Source: Moniliella sp. 'wahieum' | Taxonomy: Eukaryota | Direction: 5' to 3' | DNA length: 64,000 nucleotides | NCBI GenBank assembly: GCA_003971905.1 | Contig: RSEE01000023.1 | Location: 124,001 to 188,000, forward strand | Shown: piece after piece, positions 1-64,000 of the stretch | Numbering within the stretch: the stretch's first letter is position 1 | How the letters are laid out: the number at the start of each line of letters is the position of its first letter | Translations under genes and position numbers: made by a program | Notes under the pieces: generated by a model | The model's input: only the letters and a program-made list of their open reading frames with translations | What the model was told of the DNA's origin: nothing | The model's database searches: none

Positions 1-383
1 GATGCGGCTTGTTTTGCAGAACAAAGTAGTGAGGCTGGAATGTGTGGCTGGTGGTCGTGGCCTACCTTGTCTGTCCTGGCAGGCTGCCCCTTTGGCTCGG
101 TTCCAGGTGTGCGGAACAGAGGTAGAATATGCTGAGTACTTCAAACGTGTTCCTGCTGGAGATGGTGCATGAGCATGATGCATGAGCGCTGCGCAGGTGG
201 CGAGGATGCTCAGCACGGGAGCAGTAGAAATTAGGTGTGACCGCGTGACCGGTGAGCTCGCCGGTAATGGGTTCTGTTTTGTCACATGTCACAGACCGCC
301 ACCCAAAGCACCAGCCGAGTCGTCATGATGATGACCTACTTGCCATGTGGGTGATCTTGACGTCGATCCTGTAATGTCGCAGT

Positions 384-460
384 CGCAGGACCCAGTCAAG
401 TGAGCTCTCCTCTCTCAGTGCACGCAGGACCCAGTCAAGTGAGTCTCCTCTCTCAGTGCA
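384..460. repeat. Tandem duplication of a ~39-bp unit (2 copies)
   Basis: CGCAGGACCCAGTCAAGTGAG(C)TCTCCTCTCTCAGTGCA at 384-422 and 423-460, differing by one indel. Confidence 0.9.
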
Positions 461-1439
461 CACAGGCCTCCGTCCTGGTTCTGTGCTCGTCTACGGGCCA
501 CCATTTCCGTTACCTACCCCAGCCCCGGAACCGCGAGGACTGAGACTTGGCTGCAGGCCTTGTGCCAACGCTGCGGTGGGGCGAACAACTCCATAAGATC
601 AAGATCGCACATGTGCATGAACGTTGAACGTTGAAAACGTAGTACGACCGTGGGCGCCAGTGGCCCGCGTGGTTCTTAGCTTGGATCTTATCCACGCTTA
701 GGCTAGTTACCAGTTGCTAATAGCTTTACTGCATGCTAGTTATCTTATCGACTACAGGGTTATTAGTCACATATTAGCCACATGCACCGCTGCTGCCACG
801 CCAGAGACCACGCCCCATGTCACCCCTGCGCTGCAAGCCATGCCGCACCAATATTGTCCCTATGACAAACTAAGGTCCCACAAGCCCTAAGATCCTAGGA
901 CCTAAAACCTTAAGGTTTAAGACTAAAGCGAAGCTTCAACTTCCCACAGGTCTTACTTCAAGCTTCAAGCCTCACAGGCCCCAGATCTCGGAGGGCCCCA
1001 AGGCAGGCCCAAGCGACGGACGGCAGTAGTGAAGACGTGACAAGAGGTGTGGTTGCGGCCGAGTTTCCGTGACGCGTGACGCGTGACAAGCGAGATGTGG
1101 CACGCGACACTGCGCGCACACTGTTGAAATTGTTGAACGATAATCGATAATCGATGATCTCGAGTTTATATATATCGAAGCCATGAAAGTTGGTGCGGCC
1201 TGGTGTGGCTGGTGGGGTTGGCTTGAGTGAGTAGAGACAGTTAAACATCAGTGCATTGTGCTGAGGCTCAGCGCTCAGTCTGAGCGCTGAACCTCCGCAG
1301 CCTTGCTAATTTGATTAGCACCTCAGCTAGGCGCGCTGAGCCTCAGCGCCCAGGTTATAATAAGCGGTTGAGAGCAACTCTGAAAGCGCAGCGAAGCAGG
1401 TGGATTGGAACTCATAGCAGTACGTACAAAGTTTATTGG

Positions 1440-3340
1440 GTATCACCTGCTACACCGTTGCCCCCCTGGTCCCTGCGCGGTCGAAGGAGATTCTATCGCT
1501 TGAAAGGTATATTTCAATTTGGAACCGAAGACCGTGGCGTTGCGAGTCGATGACACATTAAATAGAGAGTTCGTCTGAGGAAAAACTCTCGGGAACTCAA
1601 CGTTCGACGATAATTGTGTTGGTAGTGGTGACGTGGATATGATTGCTTTTCGAGGTCCCCTGTAGCACGCCTAACCCTTACGCCCGCTGCCTCCTTTGTG
1701 CTTCTCCCTGTCAGTTTCTCTCTCTTTAATACAACAGTAGACCGAGTAGACCGACACCGCTTCCACATCTTTAGTGTGTATAAGACCGGAGGAACAGAAG
1801 GGGTTGGGTGATGAATCTCTGGAAATGTATTAGGGCAATGCAATCGCGGTGGTGGTGTGACATGTAACAGGAGATGGAGGTGAAGTCATACGCCGGGGCA
1901 GCAGGCCCCTTGGTAAGGATGTCACGAGCGCTGAGGTGGATTGTGGCGATAGCATACTCAGTACGCGGGAGCCAGTCGCGGGTCTCCCATTTGTCGGCTT
2001 TGCGGGACGTTGTTTGTTGCCTCGGATGCGACAGGGGCGATCGATGGCAGAGTGGATGTCCGGAGACACGGGATCCGAGAGGGCGGGTGTGGCGGTAGGT
2101 GCGGGCGCGGGCGGGGCGCGAGCGTGGGAGTTGTGGTTGATGAATGTGATTGAGGTGCGGCAAAAGAGCCTGGATGGTGTCCGCGACAATAGCATGACTG
2201 TAGGCGGAGCGGGGGGGGGCGAAGCGAAGTGACCAGGGGGGGGGGGAGGCGATCCTGGGGCACCGTGGTTGGTGGGCACGGGGAGCAAGGGAGAGTCGTC
2301 GGCGTCGTCCATCTCGGGTGGTCGCGTGGGACGCAATAGCGCGGCGGCAAGAACATAGTGTAGGGAAGGGGAATGGTGGAGAGATGTGTCCCGCGGGAGT
2401 GGGGTGGGTGATTGGGCTGAAAGCCGGAAGGCTGAGTGAGATCAAACCTAACAGGAGATGGAGATGGGGGAAAGGATGAGGATTATCTTCATCGAGTGGA
2501 AAGAGAGCGAGGTATATATGCCGCGGAGAAGAAGAGAACATGCGAGCTAAGGCACCGAAGGAGGGAGCACAATCCAAAGGGGGGAAACAGCCAGGGTCTA
2601 GAACAAATCAAAGGGGCCAGACAATTTGGTGACAAAAGATGATCAAGTGAGTCTGATTCCGACATGGTGGTTAAGTCTAAGCCTTATGCCACACCTAAAG
2701 GACATAGAGGTTCAAACAAGCCTGAGTATACACGTGGAGGCTTCGAAGGTCAACAAGGGGAAAAGGGTGATAAAGGCACCTTGGCCTATATACAGGACCA
2801 CGGGTCGCAATATATATTACTCGTTTGAGAACCAGGGGAATCGCCAGGAGATCAACAGGAACCTTGGTGCCGTCATCCGTTCCCATACCCGAGTGCGGTA
2901 GCGTGTGGATACGGATGAACGTGGTAGACATCTGAGGGCGGTGAACCATCTCCATTATAACTGAGTAGTTAATTTCTTTCAAACAGTTATTGCCAAGCAC
3001 CTTGTCCGCTGTCTTGGTGGCATAGTATCTCATGTCGACAAAATCAAAGGGAAAACTGTTATTGGGTGCTTCTCTGGTACTTATTGGCATCTTGTCGCAT
3101 TTTGCTTGTTCTAGAAGCCAAAGCAGTTCCTCTTCTGGCGTTCCAAAGGCGTCGCGGTCCTCTCATGTACCACCCTCCAGTACGCGGCGCTGCACCTTCT
3201 GCGTTCCCAAGTCGCGCAACGTGTGGTCATCTCCATTCCTGATCCTTCGATTGCTCCAGGTCCCATCAGGCTGTAGGCCCGGTGGTCCCCTAGTTCTATA
3301 TACTTTGTGCACCTGTTTGTGCTCGCCATCGACGTGACAA
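1440..3340 (-). other. Possible orphan or degenerate coding sequence of unknown function
   Basis: Chain of minus-strand ORF pieces (2695-3090, 1771-2577, 1514-1843) with protein-like composition in a lower-GC block. No family motif recognised. Confidence 0.25.
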
Positions 3341-3499
3341 TGTTATCCCTTACTTATAGTCGGTGTAAACTGAGTACTGAGTTGGGTACTGATTGCTGTC
3401 ACCTGTGGACTCGGCGCAAACAGCGTCCGCATCTATTCAACGACGGTTCAAATAAAAGGTCCGATCAGCGATTCACATAGCCTGCGGCTCAGCTTCAAA

Positions 3500-4400
3500 T
3501 CGTCAATATACTAACCGAACCGCCCCAAAGCGACGTCTTTTATGGCCGCATTTCTTCGTCTGGGACTGATCCAACATCCAATAATCAATCAATTGATCAC
3601 CCAATGTAAAGTACCAAAGTGTGTCAACGTAGCGCCTAAAGATGTCAAGGCCTATGAACGTGTTATGAACCCACAGGTGAGTCGCGTTGTTACCGTGTGT
3701 TCTTCTTCTCTGGTATACAAGGCGCCATTCCATGCAGCATAAAGGAATACCAAAGCGGTATCCAAAGCAATTTCCCTTAAGTCACAGATGGAGTGCACAC
3801 ATGGTTGAAGGGGCGGGCTCCCTCACTCAATTTATTGCGGGCCCCAAGCTTGTATTGGGCTCGTGGGCAGGCCATGTTGTGCCACAACTCTGACATCAGT
3901 TCTCACTTTTGCACTTGTAAAGAACAGCTCGTAGGGGCGGTGCTGGAGATCAATCTGGATGTTCCTGTTCGAGTTTGAGCTCCAGGCACTTATACCTGCG
4001 GGTATCAAAGAAAGAGAAAAAATGGATATAGCTGATGAGAGAACTCAGTGTTGTGCTCAACCACGTTGCCAATACATCCGCCTCCTTGAGAGGCTGTTGA
4101 ATATCCCTATCGATGCATAATCTATCTGCTGTATTTCCTTAATAGTTGTTGCTTCTTCTTACACTCCCGCGTGCGGTGCAATCTAGACCAGTCGTGTGGC
4201 CAGCTGCATCTTCCCAAACAACCGAAGGGATCCGCTGATGGCTCATGCGCGCTCATGATTTCATGCCAAAAAAAGGTGATCGGATTCCTTCCGTGGAGGG
4301 GAGGTGCTCTCATCCATGGCTACAGAAACGTCCGTCTAAGCTTGTCCACAGAAAAGCCACGTCCTCTGCGGACTCCTCATATCCCACCATGCAAGGTCCC
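3500..4400 (-). other. Possible second orphan or degenerate coding sequence
   Basis: Minus-strand fragments (e.g. EIALDTALVFLYAAWNGALYT..., FIGLDIFRRYVDTLWYFTLGDQLIDYW) and an intron-acceptor-like pyrimidine tract ending CAG near 3996-4020. No family recognised. Confidence 0.2.
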
Positions 4401-5047
4401 TGGAGGCCCTCGAGCCCTCTTCTTGAGTACTTGACTGGGTATCGCGTGTCGAACGTTGAACGTCGCGAGTGGGAGTAGTAGTAGTGTACATTGGAGCAAT
4501 TCCGCGAGTTGAGTAGCAACGTTGCGATTCGAGCATGGTGTCGGTGCAAGGCTAGCAAATGCGTGGCAAGCAATTTCATAATTGTAACCCCCGGATTTTT
4601 CAGCCCGGAGAAACGGCGGCGAAGAACCCGAAGGAAGCAGGCACGACGTCAGTGGGCGGGGTGGCGTCATCGCGTCATCCTCCATAACTGGGTAAGAAAG
4701 ACTGGTACTGATAAATGACTGCGATCAATAAAAAAACTCCGTCGGACTCCTCTCACGCAAAGGGGCAGTGTCGCGTCGGTCACCAGAGCCACCAGTCACG
4801 CTTCCGGGTGACCCAAGCGCTGCAACCGCCGCAGGCAGGCGGCACGCGGGCAGTTTTGCTGCCTGGTTTTCACCTGGTCAATCCAAACGGAGTGTAATGC
4901 GGGGGCTGTGGTCCCACTGCGCGACACCCTCGGTGCATTTGCACACTTCCCCCTGTCTGCTTCCACCACCATCTCCAGCCCTTCCAACCTGACGACCCAC
5001 TACCACCATCGCCCTCATCGTTACCAGTGTCATTCAACCGGTTGACG

Positions 5048-6419
5048 ATGGCCTACCGTGAGACCGGCCCTTCGTTCCTCTGGGGCCTCAATCAATTCAT
5101 CTCCCCCGAATCCAGTTCGAACGGAGCTCCCACCTCAGCTTCAGCGCAAGCTCCCGATGCTTTCCCACCGATGGACTCATCCTTGACCGTCTCGCCTGAT
5201 GACCAGTTTGCCGACCAATTGGCTCTGGACCACTGCTTCCTTCTCGTTTGACGGGCCTACAGGACACGCACTCATCGCTGACGACGAAAAAGACTGCCCC
5301 AAAGACGAATTCAGTCGTGAGAACGATGAGCGGCAACTCGATCGTGAACGGGTTCGCGCCTTTGAATCCCACCAAGAGCAAGAGCAGCCAGCGCAAGCAA
5401 CTCCCTCCAATGGTGCTCCTACCCCTTCCCCCCAGGCAGACTACCCTTTGTTGCAGATGTTGGCGTTGAGTTCGATGACCCCGAGTCCAGCGCTTTCGTC
5501 ACCAGTTCTGCTCCAGCGCCTCCTCAACCACAAGCCCATCCCCAACAACAGCAACGCAACCGCAACCGCAACCGCAGCTCCTCTCGCTTCTTGGTCCTCA
5601 ACCTTTATTGCTTCTGCAGTTGAATCAACTCCTTTCTTCCGCGGGCACTCTGGGTTGTCTAATGCTCTCCCAGCGGCTTTGGCGCAGTTGAACGGTTTGA
5701 CCTCAGGTCAGGTGGGTGCGCACCTTTCGAATCCTGCAGCGCTGCATGCCCTCGCACCGCTTCTGCAGTCGTTGACGAACCAAGCCCCGTCTTTCGCTCC
5801 GGCCCCGACCGCACCTGCAACGAGCAACCTCTTTCGCAACTTTTGCGCAATTAGGCCAGGCTCTACCCCCCTCGCACCTCAGCCCCAACCTCAGGCGGCG
5901 AGTCAACCTGCGGAACAACCTGTCTTTCAACAAGCGCCTCCGCCGTGGGTCCGGTTCATCAAGATTCTCTTCCTCGTCCCGCGCCCCCTCCTTCCAAGGC
6001 AGCCACATCCCCATCTCCAAGCCCCTCGAGCACCCTAGAAAAGCCGCCCTCCGCCGTGGAGCCCAAGGCGCGCCCTGCAAAGAAGCGTCGCACGGAGACA
6101 AAGGAAGAGAGAAGGACCTCCGTGCCGACCTTGATCACGCCAACTCCTCCATTTCTCGTTGACACGGGTAATCCGAAGCGGATGCCGAGGCCAATCGCCT
6201 GGCCATCGAGGAAGACAAGCGGAGGCGCAACACTGCAGCCAGCGCCCGGTTTCCGCTTTAAGAAGAAGCAGCGCGAGGCTGCGATGGAAGCGAGCCACAA
6301 CGAGCTGCGTGAGCGCGTCGAGGCTCTGGAAAAGGAGAACAAGACACTGCACGCAGAGAATGACTGGTTGCGTCCTTCTTCTCAGCTGGCTCAGAGGGCC
6401 GTGTTCTACCCTTCCCTAG
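5048..6419 (+). CDS. metR: bZIP transcription factor, MetR/Cys-3/Zip1 (sulfur regulator) type
   Basis: Across a frameshift at ~6250 the basic region reads EEDKRRRNTAASARFRFKKKQRE, followed by a leucine zipper (ELRERVEALEKENKTLHAENDWLR). The N-terminus has the motif QLALWTTASFSFDGPTGHALI. Confidence 0.85.
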
Positions 6420-6715
6420 CGCGACACCGTCAATGCACGAGCCCACCTCCCTTTCGGGCGCTAAGTGAGACGCTTAAAACTGATCCTCCAACGGGATTGC
6501 TCCTCAAGTTTCCAAGTACCAACTGCTCTACTTCCTTTACGAGAGGGAAAAAAAAAGCACACGACCTACCCAATGACCAATGCCCTCAGTCTCTATATTG
6601 TTATCCTCCAACGGAGACAACTGTATCCATACCCACCTTCCAACAGGCGGGCTTTGTACTTGACCCACATGTGTTAATCGATGCCTTTGCTTTCGCCAGC
6701 AATAATTGCTCCATC

Positions 6716-7795
6716 TTAGTTGAGTCCGGCAATCAGCTTCTTTACACTCGGGGGAGGATCGTATAGTTGGTAAAGGGCAACGCGTCGGTGGGCTGCAACC
6801 AGTTCTTCTCGTCGTACTGTCCTCACCCTCGATCATGTGGAAAGTGAGATGTATCGTGTACGTGGGGTCAGCACTCGATTCTGACAAAAACATACTGGCA
6901 AGGGGGGGAATATCGTACAGATCGGGCTCAAGTCTTTTCGCTCTTGTGCAGCACGTGCCATGGATCAATACGAGTGTACCGGCCTTGACCTCTTCAAGCT
7001 TGGCATGTTCCGCATCCACAGTCAGCTCTTCCTTAGTGGAAATTGTTTCAAAGGTGGTACCAGAGTGCGTATCACCTGGGTTGGCACGGACAAAGCGTTT
7101 GTTCATCCTCGTGCCGGTCCGAGTCCCAGTTCCTCAGTATTGGGCGCTATCCTTCGGGCGTGCACATTGGGGTCCAACGTGGTCCCCTTTTCCCAACGAT
7201 GTGAACCAGGGAGGAAAGAGAGCGTCCCGTTCTTCGCTGTGCAGTCTTCAAGCGCGAACCAAAAGCCAATAGCAGATGGGGTCGTGTGAAGAGGAAAGTC
7301 GAGTCATTGTGCACGGGCACTGTCCCTCCAATCGAAGGCTGCTTGGCAATAATCATATCTGCAACACGCGAGGGTCGGTATGCACGCTCAACGAGCGAGC
7401 AACGGCCTGCAACTCGTTGGAAAAACTGAACCGGGCGAGATGGGGTCCAGGGCATGAAGCGCATGCCCACATTTGTTTACGGCCAGCCGGGGGCCCGGTT
7501 GAGCTTTCCGTTCTGATCCAGAGCATCCTCCTCCAAAATACCGCACCTTGTCTCCCGACTCGAGAAAGTACTTGTCCCCCACATGTTTCTCGCTTTCTTG
7601 CCGTCATCACCGCCGGTGCTGAACTTGGTTCAGGGTGGCCCGCGGGTCAAACGCGGCCACTACCTCTTTGGTGTGGGCGAGGATCGGAGCCGGGTCAAGA
7701 AGTTGGGGACGGCCAGGTACCCGTCCTTGTGGAACTGCTCCACTTGGGCACGGGTGAGGGAGCCAGCGTTGGGCGTGTTCTGCAAAGACCGACAT
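6716..7795 (-). CDS. Phytanoyl-CoA dioxygenase (PhyH/PHYHD1-like) 2OG-Fe(II) dioxygenase
   Basis: Stitched motifs: QVEQFHKDGYLAVPNF, KYFLESGDKVRYF, AVNKCGHALH, MIIAKQPSIGGTVPVHNDSTFLF (HxD), GFWFALEDCTAKNGTLSFLPGSH, VKAGTLVLIHG, FHMIEG..YDEKNWLQP. Confidence 0.9.
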
Positions 7796-9181
7796 GGAGA
7801 TGATGGAGCGTCGATTGGATATGAGGTGAGACGGGGCGGGGTAGTGACTGGCTGGAAGCATCCGCGCTCTCGATAACACGGTCCACATGATCCGACATGA
7901 GAGGGAGGGGGTTGCACCGACTAGGGTTGACTGCTCGATAATCGATAAGCACGGAAAAGCACCACAAGCGTTAGCTAAGCTGCGCTATGACGCAGGAGAA
8001 TGGGGACAGCATCACGCATCGGATCAGCCACTAGTCGCCTGACCCGTAACTTAACCTACACGCGTAACCCTATGCGGGCCTGCCGCAGTGCACAGTGGTC
8101 GTGCTGGGGGCTGGTACTTTTCGCTATGGTAATAGCTGCTTTTTACCGGCTTTTCAACGCCCAGGCTGAGACCGAGCGCTAAGCCCCAGCGCCGATCGAT
8201 CTTCAAGCTCCAGCCAGCGCTGCCCTTTGGCCAGCAAATGCGCTCGCGCCACTCCTTACCCTACTGCGTTTGGTGCGTTTGGTGCACCTCCCAAATCGAC
8301 CACCGTCTCGGCTACCGGTTCCCCTGTGTCCGCCATATGCGGTCATCAAAAATCGACCATTTTGTTGCTCACATACACGTATATTACACGCGGTGTCCCA
8401 CACGTTTTTGTATACATCAAGCCACTTGATAACAGGCCCCCAATGTGACGAAAACAGACAAGGAATGTGCTTGGCGTACTTGAGTTTTGGCGAGAACACA
8501 CACACCAGGGGTCCATGGATTCAGTGTGTGTGGTGGTATTGTTGTGGCCTTTCTCTCTGGGTTATATATGCGCGAAAGCGCACTATAGTGGTGTGGTGGT
8601 GGTTTACATGCTATATGATGAGAATACAACAGAGTGCGGCGGAGAGACCATTCATCTAAAAAGTGCGGCAATAGCTCTTGCCCGACGTGTGCATATGCTG
8701 TTTTTGAAGGGGGGTGTGGGGTCTATAACATCAGCATGGTCGCGTGAGATGTATATACACAACGGCGACAGGGGGGCGGGCAGACTGCCTGCGTAACGCA
8801 GGGGCCAAACTGTTCTGGCTGCATTCCCGTCCACATTAGGAAGGGTGGAGGCGTGCTGAGAATCATTCATCAACGTTCAGCCAATAAGAAATGGCCGCAA
8901 ATATTGCAGGCCCAATCGAGAGAGACGAGAGACACACGGAATCCGGAGTTGGCGTCGGTGGCGTGTGGTGTGGTGCCCGCCGCGTCGCTGCAGGCTCGGG
9001 GGCTGTCCCCTGCTGGGCGGGTGGTGGGGTGGTGGTGGAGGCACAGGGCGGTTCGCGGGACGTGTGCCCGGCTGGCTGAGCACGGGGCGAGTGTCGAGCG
9101 CCCTCCCCGATTGCTTAAATTCTGGCCTGCCTGGCGCTGGCCTCGGCTCGGCTGCTGCCACCATCGGGAGGCTGGGGTGCG

Positions 9182-10594
9182 ATGCGGTCACTTGCGCCCA
9201 TGCCGCTGCTGGGCCTGCCACTCGGCGGGCCGATGGCCCCCATGGCCCAGGCGCTGTGCTGGCGTCGGCGGGCTCGCCAATGCGGCGGCTGCACTGCCGC
9301 TCCGCGCTTCGTCGGCCAACGCCGACACCGAGGACACCGACCCGACCCAGGCGCAGGCGCAGGTCGTGGGCACCAAGCGTTCGCTTGCCGCTCGCTCCAT
9401 CCGCCCCTCCAAGCGGGCTCGGCACTCTGCCCCTGCCCCTGCCCTGCCTCCACTGCCCACCCTGCCCCTCTGTGGCCAAGCCAACGCAGCTCCCTGGCTG
9501 GCCAAGGACGACGGATGGACCGATCTGGACTGGGAGGACAGGGGGGACCCAATGATGGAATCGAGTATGTCAATGACATCTTTGTCTACTTGCGTAGACT
9601 CGAGGTTACGTGCGCCGTCTGTGGGTTGGAATTGTATGGCTGTGATACCGTGCTTGAGGGCCAGTGACTGACGCAGGCCTGTCCAGCTCCAGACCTTGCC
9701 CAACCCGAACTACATTAACCAGCAGGTGGATATGACATGGACGCACCGCTGCCAGGCCATAAACTGGCTTATTCGTGTTCACCACAAATTCCGTCTCGTG
9801 CCCGAGACGCTTTCTTGGCGGTTAACGTGGTGGACCGCCTGCTCAGCGTCCGTTCTGTGTCCCTTAGTCGCCCCAGCTGCTTACTACCGCTGCCCTCTTC
9901 CTTGCGGCCAAGTACGAGGAGGTGATCTGCCCTCGGTCGAAACTTTGCATACATAGCCACCGTCTCTGAACACGACATTCTTAACGCTGAGAGCTATATC
10001 CTCCGACCCTCAAATTTGACCTTTCCTACCCCAATCCCATGAACTTCCTTCGTCGCATTTCCAAAGCAGACGAGTACGATCTCCAAACCCGCACCATTGC
10101 CAAATACTTGTTCGTACCTCTGCCTCTCTCCTCTGCTCTCTTCGTCCACAGCCAGGCATCTTCGCTAACACGATGTAGGCTTGAGATTAGCACACTGGAC
10201 ATACGTCTGCTGGGCCATCCTCCTTCACTCCTTGCTGCTGCTGCGTTCTGGTTGGCCAGAGAAGTGGTGGAGAGCAGCCCGACGTGGCACCCCAACATGG
10301 TGCACTACTCGGGTTACTCTGAGCCGAGCTGCTCAGCACGGCCAACATCTTGTTGGACTTCATCTTGCGACCGACGGAGCGCGTACAGCGCGCTTGTTTA
10401 CCAAGTACGCCTCAGAGGCCTTTCTAAAAGTCTCCATCTCTGTGTGCAAGTGGGGCAAGAACAGATTTCCTCGCGAACGACGCAGTACGAACATTGGCTC
10501 TCGAAGCCCTAACAAAGTCTTATTTTCCGTCGCACTCTCATCCTCGATCTCTTTCATACTTACTGCATCCCTCGCCCTTCTGCCGGGGAGATGA
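9182..10594 (+). CDS. B-type (G2/M) cyclin
   Basis: DLDWEDRGDPMM..EYVNDIFVYLR, PNPNYINQQ, INWLIRVHHKFRLVPETLFLAVNVVDRLLS, AAKYEEV, YPNPMNFLRRISKADEYD, HYSGYSE. Introns at ~9605-9686 and ~10114-10178. Start is uncertain. Confidence 0.9.
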
Positions 10595-11037
10595 AACTCT
10601 GATTGGTGGCCTCTTTTCTTCCTCTCCCTCCCTCTCTCCCTGACTCGCCTTACTTCCAACCTCACGGCGACCACCGTGTGGTGCTCTGCCCTAACCCAAT
10701 GAAGCGGTAGGGGCTCAAAGAGGTACTCAGAGCAGGTTCTGTGGGAGCAAATATGTACCGTACTGCATTTGGTTTCTCTTCGACACCCAAGCTTTCAGCC
10801 TGCGTTTCAGCTGGTCGGTCCCCACCCCGAGCTTGGGGTTCTCTTCATGCCTTCTTCCTTTGAGTTTCGGCCTCCCTCACTAGCCCTTTGCACTGGCACT
10901 GCCCATTGCTTTGTCATTAAAACCATTGCTCTGAACCCGCATGCCCCAACTCCCCTCTTCACTTGCAAGTCCCCCCTACTAAATAAGACGTGGAATGTCG
11001 TGTCTACTTTGGGTGTGATATGAAGAGAAGATATAGC

Positions 11038-13738
11038 TTAACGCGGCGCCCACGGATCCACTTTGAGTGGTGGGAACACTCCGCCCAGTGGGACGCCCAA
11101 GGGCGAAAGGCCAGGTGACAGGCCCGAAAGGTCAGAGAAACTGTTTCTCAACTCGGGTAGACTGGGGTTGAGAGGGGTACCGAGGTGCGGGAGAGCAAGT
11201 CCTCCCCCCAACCCGCTCGGCACCCCATTGCTCACCAAACCGGCAGTGGCCAACGCATTGTGGCCCGAAGGGAGGGGCGGGGTTAGGTTGTGGCCTAGGC
11301 CAGGCGGCGGCCTGAGCGGGACAAAGGGAGCTTCCGGCACCGCCTCAAACGCGCGCGGGTAGAGTCCCACCCCCAATCATGCTCCACTTGGCGCCCAATC
11401 GGACCAGGAGGTAGCAGCGAAGATGCGGGCGGGTGAGTGGAGTAGCGGACAGGTGTCCCGGGAGGACCCCATGGGGACCCTCCCATACTCCTTCTCGGAG
11501 GCTCTACTGGCTCATCTGCTGTGGAGAGAAGCGCGCTCGAACCTAGGACCTGTTCTGGCTCCGTTTTGGGGGCAGGTCGGGTTGGGTGAATGGGACCAAC
11601 AGGGCCGGGCGGTTGTGTGCGGCGGCGGGCCACAGGGTCGAGGTCAAAGTCGAATAGATCAGGGTAGGCGAGATGCGACGGGGCCGATGGAATGGAGGAA
11701 AAAGAGGTGCTACGTGACACAAACGCGGGTGAGGGTGTGCCGATGGGAGGCAAACTGGGCGCCAAGGGTGCAGAGGGCGGAGAGATGGGCGAAGGCATCG
11801 CACTTAGACCCATCAGGGCCGCGGGTGAGTCAAGCAGCGGGTTTGGTGGTCCCACACTCCCCAGGGAGGGGGGGTAGGGCACACCCCGCCTTGGCTCGGC
11901 ACGTCTTTGCGAGCAGCCATGGCCTTCTCCATCTCCTCCCGCAACTCCCTCTCCTCTTTTTCCTTCTCTTCCTTTTCCTGCCCGCTTCTCTTCCTTGAGG
12001 CGCTCCTTCTTCTCTCGCAAAGCCTCACGTTGTCGCCGAGCCTCCTCCTCCTTCTCCTTCCGGGCCCTCTCGCGTTCCGCATCCCGCGCCGATCCTCCTC
12101 CACTCGGCGGCGCCGCTCCTCTTCCTTTCGGGCCCGTTCGGCCTCTCGAGCCTTCCGCTCAGCTTCCCGTCGCTCCCGAAGTTCCTGCTGCTTCTTCATC
12201 TCAGCCGCGGCTTGGCCTTTGCCTCCGCTTCAGCTTCTTGGCGTTGACGTTCCGCGGCTTCGCGCTGCTGCTGCTCCGCTTCCCGCTTCTCCCGCTGCAA
12301 TCTGGGTCACCGCGCATGGTTAGTACACTGCTCTGGAAGCTGAAGTAGAGGAGTACATACCGTTTTTTTCTTTCTTCTTTTGAAGCTCCCGCTCTCGCTT
12401 CGCTGCTTTGTCCCTTGTCTCCGCCTTGGACGCTTCCAATTCTTTCAGCAGTTCCCGTTGTCGGTCTTGGGCCACATGCTCCTTGAGGGCCTGGTGTACC
12501 GCTGTCAAATAGCCGGGCAGCGACCACTTGGAATATCCGCTCCCCTTCCTCACCTTGTGCTCCGTATCCTCTTCTCCATCACCGCGAAGGTTGGCCATGT
12601 GTTCCAGCATCTCGAACTTGTGGCCATCGTTTTGAGAGGTCGTCCGCAACCGTAAGCACGCCTACAACAAGGAAAGGGAGGAAGGATTAGTCTCATTCAT
12701 CACGCAAAACAGCACGGGAGGAGCAAGGGAGCGCACCTCGTACAGTCACTGGGGATCCGAACCAGTCCAACTTCCCCGGCGACTTGGTGGGTTCCTCCTC
12801 CTCTTCATCTTCGAATTCGTCGTCCTCGAATTCGTCTCGTCATACTCATCCTCCCGCTCCCGCCGGAGCGGGTCTGGGCCTACCACTGCCCCGGTCGAGT
12901 CCAGGACGACTGCTCCCGGAAAGACATCTTTGCGATCCAGAGCCCGCTCCAGCTCATCGTAATACGCTTGGTACAGCCTGTCTACTTCTGTTCGAGCGCC
13001 GTCCGTTTGCGCGCACAAATCGACAGGTGCAGCCGGCCTTTTGGCCCTCCTTGACCCGCCGCTACAAAGTCCTTCTCGATCATCACCAAGTCTTTCCGTT
13101 CTGCCTTGTCCAAGCGACCCAAAAGGCCTTGATCTTTTCCCGCTCTTGCTGGCTCTGCACGGCCCACGCCCGTGCCCGCGCCAACACTTCTGGTGGCCGC
13201 ACGGCTTGGATCGGAATTTCTCGCCGGACCGGCCGTTTGCCCGTTTTCGGCTTGGCGGATTGAGCATGGGCTGCTTCCCGGCGGCACGGGACGAGGGCTT
13301 GGGCGTGGCGGGCGCGGTGGCCGGGGGCGCAGACATGGGCACGACGGGCGCCGGAGGGAGGGGGACGAAGCGGCGAAAGGGGCGGCGCCACGGGCAGGCT
13401 GGCCGGCGAATCGGTCGGCACAGAGGCAGCACCGGGCGGGGTGGGGGGGCGGCGATGCGGGGGGGCGAGAGAGGCGGTGCGTCAGGGGCGGCGAGGCCGA
13501 CGCCCTGTGGGAAGGCACCAGGAGGGAGGCGTGGGTCGGCGGGATGCGCAGCAGGCGCCAGCGCGTGGCTCGGGTGGCCCGCCGACGACGCGTCCTGGTC
13601 CGGGGTGAAGAGGGGCATGGGCAAGGTGCTGCGGATGAGGGAGCGTATGTGCGGCGAGAAGGGCATCCAGTAGTCCCCGTCGGACTGCGCCGCGTCGGGG
13701 GTACTGGACATGGTAGTGGTGGGGGCGGGCGGAGCCAT
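11038..13738 (-). CDS. NST1: Stress response protein NST1 homolog
   Basis: QEREKIKAFWVALDKAERKDLVMIEK..C.C..CARKRTALE..VDRLYQAYYDELE and TVADDL..NDGHKFEMLEHMA, then an E/R/K-rich coiled coil and a Pro-rich tail. Intron at ~12664-12736. Multiple frameshifts. Confidence 0.8.
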
Positions 13739-14896
13739 GGGAGGTGGGGGCTGGGCGGAAGTAGGGTTGGTTTGCCACCCCAAAGAATAATTCCATTCCG
13801 CCCCCTTCGGGCGAGGATGGGCGGCGTGCCGTGCCGCGGCCAGCGCGCCGGCCGATCCTCTCTGTCTGATCCTGGAAACGAGCGCGACGAGCCGGGCACA
13901 ATTCCAAGGCTGAATGGCCGTAGCGGTCAAGGTCGTCGAGCAGGGCTCCTTGTTGCGTGACGGATTGGGACGACCCACTTTTTGGGCGGCCTCTCGTACC
14001 GCCCGTGGTGTTGCGATTGAAGAGTGAGGAAATGACAGCGCTGAGCATCAGTGGACCTCCCAGACAGGCATATTGGTTGCCATACTATAGTTACAGGCGG
14101 GTAGGGAGGGGGAAGGTTGGAAAAGGAAAAGAGGGATGCAGAGAGGAGAGGTATAAGGGAAAAGTGCGCCAGCAATCGTTGATACGACCGATCCGATGCA
14201 AGCGAAACAATAATCAAGAGCAAGAGGTCCGAAGACGATAGGGATTGAATATTGATTGCTGGTGAGAAAGCAGACAGGACCGGATAGGGTGGAGGAGGAA
14301 GGTGGGAGAGAAGAGAGGAAAGACGAAGGATGCGATGACAGCCGTGGGTTGTAGAAGAAGGAGCGCAGCTTCCAGATCTTCGCCCAGGCGGAATCAGCGC
14401 GCTAGCTGCTGGGTGGGAGCCGTGGTAACGCCATAATGAGGCTATGCTCTTGACAGACCACACTTGTTCCAATACACGGCCAGGTCCCGGTTGTTGGTCA
14501 AGAAGTCGAGCTTCATCAGCTTCACCAGCTCCAAAAAGGGGTTGGGATGATCATCTCGATCACCGATCATCCGTCCATCGATCATCCGTTCATCCACCTC
14601 TGAGCCACCATCTATCATTAGTCTCCGCAGATGGGCGCCTACTGACATGGTCACTGGTTACCTCCACGTCGGGGTGCTCTCTGGTCCAGCTTACCGGCCC
14701 CAGCCGCGCCCCGGTTCTGCCGCCAATGGCGACGAATACCAGGCCCACTCGTGTCCAAGGGCGCGGCAACCAACTGCGTCCTAAACGCACCACCTGCTGA
14801 CGTAATGGCAGCCCCCCTCCAGGTGTAGGTGCTGTTACAGTGTGTGGGTCCCACCTCCGCATTGGATCCTACCAGCTCCCATTCATTGCTTCGAGT

Positions 14897-17290
14897 ATGC
14901 TCGCCATGCTCGCTGCCCTCGACGAAACGGAGGATGTGGCGGGCTGGCTCAACACGCTGCTCTCCGTTGATTCGATGGGCACCGACACGTCTGTGCCAAC
15001 GCTTGAACGCAAGGTTCAGCGCCAGCTCGGCGCCGTGGGCGATCTCCTGCTCGATGCCCAGACGCAGACCGACGCTGCCCTGCGGCGCCTTCGTACCGCC
15101 GTTCCTCAAATCCAGTACGACATCCGCCTCTTCCAGGACACCACCGCTCGCCTTTCCGCCCAAGCCGCACCACTTACCGCGCCTGTTGCCTCTGGGGGAG
15201 GGGTGCTGGACCGCCTTCACCGCCTCGCCTTGCTTGAGGAGCGGGTCAGTGCTTCCCGCGATATCCTCCGCGATGCCGAATCTTGGTCGAGCCTCGAGGG
15301 TGACCTGGACACGTATCTTCCCAAGGGAATTTCGAGGATGCCGCTCTGCGCCTGGCTGAGGCTACTGGCTCGCTCGGTGTTTTGCGCAGACCAGTGCGTA
15401 TGCCCAAAGGGGCAGCTTGTTGCCCAGCTTAAGCAACGCTTGGTCCAGGCCCTCCATCCAGCTGTAGATCGTGCTGTTGCCCACGCTGACGTGGCCGCCG
15501 CATCCGAAACGTTGCGTACCCTCGCTCTTGTGGGGGAGGAGGCTGAGTTCCAGCGGCTCTGGCTCGAAGCCCGCGTCGCGCCCCTGCAGGCTGAGTGGGA
15601 GAGCGCAGCCCAGGACCCATTGCCGTCAGCCTTGGCGCGGCTGTGCAATTCCTGTCTAGCCCGTGTAGAGGAGGAGCGGGTGTACGCAGACACCCTCTTT
15701 TCTACATATGCACGCACCCACCTGGCCCAGTTCATTGTCACCCTCTGGGATACCTTGCGGCCTTCGGTCTCCAGCCGCCTTGCTCACCTCGTGGAAGACG
15801 AGCGAGCCCTCCCGTTGCTTTTGCAGTGCTGGCACACAACCCAGAATGTCATTCGAAGCATCGGTGCGGTCCTCGCCCGTACTGAGAACAAGGACAAGGA
15901 TCCGGGCCAGGGTGGAGGGGAAGATGGGATTCAGTCCTCTACACTCCTTTCCTTCTACCAGGGCCGTTTCTCCCTGCTTGCTCGCCTCTATTGAGGCCAT
16001 GTGGTCTGCGCCAGCGGAGTTGGACCCTACTACGCTCCAACAAGCGGGGAGACGGCTCTCAACCTTGTCTCAGACACATGCAAAAAGACAATACGGCGTT
16101 TACACTTGGCTTTGCGACCCATGCTCTGCTCGAGGCTAGCGACAGCTTCCTTGGCGCGTGTCTGGACACGCTTGAGGCCCAGCTGAAGCGCGTCTACTTT
16201 TTTGTCGTCGTCGATCCCTCATCATCCGATGGCTTGGTGCGCACCGCCGCTCGCACGCTTGCTGCCACCAAAGCCCTCTTCACCCGTCTCCTCGCGCTGA
16301 GGAGGAATTTGCCTCCTCCACCAAAAAGACCCAAGCCTACTTTCAACAGCCCGAGGGGGAGGCAGCCCCTGATGGAGACGGAACCAGCCCTGCTGAGCCA
16401 GCTGCGCTCGACTGGGTTAGCCACGCCTGCGCTTGAGACCACCTGGAGACGCTCCGCCAGATCCAGACGTTTGGTGCCAATCCGCGCCTGTACCTCCTGC
16501 GGAACGAAAGCGTGACGGCTCCACCCCCCTCCTTCCTGTTGCGCGGGCCAGCCTGCTCCACTTGGTGCAAAGTGCACAGAGCGTACTTCTCAAGGCGGTT
16601 CAGGAACCACTGGCGACGCCACTCTTGGTCTATGCCAGCCTACCCGTCTGGACCAGCACCGAACCGCAGCAGACCGACGGCGTGGCTATCCCTACCTTTA
16701 GTCTCAGCCCCACAGAGACCGTTGCCGGCCTGGGCGAAGCATTGTTGGACTTGCCACGGGCGTGGAGGTGTACACCCAGGACGCGGCGGTGGGCTTTGGA
16801 TCCACGCGCTTCCGCTGCTGGATCTGCTGTCGAATGAGCCTGCTGCCTCCTCCTCGCCGTCGCTTGCGCGACCCGCACGGCCCGAGCGGCACGAGCGGCG
16901 CATGAGTTTGCTTCCCGATGCACCGCCGCCGCTTTCCTCTGGGGAGGTCCTGTCGCTTTACCTCCTCTCCATCTTACGCACCTTTCTCTCCCGCCTTACG
17001 GGCGAAATCTTACCGGGCCGCGTCTGTCCCACTACGGCGCACGCCAACTGAGCACCGACCTGGAATACCTCGAGTCGATCCTGGCCGTGTTGAACTACGT
17101 TGAGCCGACGCAGGCGCTTGCTTCGTGGCGCCGCCTCGTCTCGCTCGACTGGGACGGCCAAGACGCTCGTTTCGGACCCGAGCAAGCTGGAGCCCACGCT
17201 GCGCGACAGCTGTTGCCCTTGCGCTCCACGGCCGCATTTACCGCGGTCGCGCGGCTCCGGGGACTGGGGCGCATTGGTTCGCTGCCGTGA
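14897..17290 (+). CDS. COG7: Conserved oligomeric Golgi complex subunit 7-like
   Basis: N-terminal DVAGWLNTLL..., RTAVPQIQYDI, DILRDAESWSSLE. C-terminal IPTFSLSPTETVAGLGEALLDLPR and QLSTDLEYLESILAVL. Confidence 0.75.
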
Positions 17291-18012
17291 CGGAGGTGGT
17301 GAGGCGGGGCCTGCGCAGCTCGCGCCCCCCACGCCTAGGCTATCTCGGGGCCACCCGTTGCATGTAAGCTACTGGCCAACGGCTCGTGATAGACACGACT
17401 CAGTGTACTCAATATGCATGCAGGCGTCTCTGTACTTGGTTCGCAGGGCAAAGCTTACGAGGAGCAAGCAGCACATCCCCTCCTCCCCGCACCCAGGCAC
17501 AGCCCGGGGGGCGCAGCCGGGGGGGTTAAGTAGGGGATCCATACTCCTATTGGCTCGCACAATGCTCAGCAGGTCGCAGGTTGCTGTGACGGTGACACTT
17601 GAAACTTACAAGGGAGACAGTGTGGGGTGATATTTGCCACCTGCAAGATGCCTATAGTAGACCCGTCTAGTAGCAGTGCAAGCGAGACTGCGGTTGTAAG
17701 CGTGGTGCCTTTGGGCGCCTGGCTGCCCTGCCACAATGAAACGTCTGGCTCACGTTTGCATTCGCCACCATGTGCTGCTCATCCACATCGCTTCGTCACG
17801 CGTACGCCCACGCGGCCCGACAGCCCCACACGCACAGCACATGCATCAGTCTGCAAAAGCACAAAAACGGTCCAAGTCCGATCGAGCCTCCGGACCATCA
17901 GCGACCGTAGCATACCGGAGCGGAGTGACAGCGCCCTCCTCCCTCCCACGCGGGGCTTATATCCCCCCGTAGCACACACCCTGGCATGCCCCGCCCTCCC
18001 CCCACCATCAGC

Positions 18013-18891
18013 ATGTCCGCCACCGTTCGCACCGAGTACTGTCTAGCTACCCAAAGGATATCCCTGGCCTGGGCCGGATCTGGTCCGAGGGTCCGTCGCT
18101 GTCACCACTTGCTTTGGGCGGCCAAGGACACGAACTGACATCAAGCTTGACCACAGACTTAATCCTACGGTGCCGGCGCTGATGTCGCCATGGGCGTCAA
18201 CACGTTGGAGGAGCGTTGTGCATTTTGGACGAGCCAGATCCAACGATTCCATGTGGCCAGCACGGATCCGACCCAGCGCGCACTCCGCGGTCACTTCCCC
18301 ACCTCCCTGTGGTGCGCCAAGCAAATCGCCCCGGATGGCACGGCAAAGGTGGTGGGCATGATGGCGGTTGAGATCGTTCCGCGCGCAGAAGATAAAGCAT
18401 CCCACAAACAGCTCCACCACGCCAACTCGCTTCTCCCCTCTCCGGGCACACCTCCCAATGGGTTCAATCAACGTGCATTGGACGATATCTTTTCCTGCAG
18501 TGAGGCTTGGACCCAGGAACAGTTCCCCACCCATAGCGTGCTGAGTACGTACGCGCCCCCAAAAACATCTGGATGAGATCTGATGACAAGGACGGTGCCT
18601 GGGTTTGTACAGTTGTGGTCCTGTTCGCTGTGGACAAGCAGACGCAGAACAAGGGTGTGGGCACGGCGTTGCTGGCCAAGGCCAAGGAAATGGCAGCAAC
18701 CATGTCCCCGCAGCAGAGGATGTGCCATCTGGGTTGACCCAGCCTGGCCATGCAGGGATCCCCCTCGCCTTGCATGCGGTGCAATCGGCGGTAGGGTTCT
18801 ATGAGAAGCAGGCTCTCCGCCGGTCAATCCGATTGACCTTGGCAGCTGCAACCAACAGTTCATAGGAATGGTATGGCAGGCTCCTGCCTAG
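18013..18891 (+). CDS. GNAT-family N-acetyltransferase
   Basis: Motif A FAVDKQTQNKGVGTALLAKAKEMA, motif B GIPLALHAVQSAVGFYEKQ, C-terminal FIGMVWQAPA*. TATA-like TTATAT at ~17956. Probable short introns. Confidence 0.7.
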
Positions 18892-20186
18892 CATTCCGAT
18901 CCTGAATCGTTCTGGATAATCTCGACGGTGACGGCCAAGGGTGGATGCTGGGGAGGGAATGACACTGCATGCCAGCTGCTGTTCCCCCTTTTGGTTTTGT
19001 CCCACCTACCTTTCTTTAGCGTGAACCCCCGCCCACGTGCCATTTGATGGCATCGGCTTCTCTTGTTTCCTTCACGTTTCGCGGTCAGAAACCCATGACA
19101 CGCATTACCAACTGAGTGCGGCTGGGAAAACAGTATGATGAGACCTGGGAGAGAGGGATGTAATCGCACCAAGTGGTGGCGGTTGTGGTGGCCTAAACCA
19201 ATGAGCAACGCTGACATGGTACAGAGGAACATCAATAATTCCAACAGCAGTCGCCACCAAGGGCTAGACTCCGGAACAAGGAAAACAGAGACAAGAAAAC
19301 AACGCAACTCCTGGGCCTGAAGAGGGACCGGGGGGACGTTTTGGCCAAAAAAACGAGCCACCCGGTGGCTCAACGCATAAGTACAGATGGCAACTGGAGC
19401 CTTAGGTTCTCTCCCAAAGCACTGCTGTCATTCCTTTGCATTCTCATGCATCACGTGGTAGATATGGAGAGTACCTGAGTACTGACTGAGTACCTTCCCG
19501 ACGCGTTTGGTCATGAGGGAGGAGAGCGACAAAGCGAGACCGGGGTTGAAGATGGACAGAGAACATGGGATTTGCATGGGATCCCACGGCGGAGAAGGGA
19601 GATGGAAGACGGAAGACGGGAATCGGGAGGTGCGAGATGCGAGACGGGACGTTGGTTGGCCAGATGACCAAAAGAGTAAGGCCAAGCCACGAGCACAGCA
19701 GCGACCGGATGATCATCGACCCCCCGTACACCTACCAGGGCTGGCTGCCAAGCGCCAAGTGGCAAGGGCCACGTGACTCGTTCCCATGTTTGCAGACAGC
19801 CAAGCGCTCCTGCGCACTGTCGCACCAGCTCGCACCTGGCATGTCGGAGGATGCCGGGCATCGATCATCGATCATTGATAGACCGACCATCGATCACCGG
19901 AGTCCCCGATCATCGATCATCGACATCGATCATGAATATTGAATCATCGATCATCATGCATCAATCGGCGACCTCCTGCTGATCACCGATGACACACTCA
20001 TGATAGTCCTGGGTCTGATTAATGATTGGGGCGGGAAGAGTCGCCGGCGGGGGGCCCCGACGCGCAGCCGCAGGCAGCGGCCTGGAGGAGGTTAGAGCGG
20101 CCAGGTGCGATTGACGGAGCCGACAATGGTCGGGTGCTGGAATCCACTCACCGACTGGTTAGTCGCTCGCTACTTGAAGCGTGGCG

Positions 20187-20235
20187 CATGATGCATGATG
20201 CATGACGCGTGACGTGTGACGCGTCACGCGTGAAG
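20187..20235. repeat. Array of seven in-phase NN-TNA-NN heptamers (best example of a window-wide intergenic motif class)
   Basis: caTGAtg caTGAtg caTGAcg cgTGAcg tgTGAcg cgTCAcg cgTGAag. Five of the six junctions are 4-bp palindromes. Confidence 0.9.
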
Positions 20236-20940
20236 CTAAAGTGCACAACCCGCCGGACCGCGACAGCTCGCCCTCGGCCTCACATGTCAGTCACATTTGG
20301 CGCTTTGAAATTGAAGCTTGAAGCTGCGCTGAGCGCGCTGAGCTCTGCGTCCGGTTAGGCTAGTGCAGTGCGTCCACGGCGCTCGGTGGACGTTGAAGGC
20401 ATTGGATTCCATTATTTGCAGTGGGCAAGGCAGGCCAGGGCCCGCAGGGGGGCAGCGGACTCAATCTGGACCGAGTTTTTGTTTACCGTGCCGATCTCGG
20501 TCATCGATCATCGATCACTAGATCACTGACATTGTCGCTGGCAGCTTGAGGCGATGCATGGGACAGCCATTGTGTTGTACGCACCAGCGCGCAGCTGGGC
20601 AGACGAGGCCCACGCTTGGGCACAGTCGCCCCGTGGCGCCCGATGGCCGGGCGGGGGAGCAGGGGGGCAGCCAGGGCGCCGGCTGCAGGCGGGGCCTTGC
20701 AGAGGCGGAGCATGGCGTCTGCTGCTGGGCACTGCACTGGCCCTCGCCTCGCGCGCCCAGTGATATTGGTCGCAGATCGCACGCCTAGCGCAGTCCTATC
20801 GTCCTAGGCCCGCGGCGTGCTTTGTGCGTTTCCACCGAGTGCTTGCCACTTGGCTTCCCTTCGTTCCGTCCCTGTCATTCCGTCCCTCTCCCTTCCTTTC
20901 CTTCCCACCCCCAACCCCCATCCCCCCCACGGCCGCCGCC

Positions 20941-23900
20941 ATGGCCCACTCCTTGTCCACGCCCGTGCCGGCGTCCATGGCCACCGCCATGGCTGCCTCC
21001 GCCCCAGCCCTGGTCCACCCCCCGCCGCCCCACCCCACCCCGGCGTCTGCATCCCCGCCTGCATCGGTCCCTGATCCCGCGTCCGTGTCGGCACCCGCAT
21101 TCGAGCAGCCCCTCCCCCCCTCTCCCCCCACCGCCACCGCCGCCTCTCGCCCGCATCGTGCCACCGCACAGCCCGTGCTCGTCTCGCCTCCGACCGCATC
21201 CGCATCGCCCCTCCCGCATTCGCCCCGCAACTTGATTGCCGCCGCCGTCGCTTCCCTTGGTGCCCAAGGCATCGATCCTCGCACTGCCACTGCCTTGATC
21301 CAAAGCGGCATCCCCATCACCAGCTCTGCGGCCATGCAATACTTTGGAGCGGCGCCCACCCGCCCCAGGTTCTGTTTGGCAACTACCTTCTTCTCCAGAC
21401 CCTGGGCGAGGGCGAGTTCGGCAAGGTCAAGCTGGGTGTCCACAAGACTTTCGGGGAAGAGGTCGCCGTCAAACTGATTCGCCGTGACCGCGTGCCAAGC
21501 ATTGCAGCCAGCCGCTCTCTCAACTCGGAGCACGGATCCCAGCGTCCGTCCAAGATCGATCGTGAGATCCAGGTGCTGCGCTCTGTCCGACACCCCAACA
21601 TTGTCCGTCTCTATGAGGTCGTCGAGTCGGACCGCTACATAGGCATTGTCCTTGAGTATGCCTCGGGTACGTATTTCCCCCTTGGGGGTTCCTGTTACGG
21701 TCGAGGTGAATGCGATGGCTGACGTGTGTGCCAGGCGGCGAGCTCTTCGATCACATTCTCGCCCACAAGTACCTCCGTGAGAAGGATGCCTGCCGTATGT
21801 TTGCTCAGCTTCTGAGCGGTGTTCACTACCTGCATCAAAAGCGCATCGTGCATCGCGATCTAAAGCTTGAAAACTTGCTGCTCGACCGCAATCGCAACGT
21901 CATCATCACCGACTTTGGGTTTGCCAACAACTTTGGCGATCAGGTTGATGATCTGATGAACACTTCTTGCGGCTCCCCCTGCTATGCTGCCCCCGAGCTC
22001 GTCGTGCAAGATGGGATGTACAACGGCGAAGCTGCTGACATTTGGTCGTGTGGTGTAATTCTGTATGCGATGCTTGCTGGCTATCTTCCCTTTGACGACG
22101 ACCCCGCCAACCCTGATTCGAACAACATCAACCAGCTCTACCACTACATTCTTTCCACCCCTCTTACCTTTCCGGACTACGTTGCCCGTCTCCCCCGCGA
22201 TCTGCTCCGTCGCATGCTCGTCCCCGATCCTTTGCGTCGGGCAGATATGAAGGACGTGATGAACCACCCTTGGCTCGCCGACTACCGCGATCTCTTTGCG
22301 TTTAGCCTTGAGGATCTGGAACGTGCCGCGTCGGAACAGCAGGCACGCAAACGGCAACTCTACCGGCACCAGATGATCCTCCAACAACAACTTCAAGCTC
22401 AGACTCAGCTCCCCCTCCCCTCTCCAATGGCCAGGCAAGCCAGCCCCCGCGTCACGCAGCAAAGCCACTGGGGACGTCCAAGAGCCGGACATGAGCAACC
22501 GCCACACTGTTCGCCCTCACGTTGAGGCACCCATGGCGCCAGCTGACTTCGCATCCAAGGACAGAGGCGCTTCCGCTCGCGCTAACCAACCGTCACACCG
22601 TCCAAGCAGAGTACATCAAGACGCCTGCCGATCCCGCACCGCTTCCTTCGTTCCCGTCTCTTCCTCAGGCATCTGCTATCCCTGAGACTTCCAACCAGCC
22701 TGCAACTTCCGCGCCGGCCTTGTTGGAGCCCGACACCAAGGATGTGGCCATGAACCCTGAGATGGGAACCGCGCCCGCCAAGCCCCGCCCTGCCCCGCAG
22801 GTGGCTGACTTTAGCCCTATTTCCGTGTCCGACCTGCCACTGCCGAACCCGGCCGAGGTGATGGAAAACCGGTCGGTTCACTTTTCGCCTCTTTCGTCGC
22901 CGCGCTCTTTATCCCAACAGACAAGTCACCCCTCGCTTCCCCCGGACGGACACGACCTCACGCCCAAGGCCACTGCGGCGCCCGTTGCCGGGCCCGAGGC
23001 TCCCAAGCAGACTGGGTCGCACCGTCCATCCGCATCGGGGTCCACTGGCCTCTCTACCTCAGCCCTTCTCACCCACGAAGAGGCGCCCCAGTCCCCCCCT
23101 ATGGTCGCGCCCGAAACACAGAAGAGTACCCCGCGTGTGCGGCCAGCCACGGTCCAGCCTAGTAGCAGCCCTGTTGCGCCCCGGCGGGAACGTTCGAGCT
23201 CATTGGACGCGAAAGCGAGCCATGCTGCTGCACCAGTCACTGGACCCGGGCAGGCCAAACCGCAGATCTCGTTGCGTGCGTCCAAAAAGGACTCGGGCCG
23301 AGGCAGCCGGCGCGACTCGGTCTTTACTCGCTTCCTTTCTCCCCGAGCCTCCCCGCAGCCTAGTGGACTTGCCCCGCCCGAAGCGCAGGCGCAAGCGCAA
23401 GCACAAGCGCCGCCGTCCCAACGGCGCAGGAAGACCCTTTCCATCCTCCCCAGTCGCAAGGCGGAGAAGGAGCGTCGGGCGGCGGTCGTGTCCGCGCAAC
23501 CTATGTCTACGACCATGGCCACTTCCTCGTCCACGCCTCCCTCGACCTCGGCCCCCGACGCCTGCCCCAATTGGATCGAAGGATTCTACCTCGGGCACGA
23601 AGCGGGTCATGGACTGGTTCCGCACCCGCTCGCTCCGGCCCGAGGTGCCTTCGGAGCCGACGGAATCGGGTTCGGACAAGTGGTCTGGTGCGCAGGAGGA
23701 GCGCACTGGATGGGCGCAACCTTCGAGTCGGGCGACAAGTGGGACGCACTCGGAGGTCAGTCGGGACACTGGTCTTACTGCACCCGACGATGCGCCAGTG
23801 GAGAAGCCGTTGGTGCCCAAGGTGGCACCGGCTGCCGAGCTGACCAAGCCCAGCAAACCATTTAGCGATGCCATGTTGCGCTACCACCATGGCGCGGTGG

Positions 23901-24382
23901 ACCACCGTGCGCTGTCTACCCTCGCGCCGCAGGAGATGCTGGTGCGGGTGCGGGCGGCGCTGGCCAGCATGGGCATCGATTTCGGTTTGTCGACCGAGGA
24001 AGAATTCAAGTTGGACTGTCTTCGGCCCCGTCGGGGCGGGCGGGGCGGGCTGGGTGCATGGGGGACTACGTTGCGCACCAGTGTCTTCCCTCCGAGCCAA
24101 GCCGATTTGGAACGCGCGTCGCGTGCGTCGCGGGCGAATGGACGGGTCATGCCATCTGCCACACTGGGCAAGAAGGAGGAGCGGCCTGGCCCGGTCTATG
24201 GCCAGGCCAGCGTCGACAATGGCCAAGAAGTTCGCTTCTCGGTCGAGATTACCCGGCTGGAAAACTTGCCTGGCTTGTATTCGTTGGACATTCGCCGCAT
24301 GCGGGGCAATGCGTGGGCATACAAGTTCTGCTACACTGCCCTGTTGCATCGCTGCGATCTGAGCCCCACCCCGATCCCGTAA
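20941..24382 (+). CDS. KIN4: Ser/Thr protein kinase, CAMKL KIN4-like, with C-terminal KA1-like domain
   Basis: [60 protein letters not shown]. Intron at 21667-21734. C-terminal LRYHHGAVD...[33 protein letters not shown]. Confidence 0.9.
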
Positions 24383-25208
24383 AAGAGGAAAGCAAACGGC
24401 CGCTTATCCTCCCCCTCTCTCATCGCACTTTTCTTTGATTTTGGGCTATATCACTAGAGCATCTTCCCTTGCGCTCTTCCTACGACTGTCTTACCCGCCC
24501 TTGCTCTTTTTTCACCATCGTTGCGTGCTACTTTTTTTGGTTTTGGCGGCTCTCTGAGCATCGCCATTCCGTATGATTTCCCCCCCCTGATTTGTTTTTA
24601 CCCAACCCAGGGCCCGATCGCGGGCCCTTTCTCACCGCTTGCTCCGTATTCCCACGCCTATGGATTCCCCACCCCGTATCTCTCTGCCATTGATCCCTGT
24701 CTTCCCGTCTTCGGGCCCGTACCTTGCCTTTTGTCCTTCGATGATCCTCAGCCCTGGTCTTCGTTCGCACCGCGCTCCCCCACACCCCTTGTCGGGCGTC
24801 CTATATCCCTGTTTCTCACCTCTTCACGTTCTCGTGGTTTCACAGATGTCTACGGGAAAAAATGTCTGTAGCGCTCCCGCTCAGGTCCGAAGTGCCGCCA
24901 TAACAGTAGAAATCCATCCATCGTTCCCGGAACGGGATAGAATGGGATGCCGAGTACAGGAGAGCGGTATAGGTTGGATGCGTTGAAGCTTGAAGGAATG
25001 ATTTTGGGGATGGTGTGGCCTGCACCACCCGTCCCCCTTGCATATATGCAGCAACAACACTCTGCCCTCGGAGAGAGAAAGAACCAGAGAACCAGAGCGC
25101 ACACATATATAAGCTGCCGGCGTACAACCACTAAGAGAAAGCGCCCAGATATCTCGTCTCCGCCATCGTCCTCCCCATCTCTCCTCTCCGCCACATTACG
25201 GTTACAAG

Positions 25209-25497
25209 ATGATCAGCAGCCTTGCCATGTTGAGCCAGTACACCGGCCGTGCCACGCTCCGTGCGCCGGTGGCCACTGCTGTGGCTCGGACTGTCACCCC
25301 TCGTCAGCAGGTCTGCGCCTCCGGCCCCTTCCCCCCGCTCAGGCAACGGCCCAGACCCCGACGCCGACCCATGCCCGCCGCCGCCGACCAACACACCGCC
25401 CGATGCCAAACTCTCTACCCCTTTTGATGTGGGATCAGTCAAGAGCTTTACGTCTCGCAAGGTCGTTACTCTTTCCACACTTGAGGAAGAGGCGTGA
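25209..25497 (+). CDS. Small hypothetical protein with mitochondrial-presequence-like N-terminus
   Basis: TATATAAG at ~25105 and a pyrimidine-rich leader. MISSLAMLSQYTGRATLRAPVATAVARTV is Arg/Ala/Thr-rich with no acidic residues. Possible GTGAGT donor at 25494. Confidence 0.35.
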
Positions 25498-25813
25498 GTG
25501 GCACAGATGTGCCCCACCCAGGTCCTCCTTTGGGTGTCTCTTCGGCCTTTTGATGGCTCATTGCCTTATGGGGGCGGGAGTTTGAGAGAGAGGGGTGCAC
25601 TTTCCGCGCACTATATATACAAGACATACATTGGCTCTCCTCCTTACTGCGTCCGCGTCCATACACACCGTCAAAAGCGTGTAGTGTTATCATGGTGCGC
25701 TCGATAATTGGGTTTTTGGTTTCCACCACCCCTTTGCTGCTCTTCTTCTTCGTGTCTCTTTTGCCACTATGGATCCCTTTTTTTGTCCATCACACTTACT
25801 GTTACCTTGATCT

Positions 25814-25890
25814 TGTGAAAAGCCTTCATCGACTTATCTGTGAAAAGCCTTCATCGACTTCATCTGTGAAAAGCCTTCATCGACTTCATC
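25814..25890. repeat. Tandem repeat, 25-26-bp unit x3
   Basis: TGTGAAAAGCCTTCATCGACTT(C)ATC three times. Confidence 0.9.
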
Positions 25891-27441
25891 AGGTTCATCT
25901 TCACCCCCACTCCCACCCTTTCTCCCCCCCCGGGCAAAGGACTCCGCATAGCGAACGCTCCTGCTTGAGATCTGTTGGAGGTCTGGTATGCGGTAGCGCT
26001 GATGCTGAAGGAGTGGAATGGAGGATATGTGGTGTCACGGGCTGCGGCGGACTTGAGATGGTCCGACCAAAGCTAAGGCCCGCCCGCTCCGCACATGCCC
26101 AGTAGAGCGTGCTCCGCAGGCCAACCAAGGCACGAAGGGTCATGCTCCGCGCGGCAATAGTCGCCCCCCGTCCAAGTCCAAGTCGGCCGGCCTAAATAAG
26201 GCCACCGAGCTTCCAGCGCCGTGGCGACGCCTGTCGCCCCGTCCCCGTTTCCTTTTCCTTTCTCGGTCGCGCCTGCGGCGACCAACCCCGCTTTTGACAT
26301 GTCTTCCTTTCTACGCCCCCTCTTGTATCCGTTTCCCTTTGATCCTGCCTGTACCCCTGGTTGATGGGATCTTTTCCCTCACCTTCCATTCTCGTCTCCA
26401 CTCTCGTCCCCATTCTCGTCTCAACCTCCTCGTCTATCCTCTCGCATATCCCAGTGTCCGACTCCTGCCCGTTTTCCAGCCAATTGATCCAGTACAGGCA
26501 GCCTACTTTGTTAGCGTCCGACATCTCCTCCGATCTCGTCCTCCAGCCATTCGTCAGTCCAGTCGCGCGAGCCCTCCTTTGGTCGCGTCGATTCCAGTCT
26601 GAGTTGAGGCAGTGTTTGTCCCCCTCTGCCTCCTCCCGTCCCTAAGTCCCGGAGGCTTCAGACACGTTACTACGGCCCAAAAGCCGGTGCAGACGCATCC
26701 TTGCCACACGTGCAGCCGCCCCACCAAAGGCCTCTCCTCGTCCCTAACTCCGCTCGGACACACCAACCAGCCTAAGCCCGAAACTATCGTGAGTCGACCT
26801 ACCGTCGCCCAAGGGATTGTACCCCCAAAACCCCAGGGCGGGCCCCCTCGCGGCGCCCGCCCGTGACATGTGGTTCTGAGGAGGGTGCAGGAGGCGATGA
26901 GATGGATAAGGCCTTACATAGCCGAATGTACCGCGGAGCTGAGGGAGCATCCGGGCGGATAAGAGGGGATGCCTATCGCGCAGGAAGGCGTCATTGGGGC
27001 ATCGCCCCAACAGCGGATGCAATGGATCGCTTGATCGCTTGATATTGATATTGAGCGGGCGCCAAGGGAAAACTTATTGATCGCAATCGTCGGCAAGTCG
27101 ATAGAGGTGATATAGACGACAGCTGTGACCATGTGACATGGGACCATGAGACATGTGACCATGTGACATGTGATCTGGATAGCATGCAGGGGACCAGGGT
27201 TGTCGTCCATGCACCGTCGTGCACCCCCAATCCCCGCACTGGTCCTAGGCCTCCTCCCGCCGGCGTTGCCCGTCAGTACTCAGTACCCAGTGCGTGTGCC
27301 TGACATCTCATCGATCTCATCTGACCGCTGAGGCCCGGCGCTACCATCGGCAGCGTATATATTGGCGGCCTAGGTAGTGCAGCCTCCGTTCTCGCCATCC
27401 CCCGTCCTCTCCATCCCCCCTCCGCCTCCTCCGTCCCTACG

Positions 27442-29346
27442 ATGCTCGCGTCTCAGCTCGTCGTGCTCGCCTGTGCGGCCCTGGTTTCTGCGTCGCCCCT
27501 GCACAACCCCCAGATCGAACTCGATGCGCTGGGCAACATGGTCTGGGACCTGGACGCCACCCCGTTGGCTCCTCTGCCTCTCAGTCCGGGTTCGCCACCG
27601 CCTCCCAGTCTTGGCCGGCCCGACTTTTCCCGCCCGGCTCAGCAGGCAGAAGAGTTCGCGGAGATGATGGCTCGGATTGGGCAGATGCACGCTCCCACGA
27701 TGCAGTCCGCCTCGGCCAAGAAGAACTGGCTCACGATGGCCTCGAAGCTGGGCCAGGCCCAGCGTGTCGCTTCGGGTTCATTGTCCAGGGCCAGACGCAG
27801 GTGAGAAACGTAGTGTACAACCAAATCCTCCACCCGCTCTTCCCAGACTACGCTTTGCGCATCACGACCGACTCGAACGGCATCAACAACCTCCCCGACG
27901 CGACCAAGGAGGCCGTGCTGCACGCAAGGGGCAGTGGCGCCTTTTGTGACCCCAACGTCAAGTCCGTCTCGGGCTACCTTGATGTATCGGAGAATCGTCA
28001 TCTCTGGTTTATTTTTTTCGAGTCGCGTGGAAAGCCTGGATCGGACCCGCTGGTGGTGCGTCTACTTAGGTCTGCGTTGTTGTACAGATGAGAGAACATC
28101 AAGCTAACTCATACTCTACTCTCCTTCCCAGCTATGGCTAAACGGGGGTCCTGGCTGTTCCAGTTCGACCGGACTGTTATTTGAATTGGGCCCTTGCCGG
28201 ATTGCTAACGAGACAGGGGTGGAGGACAACCCCCACTCCTGGACCAATGTGGCCAACATGATCTTCCTCGACCAACCGCAACGAGTGTGGGCTATTCGTA
28301 CAGTGACGAGCCGGGTGTGATCAACAATACTCCCGAGGCGGCAGTGGACGTGTACGCGTTCCTCCAGCTCTTCTTTGCTAAGTTCCCTCAATACGCCATG
28401 CTGGACTTTAGTATCGCCGCCGAATCGTACGGCGGGATCTACGCCCCCCACTTCAGCAACTACATTTGGAAAAAGAACCAAGAGTTGCATGCGGCCACTT
28501 CGGTGACTACGACTACGCCCCAGCCGCTGCTGATCAAGCTCGAGAGCGTAATCATTGGTAACGGGCTGACGGCACCGGCGATTCAGTTTCCTGCGGTGGT
28601 GAACTTTGCCTGTGGAGCGGAAAACAAGTACCGCATGTTTGATCCCGACAGCCAGACCTGTTCGGACTTGGCCTCCAAGGCGGACCTTTGCGCTACGCTG
28701 ATCCAAGAGTGCTCCAAGTACGACTCGCCGTTGATTTGCACGCCAGCGGCGCTGGTCTGTTGGGCCGGGCTCTACTGGCCTCTGCAGCAGACAGGACTGA
28801 ACATATACGATGTCCGGCGCTCGTGCGACCGCTCACCCGAAAAGGATGGCCCACTGTGTTACAAGGAATTGGAGTACGTGCAATCCTACCTCCCGGGCGT
28901 CAAGGCATCGCTCGGCGTGCCGGACTCGGTCGAGTTCCAGAGCTGCAACATGAAGGTCAATGGCGCGTTCCTCCTGCACGGGGACAATATGCACGATGCG
29001 TCGGAACTGCTGCTGCCATTGGTGGAGGATGGGGTGCGGGTGTTGATCTATGCTGGCGTGACCGACGCGATGTGCCCGGCAATTGGGATCGAGTGGTGGG
29101 TAGCAAACTTTCCCTCGGTGCTGCAGGAAGAGTATGGCCCGCAACGACGAGAAGGAGTGGCAAGTGGGAGGAAAGTCAGTGGGCACGGTACGCGCTGCAA
29201 GCCACAAGAGGGGGTCCAAGTCGTTTGGCGATTTGGCCTATGTCAGTGTATGGAACGCAGGTCACATGGTCCCATTTGATGCGCCCCAAGCCGCGCTGGA
29301 CCTCTTCTCCCACTGGCTCCGTAACAAGCCGCTTTCCACTGCCTGA
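27442..29346 (+). CDS. Serine carboxypeptidase S10 (carboxypeptidase Y-like) preproprotein
   Basis: Signal peptide, [52 protein letters not shown] nucleophile motif, [15 protein letters not shown]. Intron at ~28056-28131. Confidence 0.92.
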
Positions 29347-29502
29347 GCGCGGCCGACGGGGGGCAGCGGTTCGGCCTGCACATAATGCTCACACCGCCTG
29401 TGCGCGGGCGTTGAGGTGCGCAATGCCGATGGTGGCAGTGCGTGGGGACACGTATGGATGCGAGGCTGGAGGTGGTGGTTGGTCTGGCGATGATCGATGA
29501 AG

Positions 29503-29812
29503 CTCACTGAGCCGAGAATCCATGTATTCCGCGGTGATTCTGTGCCCCCTCCGTGGTATGCCGTAGCTTGGATTCCGTGGCATACCGTGTTCATACCGTG
29601 TCTATACCGTGCCCATACCGTGCCCATACCGTGTTCATACCGTGCTCGTACCGTGTTCATACCGTGCTCGTACCGTGTTCATGCCGTGCTGGTACCGTGC
29701 TGGTACCGTACCTACTATACCGTGCTCGTACCATGCTCGTACCGTGCTCGTACCGTACCTATATCGTGTCCATACCGGGCCAATACCGTGCCTATACCGT
29801 GTTCATACCGTG
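29503..29812 (+). mobile_element. Solo left end of a CTCACTGA-terminated TIR transposon (TIR plus 11-bp subterminal array)
   Basis: CTCACTGAGCCGAGAATCCATGTATTCCGCGGTGATT... aligns with the left end at 30552 through TTGGATTCCGTGGCATACCGTG, followed by ~20 units of TACCGTGYYCR. Confidence 0.85.
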
Positions 29813-30239
29813 TTGACTTCAAGGCGAAGGAATTGATTATGACGCTGAGCTTGTACAAAGGCAACGGAGCTACCGACGGTGGCACCGTCTTCAAGCGCGT
29901 TGAGGTCAAGGCCAACAAAACTCATCAGAGTTATCGGATGGACCGCTGGGAAGTGCAGGGGGTGCCAGCTCTACTCAATCCCGAGTTTGAAAAAGCCGTC
30001 CCGCGTAACCCCCGGTGCCAACTACTTGGCAGATGCCGATGACGGTGATGGTGGAGGGATACAAGTACTACTGGCACATGGTCAGTGAGAGCTACTGCTC
30101 AAAGTGCTTGGACACGGGGCACTCTGCTGCCAAAGGAGGATGTCCTTGGTCAAACGAAGCTGAGGTGGTGGTTAAAGCGACATCGCCCCCGGCTCCGAAG
30201 CCCGCAGTCAAAAAGAAGCCTGCGAAAAAAGGCCCGTAA
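29813..30239 (+). pseudogene. 5'-truncated ORF with CCHC zinc-knuckle-like motif (gag/LINE ORF1-like fragment)
   Basis: ...MPMTVMVEGYKYYWHMVSESYCSKCLDTGHSAAKGGCPW... (C-x2-C-x4-H-x6-C), then a Lys/Pro-rich tail. Starts abruptly at the transposon-end junction. Confidence 0.45.
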
Positions 30240-30639
30240 AAGGAGGGGCGAAAGGACCCGTGCGGTGGCTGCGTGAACAATGAGCAATATGTCGCTTAAC
30301 TGGTTTTGTGCGAGGGAAGACGGGAGGGCCCACGACCCTACCAGACGCCCAACCGAGCAGACTCCAGATGAAGGAGAACACGAGGGCTGAGGGAGGCCCT
30401 CAGGATGGGCACTGTTGAAGGCTACAGGGAGCGGCTGCGTGGTGCACAATCGCGCTGACCTGCGAGCATACTGTCCCTTAGACGTTAAACACTTACAAAT
30501 ACCCTATCTTACTATACTACAAAAATATGGATAATGGTCATGCAGATCATGCTCACTGATCCGAGGCTCCAGGTATTCCGCGGTGATTCCGTACCCCTCC
30601 CGTGGTATTCAGTAGTATTCCGTAGTTTGGATTCCGTGG

Positions 30640-31008
30640 CATACCGTGCCCGTTCCGTACTTCTCCCGTACCACTTCCGTACCTCTTCCGTACCTCTTCC
30701 GTACCACTTCCGTGCCCGTTCCGTACCACTTCCGTACTTCTTCCGTACCACTTCCGTACCACTTCCGTGCCCATTTCGTACCACTTCCGTACTTCTTCCG
30801 TACCACTTCCGCACCACTTCCGTGCCCATTTCGTACCACTTCCGTACCACTTCCGTACCACTTCCGTACCCATTTCGTACCACTTCCGTACCACTTCCGT
30901 ACCCGTTCCGTGCGCGTTCCGTACCCGTTCCGTACCCGTTCCGTACCTCTTCCGTACCTCTTCCGTACCTCTTCCGTACCTCTTCCGTGCCCGTTCCGTG
31001 TTCATACT
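30640..31008. repeat. Left subterminal array of 11-bp units
   Basis: About 30 units of TACCACTTCCG / TACCTCTTCCG / TACCCGTTCCG / TGCCCATTTCG. Confidence 0.9.
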
Positions 31009-31719
31009 GTTGTATTCTATGGGATAAGTGCGCCCCTCCATCTTGAAAAAAAAGTGAGAACGAAATCCATAGACACACCACACAGGTTAGAATTTTTTTC
31101 AACCACGGAAACACCACAGAACTCCACGGGTTACCAAGGGTTACCACGGGTTACCACGGAATGGAAATGGCGTCCTAGGGTTACACTAGGGTTAGCTTAT
31201 AAGCCTTAGGGTTAGCTTATAATGCAATGTATCGGTACAGGGTTACATTGCTCAATACTTTGGGGGCCTATATGCGGCCCTCACTAGCCTCATTGGCAGT
31301 TGTGTTACTTTAGATCCTTTAGATATATGGGACATCTCTGTTGGGCTAATAGTGATTGTATTACTAAGGGTGCTACGGGAGGCAAGCAAGGCAAGGCAAT
31401 ACTGGTGGAGAAGATGCATCAGGCCTCAGGCCGTTAATCAGGGAAACGCAGCGTGAAGGCGCAACAGGAAGGGGCAGAACAGGCAGAATGGGGCCGCCTC
31501 GCGCGCAAGTTCCATCCACAGCAATCGATCGTACCGTTGCTTGATATCACAAATGGTGGCATGCTCCCTTTGACATGCTATCGGTAATTCTCACTGCGGA
31601 AGTACGGGTTAACATACCAAGCACATCAGAGGTTGATATATGATACCAACATGCATACCATGTAAGTCAGTGCCCAAGCATGTAAGTACCCACTTGTAGG
31701 AAGAGGTTAGTACCCAAGA

Positions 31720-31823
31720 AGCAGATCAGTACTCCCAGCAGGTCAGTACCAGCAGCAGGTCAGTATACCCAGCAGGTCAGTACACCCAACAGCAGGTCAG
31801 TACACCCAGCAGGTCAGTACACC
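31720..31823. repeat. Internal tandem repeat, ~17-bp period x6
   Basis: AGCAGGTCAGTA cores at 31720 (variant), 31737, 31754, 31771, 31791 and 31808. Confidence 0.85.
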
Positions 31824-32099
31824 TAGCAAAGACAGTACGGGGACGATTGGTTGGTCGCCACAGGACAGCAGGCATCAGTTGTTGAGATGCCGACAGATCT
31901 TTGGTTAGCACCTTACCCCAGTTTTGGTCTTCGGTTGGTCTGCAGGAAAGTGTGGAAATATTAGTGATAGGCATGTCGGGAAGGCGGTTGTTAGGGAAGA
32001 GGAGACCGGTGTGGAGGGGGGGAGGGGGGGGGGGGTATATATATCATTCAACTGTGAAAGGGGCGGTAAGAGGAGGACTGATGCAACAAGAGCAAAAGC

Positions 32100-33205
32100 A
32101 GTGTGGTTCTGGTGGGAAGGTGCACAGACCAGTAACGCCGACGCACGGACCCCCCACAGCTCAGCATATTAGCCCTGCGCTGTGCGTGTGGGAACAGCCC
32201 CTGGCAACCTCCGCAGCATACCCACACGCCACCGAGCTCCGAGAGCTCCTGGCGCCTCAAAGAGCTCTAAACGTACCATTTATTACGTCCCAACAGTCCT
32301 GCTGAGCCACCGGGTGGCCCGTGCTTTTGCCAACGTCCCTTCAGGTCCTCCTCAAGCCGGCCTAGGAGTTCCGTTTTGTTTCCTCCCTCCTGGTTGTCCT
32401 TGGTCCGCAGTTTTGCCCCTGGTGGCGACTCGCTGTCTGAAGCTTGATGCTCCTCTGTAGGGGTTGCTGGTTGACTTAGACCACCATCACCACCACCACC
32501 ATCAGTGCGATTGTATCACCCTCGAGGACCATCCAGACTCCAGGTTTCATCAAAAGTCCACCCATCCGAGGGCCGGCACATGTACGCTCCTGTGGAGTAT
32601 ATACTAGCCGTGTGCGATGCGGCAAAATGAGGCCCCGGGAACGTCCGCGGAGCTCCAAAGGAGTACATATCACCCTCTGGCCCTCATGATGGTCCACTCT
32701 CCACGTCTTCGCCAGGTTTTCCCCTCGGTCCTCTCCATCATCATGTCCGCCTCCTGGTCCGCCCCCTGGTCCGCCCCCTGGAGTCGTTTACTCTCTTCAG
32801 ACCACGGTAATGTACAACATCGCTGACGCTAAAGCACAGCAAGCACATCTATGGCAAGTGTGTCCGGCGAGCGAGCGTGCCGCCCTTGCGATATTGTTGG
32901 GCGCAAGAGGCATGGGGTGGGGTATATTGGCCAACGACACAATCCCTCTGAAATTTGCCCGCTGCTGGGCGACGGAAGCGATGATATTGATACCATCCAT
33001 TCTCCGTTGCGCATACCCGAAGACTGGGTCAACTGCAGAGTACACACGCACAAGAGCTTGAAGACCATGGGTCAGTCGCAAGCCAGAATTTTTTCAAGGC
33101 AGATACAGGATGGCCGACATTACCTCAACCTGAAAGCGCCTCTCATCATCATATGTGCCCTTCCTTTCATCCTGTTGAGCCCATGCACACCACCTTTCTC
33201 AATCT
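32100..33205 (-). pseudogene. 5'-truncated accessory ORF of the transposon
   Basis: KVVCMAQQDERKGTYDDERRFQVE-[GT..CTGAC..AG intron ~33123-33057]-ALVRVYSAVDPVFGYAQRRMDG...RGIVSLANI, then a Gly/Asp/Pro-rich low-complexity tail. Lies inside the TIRs. Confidence 0.45.
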
Positions 33206-33232
33206 GAGAAGAACGGTCTACGTGATCCAAGA

Positions 33233-34481
33233 TTGCCCATACATTTGGGTGCCGCCCATGTTGACCTTTTTAACGAGTTTCAGATGAAGTGTGCGTCCTC
33301 ATTCCCGAAACAGTTGTGTTTCTTATACTGATTGAATGAGCTAACCTTGAAACACAGGTCGATTAGGTTTCTTCCTTCTTCGTTTTGTAGTGGAGTGCCT
33401 CGTTCGATTGGTTCTGCTTGTAACAGCGGCATGCGCATGTTTGAGATTGCAGTCATATGAGTTGCATGCTTTATCCGTTCGTCAAGTTGCATTATCTGCC
33501 TCAGCAGATACTCGATCTGGGGAGCGTGATGCTTAGGCTGTTTGTCAACGGAAAATGTATGCTGCCGACGTCGAACGTCTCCGAACAACGGCCCTGCCAT
33601 TTTGTCAACGGTTTCACGACTTCACTGTTCCAAACGGTCTGAACGAAGAGATCAACCACATTCGATCTCGGTGCACAACACTCTTCATTGGGCTGACAAC
33701 ATGTGGAGATACGGCAATTGGCAGGCGATATGGACCGCCCCGGCAGAATGGGAACAGGGATGGTTGGGCCGCCATATCCGTTCGTTTACCAAACCGTATC
33801 CTGTCCTTGCTAACGAGGCGAGCAGGAGGAACCAGGATAACTTGGTTGGCATTCGCATGGATTCCATGCTCCCCCAAGCTATGACCACACTTTCGGTTGG
33901 GTTGAATCACAAACGAGAAGCTATTATTGATGGGCTCGATGGTGCAAGGGGGGATGCGGCGTTGCTGTGCTCGTTCAACATTGACCCTACCGCCCATTTA
34001 TCGATCTGGGCAGTAGCCGAGTGGGGGCCAAAAATGAGAACAGGCAACGTGTTCGAGGGCAACAGGGTCAGAATGCCTCGTCCCGTCTAGGACACTGTGT
34101 GCAACTACTCACAACAAATGCAGGCATTGTATAGCAATTGGCGCACGATGGGCACTTTTTCATGTTGATTGACTACTACATTGGGGTGGAGACCGATGAA
34201 GCGGGCTCCGAATACTACATTGTTGGTAGAACTCATCCGATTGATGCTGAAGGTAATGCGTCTCTACCACGCGATGAACAAGGCTTTCACAGAGCGACGT
34301 TCGCATCAGTAAACAACATTGTCGTCCCACTTGCCGACATTGGGTGGGTCATGGGACACATACCCTTGAGAAGGAAGTTCTGAGTTCGGATGCATTAGCA
34401 CGAATTGCAGCGGATGACGACGTTTCTGACGAGGAGGTTTGGATTTACCCTCACCCATTGGGTGCCGAACTTGGTGTCTGA
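33233..34481 (+). pseudogene. C-terminal half of an EnSpm/CACTA(CMC)-like DDE transposase
   Basis: Stitched: RFLPSSFCSGVPRSIG...DVERLRTTALPFCQRFHDF...ISVHNTLHWADNMWRYGNWQAIWTAPAEWEQGWLGRHIRSFTKPYPVLAN. This matches the EnSpm pattern LPSxF.R.PR ... HxxxH...G....WxxPxER..G.L. Intron at ~33292-33357. The N-terminal catalytic region is absent. Confidence 0.7.
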
Positions 34482-35279
34482 CAAAAAACACTATAAGTGT
34501 TGCGTGTGCCAAGGTACATTTTATTCCCGAGGAAAAGAGAAGGGAAAACAATATGCGTGCTGCCTTTGTTGGGTACTGTTTTGTTGGTGAAACGAAACGG
34601 AAATCAAATGGAGATCGGCATCAGAAATGCACAGTGGAACTGGAAGCTATCAAGCACTGGGATCGATCGAAGACGAAGGCTCACGAGCAGAAGCTGTTGG
34701 CATAGGTGCAAAAGAGACACGCAGAAGACTGCTATTGTAGGTGTATAAGGTGCTAAGCGCTCTTAGCCTTGAAAAGGATTGAGTGAGAGTGCTGCTGCCC
34801 TTTTGCACTCTACCATTTTTTCTCCAAGCCCAACGCCGGGCTAACGATTCTTCTTCCGAGTGTGCTCCCAAGTCGCACGCTCGCAAGTGTCAGTGTTGGC
34901 GAAGGGGGAACGGTGGCTAAGGTGGCGAAGGTTCCACGGTGGCTACGGTGGCGACCAAGCACCAGCTGGGGCTTCGCGTCGGCCCGGTGGTCTCCTTGTG
35001 GGTGATAAAATCCTCCAGCGTGGAACGGTGGGCCGGTGGCTACGGTGGCGAGCAAGCACCAAGCACCAAGCTGGGGCGAAGCCCCAGCTGGCCGGGCCGT
35101 AGGCCCGGTGGTCTTCTAGTGAAATTTCATTACTTGATTGCCAGGTCGAAATTTTTGCACGCTCGCAAGTGTTGCTCTTTCTCAACATTTCATTGCAGTA
35201 ATGAAATTTGATTACCGATTGCCAGGTCGAGATTTTTGAGCCTGACTCTTTCCTTGAATTTCTAGCCGCCTCGCAAAAC

Positions 35280-35460
35280 CCACCACGGAACACTCCGACA
35301 TACCGCGACATGGCACGACATGTCGCGGACTACCACCACATGTCGCGGAATACCACGGAACACCACAACATACCACGGAACGAAAAAAAGATCAAGACCC
35401 GATGGCCACGAAATGACACGGATTCACCACGACATACACGACATACCACGACATACTACG
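35280..35460. repeat. Right subterminal array of ~10-bp units
   Basis: Repeated ATACCACGGA / ACATACCACG / ACACCACGGA-like units, in inverted orientation to the TCCGTGGTAT units of the left end. Confidence 0.75.
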
Positions 35461-35519
35461 GAATACCACGGAAGGGGTACGGAATTACCGCGGAATACCT
35501 GGAGCCTCGGCTCAGTGAG

Positions 35520-35724
35520 GATCATGTTCTCTGGATATACGGGGCCATCAAAATAGTGTAAAAGAGCCCTGCATAGTAGTAAGTCCATCTAATCCACGGC
35601 ACAACAACTGTAACAGAGAAAAAGGAGTAGCCTGATCTGTGGCTGTTTCCACTACTAAGATCATGTTCTCTGCATATACTCGGGACCATCGAAAATAGTG
35701 TAAAAGAGCCCTGCATACTAGTAT
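35520..35724. repeat. Diverged ~62-bp direct repeat, 139-bp spacing
   Basis: GATCATGTTCTCTG.ATATAC..GG.CCATC.AAAATAGTGTAAAAGAGCCCTGCATA.TAGTA at 35520 and 35659. Confidence 0.85.
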
Positions 35725-35919
35725 ACAAGTGAGCCAATAGGTTCAACTTCATCAACCACATCAAGATGCATTGTATTATTATCGTGGTTCTCAAAGCTAA
35801 TGACCGTGCATGCCTCAGTGCGGACTGGTATATACAGAGTAACTACAATCCCAGTGTGGCGTCCTTCTTTCTCGTCCGACCTCGACAATCACAAAGAGGC
35901 GGAGAGGAGAAATACTTGT

Positions 35920-37961
35920 TCAATGGACAAATCGGAAGTCCAGACGCTCGTTGCCCTGTCCTCTGGGTCTTGATTAGTGCGCCTTGTCGGTGGCCGACAT
36001 GCGGCCCCAGACCTTGTCCCTCTTCTTGTTGAGCAAGCGTAGAAGAGCTTCGTGCCGCCATAGAGGAAGAAGTTGATGGTGCAGACTGCCAACAAGCCGG
36101 CATTGGCGTGCCGGTAGCCATCTTCTCATCCGAGGGGCGGTACACTTGACTCCCGATGATGGACGTGATCTGGACAGAGATGTTGTACAAGCTGGTGGCC
36201 ACCGTGCGTGTGGCTACATCACCAGAGTTGGCGCTGACCCAGGACGCTTGGATCGCATGCACATACGGTGCCGACAGCGCCGTGGTCACCACCGCATAGT
36301 ACTTCCATGCGTATCTTTTGTCCCCAGTCGCTCCCGACGGCATGGCCAAGAGCGCCACCAGGCACGGCCACGCCCACATATCCTCTGTCATGCACAGCAG
36401 GGTTCGTTGATTGAACTGTTCCGCCAGGATGGCGACCGTCAAGCCAGTAAAGACCTGGACAAGGTTGTTGACGCTAGACAAGGTCTGGGTGACAACCGTA
36501 GAGAAGCCCAACTTCTTCAGGTTGATGGTCAAATACGCGTTGATGGGTGAGGTGGGAAGGCCAAAACTGACCCCGATCACATACATGGGCCACATGCGGT
36601 AGTTGCTGACGGCGCGCCACAAGCTCTTGCGGTCCAAGCCTTGTCGGTTGTGCATCGACGACTTTTGCGGCTCATCGCGCAGGATGCGCGCAACGGCAAT
36701 CTTAGCTTCCCGGTCGTTCAGGAACCCGTACGACTTGCCCGGACGAGCAGTTTGAGAGGGGGAGGCAGGCATCACGTAAAACGCCACAAACGAGACCAAG
36801 ATGGTCAGGAGCCCCCCGAGCAAAAAGACCCAGTAGGGTGCCGGGTAGCCGGGCACCGACTTGATTTGCAAAAAGCCCAGATTGATGTAGTTGGCCAAGA
36901 ACAAAGTAAAGTTGAGAACACACCAAAAGAGACCAAGCCGGGTAGTAAGTTCCGAGCCACGGTAGAAGAAACTGAGCAGCAGCACTTGAAAAGCGAGAGA
37001 AGCACAGGTTAGGGCGATGTAGACATGGTTATTGTCAACGGGGGCAGGTTTAGAGACGTACAAATGTCAGGGATGAAGGAACCTTGGCACAATCCCAACG
37101 CGGCACGCAAAACAAAGAAACTCTTTCGACCTTTGATGAAGAACTGGCAGGCCGTTACTACGCCCCAGGCAAACATTTGGAAGGGGATAAAGCGATCGGG
37201 GCCGACACGCTTCGACAACAGCTGTCCGGGCAACTCGGCGCTCAAGAAAGCCAGGTAAAAGATGGTTTGGCCGTTGTTGAAGTCTTTCTTGGAGAGATTG
37301 CTGTGTTCGAGAAATCCAGCCGAATTGGCACTGGAAATATTGGAACGGTCTGAAGAAGCCGCGAGTTAGGCAACTGGTTTCGTACACGACAAGGGATGGT
37401 GCACTTACCGAGATTGAGCAGGGCAAAAAAGAGAGCACACCATGCAAAGACGTTCAAATCAATCTTGCGAATCACTTGGGCCTCTTCCCTCCAGGTCCAG
37501 CGAAGGCTTGGGTCCCAGTTCTTCTTGTTCCCCAACTGTCAGGAGGTTCATACACAGAGCATAGCTCCGGAATGTCAAACACACTCGGTTGGGTGGCAGT
37601 GCTGTCCAAGTCCCGGGGTGCCGGGCGGTTTTTGCGAGGTCGGAGATAGTCCAAGATCTTGCTCGCCACAGGCGGGTCTGGCGACAAGGTGGGATCGATT
37701 TTGAGAAGTTCTTGCGCCTCTGCTTCGGTCAGACCACCCACCCGTGTCGTTGTCACCACCTCATTAACTCCTTCTGAGAGGGAGGGAGAGAGAAGCGCCG
37801 TCGGAGTAGGCATCGGTGCCTTTGGTCGAGATGGCATCCTTGTTAATGATGCTCTCCTGGTCGAAGTCCTCCCTTTGCGTATGACCTAGCTGAGGCGTGA
37901 TGTCCTCCGACTCGGCTGGGTTGACGTCGCGGACGTCGATGGTGGCCTTACCCCCAGACAT
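35920..37961 (-). CDS. MFS anion:cation symporter (Dal5 family, Soa1/YIL166C-like)
   Basis: ATQPSVFD, WDPSLRWTWREEAQVIRKID, DRSNISSA, AELPGQLLSKRVGPDRFIP, ELTTRLGLFW, RILRDEPQKSSMHNRQGL, C-terminal GNERLDFRFVH*. At least two introns. Confidence 0.88.
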
Positions 37962-39966
37962 GATGAAGTATGAGGAGTAAACCTTAAGAGTGGGGGTGGG
38001 TTGAGTGCGAGAAAAGGGGGGTGTGGAAGCGTTGGAAGTGATGGAAAAGGAGCTTGCTCCGCCGTAGGTTATATACAGCAGAATTTACAGGAGAGAGCAG
38101 CTGTATCCTTTTGCGTCAAGCTCGCCATTGAACCGTGTGGCGAGCGCTACGGGCGCGACTTGTCCTGCGTCCTCTCAGTGTGACCGTTTTCAGATGCGGC
38201 TGAGCTCTTCGGTGCCTGGATGGTGTAGGAGATAGAGTTGCGGACCTAACTCGTTGCCTCTACCTGGTACCAACACCCATATTGGTGCCAGGTAACGTGC
38301 AGTCCCGGACATTTTTTGGGGCTTTTCCTCCAAAAGTCGCTTTGTATCATAAGGCTGCTGTGCTCATGGTGCTCCCCACAGCACCCTGGGGCAGGCAGCA
38401 AGAGCGCCTCAGGGGGTAACCAAAAACACGTAAGGGAAAACTGAACAACGACGGCAACAGATGACTGCCATTACCGCTTAACCACTATTCCACTGTTGCA
38501 TGTTACACTGTTATCGACAGCAACAGGACCACACACGCACGCCATCTGTACACGATACATGGAATACAGCGGTAGCTCCGGTAGCTGTGTGGTGCTTGGC
38601 CAATTTTTATCTCGTTCCCCACAGCAGGACTTGTTCCGGACGCACGCCGTCTCGTATTTCCGCCTGATGGGCCCTTTGGGCTGGCCCATCGGGAGGCTTC
38701 ACTTGACTGATCTAGCCCCACCACTGCTGGGTCATCCATCTCACCGGTCTCCCTGCTCAGGATGACGATCTTTGCGACCTCCCTCCCAGCGGGAGAGCAC
38801 GCTAGCGAGCAGGTGCAATCATTAATCAACGCGCTCACGGTGAGCACTACGCCAGACTGCGCTCGAGGGGAGTGTCCTTGGTGCCGGTGATCGCACAATC
38901 GGTGCGCATGATGCATTGCAAACGTTTGGCGCTTAATGTTTAACCGCGGTGTCCGTCATCGGTTTCCATCAGGCAGTTGCTCAGTACTGCCGCGCTCGAT
39001 GCGCCGCTCTGGCTTGTGGTGGCGAATGTGCTGGCCACCTTGCTTGTGGGCGCGAGCAGGGGCCCAATGTGCCCCCTGAAGCTGGGAAGCGTCAGCGCTC
39101 AGCCTCAGCGCAGGGCGCCATGTGGGGGGTGCGTGCTTCCCCCAGACGATTCAACCGCACAGCAGAGACGACGCCGCAGACAAAGGAGCACGACATCGCG
39201 TCTGGGTTCTGGGCAATGCGTACGCTGCTTGTTTCAACATTTCATCCTCCTCTCCGTCTCCCGGCCGCACCAGTGCCACCTACCCTGCCGCCCCACACGA
39301 GCGAGTTGCTCAAACAGCGTACCCGAATTAAACGCCTCCGCCGGCGCCACCGCCTTGCCCAAGACGCAATTTCCTCCGGGCGAACGTTGAAGCTTGAAGC
39401 TTGAAGCAGCAAGAATGGCCAATGTCCGGATGGCCGCAATCCTCTCTTGAAGCTTGACTTCATCCGAAGACAGGCATGGACGCGTGAGTGACGCGAGACG
39501 CATGACGCGGCGCTAGTCGTGATAGTCGTGGCGTTACTCTGTGCGCGTTTTACGGCCAGCTAGAGCTACAGAGCAGCCTGCAGACGACCCCATATAGTTT
39601 CGGTCTGCCACCCGGAACTCATCACTCTCCAATCTCTAGTCTGCAGGGCTCTGGTAACCGGTTACCGGTAACCGGTAACCATCCTTCTGTTCTGGGTGAC
39701 CAGGAGCGACATCATGCATCCCAGTTCATCAATATGAATGTGTGGAGTAGGAGGGTAAAGGCGTGGAATAAAAAGTTAGGTTGGTGTGAAAAACGAGAAA
39801 CATACATATGGGACGAGGCTGGCTCCAGTTCTCCATCTCAACTTCATCGAGATGGACTTGATCGACTTGATCGATCATCGGCACCACCGCCAGACCTGAT
39901 AGATATCAAGCATGGGCCCTTGACAAGCGCGCGCATGCAGCATAGGCCTTTCACACGGAGGGGTCA

Positions 39967-42900
39967 TTAGCGATCCACAATCTGGAACGAAATGGTGGCA
40001 AAGGTAATATCTTCGTTGGTTGCGTGTCGAAGGGTGTAGCGTAGCGGCATTTCCTAAAAGCACAGTAAAAGGTCAGCAATCGCACCCTTCACCCCAACCG
40101 AACAAGAGGCACGCACCGTGAACCAACGCTGGATGTTGAGCCGCACAGGGCCAATGTGGAGGTCAAATGTGTTCATATCAAACATGTTGGTAAAGAAAGT
40201 GGTGCAATAAACAATGTCTGGATCGAATGTGTCAGTGACCGCTCTTTCCCTCTCCCCTCTCCTCCTCTCCCTCCCCCAGCTGTGCCTGTCTAAGGAACGT
40301 ACCAGGGTCAAAAACCAAGTTCTCTCGATGCTTGGCATCGGAAAAATACTTGCGCCGGTGCGCTGTAGTCATGGATTTGGACAGCTTGATAAACGCATTG
40401 TCCTCCATCACATCCGTGCCAGGCTGGGCAAACCGCCACGGGCCCAGCACGCCATCCAACCGGGATATGTAGGGCGCAGTCCCTACGGACAGGGAAGTAG
40501 CCTGGCTTGTCGCTCGGGGCAGCGTTGGGGTGTCGTCCCCGTCGTTTGGTCCACTACTGGAGCTGGCCGGGCGGAGGGAGCTGGCGGTCGTGCCAGTCAG
40601 AGGGCGCTCGAGCGATGCAGCTGCAGCTTCAGATGCTGCTGCTGCTTCCAGTACATCGAGGTCCGGTACTTGGGGCAGGGGTGTTGCTGTTGCGTCCAGC
40701 AACGGCAAGCGTGTCGGCTGTGGTAAAGTCAGTGGGGCGGAGCCCATCGCCAGCGGTTTCGGCTTGCATTTCGGCCACCAGCTCCTGCGAGCGGGCTCAA
40801 GGATGGATACCGTGTCGTCTGCATTTCATCGGAAGGGACAGACAGCTCGAGCGGCCGCTCCGCACTGCTGATGGGACTGATCGTGGATCCAGAGTGCGAG
40901 GGGGGATGGGGGGTAAGTGACTTGGTTGGGTCGGGTACTGAGGGCACTGCAGGTGCCAGTGCGTTCGCCCCCACTGTCCCCATAGCAATTGCCGCATCCC
41001 CTGTCTGGGCCCGATCTTTGGTCCCGAGCAGCACCACCTCTGACGCCTCGTCGTCCAAGTCATCCCCACCGAACGAGAGGGGCACCGGGGTGCCCATATG
41101 GGGCTTGGGGCGCACCAGCGCCGGCGACTTAACAGACGCTACCCCCTTATTTAAAGCCTTCACCGGGCTAGCTTGGTCGAATCGAGCGCAGCAGCACCTT
41201 GTGCCTTTCCCGCCGAGACCGAGGGTTCGCTGGCACCCCCATCCCGAAGCGAGCCTACCGCGCTCGAGGTGCGGAAGTGGTGCATATGTTCATCCCTCGC
41301 AAACGAAGTAGTGGGAGCAGCCGTACTGCTGCGCTTGCCTGCACGGCTAAGGGGCCGCAGCGCTGATAACCCAAACTTGTGATGGTGAGCTGGACTGGCA
41401 GGGGTCGCTTGGCCGTCCTCAAACGGCATGGAAGAATGTATGGTCGATAGCTCGTCCAGGCTCGGACGCTTATTGTCATCTCCGAGACTGAGTCGAGTCA
41501 GTGCGCTCAACGGCGTACCCACGCGAGAAAGACGAAGAGAACGGCGTTTCTTAATCTTGACCTCACCAGGCTGCTCCGGTTTGTCAATCTTATGGAGAGA
41601 CTGCACCTTGCGATGGTGATGGTCATGATGTTTGCCCGAATGCGGCAGCTTGATGCTCAACTTGGGGAGGAGGGCGTGGTGGTGGTGCGTGTGTGGCCCT
41701 CCCGGGGTTACGGTCGATGGTTGGCCCCCTGGACTGCCCACTTGTGGCGCCGACGCGGCATGGTGCAGCATCCGCCCTTCCGAGGGAACGGAACGACCTG
41801 CTTCGCCCAGAGGCGCGCGGTAGCCGAGGGAAGCGGGGCTACCACTGGACTCAACTCCGTCTCGTCAGGAATCACGCCCCAGGCGATCAGCGAGCCATCC
41901 CGTCCAGCTCCCGGCTGGCCGGGGGGGATTGGGGTCTCGTTGTCAGAGGGGATCGAGTGGAAATCATCATCGGATGAATCGCTCTCCTCGCCCGGAACGG
42001 TGCCCAGGCGCGAGGCACGAGGGGCGGTAGCCTGCTGGGTGCGCTGGCGCAAGGCGTGCAGCGTTCCCCCTGGAGTGACCGCGCGAGGTAGCAAGGGTGA
42101 ACTAGATCTGTGCTGTACTTGGACGGAGGTGGCGGCGTGCTTCCGCCCCTGCGCGGTTGAGAGGATGAGGCATCGTGGTGCCCAGGGCGCCAATCAGGCT
42201 TGCATTGATCGCATCCTCGTGAGCAATGGTGCCATGTTGCCGGCCGCCTGCTAGACAGCCTGGACTCATAGGCCGCGTGAGTGGGGTAGACGGGTAAGAG
42301 ACAGAGCCAGCAGGCGATGGGGTCTGCAGCTCCTCCTGTTCGGGGATTGTGGCTGTCGCAGCGCGAGACAGGTCAAGCGACCGATGCCGAATATGCTGAA
42401 TGGACTCGGCTGCGTTGTGGGCTTCCAAGAACGCACGCACACGGGTCTTGTTTGAACCCAAGGAAGCGCCAGTACTTGAGGGACTTGCGCTGCTCCTTAG
42501 GGGCGGAAGTGAGCATCCTTCCCAATAGCCCCTTCTTTTTTTGTGCCGCTCGTTCTTCTTCCAACTTGGCCATCGCCATGGGCGTCTCATCTAGCGTCTC
42601 AAGCGGTACAACATCCTCTGGGTCATCGATCATGAGGGAGCTGCCTGCAGCCCTGGCTGCATTGATTGCAGCGGCGTTGATCGCTGCACTATTGGCGGGT
42701 GTATCGCTGCGCAAAGGCGAGTCCGAGTGGCGGAGGACAACAACTGCATCATGGGCGCGCTCAGGTGAAGGCCAGGCACAGATGGTGTTCATACAGGCAC
42801 AGTAGGGACTCATGATGAACGGTCGGCCGCTGGGTGGGTGTTCTTCGTAGTACGTCGAGGGATCAATCATGCGGGCCACACGCATGCCGGCGTTGAAGGG

Positions 42901-43192
42901 CGCACGGGGAAAGTCGATCCAGCGATCAAAGTCAGTGCCAAAGATAATGTCGGAACCACGCCAGGGGTGGCGGAAGCGACCCTCGATCTGGATGGCGAAC
43001 TTGCGACTGCGGCCCTCAAAGTATTTGCGCCCGGGTTCGCCCTCGCGCGCCGGGCGCATCGAGGATGCGCACCAGCACGCGGCCGACAAAGTGCTCGGTC
43101 TCGATGTCGTGCGGGCGCTGGGCGTCGTTCAGCCGACACGGCTCCAGGTGGAAGCGGTCGGGACCAACCCAGACTTCGAGGTGGGGTGCCAT
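39967..43192 (-). CDS. DUF1769 (Duc1-like) domain protein with long low-complexity insertion
   Basis: IETEHFVGRVLVRI..YFEGRSRKFAIQIEGRF..DIIFGTDFDR..IDP..PFIMSP. C-terminal RRKYFSDAKHRENLVFDP-[intron]-DIVYCTTFF...MPLRYTLR. Confidence 0.8.
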
Positions 43193-43688
43193 GATGGAGA
43201 GGGCAGGTGATGGTGGTGAAGGTGTGCGAAAAGAAGCAGTGCGTCATATCAGCCGATCCAACCAACCTACACCTGCCAAAATAGCTGCCCAGCAGCCATT
43301 CCACCCAATCCAGCCTGTGCAGGCCAGTGCTCGATCATCCATTGCGTCGGTATCATCCATGCTCGACGCCCGATCGCCGATTATGCAACCCGTCATATAT
43401 TCACTGCCATGGAGCGGCCAGAGGCCAGACGCTTCACTCTAAGCGTTAAGCTTCGCTTCACTCCCCCCGTGACGTGTGACATGGCACGCGTGACAGGCGA
43501 CAGTTGGCGCGCACCGTCACGTGCGGCACATTGGACTGGTTACGCGTTCCGGTCGGTCCCCCGGGTGACATAATTGGTCACGTGCCCAACAACCACCGCA
43601 GTCTCGCCCCACGCACGCGAAACCAACACTGCTGCCTTCGCGACGACACTGGCCGCCACCAGCCACAACCACACCCGTGCGTGCAGCT

Positions 43689-44167
43689 ATGGCATCCTCG
43701 CTCGCGCTCGCTTCGCGCCCCCCGCGCTCGACACGCTGGCACCGTCGATTCATCTGCTGGGTCAGACAACCCGTACGCTGGCCACCGCCACTTGACCGAA
43801 GAGCAACAGACCCTCCTTTATGAGTACGCCCGCCTGGCTGCCACCCTCCAAAGCGTACGCCTCTTCCCGTGCTCACGCACGCACATCCCACGCGTTTCCA
43901 TGCCACTGCTAACATGTTTGCCCCAAGGTTTCCTCGCGCGCGACCGCCCTATCGGCGACGAACACCCACAGCGCACTTCTCTCGGAGCTGCGAATTCTGG
44001 AGCGGAAAATGGGCCTGGTGCTGACGCTGTTCAAGGCCAGTGTCTGGAGTGTCGTCACGGCCGATACGGACGCCATGGTTGAGGAGGGCATGGACCAGGA
44101 TCAGGGGGAGTACGCAGAAGGTGAGGGCCAGTATTACGACGCGGAGCACGGCTACACGTACGAGTAG
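43689..44167 (+). CDS. DAD3: DASH/Dam1 complex subunit Dad3
   Basis: DNPYAGHRHLTEEQQTLLYEYARLAATL-[intron 43855-43927]-...LLSELRILERKMGLVLTLFKASVWSV. Confidence 0.85.
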
Positions 44168-44729
44168 GCGAGCCAATCACTGCTAGCCCATTTGTACCCA
44201 CCTCAGCCCCACCCCTCACCCGCCCCCCGCAAGAGGACCCTGTATGCTACACCAGGTCAGAGTGTAATTGTATCATGTTTTCCGCCTCCTCCGGTAGCTG
44301 CTTCCAAGCATCCTTTCTCCGTACTGCATGTATCTAGAAGACCTTCGCTTCTAAAGCTACCTGGTGGCGTGCATGTGAGGGAATATGGTGGATACAGTGT
44401 TCCGAGGAGAGGTACAGGAGACTGAGGCATAGCGCCTTATATGCAACCGAGGATCCGGGGGCACGGGTGCACCCACATGGACCGGAGGGGTATTTCCTAT
44501 CACGCCATGTCGCGTAAAAGGGAGCACTCCAACATCCTCAACACTTCAAGAGACTCAGAGAAACTCATCGTATGTGGGGGTTTGTGTTACATAGTAGGCT
44601 CGACGAGAAGGGGGGGAGGGGATCGCAAGGGGGGGTGGGGAGGAAGCGAACGGGAGGTGGACGCAGCCAACGGGGGAAGAGAAGTTGGAAGATGCCTGGG
44701 CAAGAGGATTGAATGGCCAACTCCAAGGC

Positions 44730-45323
44730 TTACCAGCCTCCCTGGTTGCCGCCGTAACCTTGCTGGCCGTAACCGCCTTGGGGTCCACCGTAACCGCCTT
44801 GGTTGCCGCCGTAGCCGCCCTGGTTACCGCCGTAGCCACCCTGGTTGCCATTGTAGCCGCCCTGGTTGCCACCGTACTTGTTGTCGCCGCCAAATCCGCC
44901 CGAAGCGAACGATTCCTCTTCCCTCTTGGCCTTGTGCTCCTCGTAGCGGCCGTGAATGTGCTCGCCAACCTTCTTGCCTACCTCCGCAAGAATGGCACCG
45001 CCAGCAATGGAAACAAAGTTGCCATGCTGCGAGCCGGTCGCCTTGTTGGCAGCAAAGCCAGCAAGGCCACCGAGGGCCATGGTGCCGAGACCGCGGTCAC
45101 CACCCTCGCCCTGGTTGCCTTGGCCATCAAACTCGTTGCCGCCGCGGTATTCCTGGTTGGCGCCGCCTTGGTACGATTGGGACTCTCCGTAGCCCTGGTT
45201 GCCCTGGCCGTAGCCTTGGTTTTGGCCGTAGCCTTGGTCTTGGCCGTAGCCCTGGTTTTGGCCGTAGCCTTGGTTTTGGCCGTAGCCGCCAGCGCCGGGT
45301 TCAGGGAATCCACCGTAGGACAT
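44730..45323 (-). CDS. Gly/Gln/Asn/Tyr-rich protein with central glycine-zipper segment (197 aa)
   Basis: Intact ORF: (GYGQNQ)x5-like N-terminal repeats, GEGGDRGLGTMALGGLAG...IAGGAILA, (GGNQGGY)x6-like C-terminal repeats. Confidence 0.85.
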   Translation of the reverse strand: MSYGGFPEPGAGGYGQNQGYGQNQGYGQDQGYGQNQGYGQGNQGYGESQSYQGGANQEYRGGNEFDGQGNQGEGGDRGLGTMALGGLAGFAANKATGSQHGNFVSIAGGAILAEVGKKVGEHIHGRYEEHKAKREEESFASGGFGGDNKYGGNQGGYNGNQGGYGGNQGGYGGNQGGYGGPQGGYGQQGYGGNQGGW

Positions 45324-46443
45324 TGTGGTTGAGAGGGTTGGAAGGTGAGGTGGGAGGTGAGGTGGGGGAGGAGAGAGTGGGCAGGAAGCTCGTGGGGGGG
45401 AAAACCAGAGTGGAAGGTGGGGAGGCACCTTTTAAGAAGCGTAGGGCGCTGCTCCAACCCGCGCCGCAGCGACCAGTGAGCCTGCGCCGATGGAATGGAC
45501 AGTGGAGATGTCAAGCACAGGGCGGGAGGCAAGTGTGGTGCCGCTGTGTGACACAGTGGTGCGCAACGCACAGGGGCGCTGTCGGCGTTCCTCCTGCCCA
45601 CACGGCACTGCGGCCGCCTGTCCAGGCACCTGCGTGGACCGGGCTGTGCACGGCCGTCGGGGTGTGACATGATGTGACGCATCCGCAGACTGCTGGGCTG
45701 CGGAGGGCTGCGGACTGCGTTGCATTTGCTCAGCGGGCGGCCGGCCCGACGCAACCGGACGCATCATCATTGCATCAGATCCAGATGCGACCAGATGCCG
45801 CCGATAAGCGGAACTGGCCCTGTGCTGCGGACCACCGATGTTTGCGCTCGGCTGGCTCATTAGCGCTGCGCCGCGCTGCTGCTGGCTGCTGGCTGCGTGC
45901 AACCTCGGCCCGGACACCACCTGGCACCCGAGCTGCCCCAGGCTGCCCCGTGCTGCCCCCCTTGGCAGTCCCCAAACCGCGTGAGGTTGGCGGATAGAGC
46001 ACACTGCCCCTGCGCCCGCGCGTTCCTGGGTCGTCCAGCCCCAGGGTACTCAGTCGGAGTACTCGGTCTCCAGCGCTCAGCCCCTGGCAGGCGCCGGCTG
46101 CGCGGGTCTGCGCAGGCGTCTGCACTGCCACGTACTGCGCTGCGCTGGCCACGTCACCACCTCCGTCGGACATGCGCAGACCGCCCGCGCTGAGGCTATG
46201 CTGGGCGGAAATGCAGTTCCGCCCCTCGCCACGCGAGTGGATGGCGCGTACGGAACGCAACATTTCATTCACGCGGGACGCGGGACCGCCTCGCGTCGCG
46301 TTTGGTGGTCTGGTGCTTTCTGAGCGCAGCGCCGGTGAGGCGTCCGCCCCTGAGGCCTGCGGGGCGATGCTATCCATCTCGTCCTCCCAGTCGCGTCAGC
46401 GTCCGCGCGTCCGCCTCCCCGTCTGCGCCGCCACCACCCCGCC

Positions 46444-49400
46444 ATGGCACCGCGAAGCCAGCAGCAGTCGCTCCTCGGCTTCTTTGGCTCCTCACGCCCA
46501 GCGCTCCCCGCCTTCCGCCGTGCCCCGCCCGTCGCAGCCCTCCCGACCCACTGTCCACGGAGCGCTGAAGCCCACTCCTGCTGCGCGCACGCCGCCCCAG
46601 CGACTGCCCCGGTCGCTTCTCCCCCGCTCTCCTCGCCCACTCGCCCCCCCGGCCTCTCCTCGTCCAGCCGCGACTCCTCCGACGAACAGTCTGTGCGTGT
46701 CTGTCTCTCTGTCCCTCGCACGCGCATGCACTGTACTAACCCGGGTGCATGCAGGAACCGAGACGCCTGAAGCGCCCTCTGGTGTCTCAAGCCGTGCATC
46801 CAAGCGCTCGAAGATTGTCATCAGCGACGACGAATCTGATACGGAGTTGCCTGAGCTGAGCCTACTCCCTCGCGTTCCCGCCCTTCCATTCCCGTCACCC
46901 CTCGTCCGCAAGCGCTACCCTTCAAGGCCCAGCTGTTCGCCTCGCAATCGAAGCCTTCGGTGCGTCATCCCCCCCTCCCCCCCCCCCATCATATCATCAT
47001 CATGCCTGGATGCGTCATGCTGATTGACTGATAGACGCCTTCGCACGTACCCCGACCAACAAGGACGCCGCCGACCAACCCTTCTCTTTCCTCGTTGATG
47101 TTCGCGACAAGGAGGGAAACCGCCCCAACGATCCCGATTACGACCCTCGTACGCTCTACATTCCTCCTCGGCGTGGAATGAGTTTTCTCCGTTTGAAAAG
47201 CAGTTTTGGGGAATCAAGCAGGAACACTACGATACCGTGCTCTTTTTCCAAAAGGGCAAGTTCTATGAGCTGTACGAGGAGGATGCCCTCATTGGCCACC
47301 GCGAGTTTGATCTCAAGCTCACCGACCGCGTCAAGATGAAGATGGTCGGCGTACCGGAAAGCTCATTTGAGTTGTTTGCTGCCAAATTCCTTGCCCTCGG
47401 CTACAAAGTGGGGCGGGTTGACCAGTGCGAGACGGCGGTGCGCGGGGCATGCGTGCGCCCAAGGACCCAAAGATGGCGGACTGGTCACCCGAGAACTGCG
47501 TCACGTATTAACTACCGGGACGATTGTGGATCCCTCGGCATTGCAAGATGAGCTCAACAGTTACTGCGTCTCGATCAAAGAACATATCGATTGGCAGGCC
47601 GATCCGCAAGCCAATCATCCTTCGTTAGGGATCTGCGCCTTGGACGCCAGCACAGCCCAGTTTGACTCATGCACATCCTCGACGATGCAACGCGACCGCA
47701 ACTGGAGACCAGGCTCCGCTCGCTTCGGATCAAGGAGCTGTTGTACGAAAAGGGTGCCCTGTCCGAGCCCACTCTTCACTAGTCCGGGTTGTCTGCCAGC
47801 CTCGTGTCGCATCACCATGCTTAAGCCCGGAAAAGAGTTTCCTTCGTCGGCACAGGCCAAGGCCAAGCTGGATCAGCTCTTCCCTGAGGGAGATTACCCC
47901 GATGCAGTTGAAGCTCTGCTGGAACAAGATGAGGCTATGGCTTCGCTGGGGCGATGCTTACTACCTTGAACGCTCAATCTTGACAAGGATCTTGTGCGGA
48001 GCAGAATTTCGACCTGTACGATCCCTTACGCCGAGGAGAGTGCATGACACTCGACGCGCAAAGCTTGACCCACCTCAACGTGCTTCAGAATGATCAAGGA
48101 GAAGCGACGGGCACACTGCATACGCTGCTCAATCGTTGCGTCCCCTTTGGAAAGAGATTGTTCAACAATGGCTCGTCTCTCCCTTGGCCAAGGCAGAGCT
48201 GATCAATGATCGGCTCGATGCAGTGGAGGACTTGCTCTCCGATGAACGCTTCCATGACGACTTTCATCGCTTTGCCCTCCGCATGCCCGACATTGAGCGT
48301 AGCCTGGCCCGGATCTTTGCAGGCAAGGTCACATCCGCGACTTTCTTGCTGTTCTCACTGCCTTGGATAAGTTTGATGCTGCGTTTGAAGCATTGCAGGC
48401 CGCCGCTCAAGGTCATGCACATGCTGTACGCAACCTCTTGGCCGACTCTCTCCCTCTCCAGGATGTGATCCGCGATGTGCAAGCCAAGTTTAGCGTGGGA
48501 AAGGACGGGACATTCGAGCCCCTACCAGGACAGGACGCGGAATACGACGCAGCGTTCGCTGCGTTGCAGGAGGTGGAGCGAGCGCTCGAGCTTGAGCGTA
48601 CGGCGATGGCCAAGCAAGTCCGTGTGCCGTTATCGCAAGCCGTGTTTAAGCACATTGGATCGAAAGACATTTACCACTTGAATTGCCTCGAACTGTCAAG
48701 GTGCCCCCCAACTGGGTCACCATGAGCTCGACTAAAGCAGTGCATCGGCACTACAGCCCTACCTTACGGGCTCTGGTGCAAAAACTCAAGGAGGCACGTG
48801 AAACGCGCCTGGCGGCCTTGAGGGAGTTTTCGATGCGCTTGTTTGATGCCTTTACGACACACGCCGACTTGTTCCGTCACAATGTTGCGCTCGTAGCCCA
48901 GATCGATTGTTTGCTGAGTCTGGCCAAAGCGAGCCAGGCCATGGGTCAGCCCCTCTGCCGCCCTACCATCATTGATGCCCCGCAAGCCTCGTTTGAGTTT
49001 GAGACGCTTCGCCACCCTTGCCTTGCCGAACTTGCCCACGGTGAGTTTATTCCCAACAATGTTGCTCTCGGGCGCGAAGGCGGACACGAAGAGTGATGGT
49101 GCTTACGGGTGGCAACATGGCTGGAAAGAGCACCACAGCTCGAACCGCTACGGTTATTCTGGCCCAGGTGGGATGTCTCCTACCGGCTAGTAAGGCGCGA
49201 TTGGCCCCCGTTGACCGCATCGCGTCGCGGATGGGGGCCAATGATCAACTCTTCCGCCAAAACTCGACGTTTATGGTCGAGATGCTGGAGACGCACGAAT
49301 CGTGGAACAGTGCACGCCGCGTTCCTTGGTAATCCTCGATGAGCTGGGACGAGGAACATCAACGTTTGATGGCCAAGGGATTGCCTATGCCGTGCTGCAT

Positions 49401-49852
49401 CACCTGGTCATGCGGACGCGCTGCATTGGTTTCTTCCTTACCCACTACACCTCGTCGCTCGGGACTTTGCCTCCTACCCGCGCATTGCCAATCGGCATAT
49501 GCAGGTCCTCGTAGACCCGGCACGGGACGACGTGACGTTTACCTACGAACTCGTCCCAGGCGTGGCGAATCTTCCTACGGAACCCAAGTCGCTGCCTTGG
49601 CGGGCTTGCCACGGGAGGTGACCGACCGCGCTGCCGTGGTGGCCTCTGAGTTTGAAGCTGCGTCAACGCGAACAGAGCGCGCGGACTGTCTCTCGCTTTG
49701 CCATGGGCGCCCTCTGACTTTGCCTACCTGGTTGGACTGGGGCAGGGCACAGCCCAAGTGGGCCCCGAGGAAGAAGGTGAAGGATCAACTTTTCTGACGA
49801 GCTGCTGTTGTCTCAATTGGACGTGTTAAGTGAGACGGTCACGGCTCAGTAA
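46444..49852 (+). CDS. MSH6: DNA mismatch repair protein MSH6
   Basis: PIP-like [95 protein letters not shown]. Confidence 0.93.
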
Positions 49853-50340
49853 CCGTTTGCTACCCTTCTGATCTCGTTCTTCATCCTTCCGGTTCTTCCA
49901 TTCTTTCTTTCCACACTTCCCGTTTTAACCCTCTCCATCCTCAACCATTATCCCTGTTCCTTCTTTTCGCCCCCTGCCTCTCTTTGCCTGCCGAAAGTCA
50001 ACAGCCCGGCAAGTGCATACAATTGCTTATGCTCCCGTAAAATGTATGGCCCGTAGCATTTCAAACACTTTTCGAAGTATGATTGATCAAATACAGCAAA
50101 GGCTGCACGAAACCAAGAAAGGGTGGGGAAAAAAGATGAGTAGATTGACAGTAACATAGGTAACCGCATAACTTGAATGCACACGCAGAGACCTGAGATG
50201 ATGGATTGATGGGGGAACAGAACCTGGGGAACGCGACAGGCGTGAGGTTGGTTAAATTGGTTAAAGCGAGTCATCAACAGCCATCCTTCAGAAGAGTAGA
50301 AAAGGGGAAGAGCAAGAAGCGCGAACCACAAAATGAATCT

Positions 50341-53300
50341 TCAAGGCCCACCGCAGCGAATTTAGCCAGGACATCAATAATGTTGGCTGGAAGGTCCACG
50401 TGCCAATGGGCAATCGTTTTCTTTGTGGCGGGGCCGACAGTGACCGTGTAGAGGCTGAACGGGTGTCCCGACTCGAGGAGGGCATCGGGCTAACGGTACC
50501 ACCAGGTGCGATGAGGCAGGTGCGCGAGAGTAATTTCGTGCCATCGCCGTCTCCCACGGGTGCGGGACCAAGTCGTCATCTGACGCACCAAAGTCCTCAT
50601 CCCACACAGCGGCATCGTCCTTTTGAATCTTGTTCTCAATCGCCTCTTCGCGTGGGCCAGATCGGGGGAAGTGGTGCCGTCGATCCACTCCGGATTCAAA
50701 CGGCCTCGTTCGCGTTTTCGGGTGCGCCAGCGGCTCTGCCAGACCCTCCAGCGTGGGCGAAGCAGGACTGCGGGGCCGACGGAGGAGACCGCATTTTGCC
50801 AGCTTTCCCCAGCCCGGTTGACTGCCGTCAGCGCACGGAACATGTCCTCATCCGTCTTGTCGTCCCCAGCGCATAGGACAAACTGAGCAGAGGGATGAGC
50901 AGCAAGGATGCGCTTGACAATCTCGCCCTTGTTCACCGCGAGCGGGCGAACCTCAAGGTTTTTCTTGCCGACCATGACCTCAATTGGCAAACTGTTGAAA
51001 CTCAACATGTTCTCGAGGTGTGCTTGGCATTCCTTGGCTTGGAACGAGCCAAAGTCGGGGTCGAGCCGCGGTAGTGCCACGTAATAGAGCTCTTCTTCTC
51101 CTCAATAGCGGAGCCCGCAGTGCGCTGAAAAAGGATGTTAGTATCAAGTCAAATGCGAACCAAAAAAGGAGAAGCAAAGGAAAACATACCTCAGTGTAGT
51201 ACTCAAAGATGGCTCGGATGTCTTTTTTCCAGGTCATGTCAAGGTCCTTGGTAATGTTGATCCATGGCTGGCCCGCGCCGGGCTCCTTGATGAAGGAGCC
51301 ATGCTCGGCCGAGAACCCAATGTTGTCCAGATGCCCCAAGTGTTGGCTGAGGAACTTTTGGTCGCGACCCGAGATGATAAAGATCACATTCCGTGGGTCG
51401 GCACTGAGCTGGGCCAGCGTTTTAATCAGTCGGTCGGAGGGCAAGGCCATTTCAGGCACGCGCACAATTGGCGTCAACGTCCCATCGTAGTCCAACATAA
51501 TCAACCGTTGACCCAATCCCTGGGTTGGATCCCACCGCCGCCACCCAATCCGACTGGATGGCCTTCAGGTCCAGCTCGGGGGTGAGGTGAGACGTCTCTT
51601 TTCATGCAGCAGGTGAACCATCTGACGAATCAAAGTAGCTGCCCAAGTATGCGAGGTGTGCAGGGTGACTTGGTCGTAGGCGTGACGGTGGCGCAGCCTT
51701 CTCTTCCGAGCCGATGGTGAGACCTTCATTGATCGCCTTGGCCACCCCCACGTGTTCCAGGGGTTGACTTGGATCGCAGTGCGCAGCCGACTGGCAGTGC
51801 CGGTAAACTCGGAAAGGACGAGGGGGGACTTTTTGCCGTACTGCTCTTGGCAAATGACATATTCCATCGACGTTGCGTTCATCCCGTCCCGCACCGACGT
51901 GACCAAGGCCAAGTCGGCCACACTCAACAGAGCAAAGTACTCGTCTCGGTCAATGATCTGGTGGTAGTGGTGAACCGGGGCAAACGACAAGGAACCAAAC
52001 TCCGAGTTAATCTGGGACACGAGTTCGCTCACCTCCCGCTCGAGCGCGGGCGAGTCGTGCACCGCGGGCGCAGTGACTTGGATCAAGACCACTTTGCCTC
52101 TCCACTCGGGATACTCGTCCAGCAGCTTCTTGAACGCTTGCATCTTTTGCGCCACCCCACGTACCACATCCAACTTGTCCCGACCAACAATGATCTTTTT
52201 GTCCTTGTACATCCGCTTGAACGCCTCGATCTTTGGCCCCACACCAGGCGACATGGCTTCACTCGCGATGCGCGCCGCGTCAATCCCTACCGGGTTGTAG
52301 CTGATTGAAGTGACTTGACCATTCGTCGACTCAACAGTGTTGAAAGAGGCATCGAACCCACACACGCGAATGCACGAAGACAAGAAGTGGCGCGAGTAGG
52401 AGAAGGCTTGGAAGCAGGCCAAGTCGGCGCCAAGCATTCCCTCAAGAATCTCAGTCCGCTTGGGCAGGCAACGGAACACTTCACTCGACGGGAAGGGTGC
52501 GTGCATAAAGAACGTAATGTGAGCGTCGGGAACAGCGTGCGCAGCATCTTGGGCACCAAGAGAAGGTGATAATCGTGCACAATGACCATGTCTCCGGCTG
52601 GTACTCTTGCGCTACACGCTGGGCAAACGCCTCATTCGCCTTGTAGTACGCGTCCCACGTTGAATTGTCCCAAGTCGAGTCATTGACCGGGTTGACATCC
52701 TCCCACAAAAGGTAGTGCAGGAGAGGCCAAGAACCGTTTTGCAGTACCCCTCATAGAAACCGTGGGCCACCTTGGAGTCCATCCAGACCGGAACGTACTT
52801 GATCCCATGGGCCTCGTCCCCACCAAGCTGGACTTGTTCCTCAAACTCTTCCCTCCGCTCCTCTTTGGCCGCTGATGTGGCAGTGGGGAAGAGCTTGTGC
52901 AAACGAGAGGGGGTAACGGACTCAGGCACCGTCTTGGACTTCAATAACGGGAGGACTGCTTCGGCCTGGGATTTTGGTGCAGCGGACTCGGGGCCGTCCG
53001 TGCTCTCAGCATTGAAAGAGTCAATGCCCGGGCTTTCCAGATCGCTCAGCGCCTTTTCGATCTGTTCCTTCTCCTCGTCGGTTAACTGGGCAGTCTCCGT
53101 ACGCACGTCACCCAGCGCCTTGGACGCAAAGACAATGTCGCCGGGCCAACCAATAAAAGTCTGCTTGTGGGTCATGCATAGACTGCGTACACCACTGTTA
53201 ATGGCCGTGTGGCCACGGCGAGGAGTGAACACCCACTTCTCCGAGGTGAACGTGCTGTCCCGTGGCTCGGACGAATACGTCGCTTCAAAGTCTTCTCCCG

Positions 53301-54519
53301 GAGCGGCAGAAGAAGGCTCCGTGGAGGATAAAGGGCCGGTAGAAGAGGGTTCGTCGTGGCTCTTCACTTCATTGCGCAAGCCGGTCGGCGGAGCCAGAGG
53401 ACCCTGAGCATCGTTCAAGGCACCGTTCGGTGAGTGCGGGCTGGCATAATCAGAGCTTATCGGCGGCGTATCCATCGGGGTGAACCGGTCCTTGAGATCA
53501 TCCGTCTGCAGGTGCGCATCGTTGGGATCAGCCGCATCGTGATCCACCCAGGCCCGCCGGCCCGCACGGGCCTTGGCTCGCTGTTGGTTTTCCTCAAACA
53601 AGGCGTACATGTCTTGCCCTTCGAGACCATGAAGCGCCATGTGAGAGGCCTGGTTGTCGGCGTCACCTTTCTGGGCAGGTAGGCCGTGTCCCGCTGCAGA
53701 CATCTTCATGTGCATATCCGTCAGGATCGCTTCACGGCGAGCATCCGCCGCCCGCGCTACATTCCGGGATCGGGATGCTGCAGCAATGGCAGCCATGTTC
53801 TGCCGGGCCTCTTCCTGCTCTTGCTGAAGACGTTCATATTCCACCTCGGCAGCCGCATGAACCACAAAGGGGATGGAGTGGCTCACGTGAATGATACGGC
53901 CGGAGAGCGGGGTGTGGCCCATCTGGTTCGAATAGGCCTGCTCCAACTCGGCAAGGGAGGAGCGGATTTGGCTGATAGTTTCGAACTGAGGCCACTCGTC
54001 CTTTGGGTTGAGGTGAACATCGGCAGCAGCCGCAATGTTTTCAATGCTGCTCTTGTGCGGGTGGTGGCTGCCGACGCTCGTTCGGTGGGTACTTCCGGCG
54101 GACTGTGGCAGAGCATGAGATCCAGAGGGAGAAGAAGGAAAGCTTGATGGAGTAAGCGATCCATGTTGAGGTACATTAACCTCACTTATCGTAGGCGAGG
54201 GAGGCGGGGCGAGCGTCTCCAACCCTGACAGCGAGGCAATCGTGGGGGGTAAGAGTGAGCTCTGGGGCACAGGCTGTGACTCATGACTGCGGGGTTGGCG
54301 GCGCGAGTGGAAATGCCGGCCGCCCTTGTGGTTCGGACGTCCGTCCCCGGTTATGGTGGATAGAGGGACGGGGGAGGGGGAGATCGTCGATGCTTGTTTG
54401 GCGGTGTGGGCGATGTTTCCAACGGGAGCCGGCGGTAAGAGCTGGGGCTCATCGGCGTCCACGCCTGGCGAAGGGGATGAGGTGCCGCTGTGTTTGTTCT
54501 GCCCACTCGGTGTAGACAT
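50341..54519 (-). CDS. TPS2: Trehalose-6-phosphate phosphatase/synthase subunit TPS2
   Basis: GT20 domain (YEGYCKT, VHDYHLLLVP, HAPFPSSEVFRCLP, GRDKLD, RDGMN..SMEY, LSEFTG) plus HAD phosphatase motifs (LDYDGTL, ISGRD, SAEHG, GKKNLEVRP, CAGDDKTDEDMF). Intron at ~51127-51189. The 3' end is approximate. Confidence 0.92.
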
Positions 54520-55767
54520 GTCGTGAGGGGGTGTGTAGTTGGGATATAAGGGGTAGGGTAGCGGCGATGGAGGTGGTGGGGGAGGTGGTGCAGGTGGGAG
54601 GTGGTCGGGGGGGTTGAAGAAGGGACCGAATGGGTGGAGTTGGCCAGCTCATTTGGCGTTTCAGTTCAGGCAGCATCTGAAATTATAACAATACACGTCC
54701 GCCGGCACTGCGCGAGTGCAAGTGCACGGCCGCTGATGCCGCTGCCCCCGTGCGGGTCCTCAGCACTCAGCTCAGGCTGGGGGCATTTCTACCCCCGTGC
54801 TGTGACTTGTCCTTTCCGCATTGCGCCGCTGTCACACACCGTGTCCTTCATGCCTATCACCTCTCCCGCCAGTGCACTAGACAGCAGTCCGCGCCGTGCG
54901 CATTATAACCATCCCCTTCCCCAGCTCACGCCACCCTTCCATAGCCACAGGCTGAGGCTCTTCCCCATTTGTCACATATATGCACGCTTCCTTCACCCTC
55001 TGGCGCTCAGGCGTTCAGGCGCTCGTGCCTTTTGGAGGGTGGCGGCATGTGACACCACTTGGTGTGATGGCTTGATCGAGCTGGCAACCTGAGCGCTCAG
55101 GCTGGGCTGGGTAGTACAGAGTTCCGCGTCTCGCGCGCTCCGGATTAGTTACCGTCGGGCCTCGTTCCCCCTCCTTTGTTGCATTCAAGGTCGGACTAGC
55201 GTCAGGCCCTGCTGTTTCCGCCCCGCACACCAGGTGAGCTTCCTCTGTTCTCTCTTTTTCTGTTCTCTTCGTGTTTTTCTGGCGTTTGTCCTTTTTGCCA
55301 TCGGTTACAACAGACGGTTCGGTTTAGACATAGCGCTTCCCCTGTCACAGCCTTAAGCTCTGTCAATGAAATAGACGCAACAGAGGGTCGGAGGACCTTC
55401 AAGCCACGGTACAAGAATTTATCTCTGACTGATTCCTATCTTCCCTTGATGCACAGTGCAATCGTCCTTAGCTTGGTAGCGTAGCTATACTTCAATCTCA
55501 GCATGGACGTGCTGAGGGGGGACCCTCAGACCTCAGCCTCTCAGCGCCTCAGCCCCGGCCCAAGGGGCATGCACTTCTATACTCACGCGCGATATATATT
55601 CACGACACATAAATCCAGTTCAGAGCTTGACAAACTCAAGTCGACAACATGATGGCTGAGGCCCTGAGGGCAGTATCAGCCCAATCCGCCGAGGGGGCAC
55701 ACAACAGGCAGTGGAAGCCTGCCGGGATCAGAGTTTTGTGTTGCGATGTGCCAACCAGGACCATACG

Positions 55768-57392
55768 TCATTCCAAAGCGGGGTATATATGACTTCTAAT
55801 ACTTCTGATTGGTCGCTGTGACTGCAGAGAAATCAACCACGCCTGTAACGGTGTGGCCTCCCGGGCGATAACAACCCTGATCATATGAGGGATTGTGAAA
55901 AGGATCCAGCCCTCAGGCTCGTCGGACAAGGGAGGGGACCAGATGTATATTAGACCCGAAGCGCGAGCTTCGTACCAATTAAAGAGTCGTCGTCCCTCTG
56001 CCTTGCTAGCTGTAGCCTTCCTAAGCTGCGTCCTATAGAGGGGCCGGTGTTGAGGGAGAGGACGTACTAGGACAAGACGATTGATCGCTTGCTTCCAATG
56101 CATGCTTAGTGCAGAGCGGGTCTTATACAGGCAAAGAAAAGCGGCGAAACTGTAGTCTGTTTTTCGCGAGACCAGATGGTTCAAAGTAGATCGGGCGCGA
56201 TCGCACGCGCACGGTTCATCCGGCTCTCGTAGAAGCCGAGAGCGTGCGATAAGGAGCAGCGGCGTCAACGAAAACATAGGCTTGTGACGTCGACGGTCTT
56301 TCCCCGTGAAAAGATGGCAGAGCTATACTGCACAAAACAAGATATGCACGAGAGAAAGTGCTCTCGGATGATTTCCTATTAGCACCGCGGTGCGTCGGCG
56401 AGGGCACCCACCCCCTATTTCACTTCTGCTTAGCTCCGTCAACACACGTTTTCATAGCCGGTATAATATGGAGAGTCTGCAGTATGTATACGGAGGACAG
56501 GCGCCCGATGAGGTCCTGGCCTGCAGTTGTGGTTCCCATGGTTTCCTAAACGGGTTTGGCGCCCACAAGCGACGCACGCCCCGTATGAACAGGACTTGTT
56601 TAGGCGTAGCCTTTCTCTGTCGCAGCATCTACTTAAACTTTGTAAATGATATAAGTGCACGGAGGGGGAAATTCCAACCAAGAAGCCTCGGTCAGCATTC
56701 TCAACCTCTTTTGCTGTTTGAACGGTTCGGTTTAGGCGTATAGCATTTCCAAGTCCCAGCCTTAGGGTCTGTCAATGCTATGGATGCGAATAGAGAGTGG
56801 CTCATCAGTGATAGTCGGCCTGAGCCAGCGGCCGAGCAACAAGGTGACTTCACAACATTGGATCCCTCAGGGCTCTTCACAGAAGCCAGCAGGGGCCTAC
56901 GTCCCATTCTCATAGTAGTAGGTAGAGGTCCTTGCGAAGAAAGCAAGTTCCATGCTAGTAGGCCGATTCGGCTTCTTCAGTGGTAAGGCTTAAGGGCTTA
57001 GTTATTGGCGTGATGGTATAAGTAAAGAGAGCCACAGTTGCGACCATGAGCGATCTGAAGTCCACAGTAAGTTACATAGATGGTGAAGGAAGAGTTGCTT
57101 AGTCACAGGTGTGAACGATATGATGACCCCAAAAAGTAAGTACCCAAGGAGCGTAACAGAGGCATAGGGAAGCATGTCTAAGAGTATCGAAGGATAGCTG
57201 CGTGCATAATAGGGTCGTTTTGCCACCACAATGCCACCACAATTTAATGATCCACTGGTCCATAATCCCGCCCATGGTGTACAGATAGTAGGCTACCGCA
57301 TTAGTGGGGCAATGTCTTAACCGCCGCGGCCGTGTGGGGCTCGAAACTACTGAGGGCGCAGCCGCAATAACGCCTTCGACTTCAATCGGCAT
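55768..57392 (-). other. Possible orphan or degenerate gene of unknown function
   Basis: Lower-GC block with successive minus-strand ORF pieces (57099-57392, 57002-57229, 56701-56946, 55768-56277). Part of it has a diverged copy at 55314-55385. Confidence 0.3.
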
Positions 57393-60220
57393 TAGGAGGC
57401 GGGGGTATCGGGATGATGTCGATGATGAGAATTCCTGAAGCCTGAGGGCTTCAGAGAGATGGAGAGGAAGAAAACAGGGGGCGGGGGGGGGGGGCGGGTA
57501 ACCGGTAACCGATGACTTGGACCATATAGCATGCGGGGAAGCGGTAGAGGAAGATATAGCTAGTGACCGGTGACGCGTTACGCGTTACGCATCATGTTAG
57601 CGCCTGTTACATGATAGCGCTTAGCGCTCAAGCGTGCTTGGTAGCGCCTAGGTGGTTACTATATCCGACGGTTACTGAGGTTTCCTCCAAATTTGCTATT
57701 TACTCTAGCCCCTAGGGCCACTAGCACCAACCGAACTAAGTGCTAAGTGCTGATCGCGCTGGTCAAGCATGCTTTCCCAACAGGGGGGTGGGGGGTACCG
57801 GGTACCGGTTACCCCGTGTTGCCAGTATGTCTGTCACATGCAGCGTCACACATGTCACACTCTCGGTATGCCCAACAACCCCGTCCGTTGGGGCTTTTTG
57901 GTCTTACAATAGGCCGAGGGAGTGGATACTAGAGAGCTCGCCCCACGGCGGTTGTTGCGCCCGCGTGGCAGGGCGTGGCAAGTGGAGGTGCTCATTAACA
58001 TTGTGGGGGCGATTCGCGTGGGAGCTGGTAACTCCGGTAACTGGTAACTGAATACTGTCTGACTGGGCCCGGTGGACGCTGCAATCCCTCTCCGCTTGCC
58101 TCATCGGTCACTCATCGATGACCATCGATTCTACCAGCAGTTGGCCAAGATGACACCGCTGCAATGGTGAGACATCTCGGCCCGCCGGCGGCCGCCGGCC
58201 CAGGGTCCAGCAAATCCCTCGCTGCGGCAGAGACCACTTTTGAAGGTAGGGTCACGGGTGATCAGTGACCATCACTGACGCGTGACGACGCTTAAAGGTT
58301 TTGAAGCTCTCCATTTCCCACATGTGCCCCTGATCGCCTGGGCGTCGGAGCTACGGTCTGCCATGGCACTGCGCCTTGCCCGGAGGAAGGCGGTTGGGGA
58401 AGCGTACGCATAGGAAAGCTGTAGCTTAACAGTCGGAAGCAGAAGCAAGTCCTGAAGGAGGCAAATGATTAGGCTGGCAGAGGAGGTAGACACGGTTTCC
58501 GAAGAAAACGAAGGAGGATTACCTGATTGCTAACAAGAGGACAGTCACAAAGCGCTACAATGCGAGACACAAGTCGGCCCGTGGGCAGAGTAAGAGATGG
58601 CGCTGACGCGTGACGAGCGACAGTGACTAGTGCCTAGTGACCAACTAGTGGCCTAGTGACACGCGCGCATTACCGAAGACACGCCACGGGGCCAGTGACT
58701 TTGGAATGACTAGTGACTGCCCCGGGGAGGCAGGGGCACATGCAGGGGGCATGCCGGGTGCCGTGGGGCCCCACTTCAGCACAGGCGCCGTGCTTCCTTT
58801 GCTGCTTGGCGCAGCGCGTGAGCAACTGGATCCTCGGAGTCTGTGATTGAGCCCTGATCGATGATCATCGATCATCTATCACGCAGCCATACGCCAGGCC
58901 CCAGCCCACTCAGTTACCCAATAACCAAATGCTGCGCAATGCGGCTCAGCGCCGGAGCAGTGTACCTGGCTGGGCATGGATGGAGAGTGCATCCCTGAAT
59001 CCTGGGGCAGGTGGTTCGAAGTTGGCTGAGCGCGGGCAGGGCTGAGCGGCTGAGCAGCGCTGACCAGTGACTAGTGCGGCCTAGGGCCGCGGATCGAGGC
59101 TAACTGGGTGACCGCGGTGGCTGGGAGCCAGCAACTGGTAACTGTTGCTGGCTGGGTACCTGGGTGCACAGGCTCAGCGGCCAGCACGAGAGTCGAGTAC
59201 GACCGCATACGAAGTATATTGGTACTGACCTGGTGCCGTACCTACTGAACGTTGGACGCTAGACGATGGACGTTGGACGAGCGCAGCCGACGTCTGCGCT
59301 GGGCGGCAGCAGGCGGCAGTTGAGCAGCAGCGGCGGCTAGTGGGGATGCGAAATGCGCGGCCCGCCAGCCAGCACACACACCATCATGCCATGTCGCATG
59401 TCGGCAGCAGCATCGCGTGCCAACAATACTGCCCCCGTGGCTCGGCTGGGCGGCGCAGGCACCGCTGGCACTGCTCGCGCTCCTGTCTCCACGATCCAAT
59501 CCCCCGGCTCTTCCCGCACTGTGCGCATCACACACCAGCCATCACGCATGGCATGTATCAGTGCAAGAGGCGCCAGGAGGAGCCCCAGGGAGCCCCACAC
59601 TTTCTCGCATCTGCGTGGCACTGCGCCGCAGTCTGCCGCACTGCCCGCCTGTGCGTCCCTCCTTTTTCCGTTCGATGTTCGCCGCCGCCCAGACACGCCC
59701 AGACATGGTGTTGCGATGCATGTGCCCCCCAGTGCTGCCACCCCCTGCTCCTCCCCGTGCCCGCACACGCTGCAAGCTCAGAGTGACACCCACCATCCAA
59801 GACCTCAACGTCTCAACGCCTCAACCACTCAGTCCTCCAGTCGCTCCACAGCCACCGAGCCCCCCCCCTCGGCCACCAGCTCACCGGCCACAACTCACGG
59901 GCATCACCGGTCACTCCACGCTGCTAGCCCTTGGCGCTTACTAGCCCCCCCCCCGTCACGCTAGTCGTCATACACGTCATAGCTGTGTAACCATGTAACC
60001 GGTGACCGGTGACCCAACCTGGCCACATTCCCCCGCCACACTCGGCCGGCTCCAGCCACAATCCCACCCGAACAACCCCCCCTCCCTCCCCGGGTATAAA
60101 ACCTGACAGTAGTCGTCCTGGTCACTCATCCTTCTCTTACCCTCTTGGCTACTCTTCCGTTCTCCCACCTCTTCCAGTACCCGCATTGTTCTCTTCCATC
60201 CACGCATCCATCACCAGCAC

Positions 60221-61920
60221 ATGACCTTCCAGCCTTTCCCCCGCTCTGGCCTTAAGAAGGCTCAGGCGCAGCCTACCAAGGTATCCACCGCCGACGTCCC
60301 CAGCGACGAAGACTCCAGCGGCGAGGTCAACCTTCCGAAGGGCGCAGTCGACGAGCAAGGCCGCCAGATCATTCACGTTGACTGGGAGCGACCATATGAC
60401 CCCGGCAACCCACAGAACTGGAACAACGGCAAGCGATGGTACCTTACTATTCTCGCCTCAATGTGGGCCTTCACTACCGCCCTTTGTGCGTCGGCGTACT
60501 CACCCCTCGCTGGCCCAATGAGCAAGAAGTACCATGTTGCCAAGGTCGTCATCCTCGTTGGCAATTGCACCCTCCAAAGTTCCAACAGTACTGCCGACAT
60601 GTTCATCACGCCACTCTCTGAGACGGTTGGTCGTGTGCCCTTGTACTGTGTATGTTACTTCCTGCTCTCTTTTTGCTTGTCAGAGACACTAATGCGTATC
60701 CCGCACAATAGGCTTCAGTCATCCTCTACGTGATCCTCTTTATCCCGCAAGCCTTGTCGTACAACGTGGAAGGCCTCCTCATTCCCCGGTTCTTCCAAGG
60801 TATTGCCTGTTCTGCCGGCAACTGCATGGTGGGTGGCTCTGTCGCCGACATGTGGGCCCAGCACGAGCGTGGCATTCCCATGAGTGTGTATCTCTGGTTC
60901 AACTTTATGGGGCAAGCTGTCGCGCCTGTCATCTCCAACGGCATTCTGTCTGCCAAGCCACACTGGGCCTGGAAGTGGACGTTCGGCTATCAAGCCATCC
61001 TCTCCGCCGTGTACGGTTTGATCATGTTCACGACAATCAAAGAAACTCGTGCCAGCGTATTGCTTCGCCGGCGGGTTAAGAAGCTCCAGGCCGAGGCAGA
61101 TGAGCAAGGTCTCGCGGTTCTATACGTTCCCCGCGGCGAGGAGTCGCGTTTGCCCCTCAAGCAAGCTATGCTGCAGTCGTGCACGCGTCCATTCCGCATG
61201 CTCATGTTTGAGCCCATCACGACCGCTTTCTCCATCTGGGCCGCGTTTGCCTGGGGCATGCTTTTCCTGACCTTCAGCTCGGTGGGTGTTGCCTATGGCG
61301 AGGCGTATGGTTGGAACGCTCTTCAGTCGTCCATCATTCTTCTCTCCATTGGCTTGGGTGCTTCCCTTGCTTGGTTGCTGCACTTGCACCAGGAGCATCT
61401 CTTCCAACGTGACCGAGCTCGCGCCAAGGATGGTCGTGTTAAGCCCGAATCGCGTCTGTACTACGGCTGTGTAGGCGGCGTGCTGTACCCGATTGGACTG
61501 TGGTGGTATGCCCGTACTTGCATCAAGACGGTCCACCCCGCCGTCAGCATTGTCGGTTTCGTCATTGCTCAGGGAGGCACGTACCTGATTTACGACTCGA
61601 CATGGGAGTACCTTTCGGACGCGTACGAAATCTACGCATCAAGTGCGCTCGCCGCCTGCTCTTTCCTTCGTAACATGTGGGCTGGTATGTTGAAGATTGC
61701 CACTTGTCCATCTTGCGTGTGTGGATCCGCTGCTAACCTTGACTTTATTCCAGGTGTTTTCCCATTATTTGGAGTGTACGCTTACGGCGGCATGAAGCCG
61801 CAGAACATGACCTCTATCCTTGCCGGTGTGGCAACACTATTGGGTGTTGTGCCCTTCGTGCTGTTCTTCAAGGGCGATGCAATCCGGGCCCGTTCGAAGA
61901 TGGCCACGTCTTGGGTATGA
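60221..61920 (+). CDS. MFS transporter, DHA1 (drug/polyamine:H+ antiporter) family
   Basis: VDWERPYDPGNPQNW, PLSETVGR.P, RFFQG, GGSVADMW...ERG, KETRASVLL, RPFRMLMFEPI, PESRL, YLSDAYEIYASSALAA. TATAAA at ~60095. Introns at ~60650-60711 and 61685-61753. Confidence 0.92.
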
Positions 61921-62870
61921 GGCGGAGGAGGAGGCGCACGAGAACGTGATGGCTGCGCACGGCACCCCTGGTTCGCATGACGAGAGAAGATGCCCGAATC
62001 TGCACAATAATCTTCAACGTCTCATGATATGTTCCACGTTGCTCCAACTTGGACCCCTTCTACTACACTTCCCGCTGTTATTATCTCTCGTTGTGTTGAT
62101 GCATTGATGCCACGTTACGATCTGTCAACGGTATGCTACGCGCAGTACACTACTCAATACTCGCCTTTCATGGGGCCTTGGCGTTCTAACGTTTCTCGCC
62201 TCCCACCTCACTGCGGGCGATATATCCCTCCCGTCCGATGACTTAGTATCTTTTCCTGTGGCTTTCCCCCATCCCACTCTGTGCTCTCCTCGTGCGTTTT
62301 GGCAGGCTGGCTTGGGCGGTTCGACCTGTCTTGTATTCTGCTCAAAATCAACATTGATGCTCCCACATTTTCAGTCCTTCTGATGCCACATGGTGCAGGG
62401 CATGCATGTAATAGGATAGCTAAGTATACTAGCCAAGCCACCCGCGCGCGCGCGTGCGGTCCCTTTTTCCCTCTCACTCTCCCGCATGTCCTCTCCTTTT
62501 TCTTCGCCGCCACCTCACCTTCCTTCCCTCTCTCTTTCGCTCGACTCGATATTAATCGTACTCGTTGTTCGATAGAGGCTGGGTGTCTCGACGATCGTGT
62601 CCTTCTGCGTCGCTCCACTTGTTACTGCTCCTCGTGGGGTTAGTGGGAGACGATCGGCCATGGTTGGCGTTGTACTGACCACACGGTAACATATTAGTTT
62701 CAAAGATGAAATTCATTTCAAATTGCAGTGGCGCACCTTGGCTTGCCTCCACTCTGCCCCACTTGGGCTTGCCCCAGGATAGTACCAAGAGTCAGCCAAG
62801 CACATCCAACTTCTTAACGTCCCAAGTCGAACCTCCAACCTGTTGCCAGCGCCTCCCTCAGAGTGTAGCG

Positions 62871-64000
62871 ATGACGGCTGCCACTTACAGCACTCCTACG
62901 CCCACCAACAGGCCATTGGACAACCTAGGCGTCTCGCCAAGATCCCCGTAGCCATCTCTCATTTGTTCTCAACCACCAGCGCCACACAGGTTGACACGAC
63001 CACACCGGCCAATGCGACCGCTACCTCGCACGCAATCTCGACCGCCACTCCTTCGTTCTACACTGCTCCAGTGTATCTGTCACCTCGGTTGCGCCTGCTG
63101 CGTCGGCACTGAAGCCAACACCCATCGCTACCAAGCGGCCCAGGTGGCGCCGAAAGTGCTGCCAGGGTGGCAGTCCGCCCTCCAAGGGCTAACGCACCAC
63201 ATCCCTTTCTTCCTTCGATCCCCGGCCGAGGCGATCATTGGCACGGTGCGGCTTCTTTTCTGACGCTCGGATCTGTTGAGTATCGCTCTGACTGACTCGA
63301 ATGGATTTTTAGGAGTGCTATACGACGTTGATTTACGATGCCGATCTCACTTCAACGTATTGCATCCGGCTGTCGATCTCCAAAGGCCTCGGACTGGGCA
63401 TCGTCGTCTTTGGCTCCATCATGAAGATCCCTCAAATCCTCAAGATTATCAAGGGTCGTTCCGCCCGCGGGATCAGCCTCAGCATGTACGCTCTCGAAGT
63501 GCTGGCATATACCATTAGCTGGCCTACGCTGTGCGCAAGCAGATCCCCTTCAGCACGTATGGGGAAAATGCAAGCTTAACAGTTCAAAGTAAGTCATCCT
63601 CTCCTATGCCCCCCCACGTTTTCTGACAGGCGTCTTGCAGATATGGTGATCACTCTTCTGATCCTTGCCTATGCGCCCATCGCGCCCGGGTCAACGGAGC
63701 AGGCGCGTCGAACACGTGTCCTGGTCTCTGCTGCCTTAATGGCCGCCCTTGCCATCTTGTTCTCCCCCGCCCTGTGTGCGGCAGGTCTACTCTCCTTCCT
63801 TCAAGCGCTCACCATTCCCATCTCCCTCATCAGCAAGGTGCCCCAGATGGTTGAGCTGCACACGCGCAAAGCCCCGGGCCAACTGAGCGCGATCGTTGTC
63901 TTTTCTCAATTGGCCGGAACAATGGCAAGGGTGTTCACCACGGTGACTGAGACCAATGACTCGCTCCTGTTTTGGGGATTTGCGTTGGCTACTGTCTTCA
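62871..64000 (+). CDS. MPDU1: Mannose-P-dolichol utilization defect 1 (Lec35) PQ-loop protein, 3'-truncated by window edge
   Basis: CYTTLIYD..CIRLSISKGLGLGIVVFGSIMKIPQILKI, FSTYGEN, SKVPQM...GQLSAIVVF.QLAGTMARVFTT..ETND. Two introns. Start is uncertain. Confidence 0.88.

Follow-up and report, generated by a model that had tools for sequence, protein, structure and literature searches.

The 64,000-nucleotide stretch of Moniliella sp. 'wahieum' DNA analysed here (the window) is fungal nuclear DNA, has a G+C content of 50–64% in 2-kb bins and carries ORFs with Pfam domains of COG7, a protein kinase with KA1, S10 carboxypeptidase, Duc1, trehalose synthase/phosphatase and an MFS transporter. The trehalose-synthase ORF encodes a product that shares 86% identity with a protein of Moniliella megachiliensis, with Ustilaginomycotina giving the next best matches, which points to a Moniliella-like basidiomycete; when relatives of this ORF were sought in metagenomes, 63 pattern matches were obtained and none was confirmed. 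The window also contains a DNA transposon and a series of short arrays in which heptamers centred on TNA follow one another in 7-bp phase (Table 1).

The transposon opens with CTCACTGATCCGAG and closes with an inverted copy of it. Its TIR has 84-nt arms that are 88% complementary and whose first letters are CTCACTG. The flanking TSD, GATCATG, follows the nnTNAnn frame of the arrays, its third base being T and its fifth A, and is palindromic in its inner 5 bp alone. The first-pass annotation had attributed the arrays to a transposon with a 7-bp TNA-centred TSD, and an element of this kind is present in the window that holds them. The single GATCATG that opens a paralogue of the element's right flank resembles the target in an unoccupied state. 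The same family is represented a second time by a solo left end, the flank of which, GATGAAG, is TNA-centred and, as in GATCATG, not palindromic in its outer bases. Directly against this solo end lies a doublet in 7-bp phase. Such an in-phase doublet at an element end is what repeated visits would predict, and it fits landing on a pre-existing array equally. A scan of the whole window for a 7-bp TSD combined with a TIR of at least 12/14, or of at least 10/12 where the TSD was TNA-centred, found no further 7-bp-TSD element besides 30552–35519. The link between element and arrays consists of one complete copy with its TSD and of a single clear solo end, the solo ends numbering one or two in all. 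A degenerate pattern derived from the TIR gave no matches in metagenomes.

The array that was flagged for study consists of seven heptamers, the letters of which match exactly those given by the first-pass annotation. Its junctions had been described as self-complementary 4-bp sequences; this is true of five of the six, the cg|tg junction being non-palindromic. The sole unit with differing halves is caTGAcg (unit 3), with caTGAtg units to its left and cgTGAcg-like units to its right. All 17 further sites that had been listed for the same grammar are present, the one at 43468–43495 in imperfect form.

Table 1. Transposon-related features and heptamer arrays in the window; array units are written with the TNA core in capitals, except for the flagged array, and a strand of "." denotes a feature listed with no orientation.
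Feature	Coordinates	Strand	Remark
Flagged array, seven in-phase heptamers: catgatg|catgatg|catgacg|cgtgacg|tgtgacg|cgtcacg|cgtgaag	20187..20235	.	Sequence read-out
Non-autonomous DNA transposon, TIR starting CTCACTGAKCCGAG	30552..35519	+	4968 bp
Left 7-bp TSD GATCATG (gaTCAtg)	30545..30551	.	TNA-centred
Right 7-bp TSD GATCATG	35520..35526	.	
Left subterminal array, 11-bp repeat TTCCGTACCAC	30653..30999	+	31.5 copies
Right subterminal array, ~10-bp repeats, CCACGACATA-like	35406..35470	+	Motif inverted
Single GATCATG	35660..35666	.	Opens a 65-bp paralogue (90% identity) of the element's right flank
Solo left end, second copy of the element family	29503..29833	+	Own 11-bp array at 29581-29812
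Doublet gaTGAtc|gaTGAag against the solo end	29489..29502	.	7-bp phase; form xyTNAy'x'.xyTNAzw
caTGAac gtTGAac gtTGAaa	616..636	.	
ctTCAag ctTCAag ccTCAca	956..976	.	
cgTGAcg cgTGAcg cgTGAca	1068..1088	.	
gtTGAac gaTAAtc gaTAAtc gaTGAtc	1132..1159	.	
acTGAgt acTGAgt	3369..3382	.	
gaTAAtc gaTAAgc	7937..7950	.	
Long degenerate gaTCAtc array	19859..19965	.	Contains indels and shifts of phase; 13.6 copies over 19859-19955 by Tandem Repeats Finder
atTGAag ctTGAag	20310..20323	.	
ggTCAtc gaTCAtc gaTCAct	20499..20519	.	
gtTGAag ctTGAag	24982..24995	.	
tgTGAca tgTGAtc	27162..27175	.	
cgTCAgt acTCAgt	27271..27284	.	
gtTGAag ctTGAag ctTGAag	39386..39406	.	
ggTAAcc ggTTAcc ggTAAcc ggTAAcc	39653..39680	.	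Centre base flipped in one unit
cgTGAcg tgTGAca tgGCAcg cgTGAca	43468..43495	.	Imperfect
ccTGAgc gcTCAgg	55088..55101	.	Perfect 14-bp palindrome
ggTAAcc ggTAAcc	57497..57510	.	
agTGAcc ggTGAcg cgTTAcg cgTTAcg caTCAtg	57562..57596	.	
acTGAcg cgTGAcg	58274..58287	.	
gcTGAcg cgTGAcg	58602..58615	.	
ccTGAtc gaTGAtc, then gaTCAtc gaTCAtc	58853..58876	.	
tgTAAcc ggTGAcc ggTGAcc	59994..60014	.	

The arrays are clustered along the window, for instance at 19.4–20.5 kb, 39.0–39.9 kb and 57.5–60.0 kb, and decay is visible in many of them.

Measured against 40 dinucleotide-preserving shuffles of the window, the arrayed heptamer pattern was confirmed as real and far beyond chance. The window contains 73 instances of TNA-N4-TNA in which N4 is palindromic, compared with 8.3 ± 3.1 in the shuffles, whereas the non-palindromic counterpart occurs 109 times with 119 expected; this comparison had been proposed together with the original description of the arrays and was run here within the window. 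Spacers of 2, 6 and 8 show no excess over shuffles, nor do the symmetric triplet classes ANT, GNC and CNG. Across all 16 XNY triplet classes, strong enrichment is found for TNA alone (73 versus 7.6 ± 2.1), with GNA and TNC at z of about 2. For pairs with the same centre base, a palindromic filler of length 4 is seen 56 times with 2.2 expected, and lengths 3 (19 versus 9.4) and 5 (7 versus 2.5) show a mild rise only. The 7-bp phase and the palindromic junction, which the first-pass annotation had singled out as the persistent features of the arrays, both stand far above background, a z of at most about 2 being reached by non-palindromic N4, by the spacers of length 2, 6 and 8 and by the 15 remaining triplet classes. 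Contiguous TNA-pal4-TNA clusters number 60, made up of 50 with two units, 7 with three and 3 with four, and 42 of the 60 include at least one pair whose outer bases obey the grammar, compared with 0.73 ± 0.75 in shuffles. A separate count of exact tandem duplications with period 7 (14 nt or longer) gave 37 in the window; 24 of them can be rotated into a 3+1+3 palindrome, and xyTNAzw is the form of 23 of these 24.

The 73 pairs were sorted by their outer dinucleotides, with expectations taken from 60 shuffles. In class A both outer dinucleotides fit, which gives two identical palindromic units (17 observed, 0.03 expected). Class C1 has the form xyTNAzw.w'z'TNAzw (21 observed, 0.52 expected) and class C2 the form xyTNAy'x'.xyTNAzw (16 observed, 0.57 expected), and in class B neither outer dinucleotide fits (19 observed, 5.8 expected). 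Taken together, C1 and C2 form the commonest class, with 37 pairs where about 1.1 are expected; a TNA-zw-w'z'-TNA product that keeps one outer dinucleotide had been predicted beforehand, and it is this product that predominates. A class-C pair repeats five or six of seven positions and carries in addition two new bases, which are the reverse complement of the preceding two. In 19 class-C pairs a single position of the unfitting outer dinucleotide differs, and in the other 18 both positions do. The class-C pairs are therefore not perfect duplications that decayed later, and two palindromic bases must have been gained. A palindromic junction with exactly one palindromic unit is found in 37 pairs (0.93 expected), two palindromic units with a non-palindromic junction in 3 (0.63 expected), and the plain duplication xyTNAzw.xyTNAzw with a non-palindromic junction in 2 (0.6 expected). 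The palindrome thus belongs to the junction and not to the unit. Because C1 and C2 are abundant and plain duplications are rare, the junction requires the addition of two palindromic bases, which could be supplied as P-nucleotides when a flank hairpin is opened. The class-C form is out of reach for slippage or for the fill-in of a staggered cut, but it can arise where the opposite strand acts as template, which happens when a hairpin is opened. All 16 palindromic tetramers are found at junctions and C1 and C2 are similar in frequency, which together make it unlikely that the junction stems from one DNA-binding protein or from an element terminus of fixed sequence. The centre base is identical in 56 of the 73 pairs and complementary in 11 (2.0 expected).

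Among the class-B pairs, 13 of 19 lie one mismatch from class C (4.2 expected), and if the arrays are excision footprints, the class-B excess is explicable solely as older class-C scars that have since mutated. Mosaic repair of both overhangs was considered as another source of class B and rejected, as it matches too few pairs (4/19, 0.6 expected). The position of the pairs relative to genes was assessed with coding sequence defined as the nine Pfam-supported ORF segments only (14% of the window). None of the 54 class-A and class-C pairs lies inside such a segment and 2 of the 19 class-B pairs do.

We consider it probable that the arrays are the scars of repeated insertion and excision by one transposon family, excision itself being a step that we infer from sequence. 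The step evidenced in the window is the 7-bp TNA-centred duplication made by the 30552–35519 element: on insertion, a 7-bp staggered cut at nnTNAnn would duplicate xyTNAzw. On excision, a hairpin would seal each flank at the exact element boundary, and the host would open these hairpins about 2 nt from the tip. Artemis prefers to open hairpins 2 nt from the tip. The opened flanks would then be double-stranded as far as the TNA and end in self-complementary 4-nt overhangs (left, zww'z'; right, y'x'xy). If one of the two overhangs were retained on joining, either xyTNAzw.w'z'TNAzw or xyTNAy'x'.xyTNAzw would result, with a net gain of exactly 7 bp, and the new unit would be a perfect palindrome and again an nnTNAnn target. 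As the two overhangs of a palindromic unit are identical, a later visit would add an identical unit, which would give class A and the longer arrays. As one overhang is kept per visit, a non-palindromic founder would grow different units on its left and on its right, and an arrangement of this kind is seen at 20187–20235. Here, repeated visits to a founder caTGAcg would explain units 1–4 without mutation, left-half units being added on the left and right-half units on the right. The misfits in and near this array, namely unit 5 (tgTGAcg), the last unit (cgTGAag) and the upstream in-phase ctTGAag and cgTGGcg, require extra substitutions. Opening of the hairpin at least 4 nt from the tip would flip the centre base and place TGA beside TCA, and this is consistent with cgTCAcg in the flagged array, with the ggTTAcc unit at 39660 and with the excess of pairs whose centre bases are complementary.

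Three other routes to the arrays were tried and rejected. The filling in of both overhangs, which gives TNA-pal4-pal4-TNA, is not enriched (1 versus 0.4). A 3-bp TNA duplication with two bases contributed by each element end is contradicted by the presence of all 16 junction tetramers and by the match of the class-C outer bases. Lastly, a preference for palindromic targets with both TSDs merely kept is contradicted by the dominance of class C and by the element's own TSD, which is not a full palindrome. The single dominant outcome in the window, set against end-joining footprints that are usually heterogeneous, would call for an unusually fixed position of hairpin opening. In rice, excisions are reported as perfect in 8 of 94 cases (PMC4423477). 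For the 30552–35519 element, hairpin chemistry is putative. Taken together, the enrichment, the matching TSD, the C1 and C2 products and the doublet at 29503 lend support from within the window to iterated excision footprints, as had been put forward in the first-pass annotation.

Two alternatives dispense with the excision of a resident element, and we regard both as unlikely. According to the first, the arrays are of other origin and the transposon merely prefers palindromic nnTNAnn runs as landing sites, a preference that would suit a dimeric transposase. Target motifs of transposons are described as generally palindromic (PMC4168063), and the solo end on its doublet at 29503 fits the targeting of an existing array equally. 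However, the period of the arrays equals the length of the element's TSD and the position of TNA is shared, so that a coincidence is required, and neither of the element flanks, GATCATG and GATGAAG, is palindromic in its outer bases. Moreover, this explanation offers no alternative process for the presence of w'z' beside zw in 37 pairs.

The second alternative holds that a transposase-like or other nuclease, for instance a domesticated transposase or one that cleaves abortively, acts independently of any element. Its breaks at nnTNAnn, hairpin-capped or staggered by 7 bp, would on repair lead to the palindromic 7-bp gains. To our knowledge, no element-free nuclease of this kind has been described, none is encoded in the tested ORFs of the window, and the window does contain an actual element whose TSD is of the right kind. 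If such breaks were staggered by 7 nt and filled in, plain duplications would result, and these are rare (2 versus 0.6). What speaks for this improbable explanation is that the product grammar constrains the break and its repair and not the presence of an element, that so uniform an outcome is more readily expected of a cut set by an enzyme than of free end joining, and that the 64 kb hold only about 1.5 element copies beside 42 clusters that fit the grammar.

Replication slippage of hairpin-prone units, forming period-7 microsatellites whose units are then varied by CpG decay (cg to tg or ca), is very improbable as an explanation for the arrays as a whole, although it could extend an array already present. 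It draws on the observation that units 1–5 of 20187–20235 depart from cgTGAcg solely by transitions at CpG positions; yet a mutation-only route from cgTGAcg to units 1–3 takes five transitions, with every junction staying palindromic throughout. Slippage cannot create the first copy, and 50 of the 60 clusters are doublets. Furthermore, class-C pairs are not true 7-bp duplications, as they share five or six of seven positions and carry two new palindromic bases, strong enrichment is confined to TNA with a palindromic spacer, and 24 of the 37 exact period-7 duplications consist of palindromic units, though slippage should leave the joints unconstrained. Most improbable of all are clustered transcription-factor sites held by selection in promoters, for although the arrays are intergenic and clustered, all 16 palindromic tetramers occur at their junctions with the outer bases free (which agrees with the earlier dismissal of a single transcription factor), in 56 of 73 pairs the TNA cores are repeated directly and not as the inverted half-sites of a dimer, and many arrays are visibly decaying.

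If the arrays are the scars of repeated excision, the underlying phenomenon is an excision footprint with P-nucleotides, which is known; for its iteration into in-phase arrays, no earlier description was found. A full-text literature search, covering sources outside subscription journals and Repbase reports, retrieved no iterated-footprint heptamer arrays, no target-palindromising footprint and no Moniliella transposons. The nearest precedent is reportedly one study in which a Stowaway element repeatedly entered and left a single site. We put at about even the chances that, in this basidiomycete lineage, host hairpin repair and one transposon family jointly form a deterministic generator of repeats, in which each visit would add one heptamer and palindromise the target, creating a self-reinforcing landing pad. 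Footprints are usually seen as rare, heterogeneous and single scars, whereas in this window intergenic short tandem repeats would derive mainly from them, at about one locus per 1.5 kb. If the genome matches the density of the window, where 64 kb contain 42 loci fitting the grammar, its total would run into thousands. Repeated excision, if it is indeed the cause, would be an undescribed route to the birth of microsatellites and not to their growth alone, and the genome would preserve a readable account of the number of visits to each site and of the points at which the hairpins were opened. The grammar would then allow repair chemistry to be read from sequence, in the form of a hairpin at the element boundary, its opening about 2 nt from the tip and the retention of one overhang. 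If confirmed as such scars, the arrays could serve as a gauge of past transposon traffic at sites that have since been vacated, provide a natural fungal system for hairpin opening and end joining, and account for variation of promoter length in 7-bp steps.

The 30552–35519 element is placed in no family. Pfam searches at E ≤ 1 of 18 ORFs within it and of 4 ORFs beside the solo end detected no transposase, the two matches obtained being at chance level (E of 0.11 and 0.18). A neighbouring 407-aa ORF has no relevant Pfam family, and a 76-aa ORF at 30009–30239 gave no matches when compared with the longer proteins of a large protein database. As the element is non-autonomous, the lack of a match to a hAT transposase, which has a DDE core and a C-terminal hAT dimerisation domain, does not exclude hAT. 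The same applies to the THAP-domain P transposase, for which the Pfam search of the element gave no match, a result that is not decisive for a non-autonomous copy. Flank hairpins are not known from P-type excision. Identity with CACTA/EnSpm was rejected: the TSD is 7 bp, whereas CACTA elements are described with TSDs of 2–3 bp and have CACTA or CACTG termini, and CACTG begins at base 3 of the TIR, so that a boundary placed there loses the TSD.

Several known systems share one or more properties with the element and its putative scars. In hAT elements the TSD is 8 bp, or 7 bp in hAT7, and the 7-bp TSD of the element is compatible, among hAT elements, with hAT7 only. The hAT terminal motif is YARNG and hAT TIRs are short, whereas the TIR of the element is 84 nt long and starts with CTCACTG. 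Fungal groups reported to make 7-bp TSDs are hAT7 of rust fungi and Kyakuja, which are basidiomycete DNA transposons and resemble the 30552–35519 element in this length (PMC12730594). Kyakuja is described with CA..TG termini and without TIRs, in contrast to the 84-nt TIR starting CTCAC (PMC12730594), and membership of hAT7 is defined by the transposase, whereas the element is likened to it by TSD length alone. Galileo, a member of the P superfamily in Drosophila, has, like the element, long TIRs and a 7-bp TSD on a palindromic target, although the TSD of the element is a palindrome in its inner 5 bp alone. The Galileo TIRs are variable and its consensus is the 3+1+3 palindrome GTANTAC; its core is A-N-T with fixed outer bases, whereas the core in the window is T-N-A with free outer bases (PMC4168063). 

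Flank hairpins are reported to be made by hAT, Transib, RAG1 and the MULE Muta1, and Artemis-type host enzymes may open them (PMC5499845). The foldback MULE Muta1 combines excision through flank hairpins with a terminal motif and many 12-bp subterminal tandem repeats in a long TIR (PMC5499845), an architecture to be compared with the 84-nt TIR of the element followed by 31.5 copies of an 11-bp repeat. MULE TIRs are described as longer than 100 bp and often with subterminal tandem repeats; the 84-nt TIR of the element is 88% complementary, with arrays on both arms. The TSDs differ, being 8–10 bp in MULEs and 7 bp here, and Muta1 excision in yeast is reported to be more than 90% precise, whereas putative scars are abundant in the window (PMC5499845).

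The closest description of comparable scars concerns Ac/Ds, whose footprints in plants, budding yeast and Candida albicans carry P-nucleotides from flank hairpins opened off-centre, with Pso2 implicated in yeast (PMC5873905). Like the putative scars in the window, the Ac/Ds scar keeps both TSD copies and gains short palindromic additions templated by the flank. In Candida albicans, 28 footprint types were recorded in 128 clones, two of them dominant (35 and 18 of 128), and Ac/Ds thus combines an 8-bp TSD with many outcomes, whereas in the window the TSD is 7 bp and one outcome dominates (PMC5873905). The putative scars in the window are iterated into arrays, whereas the accounts of Ac/Ds footprints in that source describe none. 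Finally, Ac/Ds palindromes are odd, being centred on the complement of the element-adjacent base, in contrast to the even, 4-bp junctions in the window (PMC5873905). Hence, if the 30552–35519 element is a hAT, its even junctions would point to a cleavage geometry unlike that of Ac.

An interior segment and the right flank of the element, a non-autonomous DNA transposon whose TIR begins CTCACTG, have counterparts elsewhere in the window. The interior segment 32303-32523 shares ~72% identity, in reverse orientation, with 19151-19372, an intergenic stretch immediately upstream of the array-rich 19.4-20.5 kb region. The interior segment may be host DNA that was captured, or what remains of another copy. 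The right flank of the element (35520-35581) has a 90%-identical duplicate 140 bp downstream, at 35659-35723, and the start of this duplication coincides exactly with the target heptamer. An additional copy of CTCACTG is present within the element, in the stretch 31583-31610. The TNA-centred ggTAAtt precedes it; after it come CGGAAGTACGGG, an inverted version of the subterminal motif, and then a 17-bp array (Table). This internal copy could mark the terminus, nested and third in number, of a related element; alternatively, it could be a chance match to the 7-mer.

Next to the solo element end, the left end of a second copy of the same family, are two short ORFs, one of which encodes a stretch rich in cysteine and histidine as well as a tail rich in lysine. 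Pfam and database searches returned no match for either. The long ORF with in-frame tandem repeats is likewise without a Pfam match, and its product is probably a low-complexity repetitive protein. The window also contains two unrelated short tandem arrays (Table).

Table. Repeats, short ORFs and G-rich tracts in the window
Feature	Position	Details	Location
Short tandem array	384-466	38 bp x 2.2 copies, 95% matching	
Short tandem array	25806-25890	26 bp x 3.3 copies, 95% matching	
Two short ORFs	29836-30239	Different frames	Adjoin solo element end
17-bp array	31704-31828		Beyond internal CTCACTG
G-rich tract	32016-32035	20 nt, 89% G	Within the element
Tandem repeats	44766-45287	21 bp and 18 bp, in-frame	Inside long ORF 44426-45667
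G-rich tract	57477-57498	22 nt, 80% G	Immediately precedes ggTAAcc doublet

Further sites may represent other products of the proposed array-forming process, in which excision is followed by hairpin opening and rejoining of the flanks. At 20326-20343, two copies of GCGCTGAGC give TGA-gcgcgc-TGA. Here the step is 9 bp and the filler a 6-bp palindrome, and the arrangement may be a less common repair product of this process. Period-7 duplications of TNA-centred units (ggTAAct, gcTAAgt) with non-palindromic joints occur at 58020-58050 and 57736-57751, the only two cases of such plain duplication in the window, and may reflect excisions that left both TSD copies intact.

Follow-up and report, generated by a model that had tools for sequence, protein, structure and literature searches.

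Palindromic TNA-centred heptamer arrays as probable serial excision scars of transposons with a 7-bp target duplication

RESULTS

Gene content and anatomy of the two elements

The window (the whole 64 000-nt stretch of DNA that was analysed) contains long open reading frames (ORFs) that match COG7, a KA1 kinase domain, serine carboxypeptidase S10, Duc1, trehalose-phosphate synthase and an MFS transporter. In character the window is eukaryotic and fungal, from a basidiomycete-like fungus. A trehalose-synthase (TPS) fragment matches proteins at up to 75% identity, and its best named match, at 56%, is from Melampsora larici-populina. Two transposon insertions, called here A and B, also lie in the window. 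Their ends are marked by the motif CTCACTGA.CCGAG, which occurs three times in the window, at 29503 (+), 30552 (+) and 35519 (-), and the family terminus can be written as CTCACTGA.CCGAG, then 7 nt, then GTATTCCGCGG. An inner motif, GTATTCCGCGGT.ATTC, is confined to the same three ends (three matches for 0.12 expected; no shuffle gave three).

Element B (30552..35519, plus strand) is a non-autonomous element of 4968 bp with terminal inverted repeats. Its left inverted repeat (30552..30629, plus strand) opens with the 9-bp near-palindrome CTCACTGAT and is followed by subterminal 11-bp tandem repeats (TTCCGTACCAC, 31.5 copies; 30653..30999, plus strand), while on the other side 10-bp subterminal repeats (CCACGACATA-like, 6.5 copies; 35406..35470, plus strand) lead into the right inverted repeat (35442..35519, minus strand). 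Compared as inverted repeats, the two ends match at 19 of 20, 38 of 40 and 56 of 60 positions, and the arms, of 84 nt, are 88% complementary. On both sides B is flanked by the direct repeat GATCATG (30545..30551 and 35520..35526, both given on the plus strand), which matches at 7 of 7 positions and is centred on TCA. In a scan of the whole window, B was the sole structure to combine an exact 7-bp direct repeat with termini matching at 13 of 14 positions or better, and no structure as good was found in 10 simulated sequences. Six other candidates with a 7-bp repeat and inverted ends (11-12 of 14) fell within the range of chance (1-7 matches in 10 simulated sequences); one of the candidates tried, at 26027-26868, matched beyond its seed at only 22 of 60 positions. 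A third CTCACTG, at 31590 inside B and preceded by GGTAATT, was not counted as an end, because this 7-mer occurs nine times over both strands and the copy has no partner end.

Element A is represented by a lone left end, made of a terminal inverted repeat (29503..29570, plus strand) and of subterminal 11-bp tandem repeats (CATACCGTGCT, about 21 copies; 29581..29812, plus strand). Over 40 positions, its terminus agrees with each of the two ends of B at 35; its inverted repeat (70 nt) shows 86% complementarity to the right end of B. With up to 2-3 mismatches allowed, no right end for A was found in the window, and its 7-bp duplication (GATGAAG) is for this reason only presumed.

All three ends share the tip CTCACTGAG, a 9-bp near-palindrome in which CACTG occupies nucleotides 3-7, so that the element termini are CT..AG. 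The repeats inside each end of B are about one helical turn long. All three ends start 2 nt after a TNA, a core that occupies 4.0% of window positions (2547 in 64 000), and each of the three heptamers next to them carries T as its third and A as its fifth base (gaTGAag, gaTCAtg and, reversed, caTGAtc). The dinucleotide that precedes CTCACTG differs among the three ends (AG, TG and TC); therefore the element starts at the C of CTCACTG and the duplication is 7 bp long, not 3. The family is thus recognized by its near-palindromic tip CTCACTGAG with inverted repeats of about 60 bp, by its subterminal arrays of 10-11-bp repeats and, as a third trait, by a target cut with a 7-bp stagger around a central TNA (NN-TNA-NN), from which the 7-bp duplication results. 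The terminus pattern had 0 matches in metagenome contigs.

As to coding content, no Pfam transposase domain was found, at E up to 1, in the 27 ORFs of at least 60 aa from A and B, and the Pfam scan of the ORFs of B detected neither a PF02992 domain nor a hAT or Mutator domain. One ORF of B, at 33530-34090, gave two weak matches (E 3e-4 and 8.5e-4) among 1.84 billion representatives. A profile built from this ORF and its two matches finds five proteins of 933-1172 aa, all with PF02992 (Tnp2), four of which are named as Tilletia indica. Residues 45-112 of the B product align with residues 887-954 of one of these proteins (pairwise E 9e-9), with retention of the conserved glutamate. The aligned segment (33659..33856, plus strand) is best read as a relic, of about 68 aa, of the C-terminal block of a Tnp2/CACTA-type transposase. 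B is therefore a non-autonomous element with a CACTA/EnSpm-type C-terminal relic, which could reflect either its own ancestry or captured DNA.

Composition of the heptamer arrays

Exact arrays of at least two heptamers are found 37 times in the window, for 3.87 expected from second-order Markov simulations. Among these 37, palindromic arrays of the NNTNANN type number 23 (0.41 expected), and arrays with a TNA core number 22 (0.04 expected). Chains of TNA cores spaced 7 nt apart are in excess as well, with 15 of length 3 (3.9 expected) and five of length 4 (0.12 expected), together with one of length 5 and one of length 7. The arrays have a period of 7, with the TNA centre in the same phase as in the duplication of B.

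The rule behind the arrays appears in a census of the 182 pairs of neighbouring TNA cores 7 apart, classed by their 4-nt spacer and by its match to the flanks. The spacer is palindromic and matches both flanks in 17 pairs (about 0 expected), a single flank in 37 (0.86 expected) and neither flank in 19 (4.95 expected), as against only two pairs (0.47 expected) that are plain duplications of a non-palindromic heptamer. The 4-nt spacer is made of a flank dinucleotide and its reverse complement, as in CGTGA-CGCG-TGACA, GTTGA-AGCT-TGAAG and GATGA-TCGA-TGAAG. The arrays are mostly TNA cores with flank-derived 4-nt palindromes between them, and not simple repeats of a duplicated target. The spacers include all 16 palindromic tetramers. 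A model in which one particular palindrome is recognized was rejected on this account, and it follows that a process creates the palindromy, not selection by a sequence-specific protein. The centre base of adjacent units is the same in 56 cases, the complement in 11 and another base in six.

Not every array is as easily read. The heterogeneous seven-unit array CATGATG CATGATG CATGACG CGTGACG TGTGACG CGTCACG CGTGAAG (20187..20235, no strand assigned) has spacers that switch from TGCA to CGCG or back and a centre base that flips between G and C; its CGCG spacers have no visible source, and there are unexplained spacers also in the array at 20499. In GGTCATC GATCATC GATCACT, the TCGA spacers are explained by neither flank. 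A few arrays are long and uniform, such as four units of GGTAACC or the approximately 13 units of GATCATC at 19859-19955, and these could have grown by replication slippage instead of repeated visits of a transposon.

Pairs of scar type total 87 in 64 kb, or about 1.4 per kb. Seventy-five of the 87 lie outside ORFs of at least 200 aa (54% of the window), and the pairs cluster at 0-2, 18-22, 38-40 and 56-60 kb. Fourteen metagenome loci from other sources (81.9 kb), used only as a negative control, showed no enrichment of palindromic-spacer pairs (25 for 18.1 expected); the signal is therefore a property of the genome from which the window comes, and not of the method.

Nucleotides inserted between heptamer copies

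The least ambiguous scars are those in which a few nucleotides separate two copies of a heptamer. When no TNA was demanded, and any 7-mer was accepted that recurs after a 2-nt insert complementary to the end of the first copy or to the beginning of the second (P nucleotides), 16 matches (about 12 loci) were obtained for 0.63 expected; in nine of the 12 loci a TNA stands at positions 3-5. Examples are GGTAACT CC GGTAACT, CTTGATC GA CTTGATC, TCTCATC GA TCTCATC and GATGATG TC GATGATG (57412..57427, no strand assigned), where TC reverse-complements the GA with which the second copy opens. When inserts between duplicated TNA-centred heptamers were counted with up to one mismatch between the copies, 19 of P type and two others were found at a length of 1 nt, 16 and six at 2 nt, and five and three at 3 nt; at 4-6 nt there were none of P type and 21 others. 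Among inserts of 1-3 nt, 40 of 51 are thus the reverse complement of the adjoining copy end, for 1.26 of P type expected by chance. The form in which an overhang appears to be kept was counted as 38+33, 6+5, 9+7, 1+4 and 4+1 at periods 7, 8, 9, 10 and 11, respectively (about 0.4 expected for each).

Joints of hAT type, centred on the complement of the adjacent base as in the Ac/Ds rule, are not enriched in the window (two for 0.47 expected). With 37 and 17 scars of the even-palindrome types to set against these two, a hAT-type hairpin offset by one base was rejected. As is typical of excision footprints, the copies of the duplication are retained and the inserted bases reverse-complement the adjoining copy end. 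Palindromic spacers and reverse-complement inserts are the mark of flank hairpins opened off centre, and we therefore regard these sequences as scars left by an element whose duplication is 7 bp long and centred on TNA.

Junctions between the elements and the scars

The stretch at 29489-29511 reads GATGATC GATGAAG CTCACTGAG. A first-pass annotation, made from the sequence alone, had proposed that A starts exactly on a heptamer boundary and that its two heptamers meet in a palindromic TC|GA junction, and both statements are borne out. GATGATC (29489..29495, plus strand) fits NNTNANN as a perfect palindrome and forms the left half of the scar-type doublet GATGA-TCGA-TGAAG; GATGAAG (29496..29502, plus strand) abuts A and is the presumed left copy of its target duplication; and CTCACTGAG runs from 29503. 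The doublet (core at 29491) is one of the 37 with a palindromic spacer matching a single flank, and A is located on its right-hand unit.

The same annotation had described B as similarly preceded by the heptamers GATAATG, GGTCATG and GATCATG. All three are present at 30530-30551 but are not in phase. GATAATG occupies 30530-30536 and shares one base with GGTCATG, at 30536-30542, and a 2-nt gap, CA, then separates the latter from GATCATG, at 30545-30551. This gap is an insert of P-nucleotide type, because its CA reverse-complements the TG at the end of GGTCATG. The site of B is thus a period-9 scar (heptamer, two P nucleotides, heptamer), without an in-phase array: GGTCATG CA GATCATG is counted among the scars of that period, and the left copy of the duplication of B is its right-hand unit. 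The left-hand copy is one base off (GGTCATG for GATCATG), and upstream of it GATAATG makes a further decayed unit, so that the whole stretch at 30530..30544 (plus strand) can be read as the decayed remains of older scars, in the order GATAATG, (G)GTCATG and CA. No scar was seen in the right flank of B, nor in the in-phase heptamer upstream of its duplication.

The chance, per side, that a TNA heptamer adjoins a scar-type doublet is 87/2547 window-wide, and 68/1421 outside ORFs of at least 200 aa and outside the element region. Two of the three junction sides adjoin such a doublet, which gives P = 0.0034 window-wide and P = 0.0067 outside ORFs, in a sample of two insertions (three ends) that lie 1 kb apart. 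Both targets have GA as their first half-site, and GA is the one that recurs most often among the scars (15%, for a background of 8.5%). A stronger argument for the link is that the duplication length equals the array period and that, with respect to the palindrome centres, the TNA keeps the same phase.

DISCUSSION

Arrays as serial excision scars

The idea that the geometry of the element duplications is that of the intergenic arrays, and that the insertions were caught at re-used sites, finds support within the window. It rests on the exact, TCA-centred 7-bp duplication of B, on the TGA-centred heptamer of A, on the period of 7 and identical phase of the arrays, and on the fact that the left junctions of both A and B adjoin scar-type doublets. 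We consider it probable, at about 70%, that elements of this geometry left the arrays as scars of serial excision and that both A and B sit in re-used sites.

Excision footprints with hairpins and P nucleotides are, as a process, textbook knowledge. In V(D)J recombination (RAG) and in Transib, the nick falls exactly at the border and the hairpin is opened about 2 nt off its tip; we infer the same two features here because the palindromes are even. On this basis, the following scheme can be proposed. Insertion would duplicate a target ab-TNA-fg. On excision each flank would be closed into a hairpin with its tip exactly at the border between duplication and element, and a host nuclease would open the hairpin about 2 nt off the tip, so that the left flank would end in the 4-nt self-complementary overhang fg+g'f' and the right flank in b'a'+ab. 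Retention of one of these and clipping of the other would give a joint that reads TNA, 4-nt palindrome, TNA, with a period of 7; if the opposite copy retained one or two of its end bases, the period would be 8 or 9; and if the other copy stayed intact, the joint would consist of a heptamer, 1-3 P nucleotides and a heptamer (periods 8-10).

The first of these routes would yield, as its new unit, a perfect palindromic heptamer. Were such a unit hit again, its overhangs would be identical and self-complementary and could be religated without loss, so that one exact unit would be added; palindromic arrays may have grown in this way through repeated visits, replication slippage possibly helping. 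Since palindromic units would be religated cleanly, palindromic arrays would be the end state. A and B would then be insertions into the right-hand unit of older scars, and flips of the centre base to its complement would fit occasional longer inverted tracts. The scheme would also explain why a hybrid unit is often found at one edge of an array, and why plain non-palindromic duplications are rare.

Alternative explanations

One alternative keeps the footprints as real marks of elements with a 7-bp, TNA-centred duplication and attributes them to a sister or older family, the adjacency of A and B being a coincidence or a regional effect. The bins at 28-32 kb do hold few scars besides those at the two junctions, the P-values of 0.003-0.007 come from two insertions against a baseline that may not suit the region, and fungi are home to several lineages with a 7-bp duplication, hAT7 and Kyakuja among them (PMC12730594). 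We nevertheless think this unlikely, since at both insertions (two of two) the heptamer that was duplicated forms the right half of a doublet whose units share sequence (GATGA../GATGAAG and GGTCATG/GATCATG) and since GA, with which both targets begin, is also the most frequent half-site of the scars (15% versus 8.5%); the family of A and B is thus the more plausible maker of the scars. A second possibility is that the arrays are short tandem repeats made by slippage, or arrays of protein-binding sites, and that a transposon with a preference for NNTNANN landed beside two of them. It would suit the long uniform arrays (GGTAACC x4 and the roughly 13 units of GATCATC), which resemble minisatellites, but it accounts poorly for palindromic spacers of all 16 kinds, for non-palindromic plain duplications that are not enriched (2 versus 0.47), for the 40 of 51 inserts of 1-3 nt that reverse-complement the adjoining copy end, and for half-sites that change and centre bases that flip between units of one and the same array; we regard it as quite improbable.

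The element could also be a canonical CACTA/EnSpm whose duplication is a 3-bp TNA; the 2+2 bases outside it would then derive from the element or match by accident. This would agree with the Tnp2-type relic in B, with CACTG at nucleotides 3-7 and with the subterminal repeat arrays, which are typical of CACTA elements. However, the flanks of B match at 7 of 7 positions, and an accidental match of the extra four has a chance of 1 in 256; CTCACTG is preceded by a dinucleotide that varies (AG, TG, TC), as flanking DNA would; and in GATGATG TC GATGATG the P nucleotides complement the ends of the 7-mer, and not those of the TNA. A 3-bp duplication with leftover element bases was rejected, and we give this explanation hardly any weight.

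Comparison with known systems

CACTA/EnSpm elements make a 3-bp (2-3 bp) duplication and have the termini 5'-CACTA/CACTG. The present family resembles them in the alignment of about 68 aa with the Tnp2 C-terminus, in the CACTG near the tip and in its many subterminal repeats. It differs in the 7-bp duplication, a length that the scar geometry also needs, in a tip that begins 2 nt before CAC and in the absence of the PF02992 domain from B. In V(D)J coding joints and in Transib, P nucleotides of even length are expected from a nick at the border and an opening off the tip. Even-length P nucleotides are also seen here, whereas transposition there produces 5-bp duplications and here 7-bp ones.

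According to PMC5499845, hAT, Mutator, Transib and V(D)J systems have in common hairpins on the flanks, opening by the host and end-joining repair that leaves footprints. The Mutator element Muta1 hairpins flanking DNA, makes 8-9-bp duplications and is excised precisely in >90% of cases (PMC5499845). Our elements are close to the Muta1 type in their terminal palindromic motif and in subterminal tandem repeats of about a helical turn; they depart from it in the 7-bp duplication, and no Mutator domain was found in the ORFs of A and B. The nearest parallel for the scars themselves is offered by Ac/Ds footprints in yeasts, in which P nucleotides occur and the joint is centred on the complement of the element-adjacent base (PMC5873905). 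In both cases, the two copies of the duplication are kept, short inverted additions and variable trimming are seen, and host hairpin opening with end joining is involved or, here, proposed (PMC5873905). But Ac/Ds palindromes are odd-centred (PMC5873905), whereas those of the window are even, with intact copies; the duplication is 8 bp there and 7 bp here; and the density of scars is far higher here, at about 87 pairs in 64 kb, stacked into arrays.

Two fungal groups agree with B in duplication length. For hAT7 of Puccinia and Melampsora, a 7-bp duplication is the defining feature (Kojima 2025, PMC12730594). B shares this length as well as the short subterminal repeats, and hAT7 comes from the subphylum of Melampsora, the nearest named relative of the window by its TPS fragment. 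The termini are different: the 16 hAT7 consensus sequences among the matches listed start CAAC../CAGC.. (PMC12730594, Table S1), in agreement with a CA(A/G)NG type and with starts CAACGGTGGG, CAACACTGGG or CAGCGATGGG among the matches listed, whereas the elements described here start with CTCACTGAG. Moreover, no hAT transposase (BED finger or hAT dimerisation domain) was found in the 27 ORFs of A and B, although a non-autonomous copy could lack the gene; the relic of B is Tnp2-like and the type of footprint is not that of hAT. Kyakuja (KDZ) has a 7-bp duplication in basidiomycetes, CA..TG termini and no inverted repeats (PMC12730594); B has inverted repeats (84 nt, 88%) and CT..AG termini, so only the duplication length agrees. 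Judged by described features, the element would be assigned to none of hAT7, Kyakuja, CACTA/EnSpm and Muta1.

Full-text searches turned up no account of palindromic heptamer arrays centred on TNA, nor of serial footprints. While the process is known, these searches gave no precedent for the 7-bp, TNA-centred, even-palindrome form of the footprints, for their density or for their stacking into palindromic arrays.

Implications and relatives of the relic

Excision footprints are usually regarded as isolated and rare marks. Here they appear as a main ingredient of intergenic sequence, stacked up to seven units by a rule that can be read. If this should hold genome-wide, such a genome would provide a natural record of thousands of excision repairs, showing how hairpins are opened and joined in this fungus, as well as a mechanism by which transposons build hotspots, tandem repeats and palindromes beside genes, and it would point to a cut-and-paste lineage with a 7-bp duplication and a relic of a CACTA-type transposase. 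It would also call for caution in annotation, such arrays not being readily taken for microsatellites or clusters of binding sites. At this point we may go one step further and suggest, tentatively and at odds short of even, that the elements belong to an undescribed lineage, related by its relic to CACTA/Tnp2, in which a 7-bp TNA stagger and border-nicked flank hairpins would leave palindromic heptamers that are favoured as targets and also religate cleanly, and in which the resulting self-reinforcing hotspots would have led arrays to fill much of the intergenic (promoter and terminator) DNA. If this were true, a density of about 1.4 scar pairs per kb would add up to tens of thousands in the whole genome.

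Relatives of the relic were looked for with a profile scan of metagenome contigs, and this gave the 14 loci that served above as a control. In the six longest, which were checked for inverted repeats, the terminus of the B family never flanks a match; a 50-nt inverted pair in locus L005 was set aside, since it is not a clean terminal repeat. A word-index search with P0121 recovered only P0121 itself. CTCACTGAG occurs once each in loci L002 and L006, distant from the matches. A protein atlas provided, as leads only, clusters with Plavaka, Transposase_21 or DUF4218 on 11-59% of their members.

Sequences within and beside element B

The DNA directly to the right of element B, the non-autonomous transposon at 30552-35519 that is flanked by a 7-bp target duplication, carries a duplication of its own: the first 62 bp (35520-35581) are repeated about 140 bp downstream, at 35660-35725, with about 90% identity. 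The repeated segment begins precisely at the duplicated GATCATG (GATCATGTTCTCTG...), and the 78 bp separating both copies contain a CCACGGCACAAC stretch, which is similar to the subterminal motif of B. This arrangement may have been left behind by an earlier insertion, or else by aberrant repair.

Inside B, a third CTCACTG is found at 31590 (region 31590-31610), preceded by the TNA-centred heptamer (NNTNANN) GGTAATT and followed by CGGAAGTACGG, which again resembles the subterminal motif. A search for a partner end for this site found none; it may represent a truncated relative in nested position, or it may have arisen by chance. About 110 bp beyond it lies a separate array, at 31704-31828, in which a 17-bp unit, AGCAGGTCAGTACACCC, is tandemly repeated in about 6-7 copies. 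The segment 31124-31225 of B holds 3.6 copies of a 10-bp repeat, GGGTTACCAC, together with two copies of TAGGGTTAGCTTATAA; the TTAGGG strings present in this segment of the transposon are telomere-repeat-like.

Small ORFs beside A and in B, and a repeat-built ORF

The stretch 29837-30240, between the subterminal repeats of A (the lone left end of a related element) and element B, holds a pair of adjoining ORFs that are about 67 and 76 amino acids long, and the second of them combines a lysine-rich end with a Cys/His cluster (CSKCLDTGHSAAKGGC). Comparison with Pfam gave no match; the second ORF may be cargo of A. In B, an ORF with a Cys-rich stretch, KCCVCQ...YACCLC, is found at 34399-34590, downstream of the Tnp2-like transposase relic and on the same strand, and its Pfam matches (FlhC and zf-CRD, E-values of 0.007-0.04) are all sub-threshold. 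A long ORF at 44426-45667, for which the Pfam comparison returned no match, is made of 18-, 21- and 42-bp tandem repeats in which Gly, Tyr and Asn codons abound on one strand.

A heptamer tract and an amplified putative scar elsewhere, and TNA pairs in a control locus

The longest heptamer tract of the window, at 19859-19955, consists of about 13 units of GATCATC/CATCGAT, with 69% matches and 12% indels; small indels split it into short in-phase runs, and the tract has the appearance of an ancient, decayed array. At 25806-25890, a 26-bp unit repeated in tandem 3.3 times includes the sequence CTTCATC GA CTTCATC, i.e. a period-9 scar (a proposed excision footprint, with two P nucleotides between heptamers), which was apparently amplified as part of this larger repeat. 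Among the 14 metagenome loci from other sources that served as negative controls for the heptamer signal, L005 is the only one with a mild excess of pairs of TNA separated by a 4-nt palindrome (9 against 3.3 expected); the pairs counted there include CCTCAGGCCTCAGG.

Follow-up and report, generated by a model that had tools for sequence, protein, structure and literature searches.

A probable decayed DNA transposon with CACTA-like ends and a 7-bp flanking duplication in Moniliella sp. 'wahieum'

Results

A ~5-kb interval of the Moniliella sp. 'wahieum' genome bounded by long inverted ends (30552-35519, 4,968 bp) is probably a decayed cut-and-paste DNA transposon bearing terminal inverted repeats (TIRs), which carries the 7-bp target-site duplication (TSD) of one insertion and cannot move by itself. 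Its ends, with a CACTG-containing tip and subterminal arrays, are CACTA-like, and its duplication length is that of KDZ, hAT7, and P elements. Judged by the starts of the published consensuses that could be searched, it appears to form a new family among elements of an already known kind; because its superfamily is not settled, the claim of a new lineage is unproven. All positions refer to the window, the 64,000-nt stretch of contig RSEE01000023.1 (124,001 to 188,000) that we analyzed (Table 1).

Table 1. Features of the element and of the adjoining solo end (window coordinates)
Feature	Position	Strand	Evidence or remark
Solo left end of a related element, 11-bp array CATACCGTGCT, 20.8 copies	29503..29812	+
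Small coding-like ORF directly after the array of the solo end	29838..30238	+	17.1 bits coding score
Left copy of 7-bp duplication GATCATG	30545..30551	none	identical to 35520-35526
Left TIR	30552..30618	+	67 nt, 4 mismatches vs right end; 32-nt unique tip
Left subterminal array, 11-bp unit, consensus TTCCGTACCAC, 31.5 copies, single orientation	30653..30999	+	TRF, 83% matches
Core-motif cluster, opposite orientation, 10-bp unit CCACGGGTTA, 3.6 copies	31124..31159	+	tandem-repeat search and motif counts
17-bp minisatellite, internal	31704..31828	+
Other dispersed repeat inside the element, ~232 bp	32303..32535	+	second copy 19151-19372, reverse, 72% identical
Stop-poor + frame 2, candidate decayed transposase ORF	32690..34087	+
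73-codon stretch, + frame 1	34150..34368	+	codon usage score 10.3 bits (60 codons)
Block of short direct and inverted repeats, internal	34897..35121	+
Right subterminal units, 10-bp spacing, core motif inverted vs left end	35286..35472	-
Right TIR	35453..35519	-
Right copy of 7-bp duplication GATCATG	35520..35526	none

Ends, flanks, and genomic setting

The left end and the reverse complement of the right end match without gaps over 67 nt, with mismatches at positions 9, 34, 48, and 60, and repeat-finding extends the inverted arms to 84 nt at 88% identity. In the left TIR, a tip of 32 unique nucleotides starting with CTCACTGA is followed by the first subterminal units. This tip occurs three times in the window (0 expected from 100 shuffles), as the left end, the right end, and a solo end at 29503, and no second paired copy, empty site, or autonomous copy turned up in the sequences that could be searched. 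All three ends open with CTCACTGA, placing CACTG at tip positions 3-7. GATCATG abuts both tips of the element directly, and flank comparison could not extend the duplication in either direction; the chance of 7/7 identity at fixed boundaries is 6e-5. The original prediction had described 67-bp TIRs with 4 mismatches, an exact GATCATG direct repeat on both sides, two extra bases before CACTG, subterminal arrays, and GATGAAG ahead of the solo end, and all of these were recovered by end alignment, inspection of the flanks, or a tandem-repeat search that detected arrays at both ends and at the solo end.

The arrays near the two ends repeat a TTCCGT-type motif, direct at the left end and inverted at the right one, with an 11-bp period equal to one helical turn; subterminal arrays near both ends are expected of EnSpm/CACTA elements. 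Within 30600-30999 we counted 35 occurrences of CCGT and none of ACGG (window background, 0.51 and 0.37 per 100 bp), and in bins covering 35200-35599, which reach 80 bp beyond the element end, nine of ACGG and none of CCGT. The right units are far fewer than those on the left and include 10-bp tandem units at 35406-35470. The solo end, whose tip is 83% identical to that of the full copy and whose 11-bp array spans 29581-29812, is directly preceded by GATGAAG (29496-29502), and is best read as a truncated left end, from a related element, that adjoins the full copy. The ORF behind it carries one frameshift, is rich in Cys and His in its C-terminal part, matched no Pfam family and resembled nothing in the interior of the full copy.

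The insertion lies in the spacer where two host genes converge, an upstream one for a serine carboxypeptidase and a downstream one that is MFS-like, and no RNA gene was found at or near the site. Neighboring protein domains (Peptidase_S10, COG7, Pkinase with KA1, Duc1, MutS_I, GT20/trehalose phosphatase, and MFS) point to a fungal host context. In one metagenome run, some short contigs were identical to pieces of the interior and others were diverged with loose ends, indicating that the source organism has multiple copies of the family or of parts of it.

Interior of the element

The left boundary of the dispersed repeat is sharp at 32303, and a metagenome contig departs exactly at 32304; diverged copies of the block at 34897 occur elsewhere in the source organism, as metagenome records with loose ends. 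The interior is a mosaic holding at least one foreign repeat, so the ends and the ORF are not necessarily cognate. Two frames of 32690-34620, + frame 2 and one on the minus strand, are significantly stop-poor (P(min<=12)=0.029 in 1000 dinucleotide shuffles, none of which had a second-lowest count <=13). There are 12 stops in the 643 codons of + frame 2, compared with 23.8 +/- 4.6 in shuffles; over 32690-34481, 10 of the 12 stops of the best + frame are TGA and the longest open stretch is 186 codons. Within the interior, host-like codon usage was confined to the 73-codon stretch in + frame 1, which had no match in protein or Pfam searches.

The original prediction had proposed a transposase remnant with an EnSpm-like catalytic core. 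Its motif string, H-x3-H ... G ... W-x2-P-x-E, does occur, once, within the stop-poor + frame 2 (33674-33748): H-x3-H lies at 33674-33688 and the E at 33746-33748, 20 residues past the second H, a spacing that we take to resemble RAG1/Transib-type cores. Other parts of frames 2 and 3 may resemble Tnp2 motifs. No search identified this frame as a transposase, and the 33233-34481 protein proposed as one unit mixes three frames. When six frames were read through their stops, Pfam, which includes Transposase_21, DUF4218, KDZ (or CxC), Plavaka, hAT (dimerization), MULE, and THAP/P families, gave no match at E<=1. Three word-based protein searches (748, 650, and 8000 candidates scored) gave no hit, a full HMMER search with the minus-strand stop-poor frame gave no significant match, and neither did PDB sequences or two metagenome scans; + frame 2 itself was covered by Pfam and by word-based, PDB, and metagenome searches. 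The EnSpm-like core thus gained support from no computed result.

Superfamily assignment

The element may, with low probability, belong to a lineage related to CACTA/Mirage/Chapaev (CMC) that makes 7-bp instead of 2-5-bp duplications and has two extra bases before CACTG, in which case + frame 2 would be its dead cognate transposase. CACTG within all three tips and the CACTA-style arrays fit such a lineage, as do the H-x3-H and following E in the sole stop-poor + frame, where C-x2-C strings also lie 45-70 residues upstream. The bare motif, however, is expected by chance at ~0.02 per element (a rough estimate, for a pattern picked after reading), and the mosaic interior weakens its tie to the ends. 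PF02992 and PF13960 are, we assume, the relevant CACTA families, and a frame with 12 stops should still match PF02992 if its ancestor did, yet neither Pfam, including Transposase_21, nor the word-based searches gave any signal. PMC4592977 lists H(3)H and C(2)C among the signature motifs of CMC, and divergent CMC transposases can evade database searches, as with CNEST of Cryptococcus, for which PMC12810828 gives no Repbase match. Fungal EnSpm/CACTA elements such as CNIRT6 of Cryptococcus neoformans and the rust EnSpm families share with this one a CACTG in the tip, a length of several kilobases, and arrays of 10-12-bp subterminal repeats, direct and inverted; the window also holds an H(3)H-then-E string in a decayed ORF. 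In contrast, CACTA or CACTG opens EnSpm/CACTA termini and their TSDs are 2-5 bp (typically 3 bp), whereas CTCACTG opens these ends and the duplication is exactly 7 bp in one insertion; CNIRT6 (PMC12810828) has 24-bp TIRs starting with CACTG and 3-bp TSDs, and the CMCT lineages are reported with 2-5-bp TSDs and CA..TG termini (PMC12730594).

Doubtful, too, is the broader proposal of an undescribed fungal branch of CACTA/Mirage/Chapaev/Transib-related transposases with a 7-nt stagger (vs 2-5 nt), a near-palindromic tip, and a GAT-N-A-type target preference. The 9-bp near-palindrome, CTCA-C-TGAG, stands ahead of the usual CACTG, and a TNA center is seen at two flanks (GATCATG and GATGAAG). If such a branch exists, the genome's GATCATC-type 7-bp microsatellites could partly be excision footprints.

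Membership in the KDZ group (Kyakuja/Dileera/Zisupton), whether as a dead or as a non-autonomous copy, is rather unlikely; these are the fungal transposons known for 7-8-bp duplications, a length that the single GATCATG pair matches. TSDs of 7 bp in Kyakuja and 8 bp in Zisupton and Dileera (PMC12730594), the fungal and mostly basidiomycete distribution of KDZ, with a wide occurrence in Basidiomycota (PMC5751038), and the long TIRs (139-241 bp) and 4-8-bp TSDs of Cryptococcus KDZ1-3 (PMC12810828) agree with such a membership. On the other side, described Kyakuja elements have CA..TG termini and no TIRs, and no consensus in the PMC12730594 supplement, as far as starts are visible, begins with CTCA. 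KDZ1-3 measure 9-11 kb (PMC12810828), compared with 4,968 bp and 67-bp TIRs here, about half the length of described autonomous KDZ elements. No KDZ transposase with CxC zinc domains was detected by Pfam in the six frames, yet a non-autonomous copy needs none, so that this absence is compatible with a non-autonomous KDZ copy. With fungal Kyakuja, 7-bp hAT7, and Cryptococcus KDZ elements (long TIRs, 4-8-bp TSDs) in print, the original description of the element as undescribed is weakened where it rests on TSD length. Among the published consensuses that could be searched, none has a start like that of this element.

A hAT7-like or P-like origin, both groups making 7-8-bp duplications, is improbable. 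P elements have 7-8-bp TSDs, which the length here fits; no THAP or P-transposase family was matched by Pfam. The repeated core holds CCGT/ACGG, similar to the subterminal hexamer of Ac, and hAT elements in general carry short subterminal repeats. The rusts that host hAT7 have AT-rich genomes, compared with 50-64% G+C in this window. Duplications of hAT elements are 8 bp, or 7 bp in the hAT7 families of Pucciniales, which cluster with Ac/Tam3 (PMC12730594) and, like this element, have short repeated subterminal motifs. Against this, hAT tips are CA/TA-initial (hAT7-1_PGr starts CAACGG), their TIRs are usually far shorter than 67 nt, and no hAT domain, including the dimerization domain, was matched by Pfam in any frame; P elements are reported from no more than a few fungal isolates (PMC5751038). 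Dada, which occurs in Laccaria, shares duplications of 6-7 bp, but it lacks TIRs, and its targets are snRNA or tRNA genes. Mutator-like elements make TSDs of about 9 bp or more, unlike the 7 bp here, and no MULE family was matched.

Least probable is that the GATCATG identity wholly or partly predates the insertion, the element having landed in or beside GATCAT-type repeats with a shorter true duplication or none: the right flank recurs as a 66-bp copy, starting exactly with GATCATG, at 35659-35726 (139 bp downstream), the window has 25 occurrences of GATCATC/GATGATC where ~8 are expected (including a 13.6-copy 7-bp array at 19859-19955), and GATGATC GATGAAG precedes the solo end, so that part of the identity could in principle pre-exist, but the immediate flanks have no 7-bp periodicity, no partition at the CACTG tip gives a 2-4-bp repeat (GCT vs AGG), and the identity of the three ends begins exactly at CTCACTGA.

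Mechanism and significance

For a cut-and-paste transposon of this kind, a DDE-type transposase, supplied in trans or formerly encoded by the stop-poor + frame 2 ORF, would bind the 32-nt tips, and the phased subterminal repeats, bound by the transposase or a helper protein, would allow the ends to be paired. The enzyme would then excise the element and insert it where the target is cut with a 7-nt stagger, and gap repair would leave the 7-bp duplication.

The length of the duplication counts as a trait of the superfamily, since it mirrors the geometry in which the active sites of the transposase meet target DNA. If real, a CACTA-related enzyme that staggers its cuts by 7 nt would widen the known range of its clade and add one more within-superfamily shift beside hAT5/6/7 and the 4-8 bp of KDZ. 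As found, the element is a single dead copy from a TIR family yet to be classified, of use for no more than the repeat annotation of Moniliella sp. 'wahieum', and it illustrates that end architecture and duplication length may indicate different superfamilies when the transposase is missing.

Ends and target-site duplication

Aligned without gaps, the left end of the element, read from 30552, and the reverse complement read back from 35519 agree at 63 of 67 positions, and these terminal inverted repeats (TIRs) delimit a copy of 4,968 bp. A repeat finder returned arms of 84 nt at 88% because its alignment runs on through six bases of the flank, which is partly palindromic. Immediately outside both tips stands GATCATG, with no further matching base on either side; at fixed boundaries, a seven-out-of-seven match has a chance of 6 × 10−5. 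With the ends set at CACTG...CAGTG, no partition yielded a 2–4-bp repeat (GCT vs AGG).

An 11-bp unit is repeated 31.5 times behind the left end, and another 11-bp unit 20.8 times behind the solo end, the left end of a related element at 29503; at the right end there are a few units of 10 bp. The array core shows polarity: positions 30600–30999 hold 35 CCGT and no ACGG, and the bins at 35200–35599, which extend 80 bp beyond the element's end, hold 9 ACGG and no CCGT (window background 0.51 CCGT and 0.37 ACGG per 100 bp). The window contains the 32-nt tip three times (twice in the element, once at 29503) and 100 shuffles not once, and in a three-way alignment identity starts exactly at CTCACTGA in all three ends. 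The evidence from TIRs, flanks, tip and arrays therefore bears out, as written, the structural part of the original prediction, namely the TIRs, the 7-bp direct repeat, the subterminal arrays and the solo end. What lies between the flanks is a genuine, if decayed, DNA transposon of the TIR type; its 7-bp target-site duplication (TSD) is known from one insertion.

Positions of the element, its neighbours and associated repeats in the window
Feature	Position	Strand	Remarks
Element	30552-35519
GATCATG copies	30545-30551, 35520-35526		Immediately outside the tips
Carboxypeptidase ORF	3' end at about 29276-29500		Left neighbour, 3' end towards element
MFS-like ORF	35846-37066	Opposite to carboxypeptidase ORF	Right neighbour, 3' end towards element
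Small ORF	29838-30238	+	Directly behind solo end's array; one frameshift
GATCATC/GATGATC-type 7-bp microsatellites	19859-19955, 14546-14580, 20497-20520, 58860-58870
Right-flank stretch	35520-35585, 35659-35726		Second copy 139 bp downstream
Dispersed repeat, ~232 bp	32303-32535, 19151-19372		Second copy in reverse orientation

Genomic setting and a truncated relative

The genes of the window are fungal, comprising Peptidase_S10, COG7, a Pkinase-KA1 kinase, a cyclin, Duc1, MutS, a GT20/trehalose-phosphatase gene, MFS transporters and PQ-loop. The solo end is 83% identical to the end of the full copy, and no right end for it was found in the window; the solo piece is therefore a truncated relative, and the 5-kb copy landed into or beside it. 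The sole TCAGTGAG found, at 30082, was rejected as its right end, having neither arrays nor a matching flank. The small ORF behind the solo end has host-like codon usage (29821–30000 scores 17 bits), matches no Pfam family and has no counterpart within the full element; it may have served the truncated relative as a helper gene or been captured by it. Its C-terminal part is Cys/His-rich and closes in a lysine/proline tail.

A possible target preference and flanking repeats

Of the seven positions of the solo end's flank, GATGAAG, five agree with GATCATG (chance 0.013), A2, T3 and A5 among them, so the two flanking sites hint at a target preference. GATCATC/GATGATC 7-mers are enriched in the window (25 occurrences), among them an array of 13.6 copies; the unit is one base off the duplicated GATCATG. 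These microsatellites may reflect a target preference or have originated as footprints.

It is possible, though unlikely, that the flank identity is in part older than the insertion, because GATCATC-type 7-mers are enriched, the 7-mer directly before the solo end's flank is GATGATC, and 66 bp of the right flank recur downstream at 35659, the similarity starting exactly at GATCATG. Against this, the immediate flanks of the element are not periodic. The downstream copy was also considered as a paralogous empty site and set aside, its left side being unrelated.

Two further repeats were noted in the window: a 26-bp tandem repeat at 25806–25890 (3.3 copies at 95%) and, in the intergenic stretch 20180–20235, CATGATG/CATGACG units that run into a GTGACGCGTCACGCGTG palindrome.

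The interior of the element

The copy of the ~232-bp dispersed repeat that lies inside the transposon is 72% identical to the outside copy, and an end of the repeat starts with the palindrome TGAGCCACC-G-GGTGGCTCA. Exactly at the repeat boundary, 32304, a metagenome contig departs from the element, which marks the repeat as a small mobile or repeated element of its own.

Between 32690 and 34620, + frame 2 has 12 stops in 643 codons, mostly TGA, and one minus-strand frame (P0002) has 13, vs 21–25 in the other four frames and 23.8 ± 4.6 in dinucleotide shuffles. Among 1000 shuffles, the minimum was 12 or fewer in 2.9% and the second-lowest count 13 or fewer in none. A long ORF was formerly present in this stretch. 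A full HMMER search of P0002 against 1.84 billion representative proteins gave no matches, which leaves + frame 2 as the candidate coding frame; P0002 is probably its antisense.

The EnSpm-like transposase remnant of the original prediction stood up in part: its motif string is present once, in + frame 2 (H-x3-H at 33674; W-x2-P-x-E ending at 33748, with the E 20 residues past the second H), but no search retrieved a homologue. The frame matched no Pfam family at E ≤ 1, and across nine interior ORFs and six frames of 31000–35400 (stops as X) the sole Pfam match was FlhC at E 0.14, a chance match. Word-based protein searches of + frame 2 (650 and 8000 candidates scored) and of + frame 1 gave no match, comparison of + frame 2 with PDB sequences gave noise alone, and none of 60 pattern matches to its peptide in JGI metagenomes was confirmed. 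An AlphaFold2 model of a 186-residue open stretch had a mean pLDDT of 29 and was set aside with no fold search. Elsewhere in the window no transposase was found by Pfam, which gave host genes only for 160 of the 216 ORFs of at least 110 aa and 13 further sequences; the other 56 ORFs were element-internal ones covered by the six-frame scan, second-half ORFs shorter than about 148 aa, or ones among the 13 sequences.

Is + frame 2 a remnant of a CACTA/Mirage/Chapaev (CMC) transposase? In its 20-residue H-to-E spacing, and in some stretches nearby, the frame may resemble Tnp2/RAG1-type cores, which we take as a lead. A frame with so few stops, however, ought still to match Transposase_21 if its ancestor did, and the interior is a mosaic that includes the ~232-bp repeat copy. 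PMC4592977, citing Yuan & Wessler 2011, gives H(3)H and C(2)C as signature motifs of CMC elements.

Other copies

The tip pattern had no match in JGI metagenomes. One of the three sequencing runs listed matched the element, sharing 0.10 of the words and yielding 10 short contigs (74–215 bp; 5 at ≥99% identity) that reached no junction, contained no joints and yielded neither an empty site nor information on flanks; they do show pieces of the interior, of which some are identical and others diverge and have loose ends. One food-metagenome run contains five short contigs, at depth 2–3, that are 99–100% identical to interior pieces (30825–33949), so either the source organism or the element occurs there in low abundance.

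Comparison with known transposons

In the available parts of the published surveys, 2–5-bp TSDs and CA..TG termini are given for the CMCT clade, EnSpm and Plavaka included; Kyakuja has 7-bp TSDs and CA..TG ends without TIRs, Zisupton and Dileera have 8-bp TSDs, and rust hAT7 has 7-bp TSDs, hAT7-1_PGr beginning CAACGG (PMC12730594); none of the consensus sequences in the available part of that supplement begins CTCA. CNIRT6 is described with a CACTG tip, 24-bp TIRs and a 3-bp TSD, CNEST with a CACGG tip, a TA TSD and no Repbase match, and KDZ1–3 (KDZ, Kyakuja/Dileera/Zisupton) with 139–241-bp TIRs and 4–8-bp TSDs (PMC12810828). Reports of P elements in fungi are confined to a handful of isolates, and Basidiomycota commonly carry KDZ and CMC elements (PMC5751038). 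Dada, which has 6–7-bp TSDs (PMC3706591), lacks TIRs and targets small-RNA genes, whereas the element has TIRs and Rfam and tRNA scans found no RNA gene here. No CACTA-type family with a 7-bp TSD was described in the full texts searched, which covered few subscription journals and did not extend to Repbase.

The families compared do not include that of the element. No transposase evidence decides between a CACTA-like element and a KDZ, hAT7 or P element, and that the element represents the CMC-related 7-bp lineage originally proposed seems to us rather unlikely. The architecture of the ends speaks for a CACTA-like element, the length of the duplication for KDZ, hAT7 or P.
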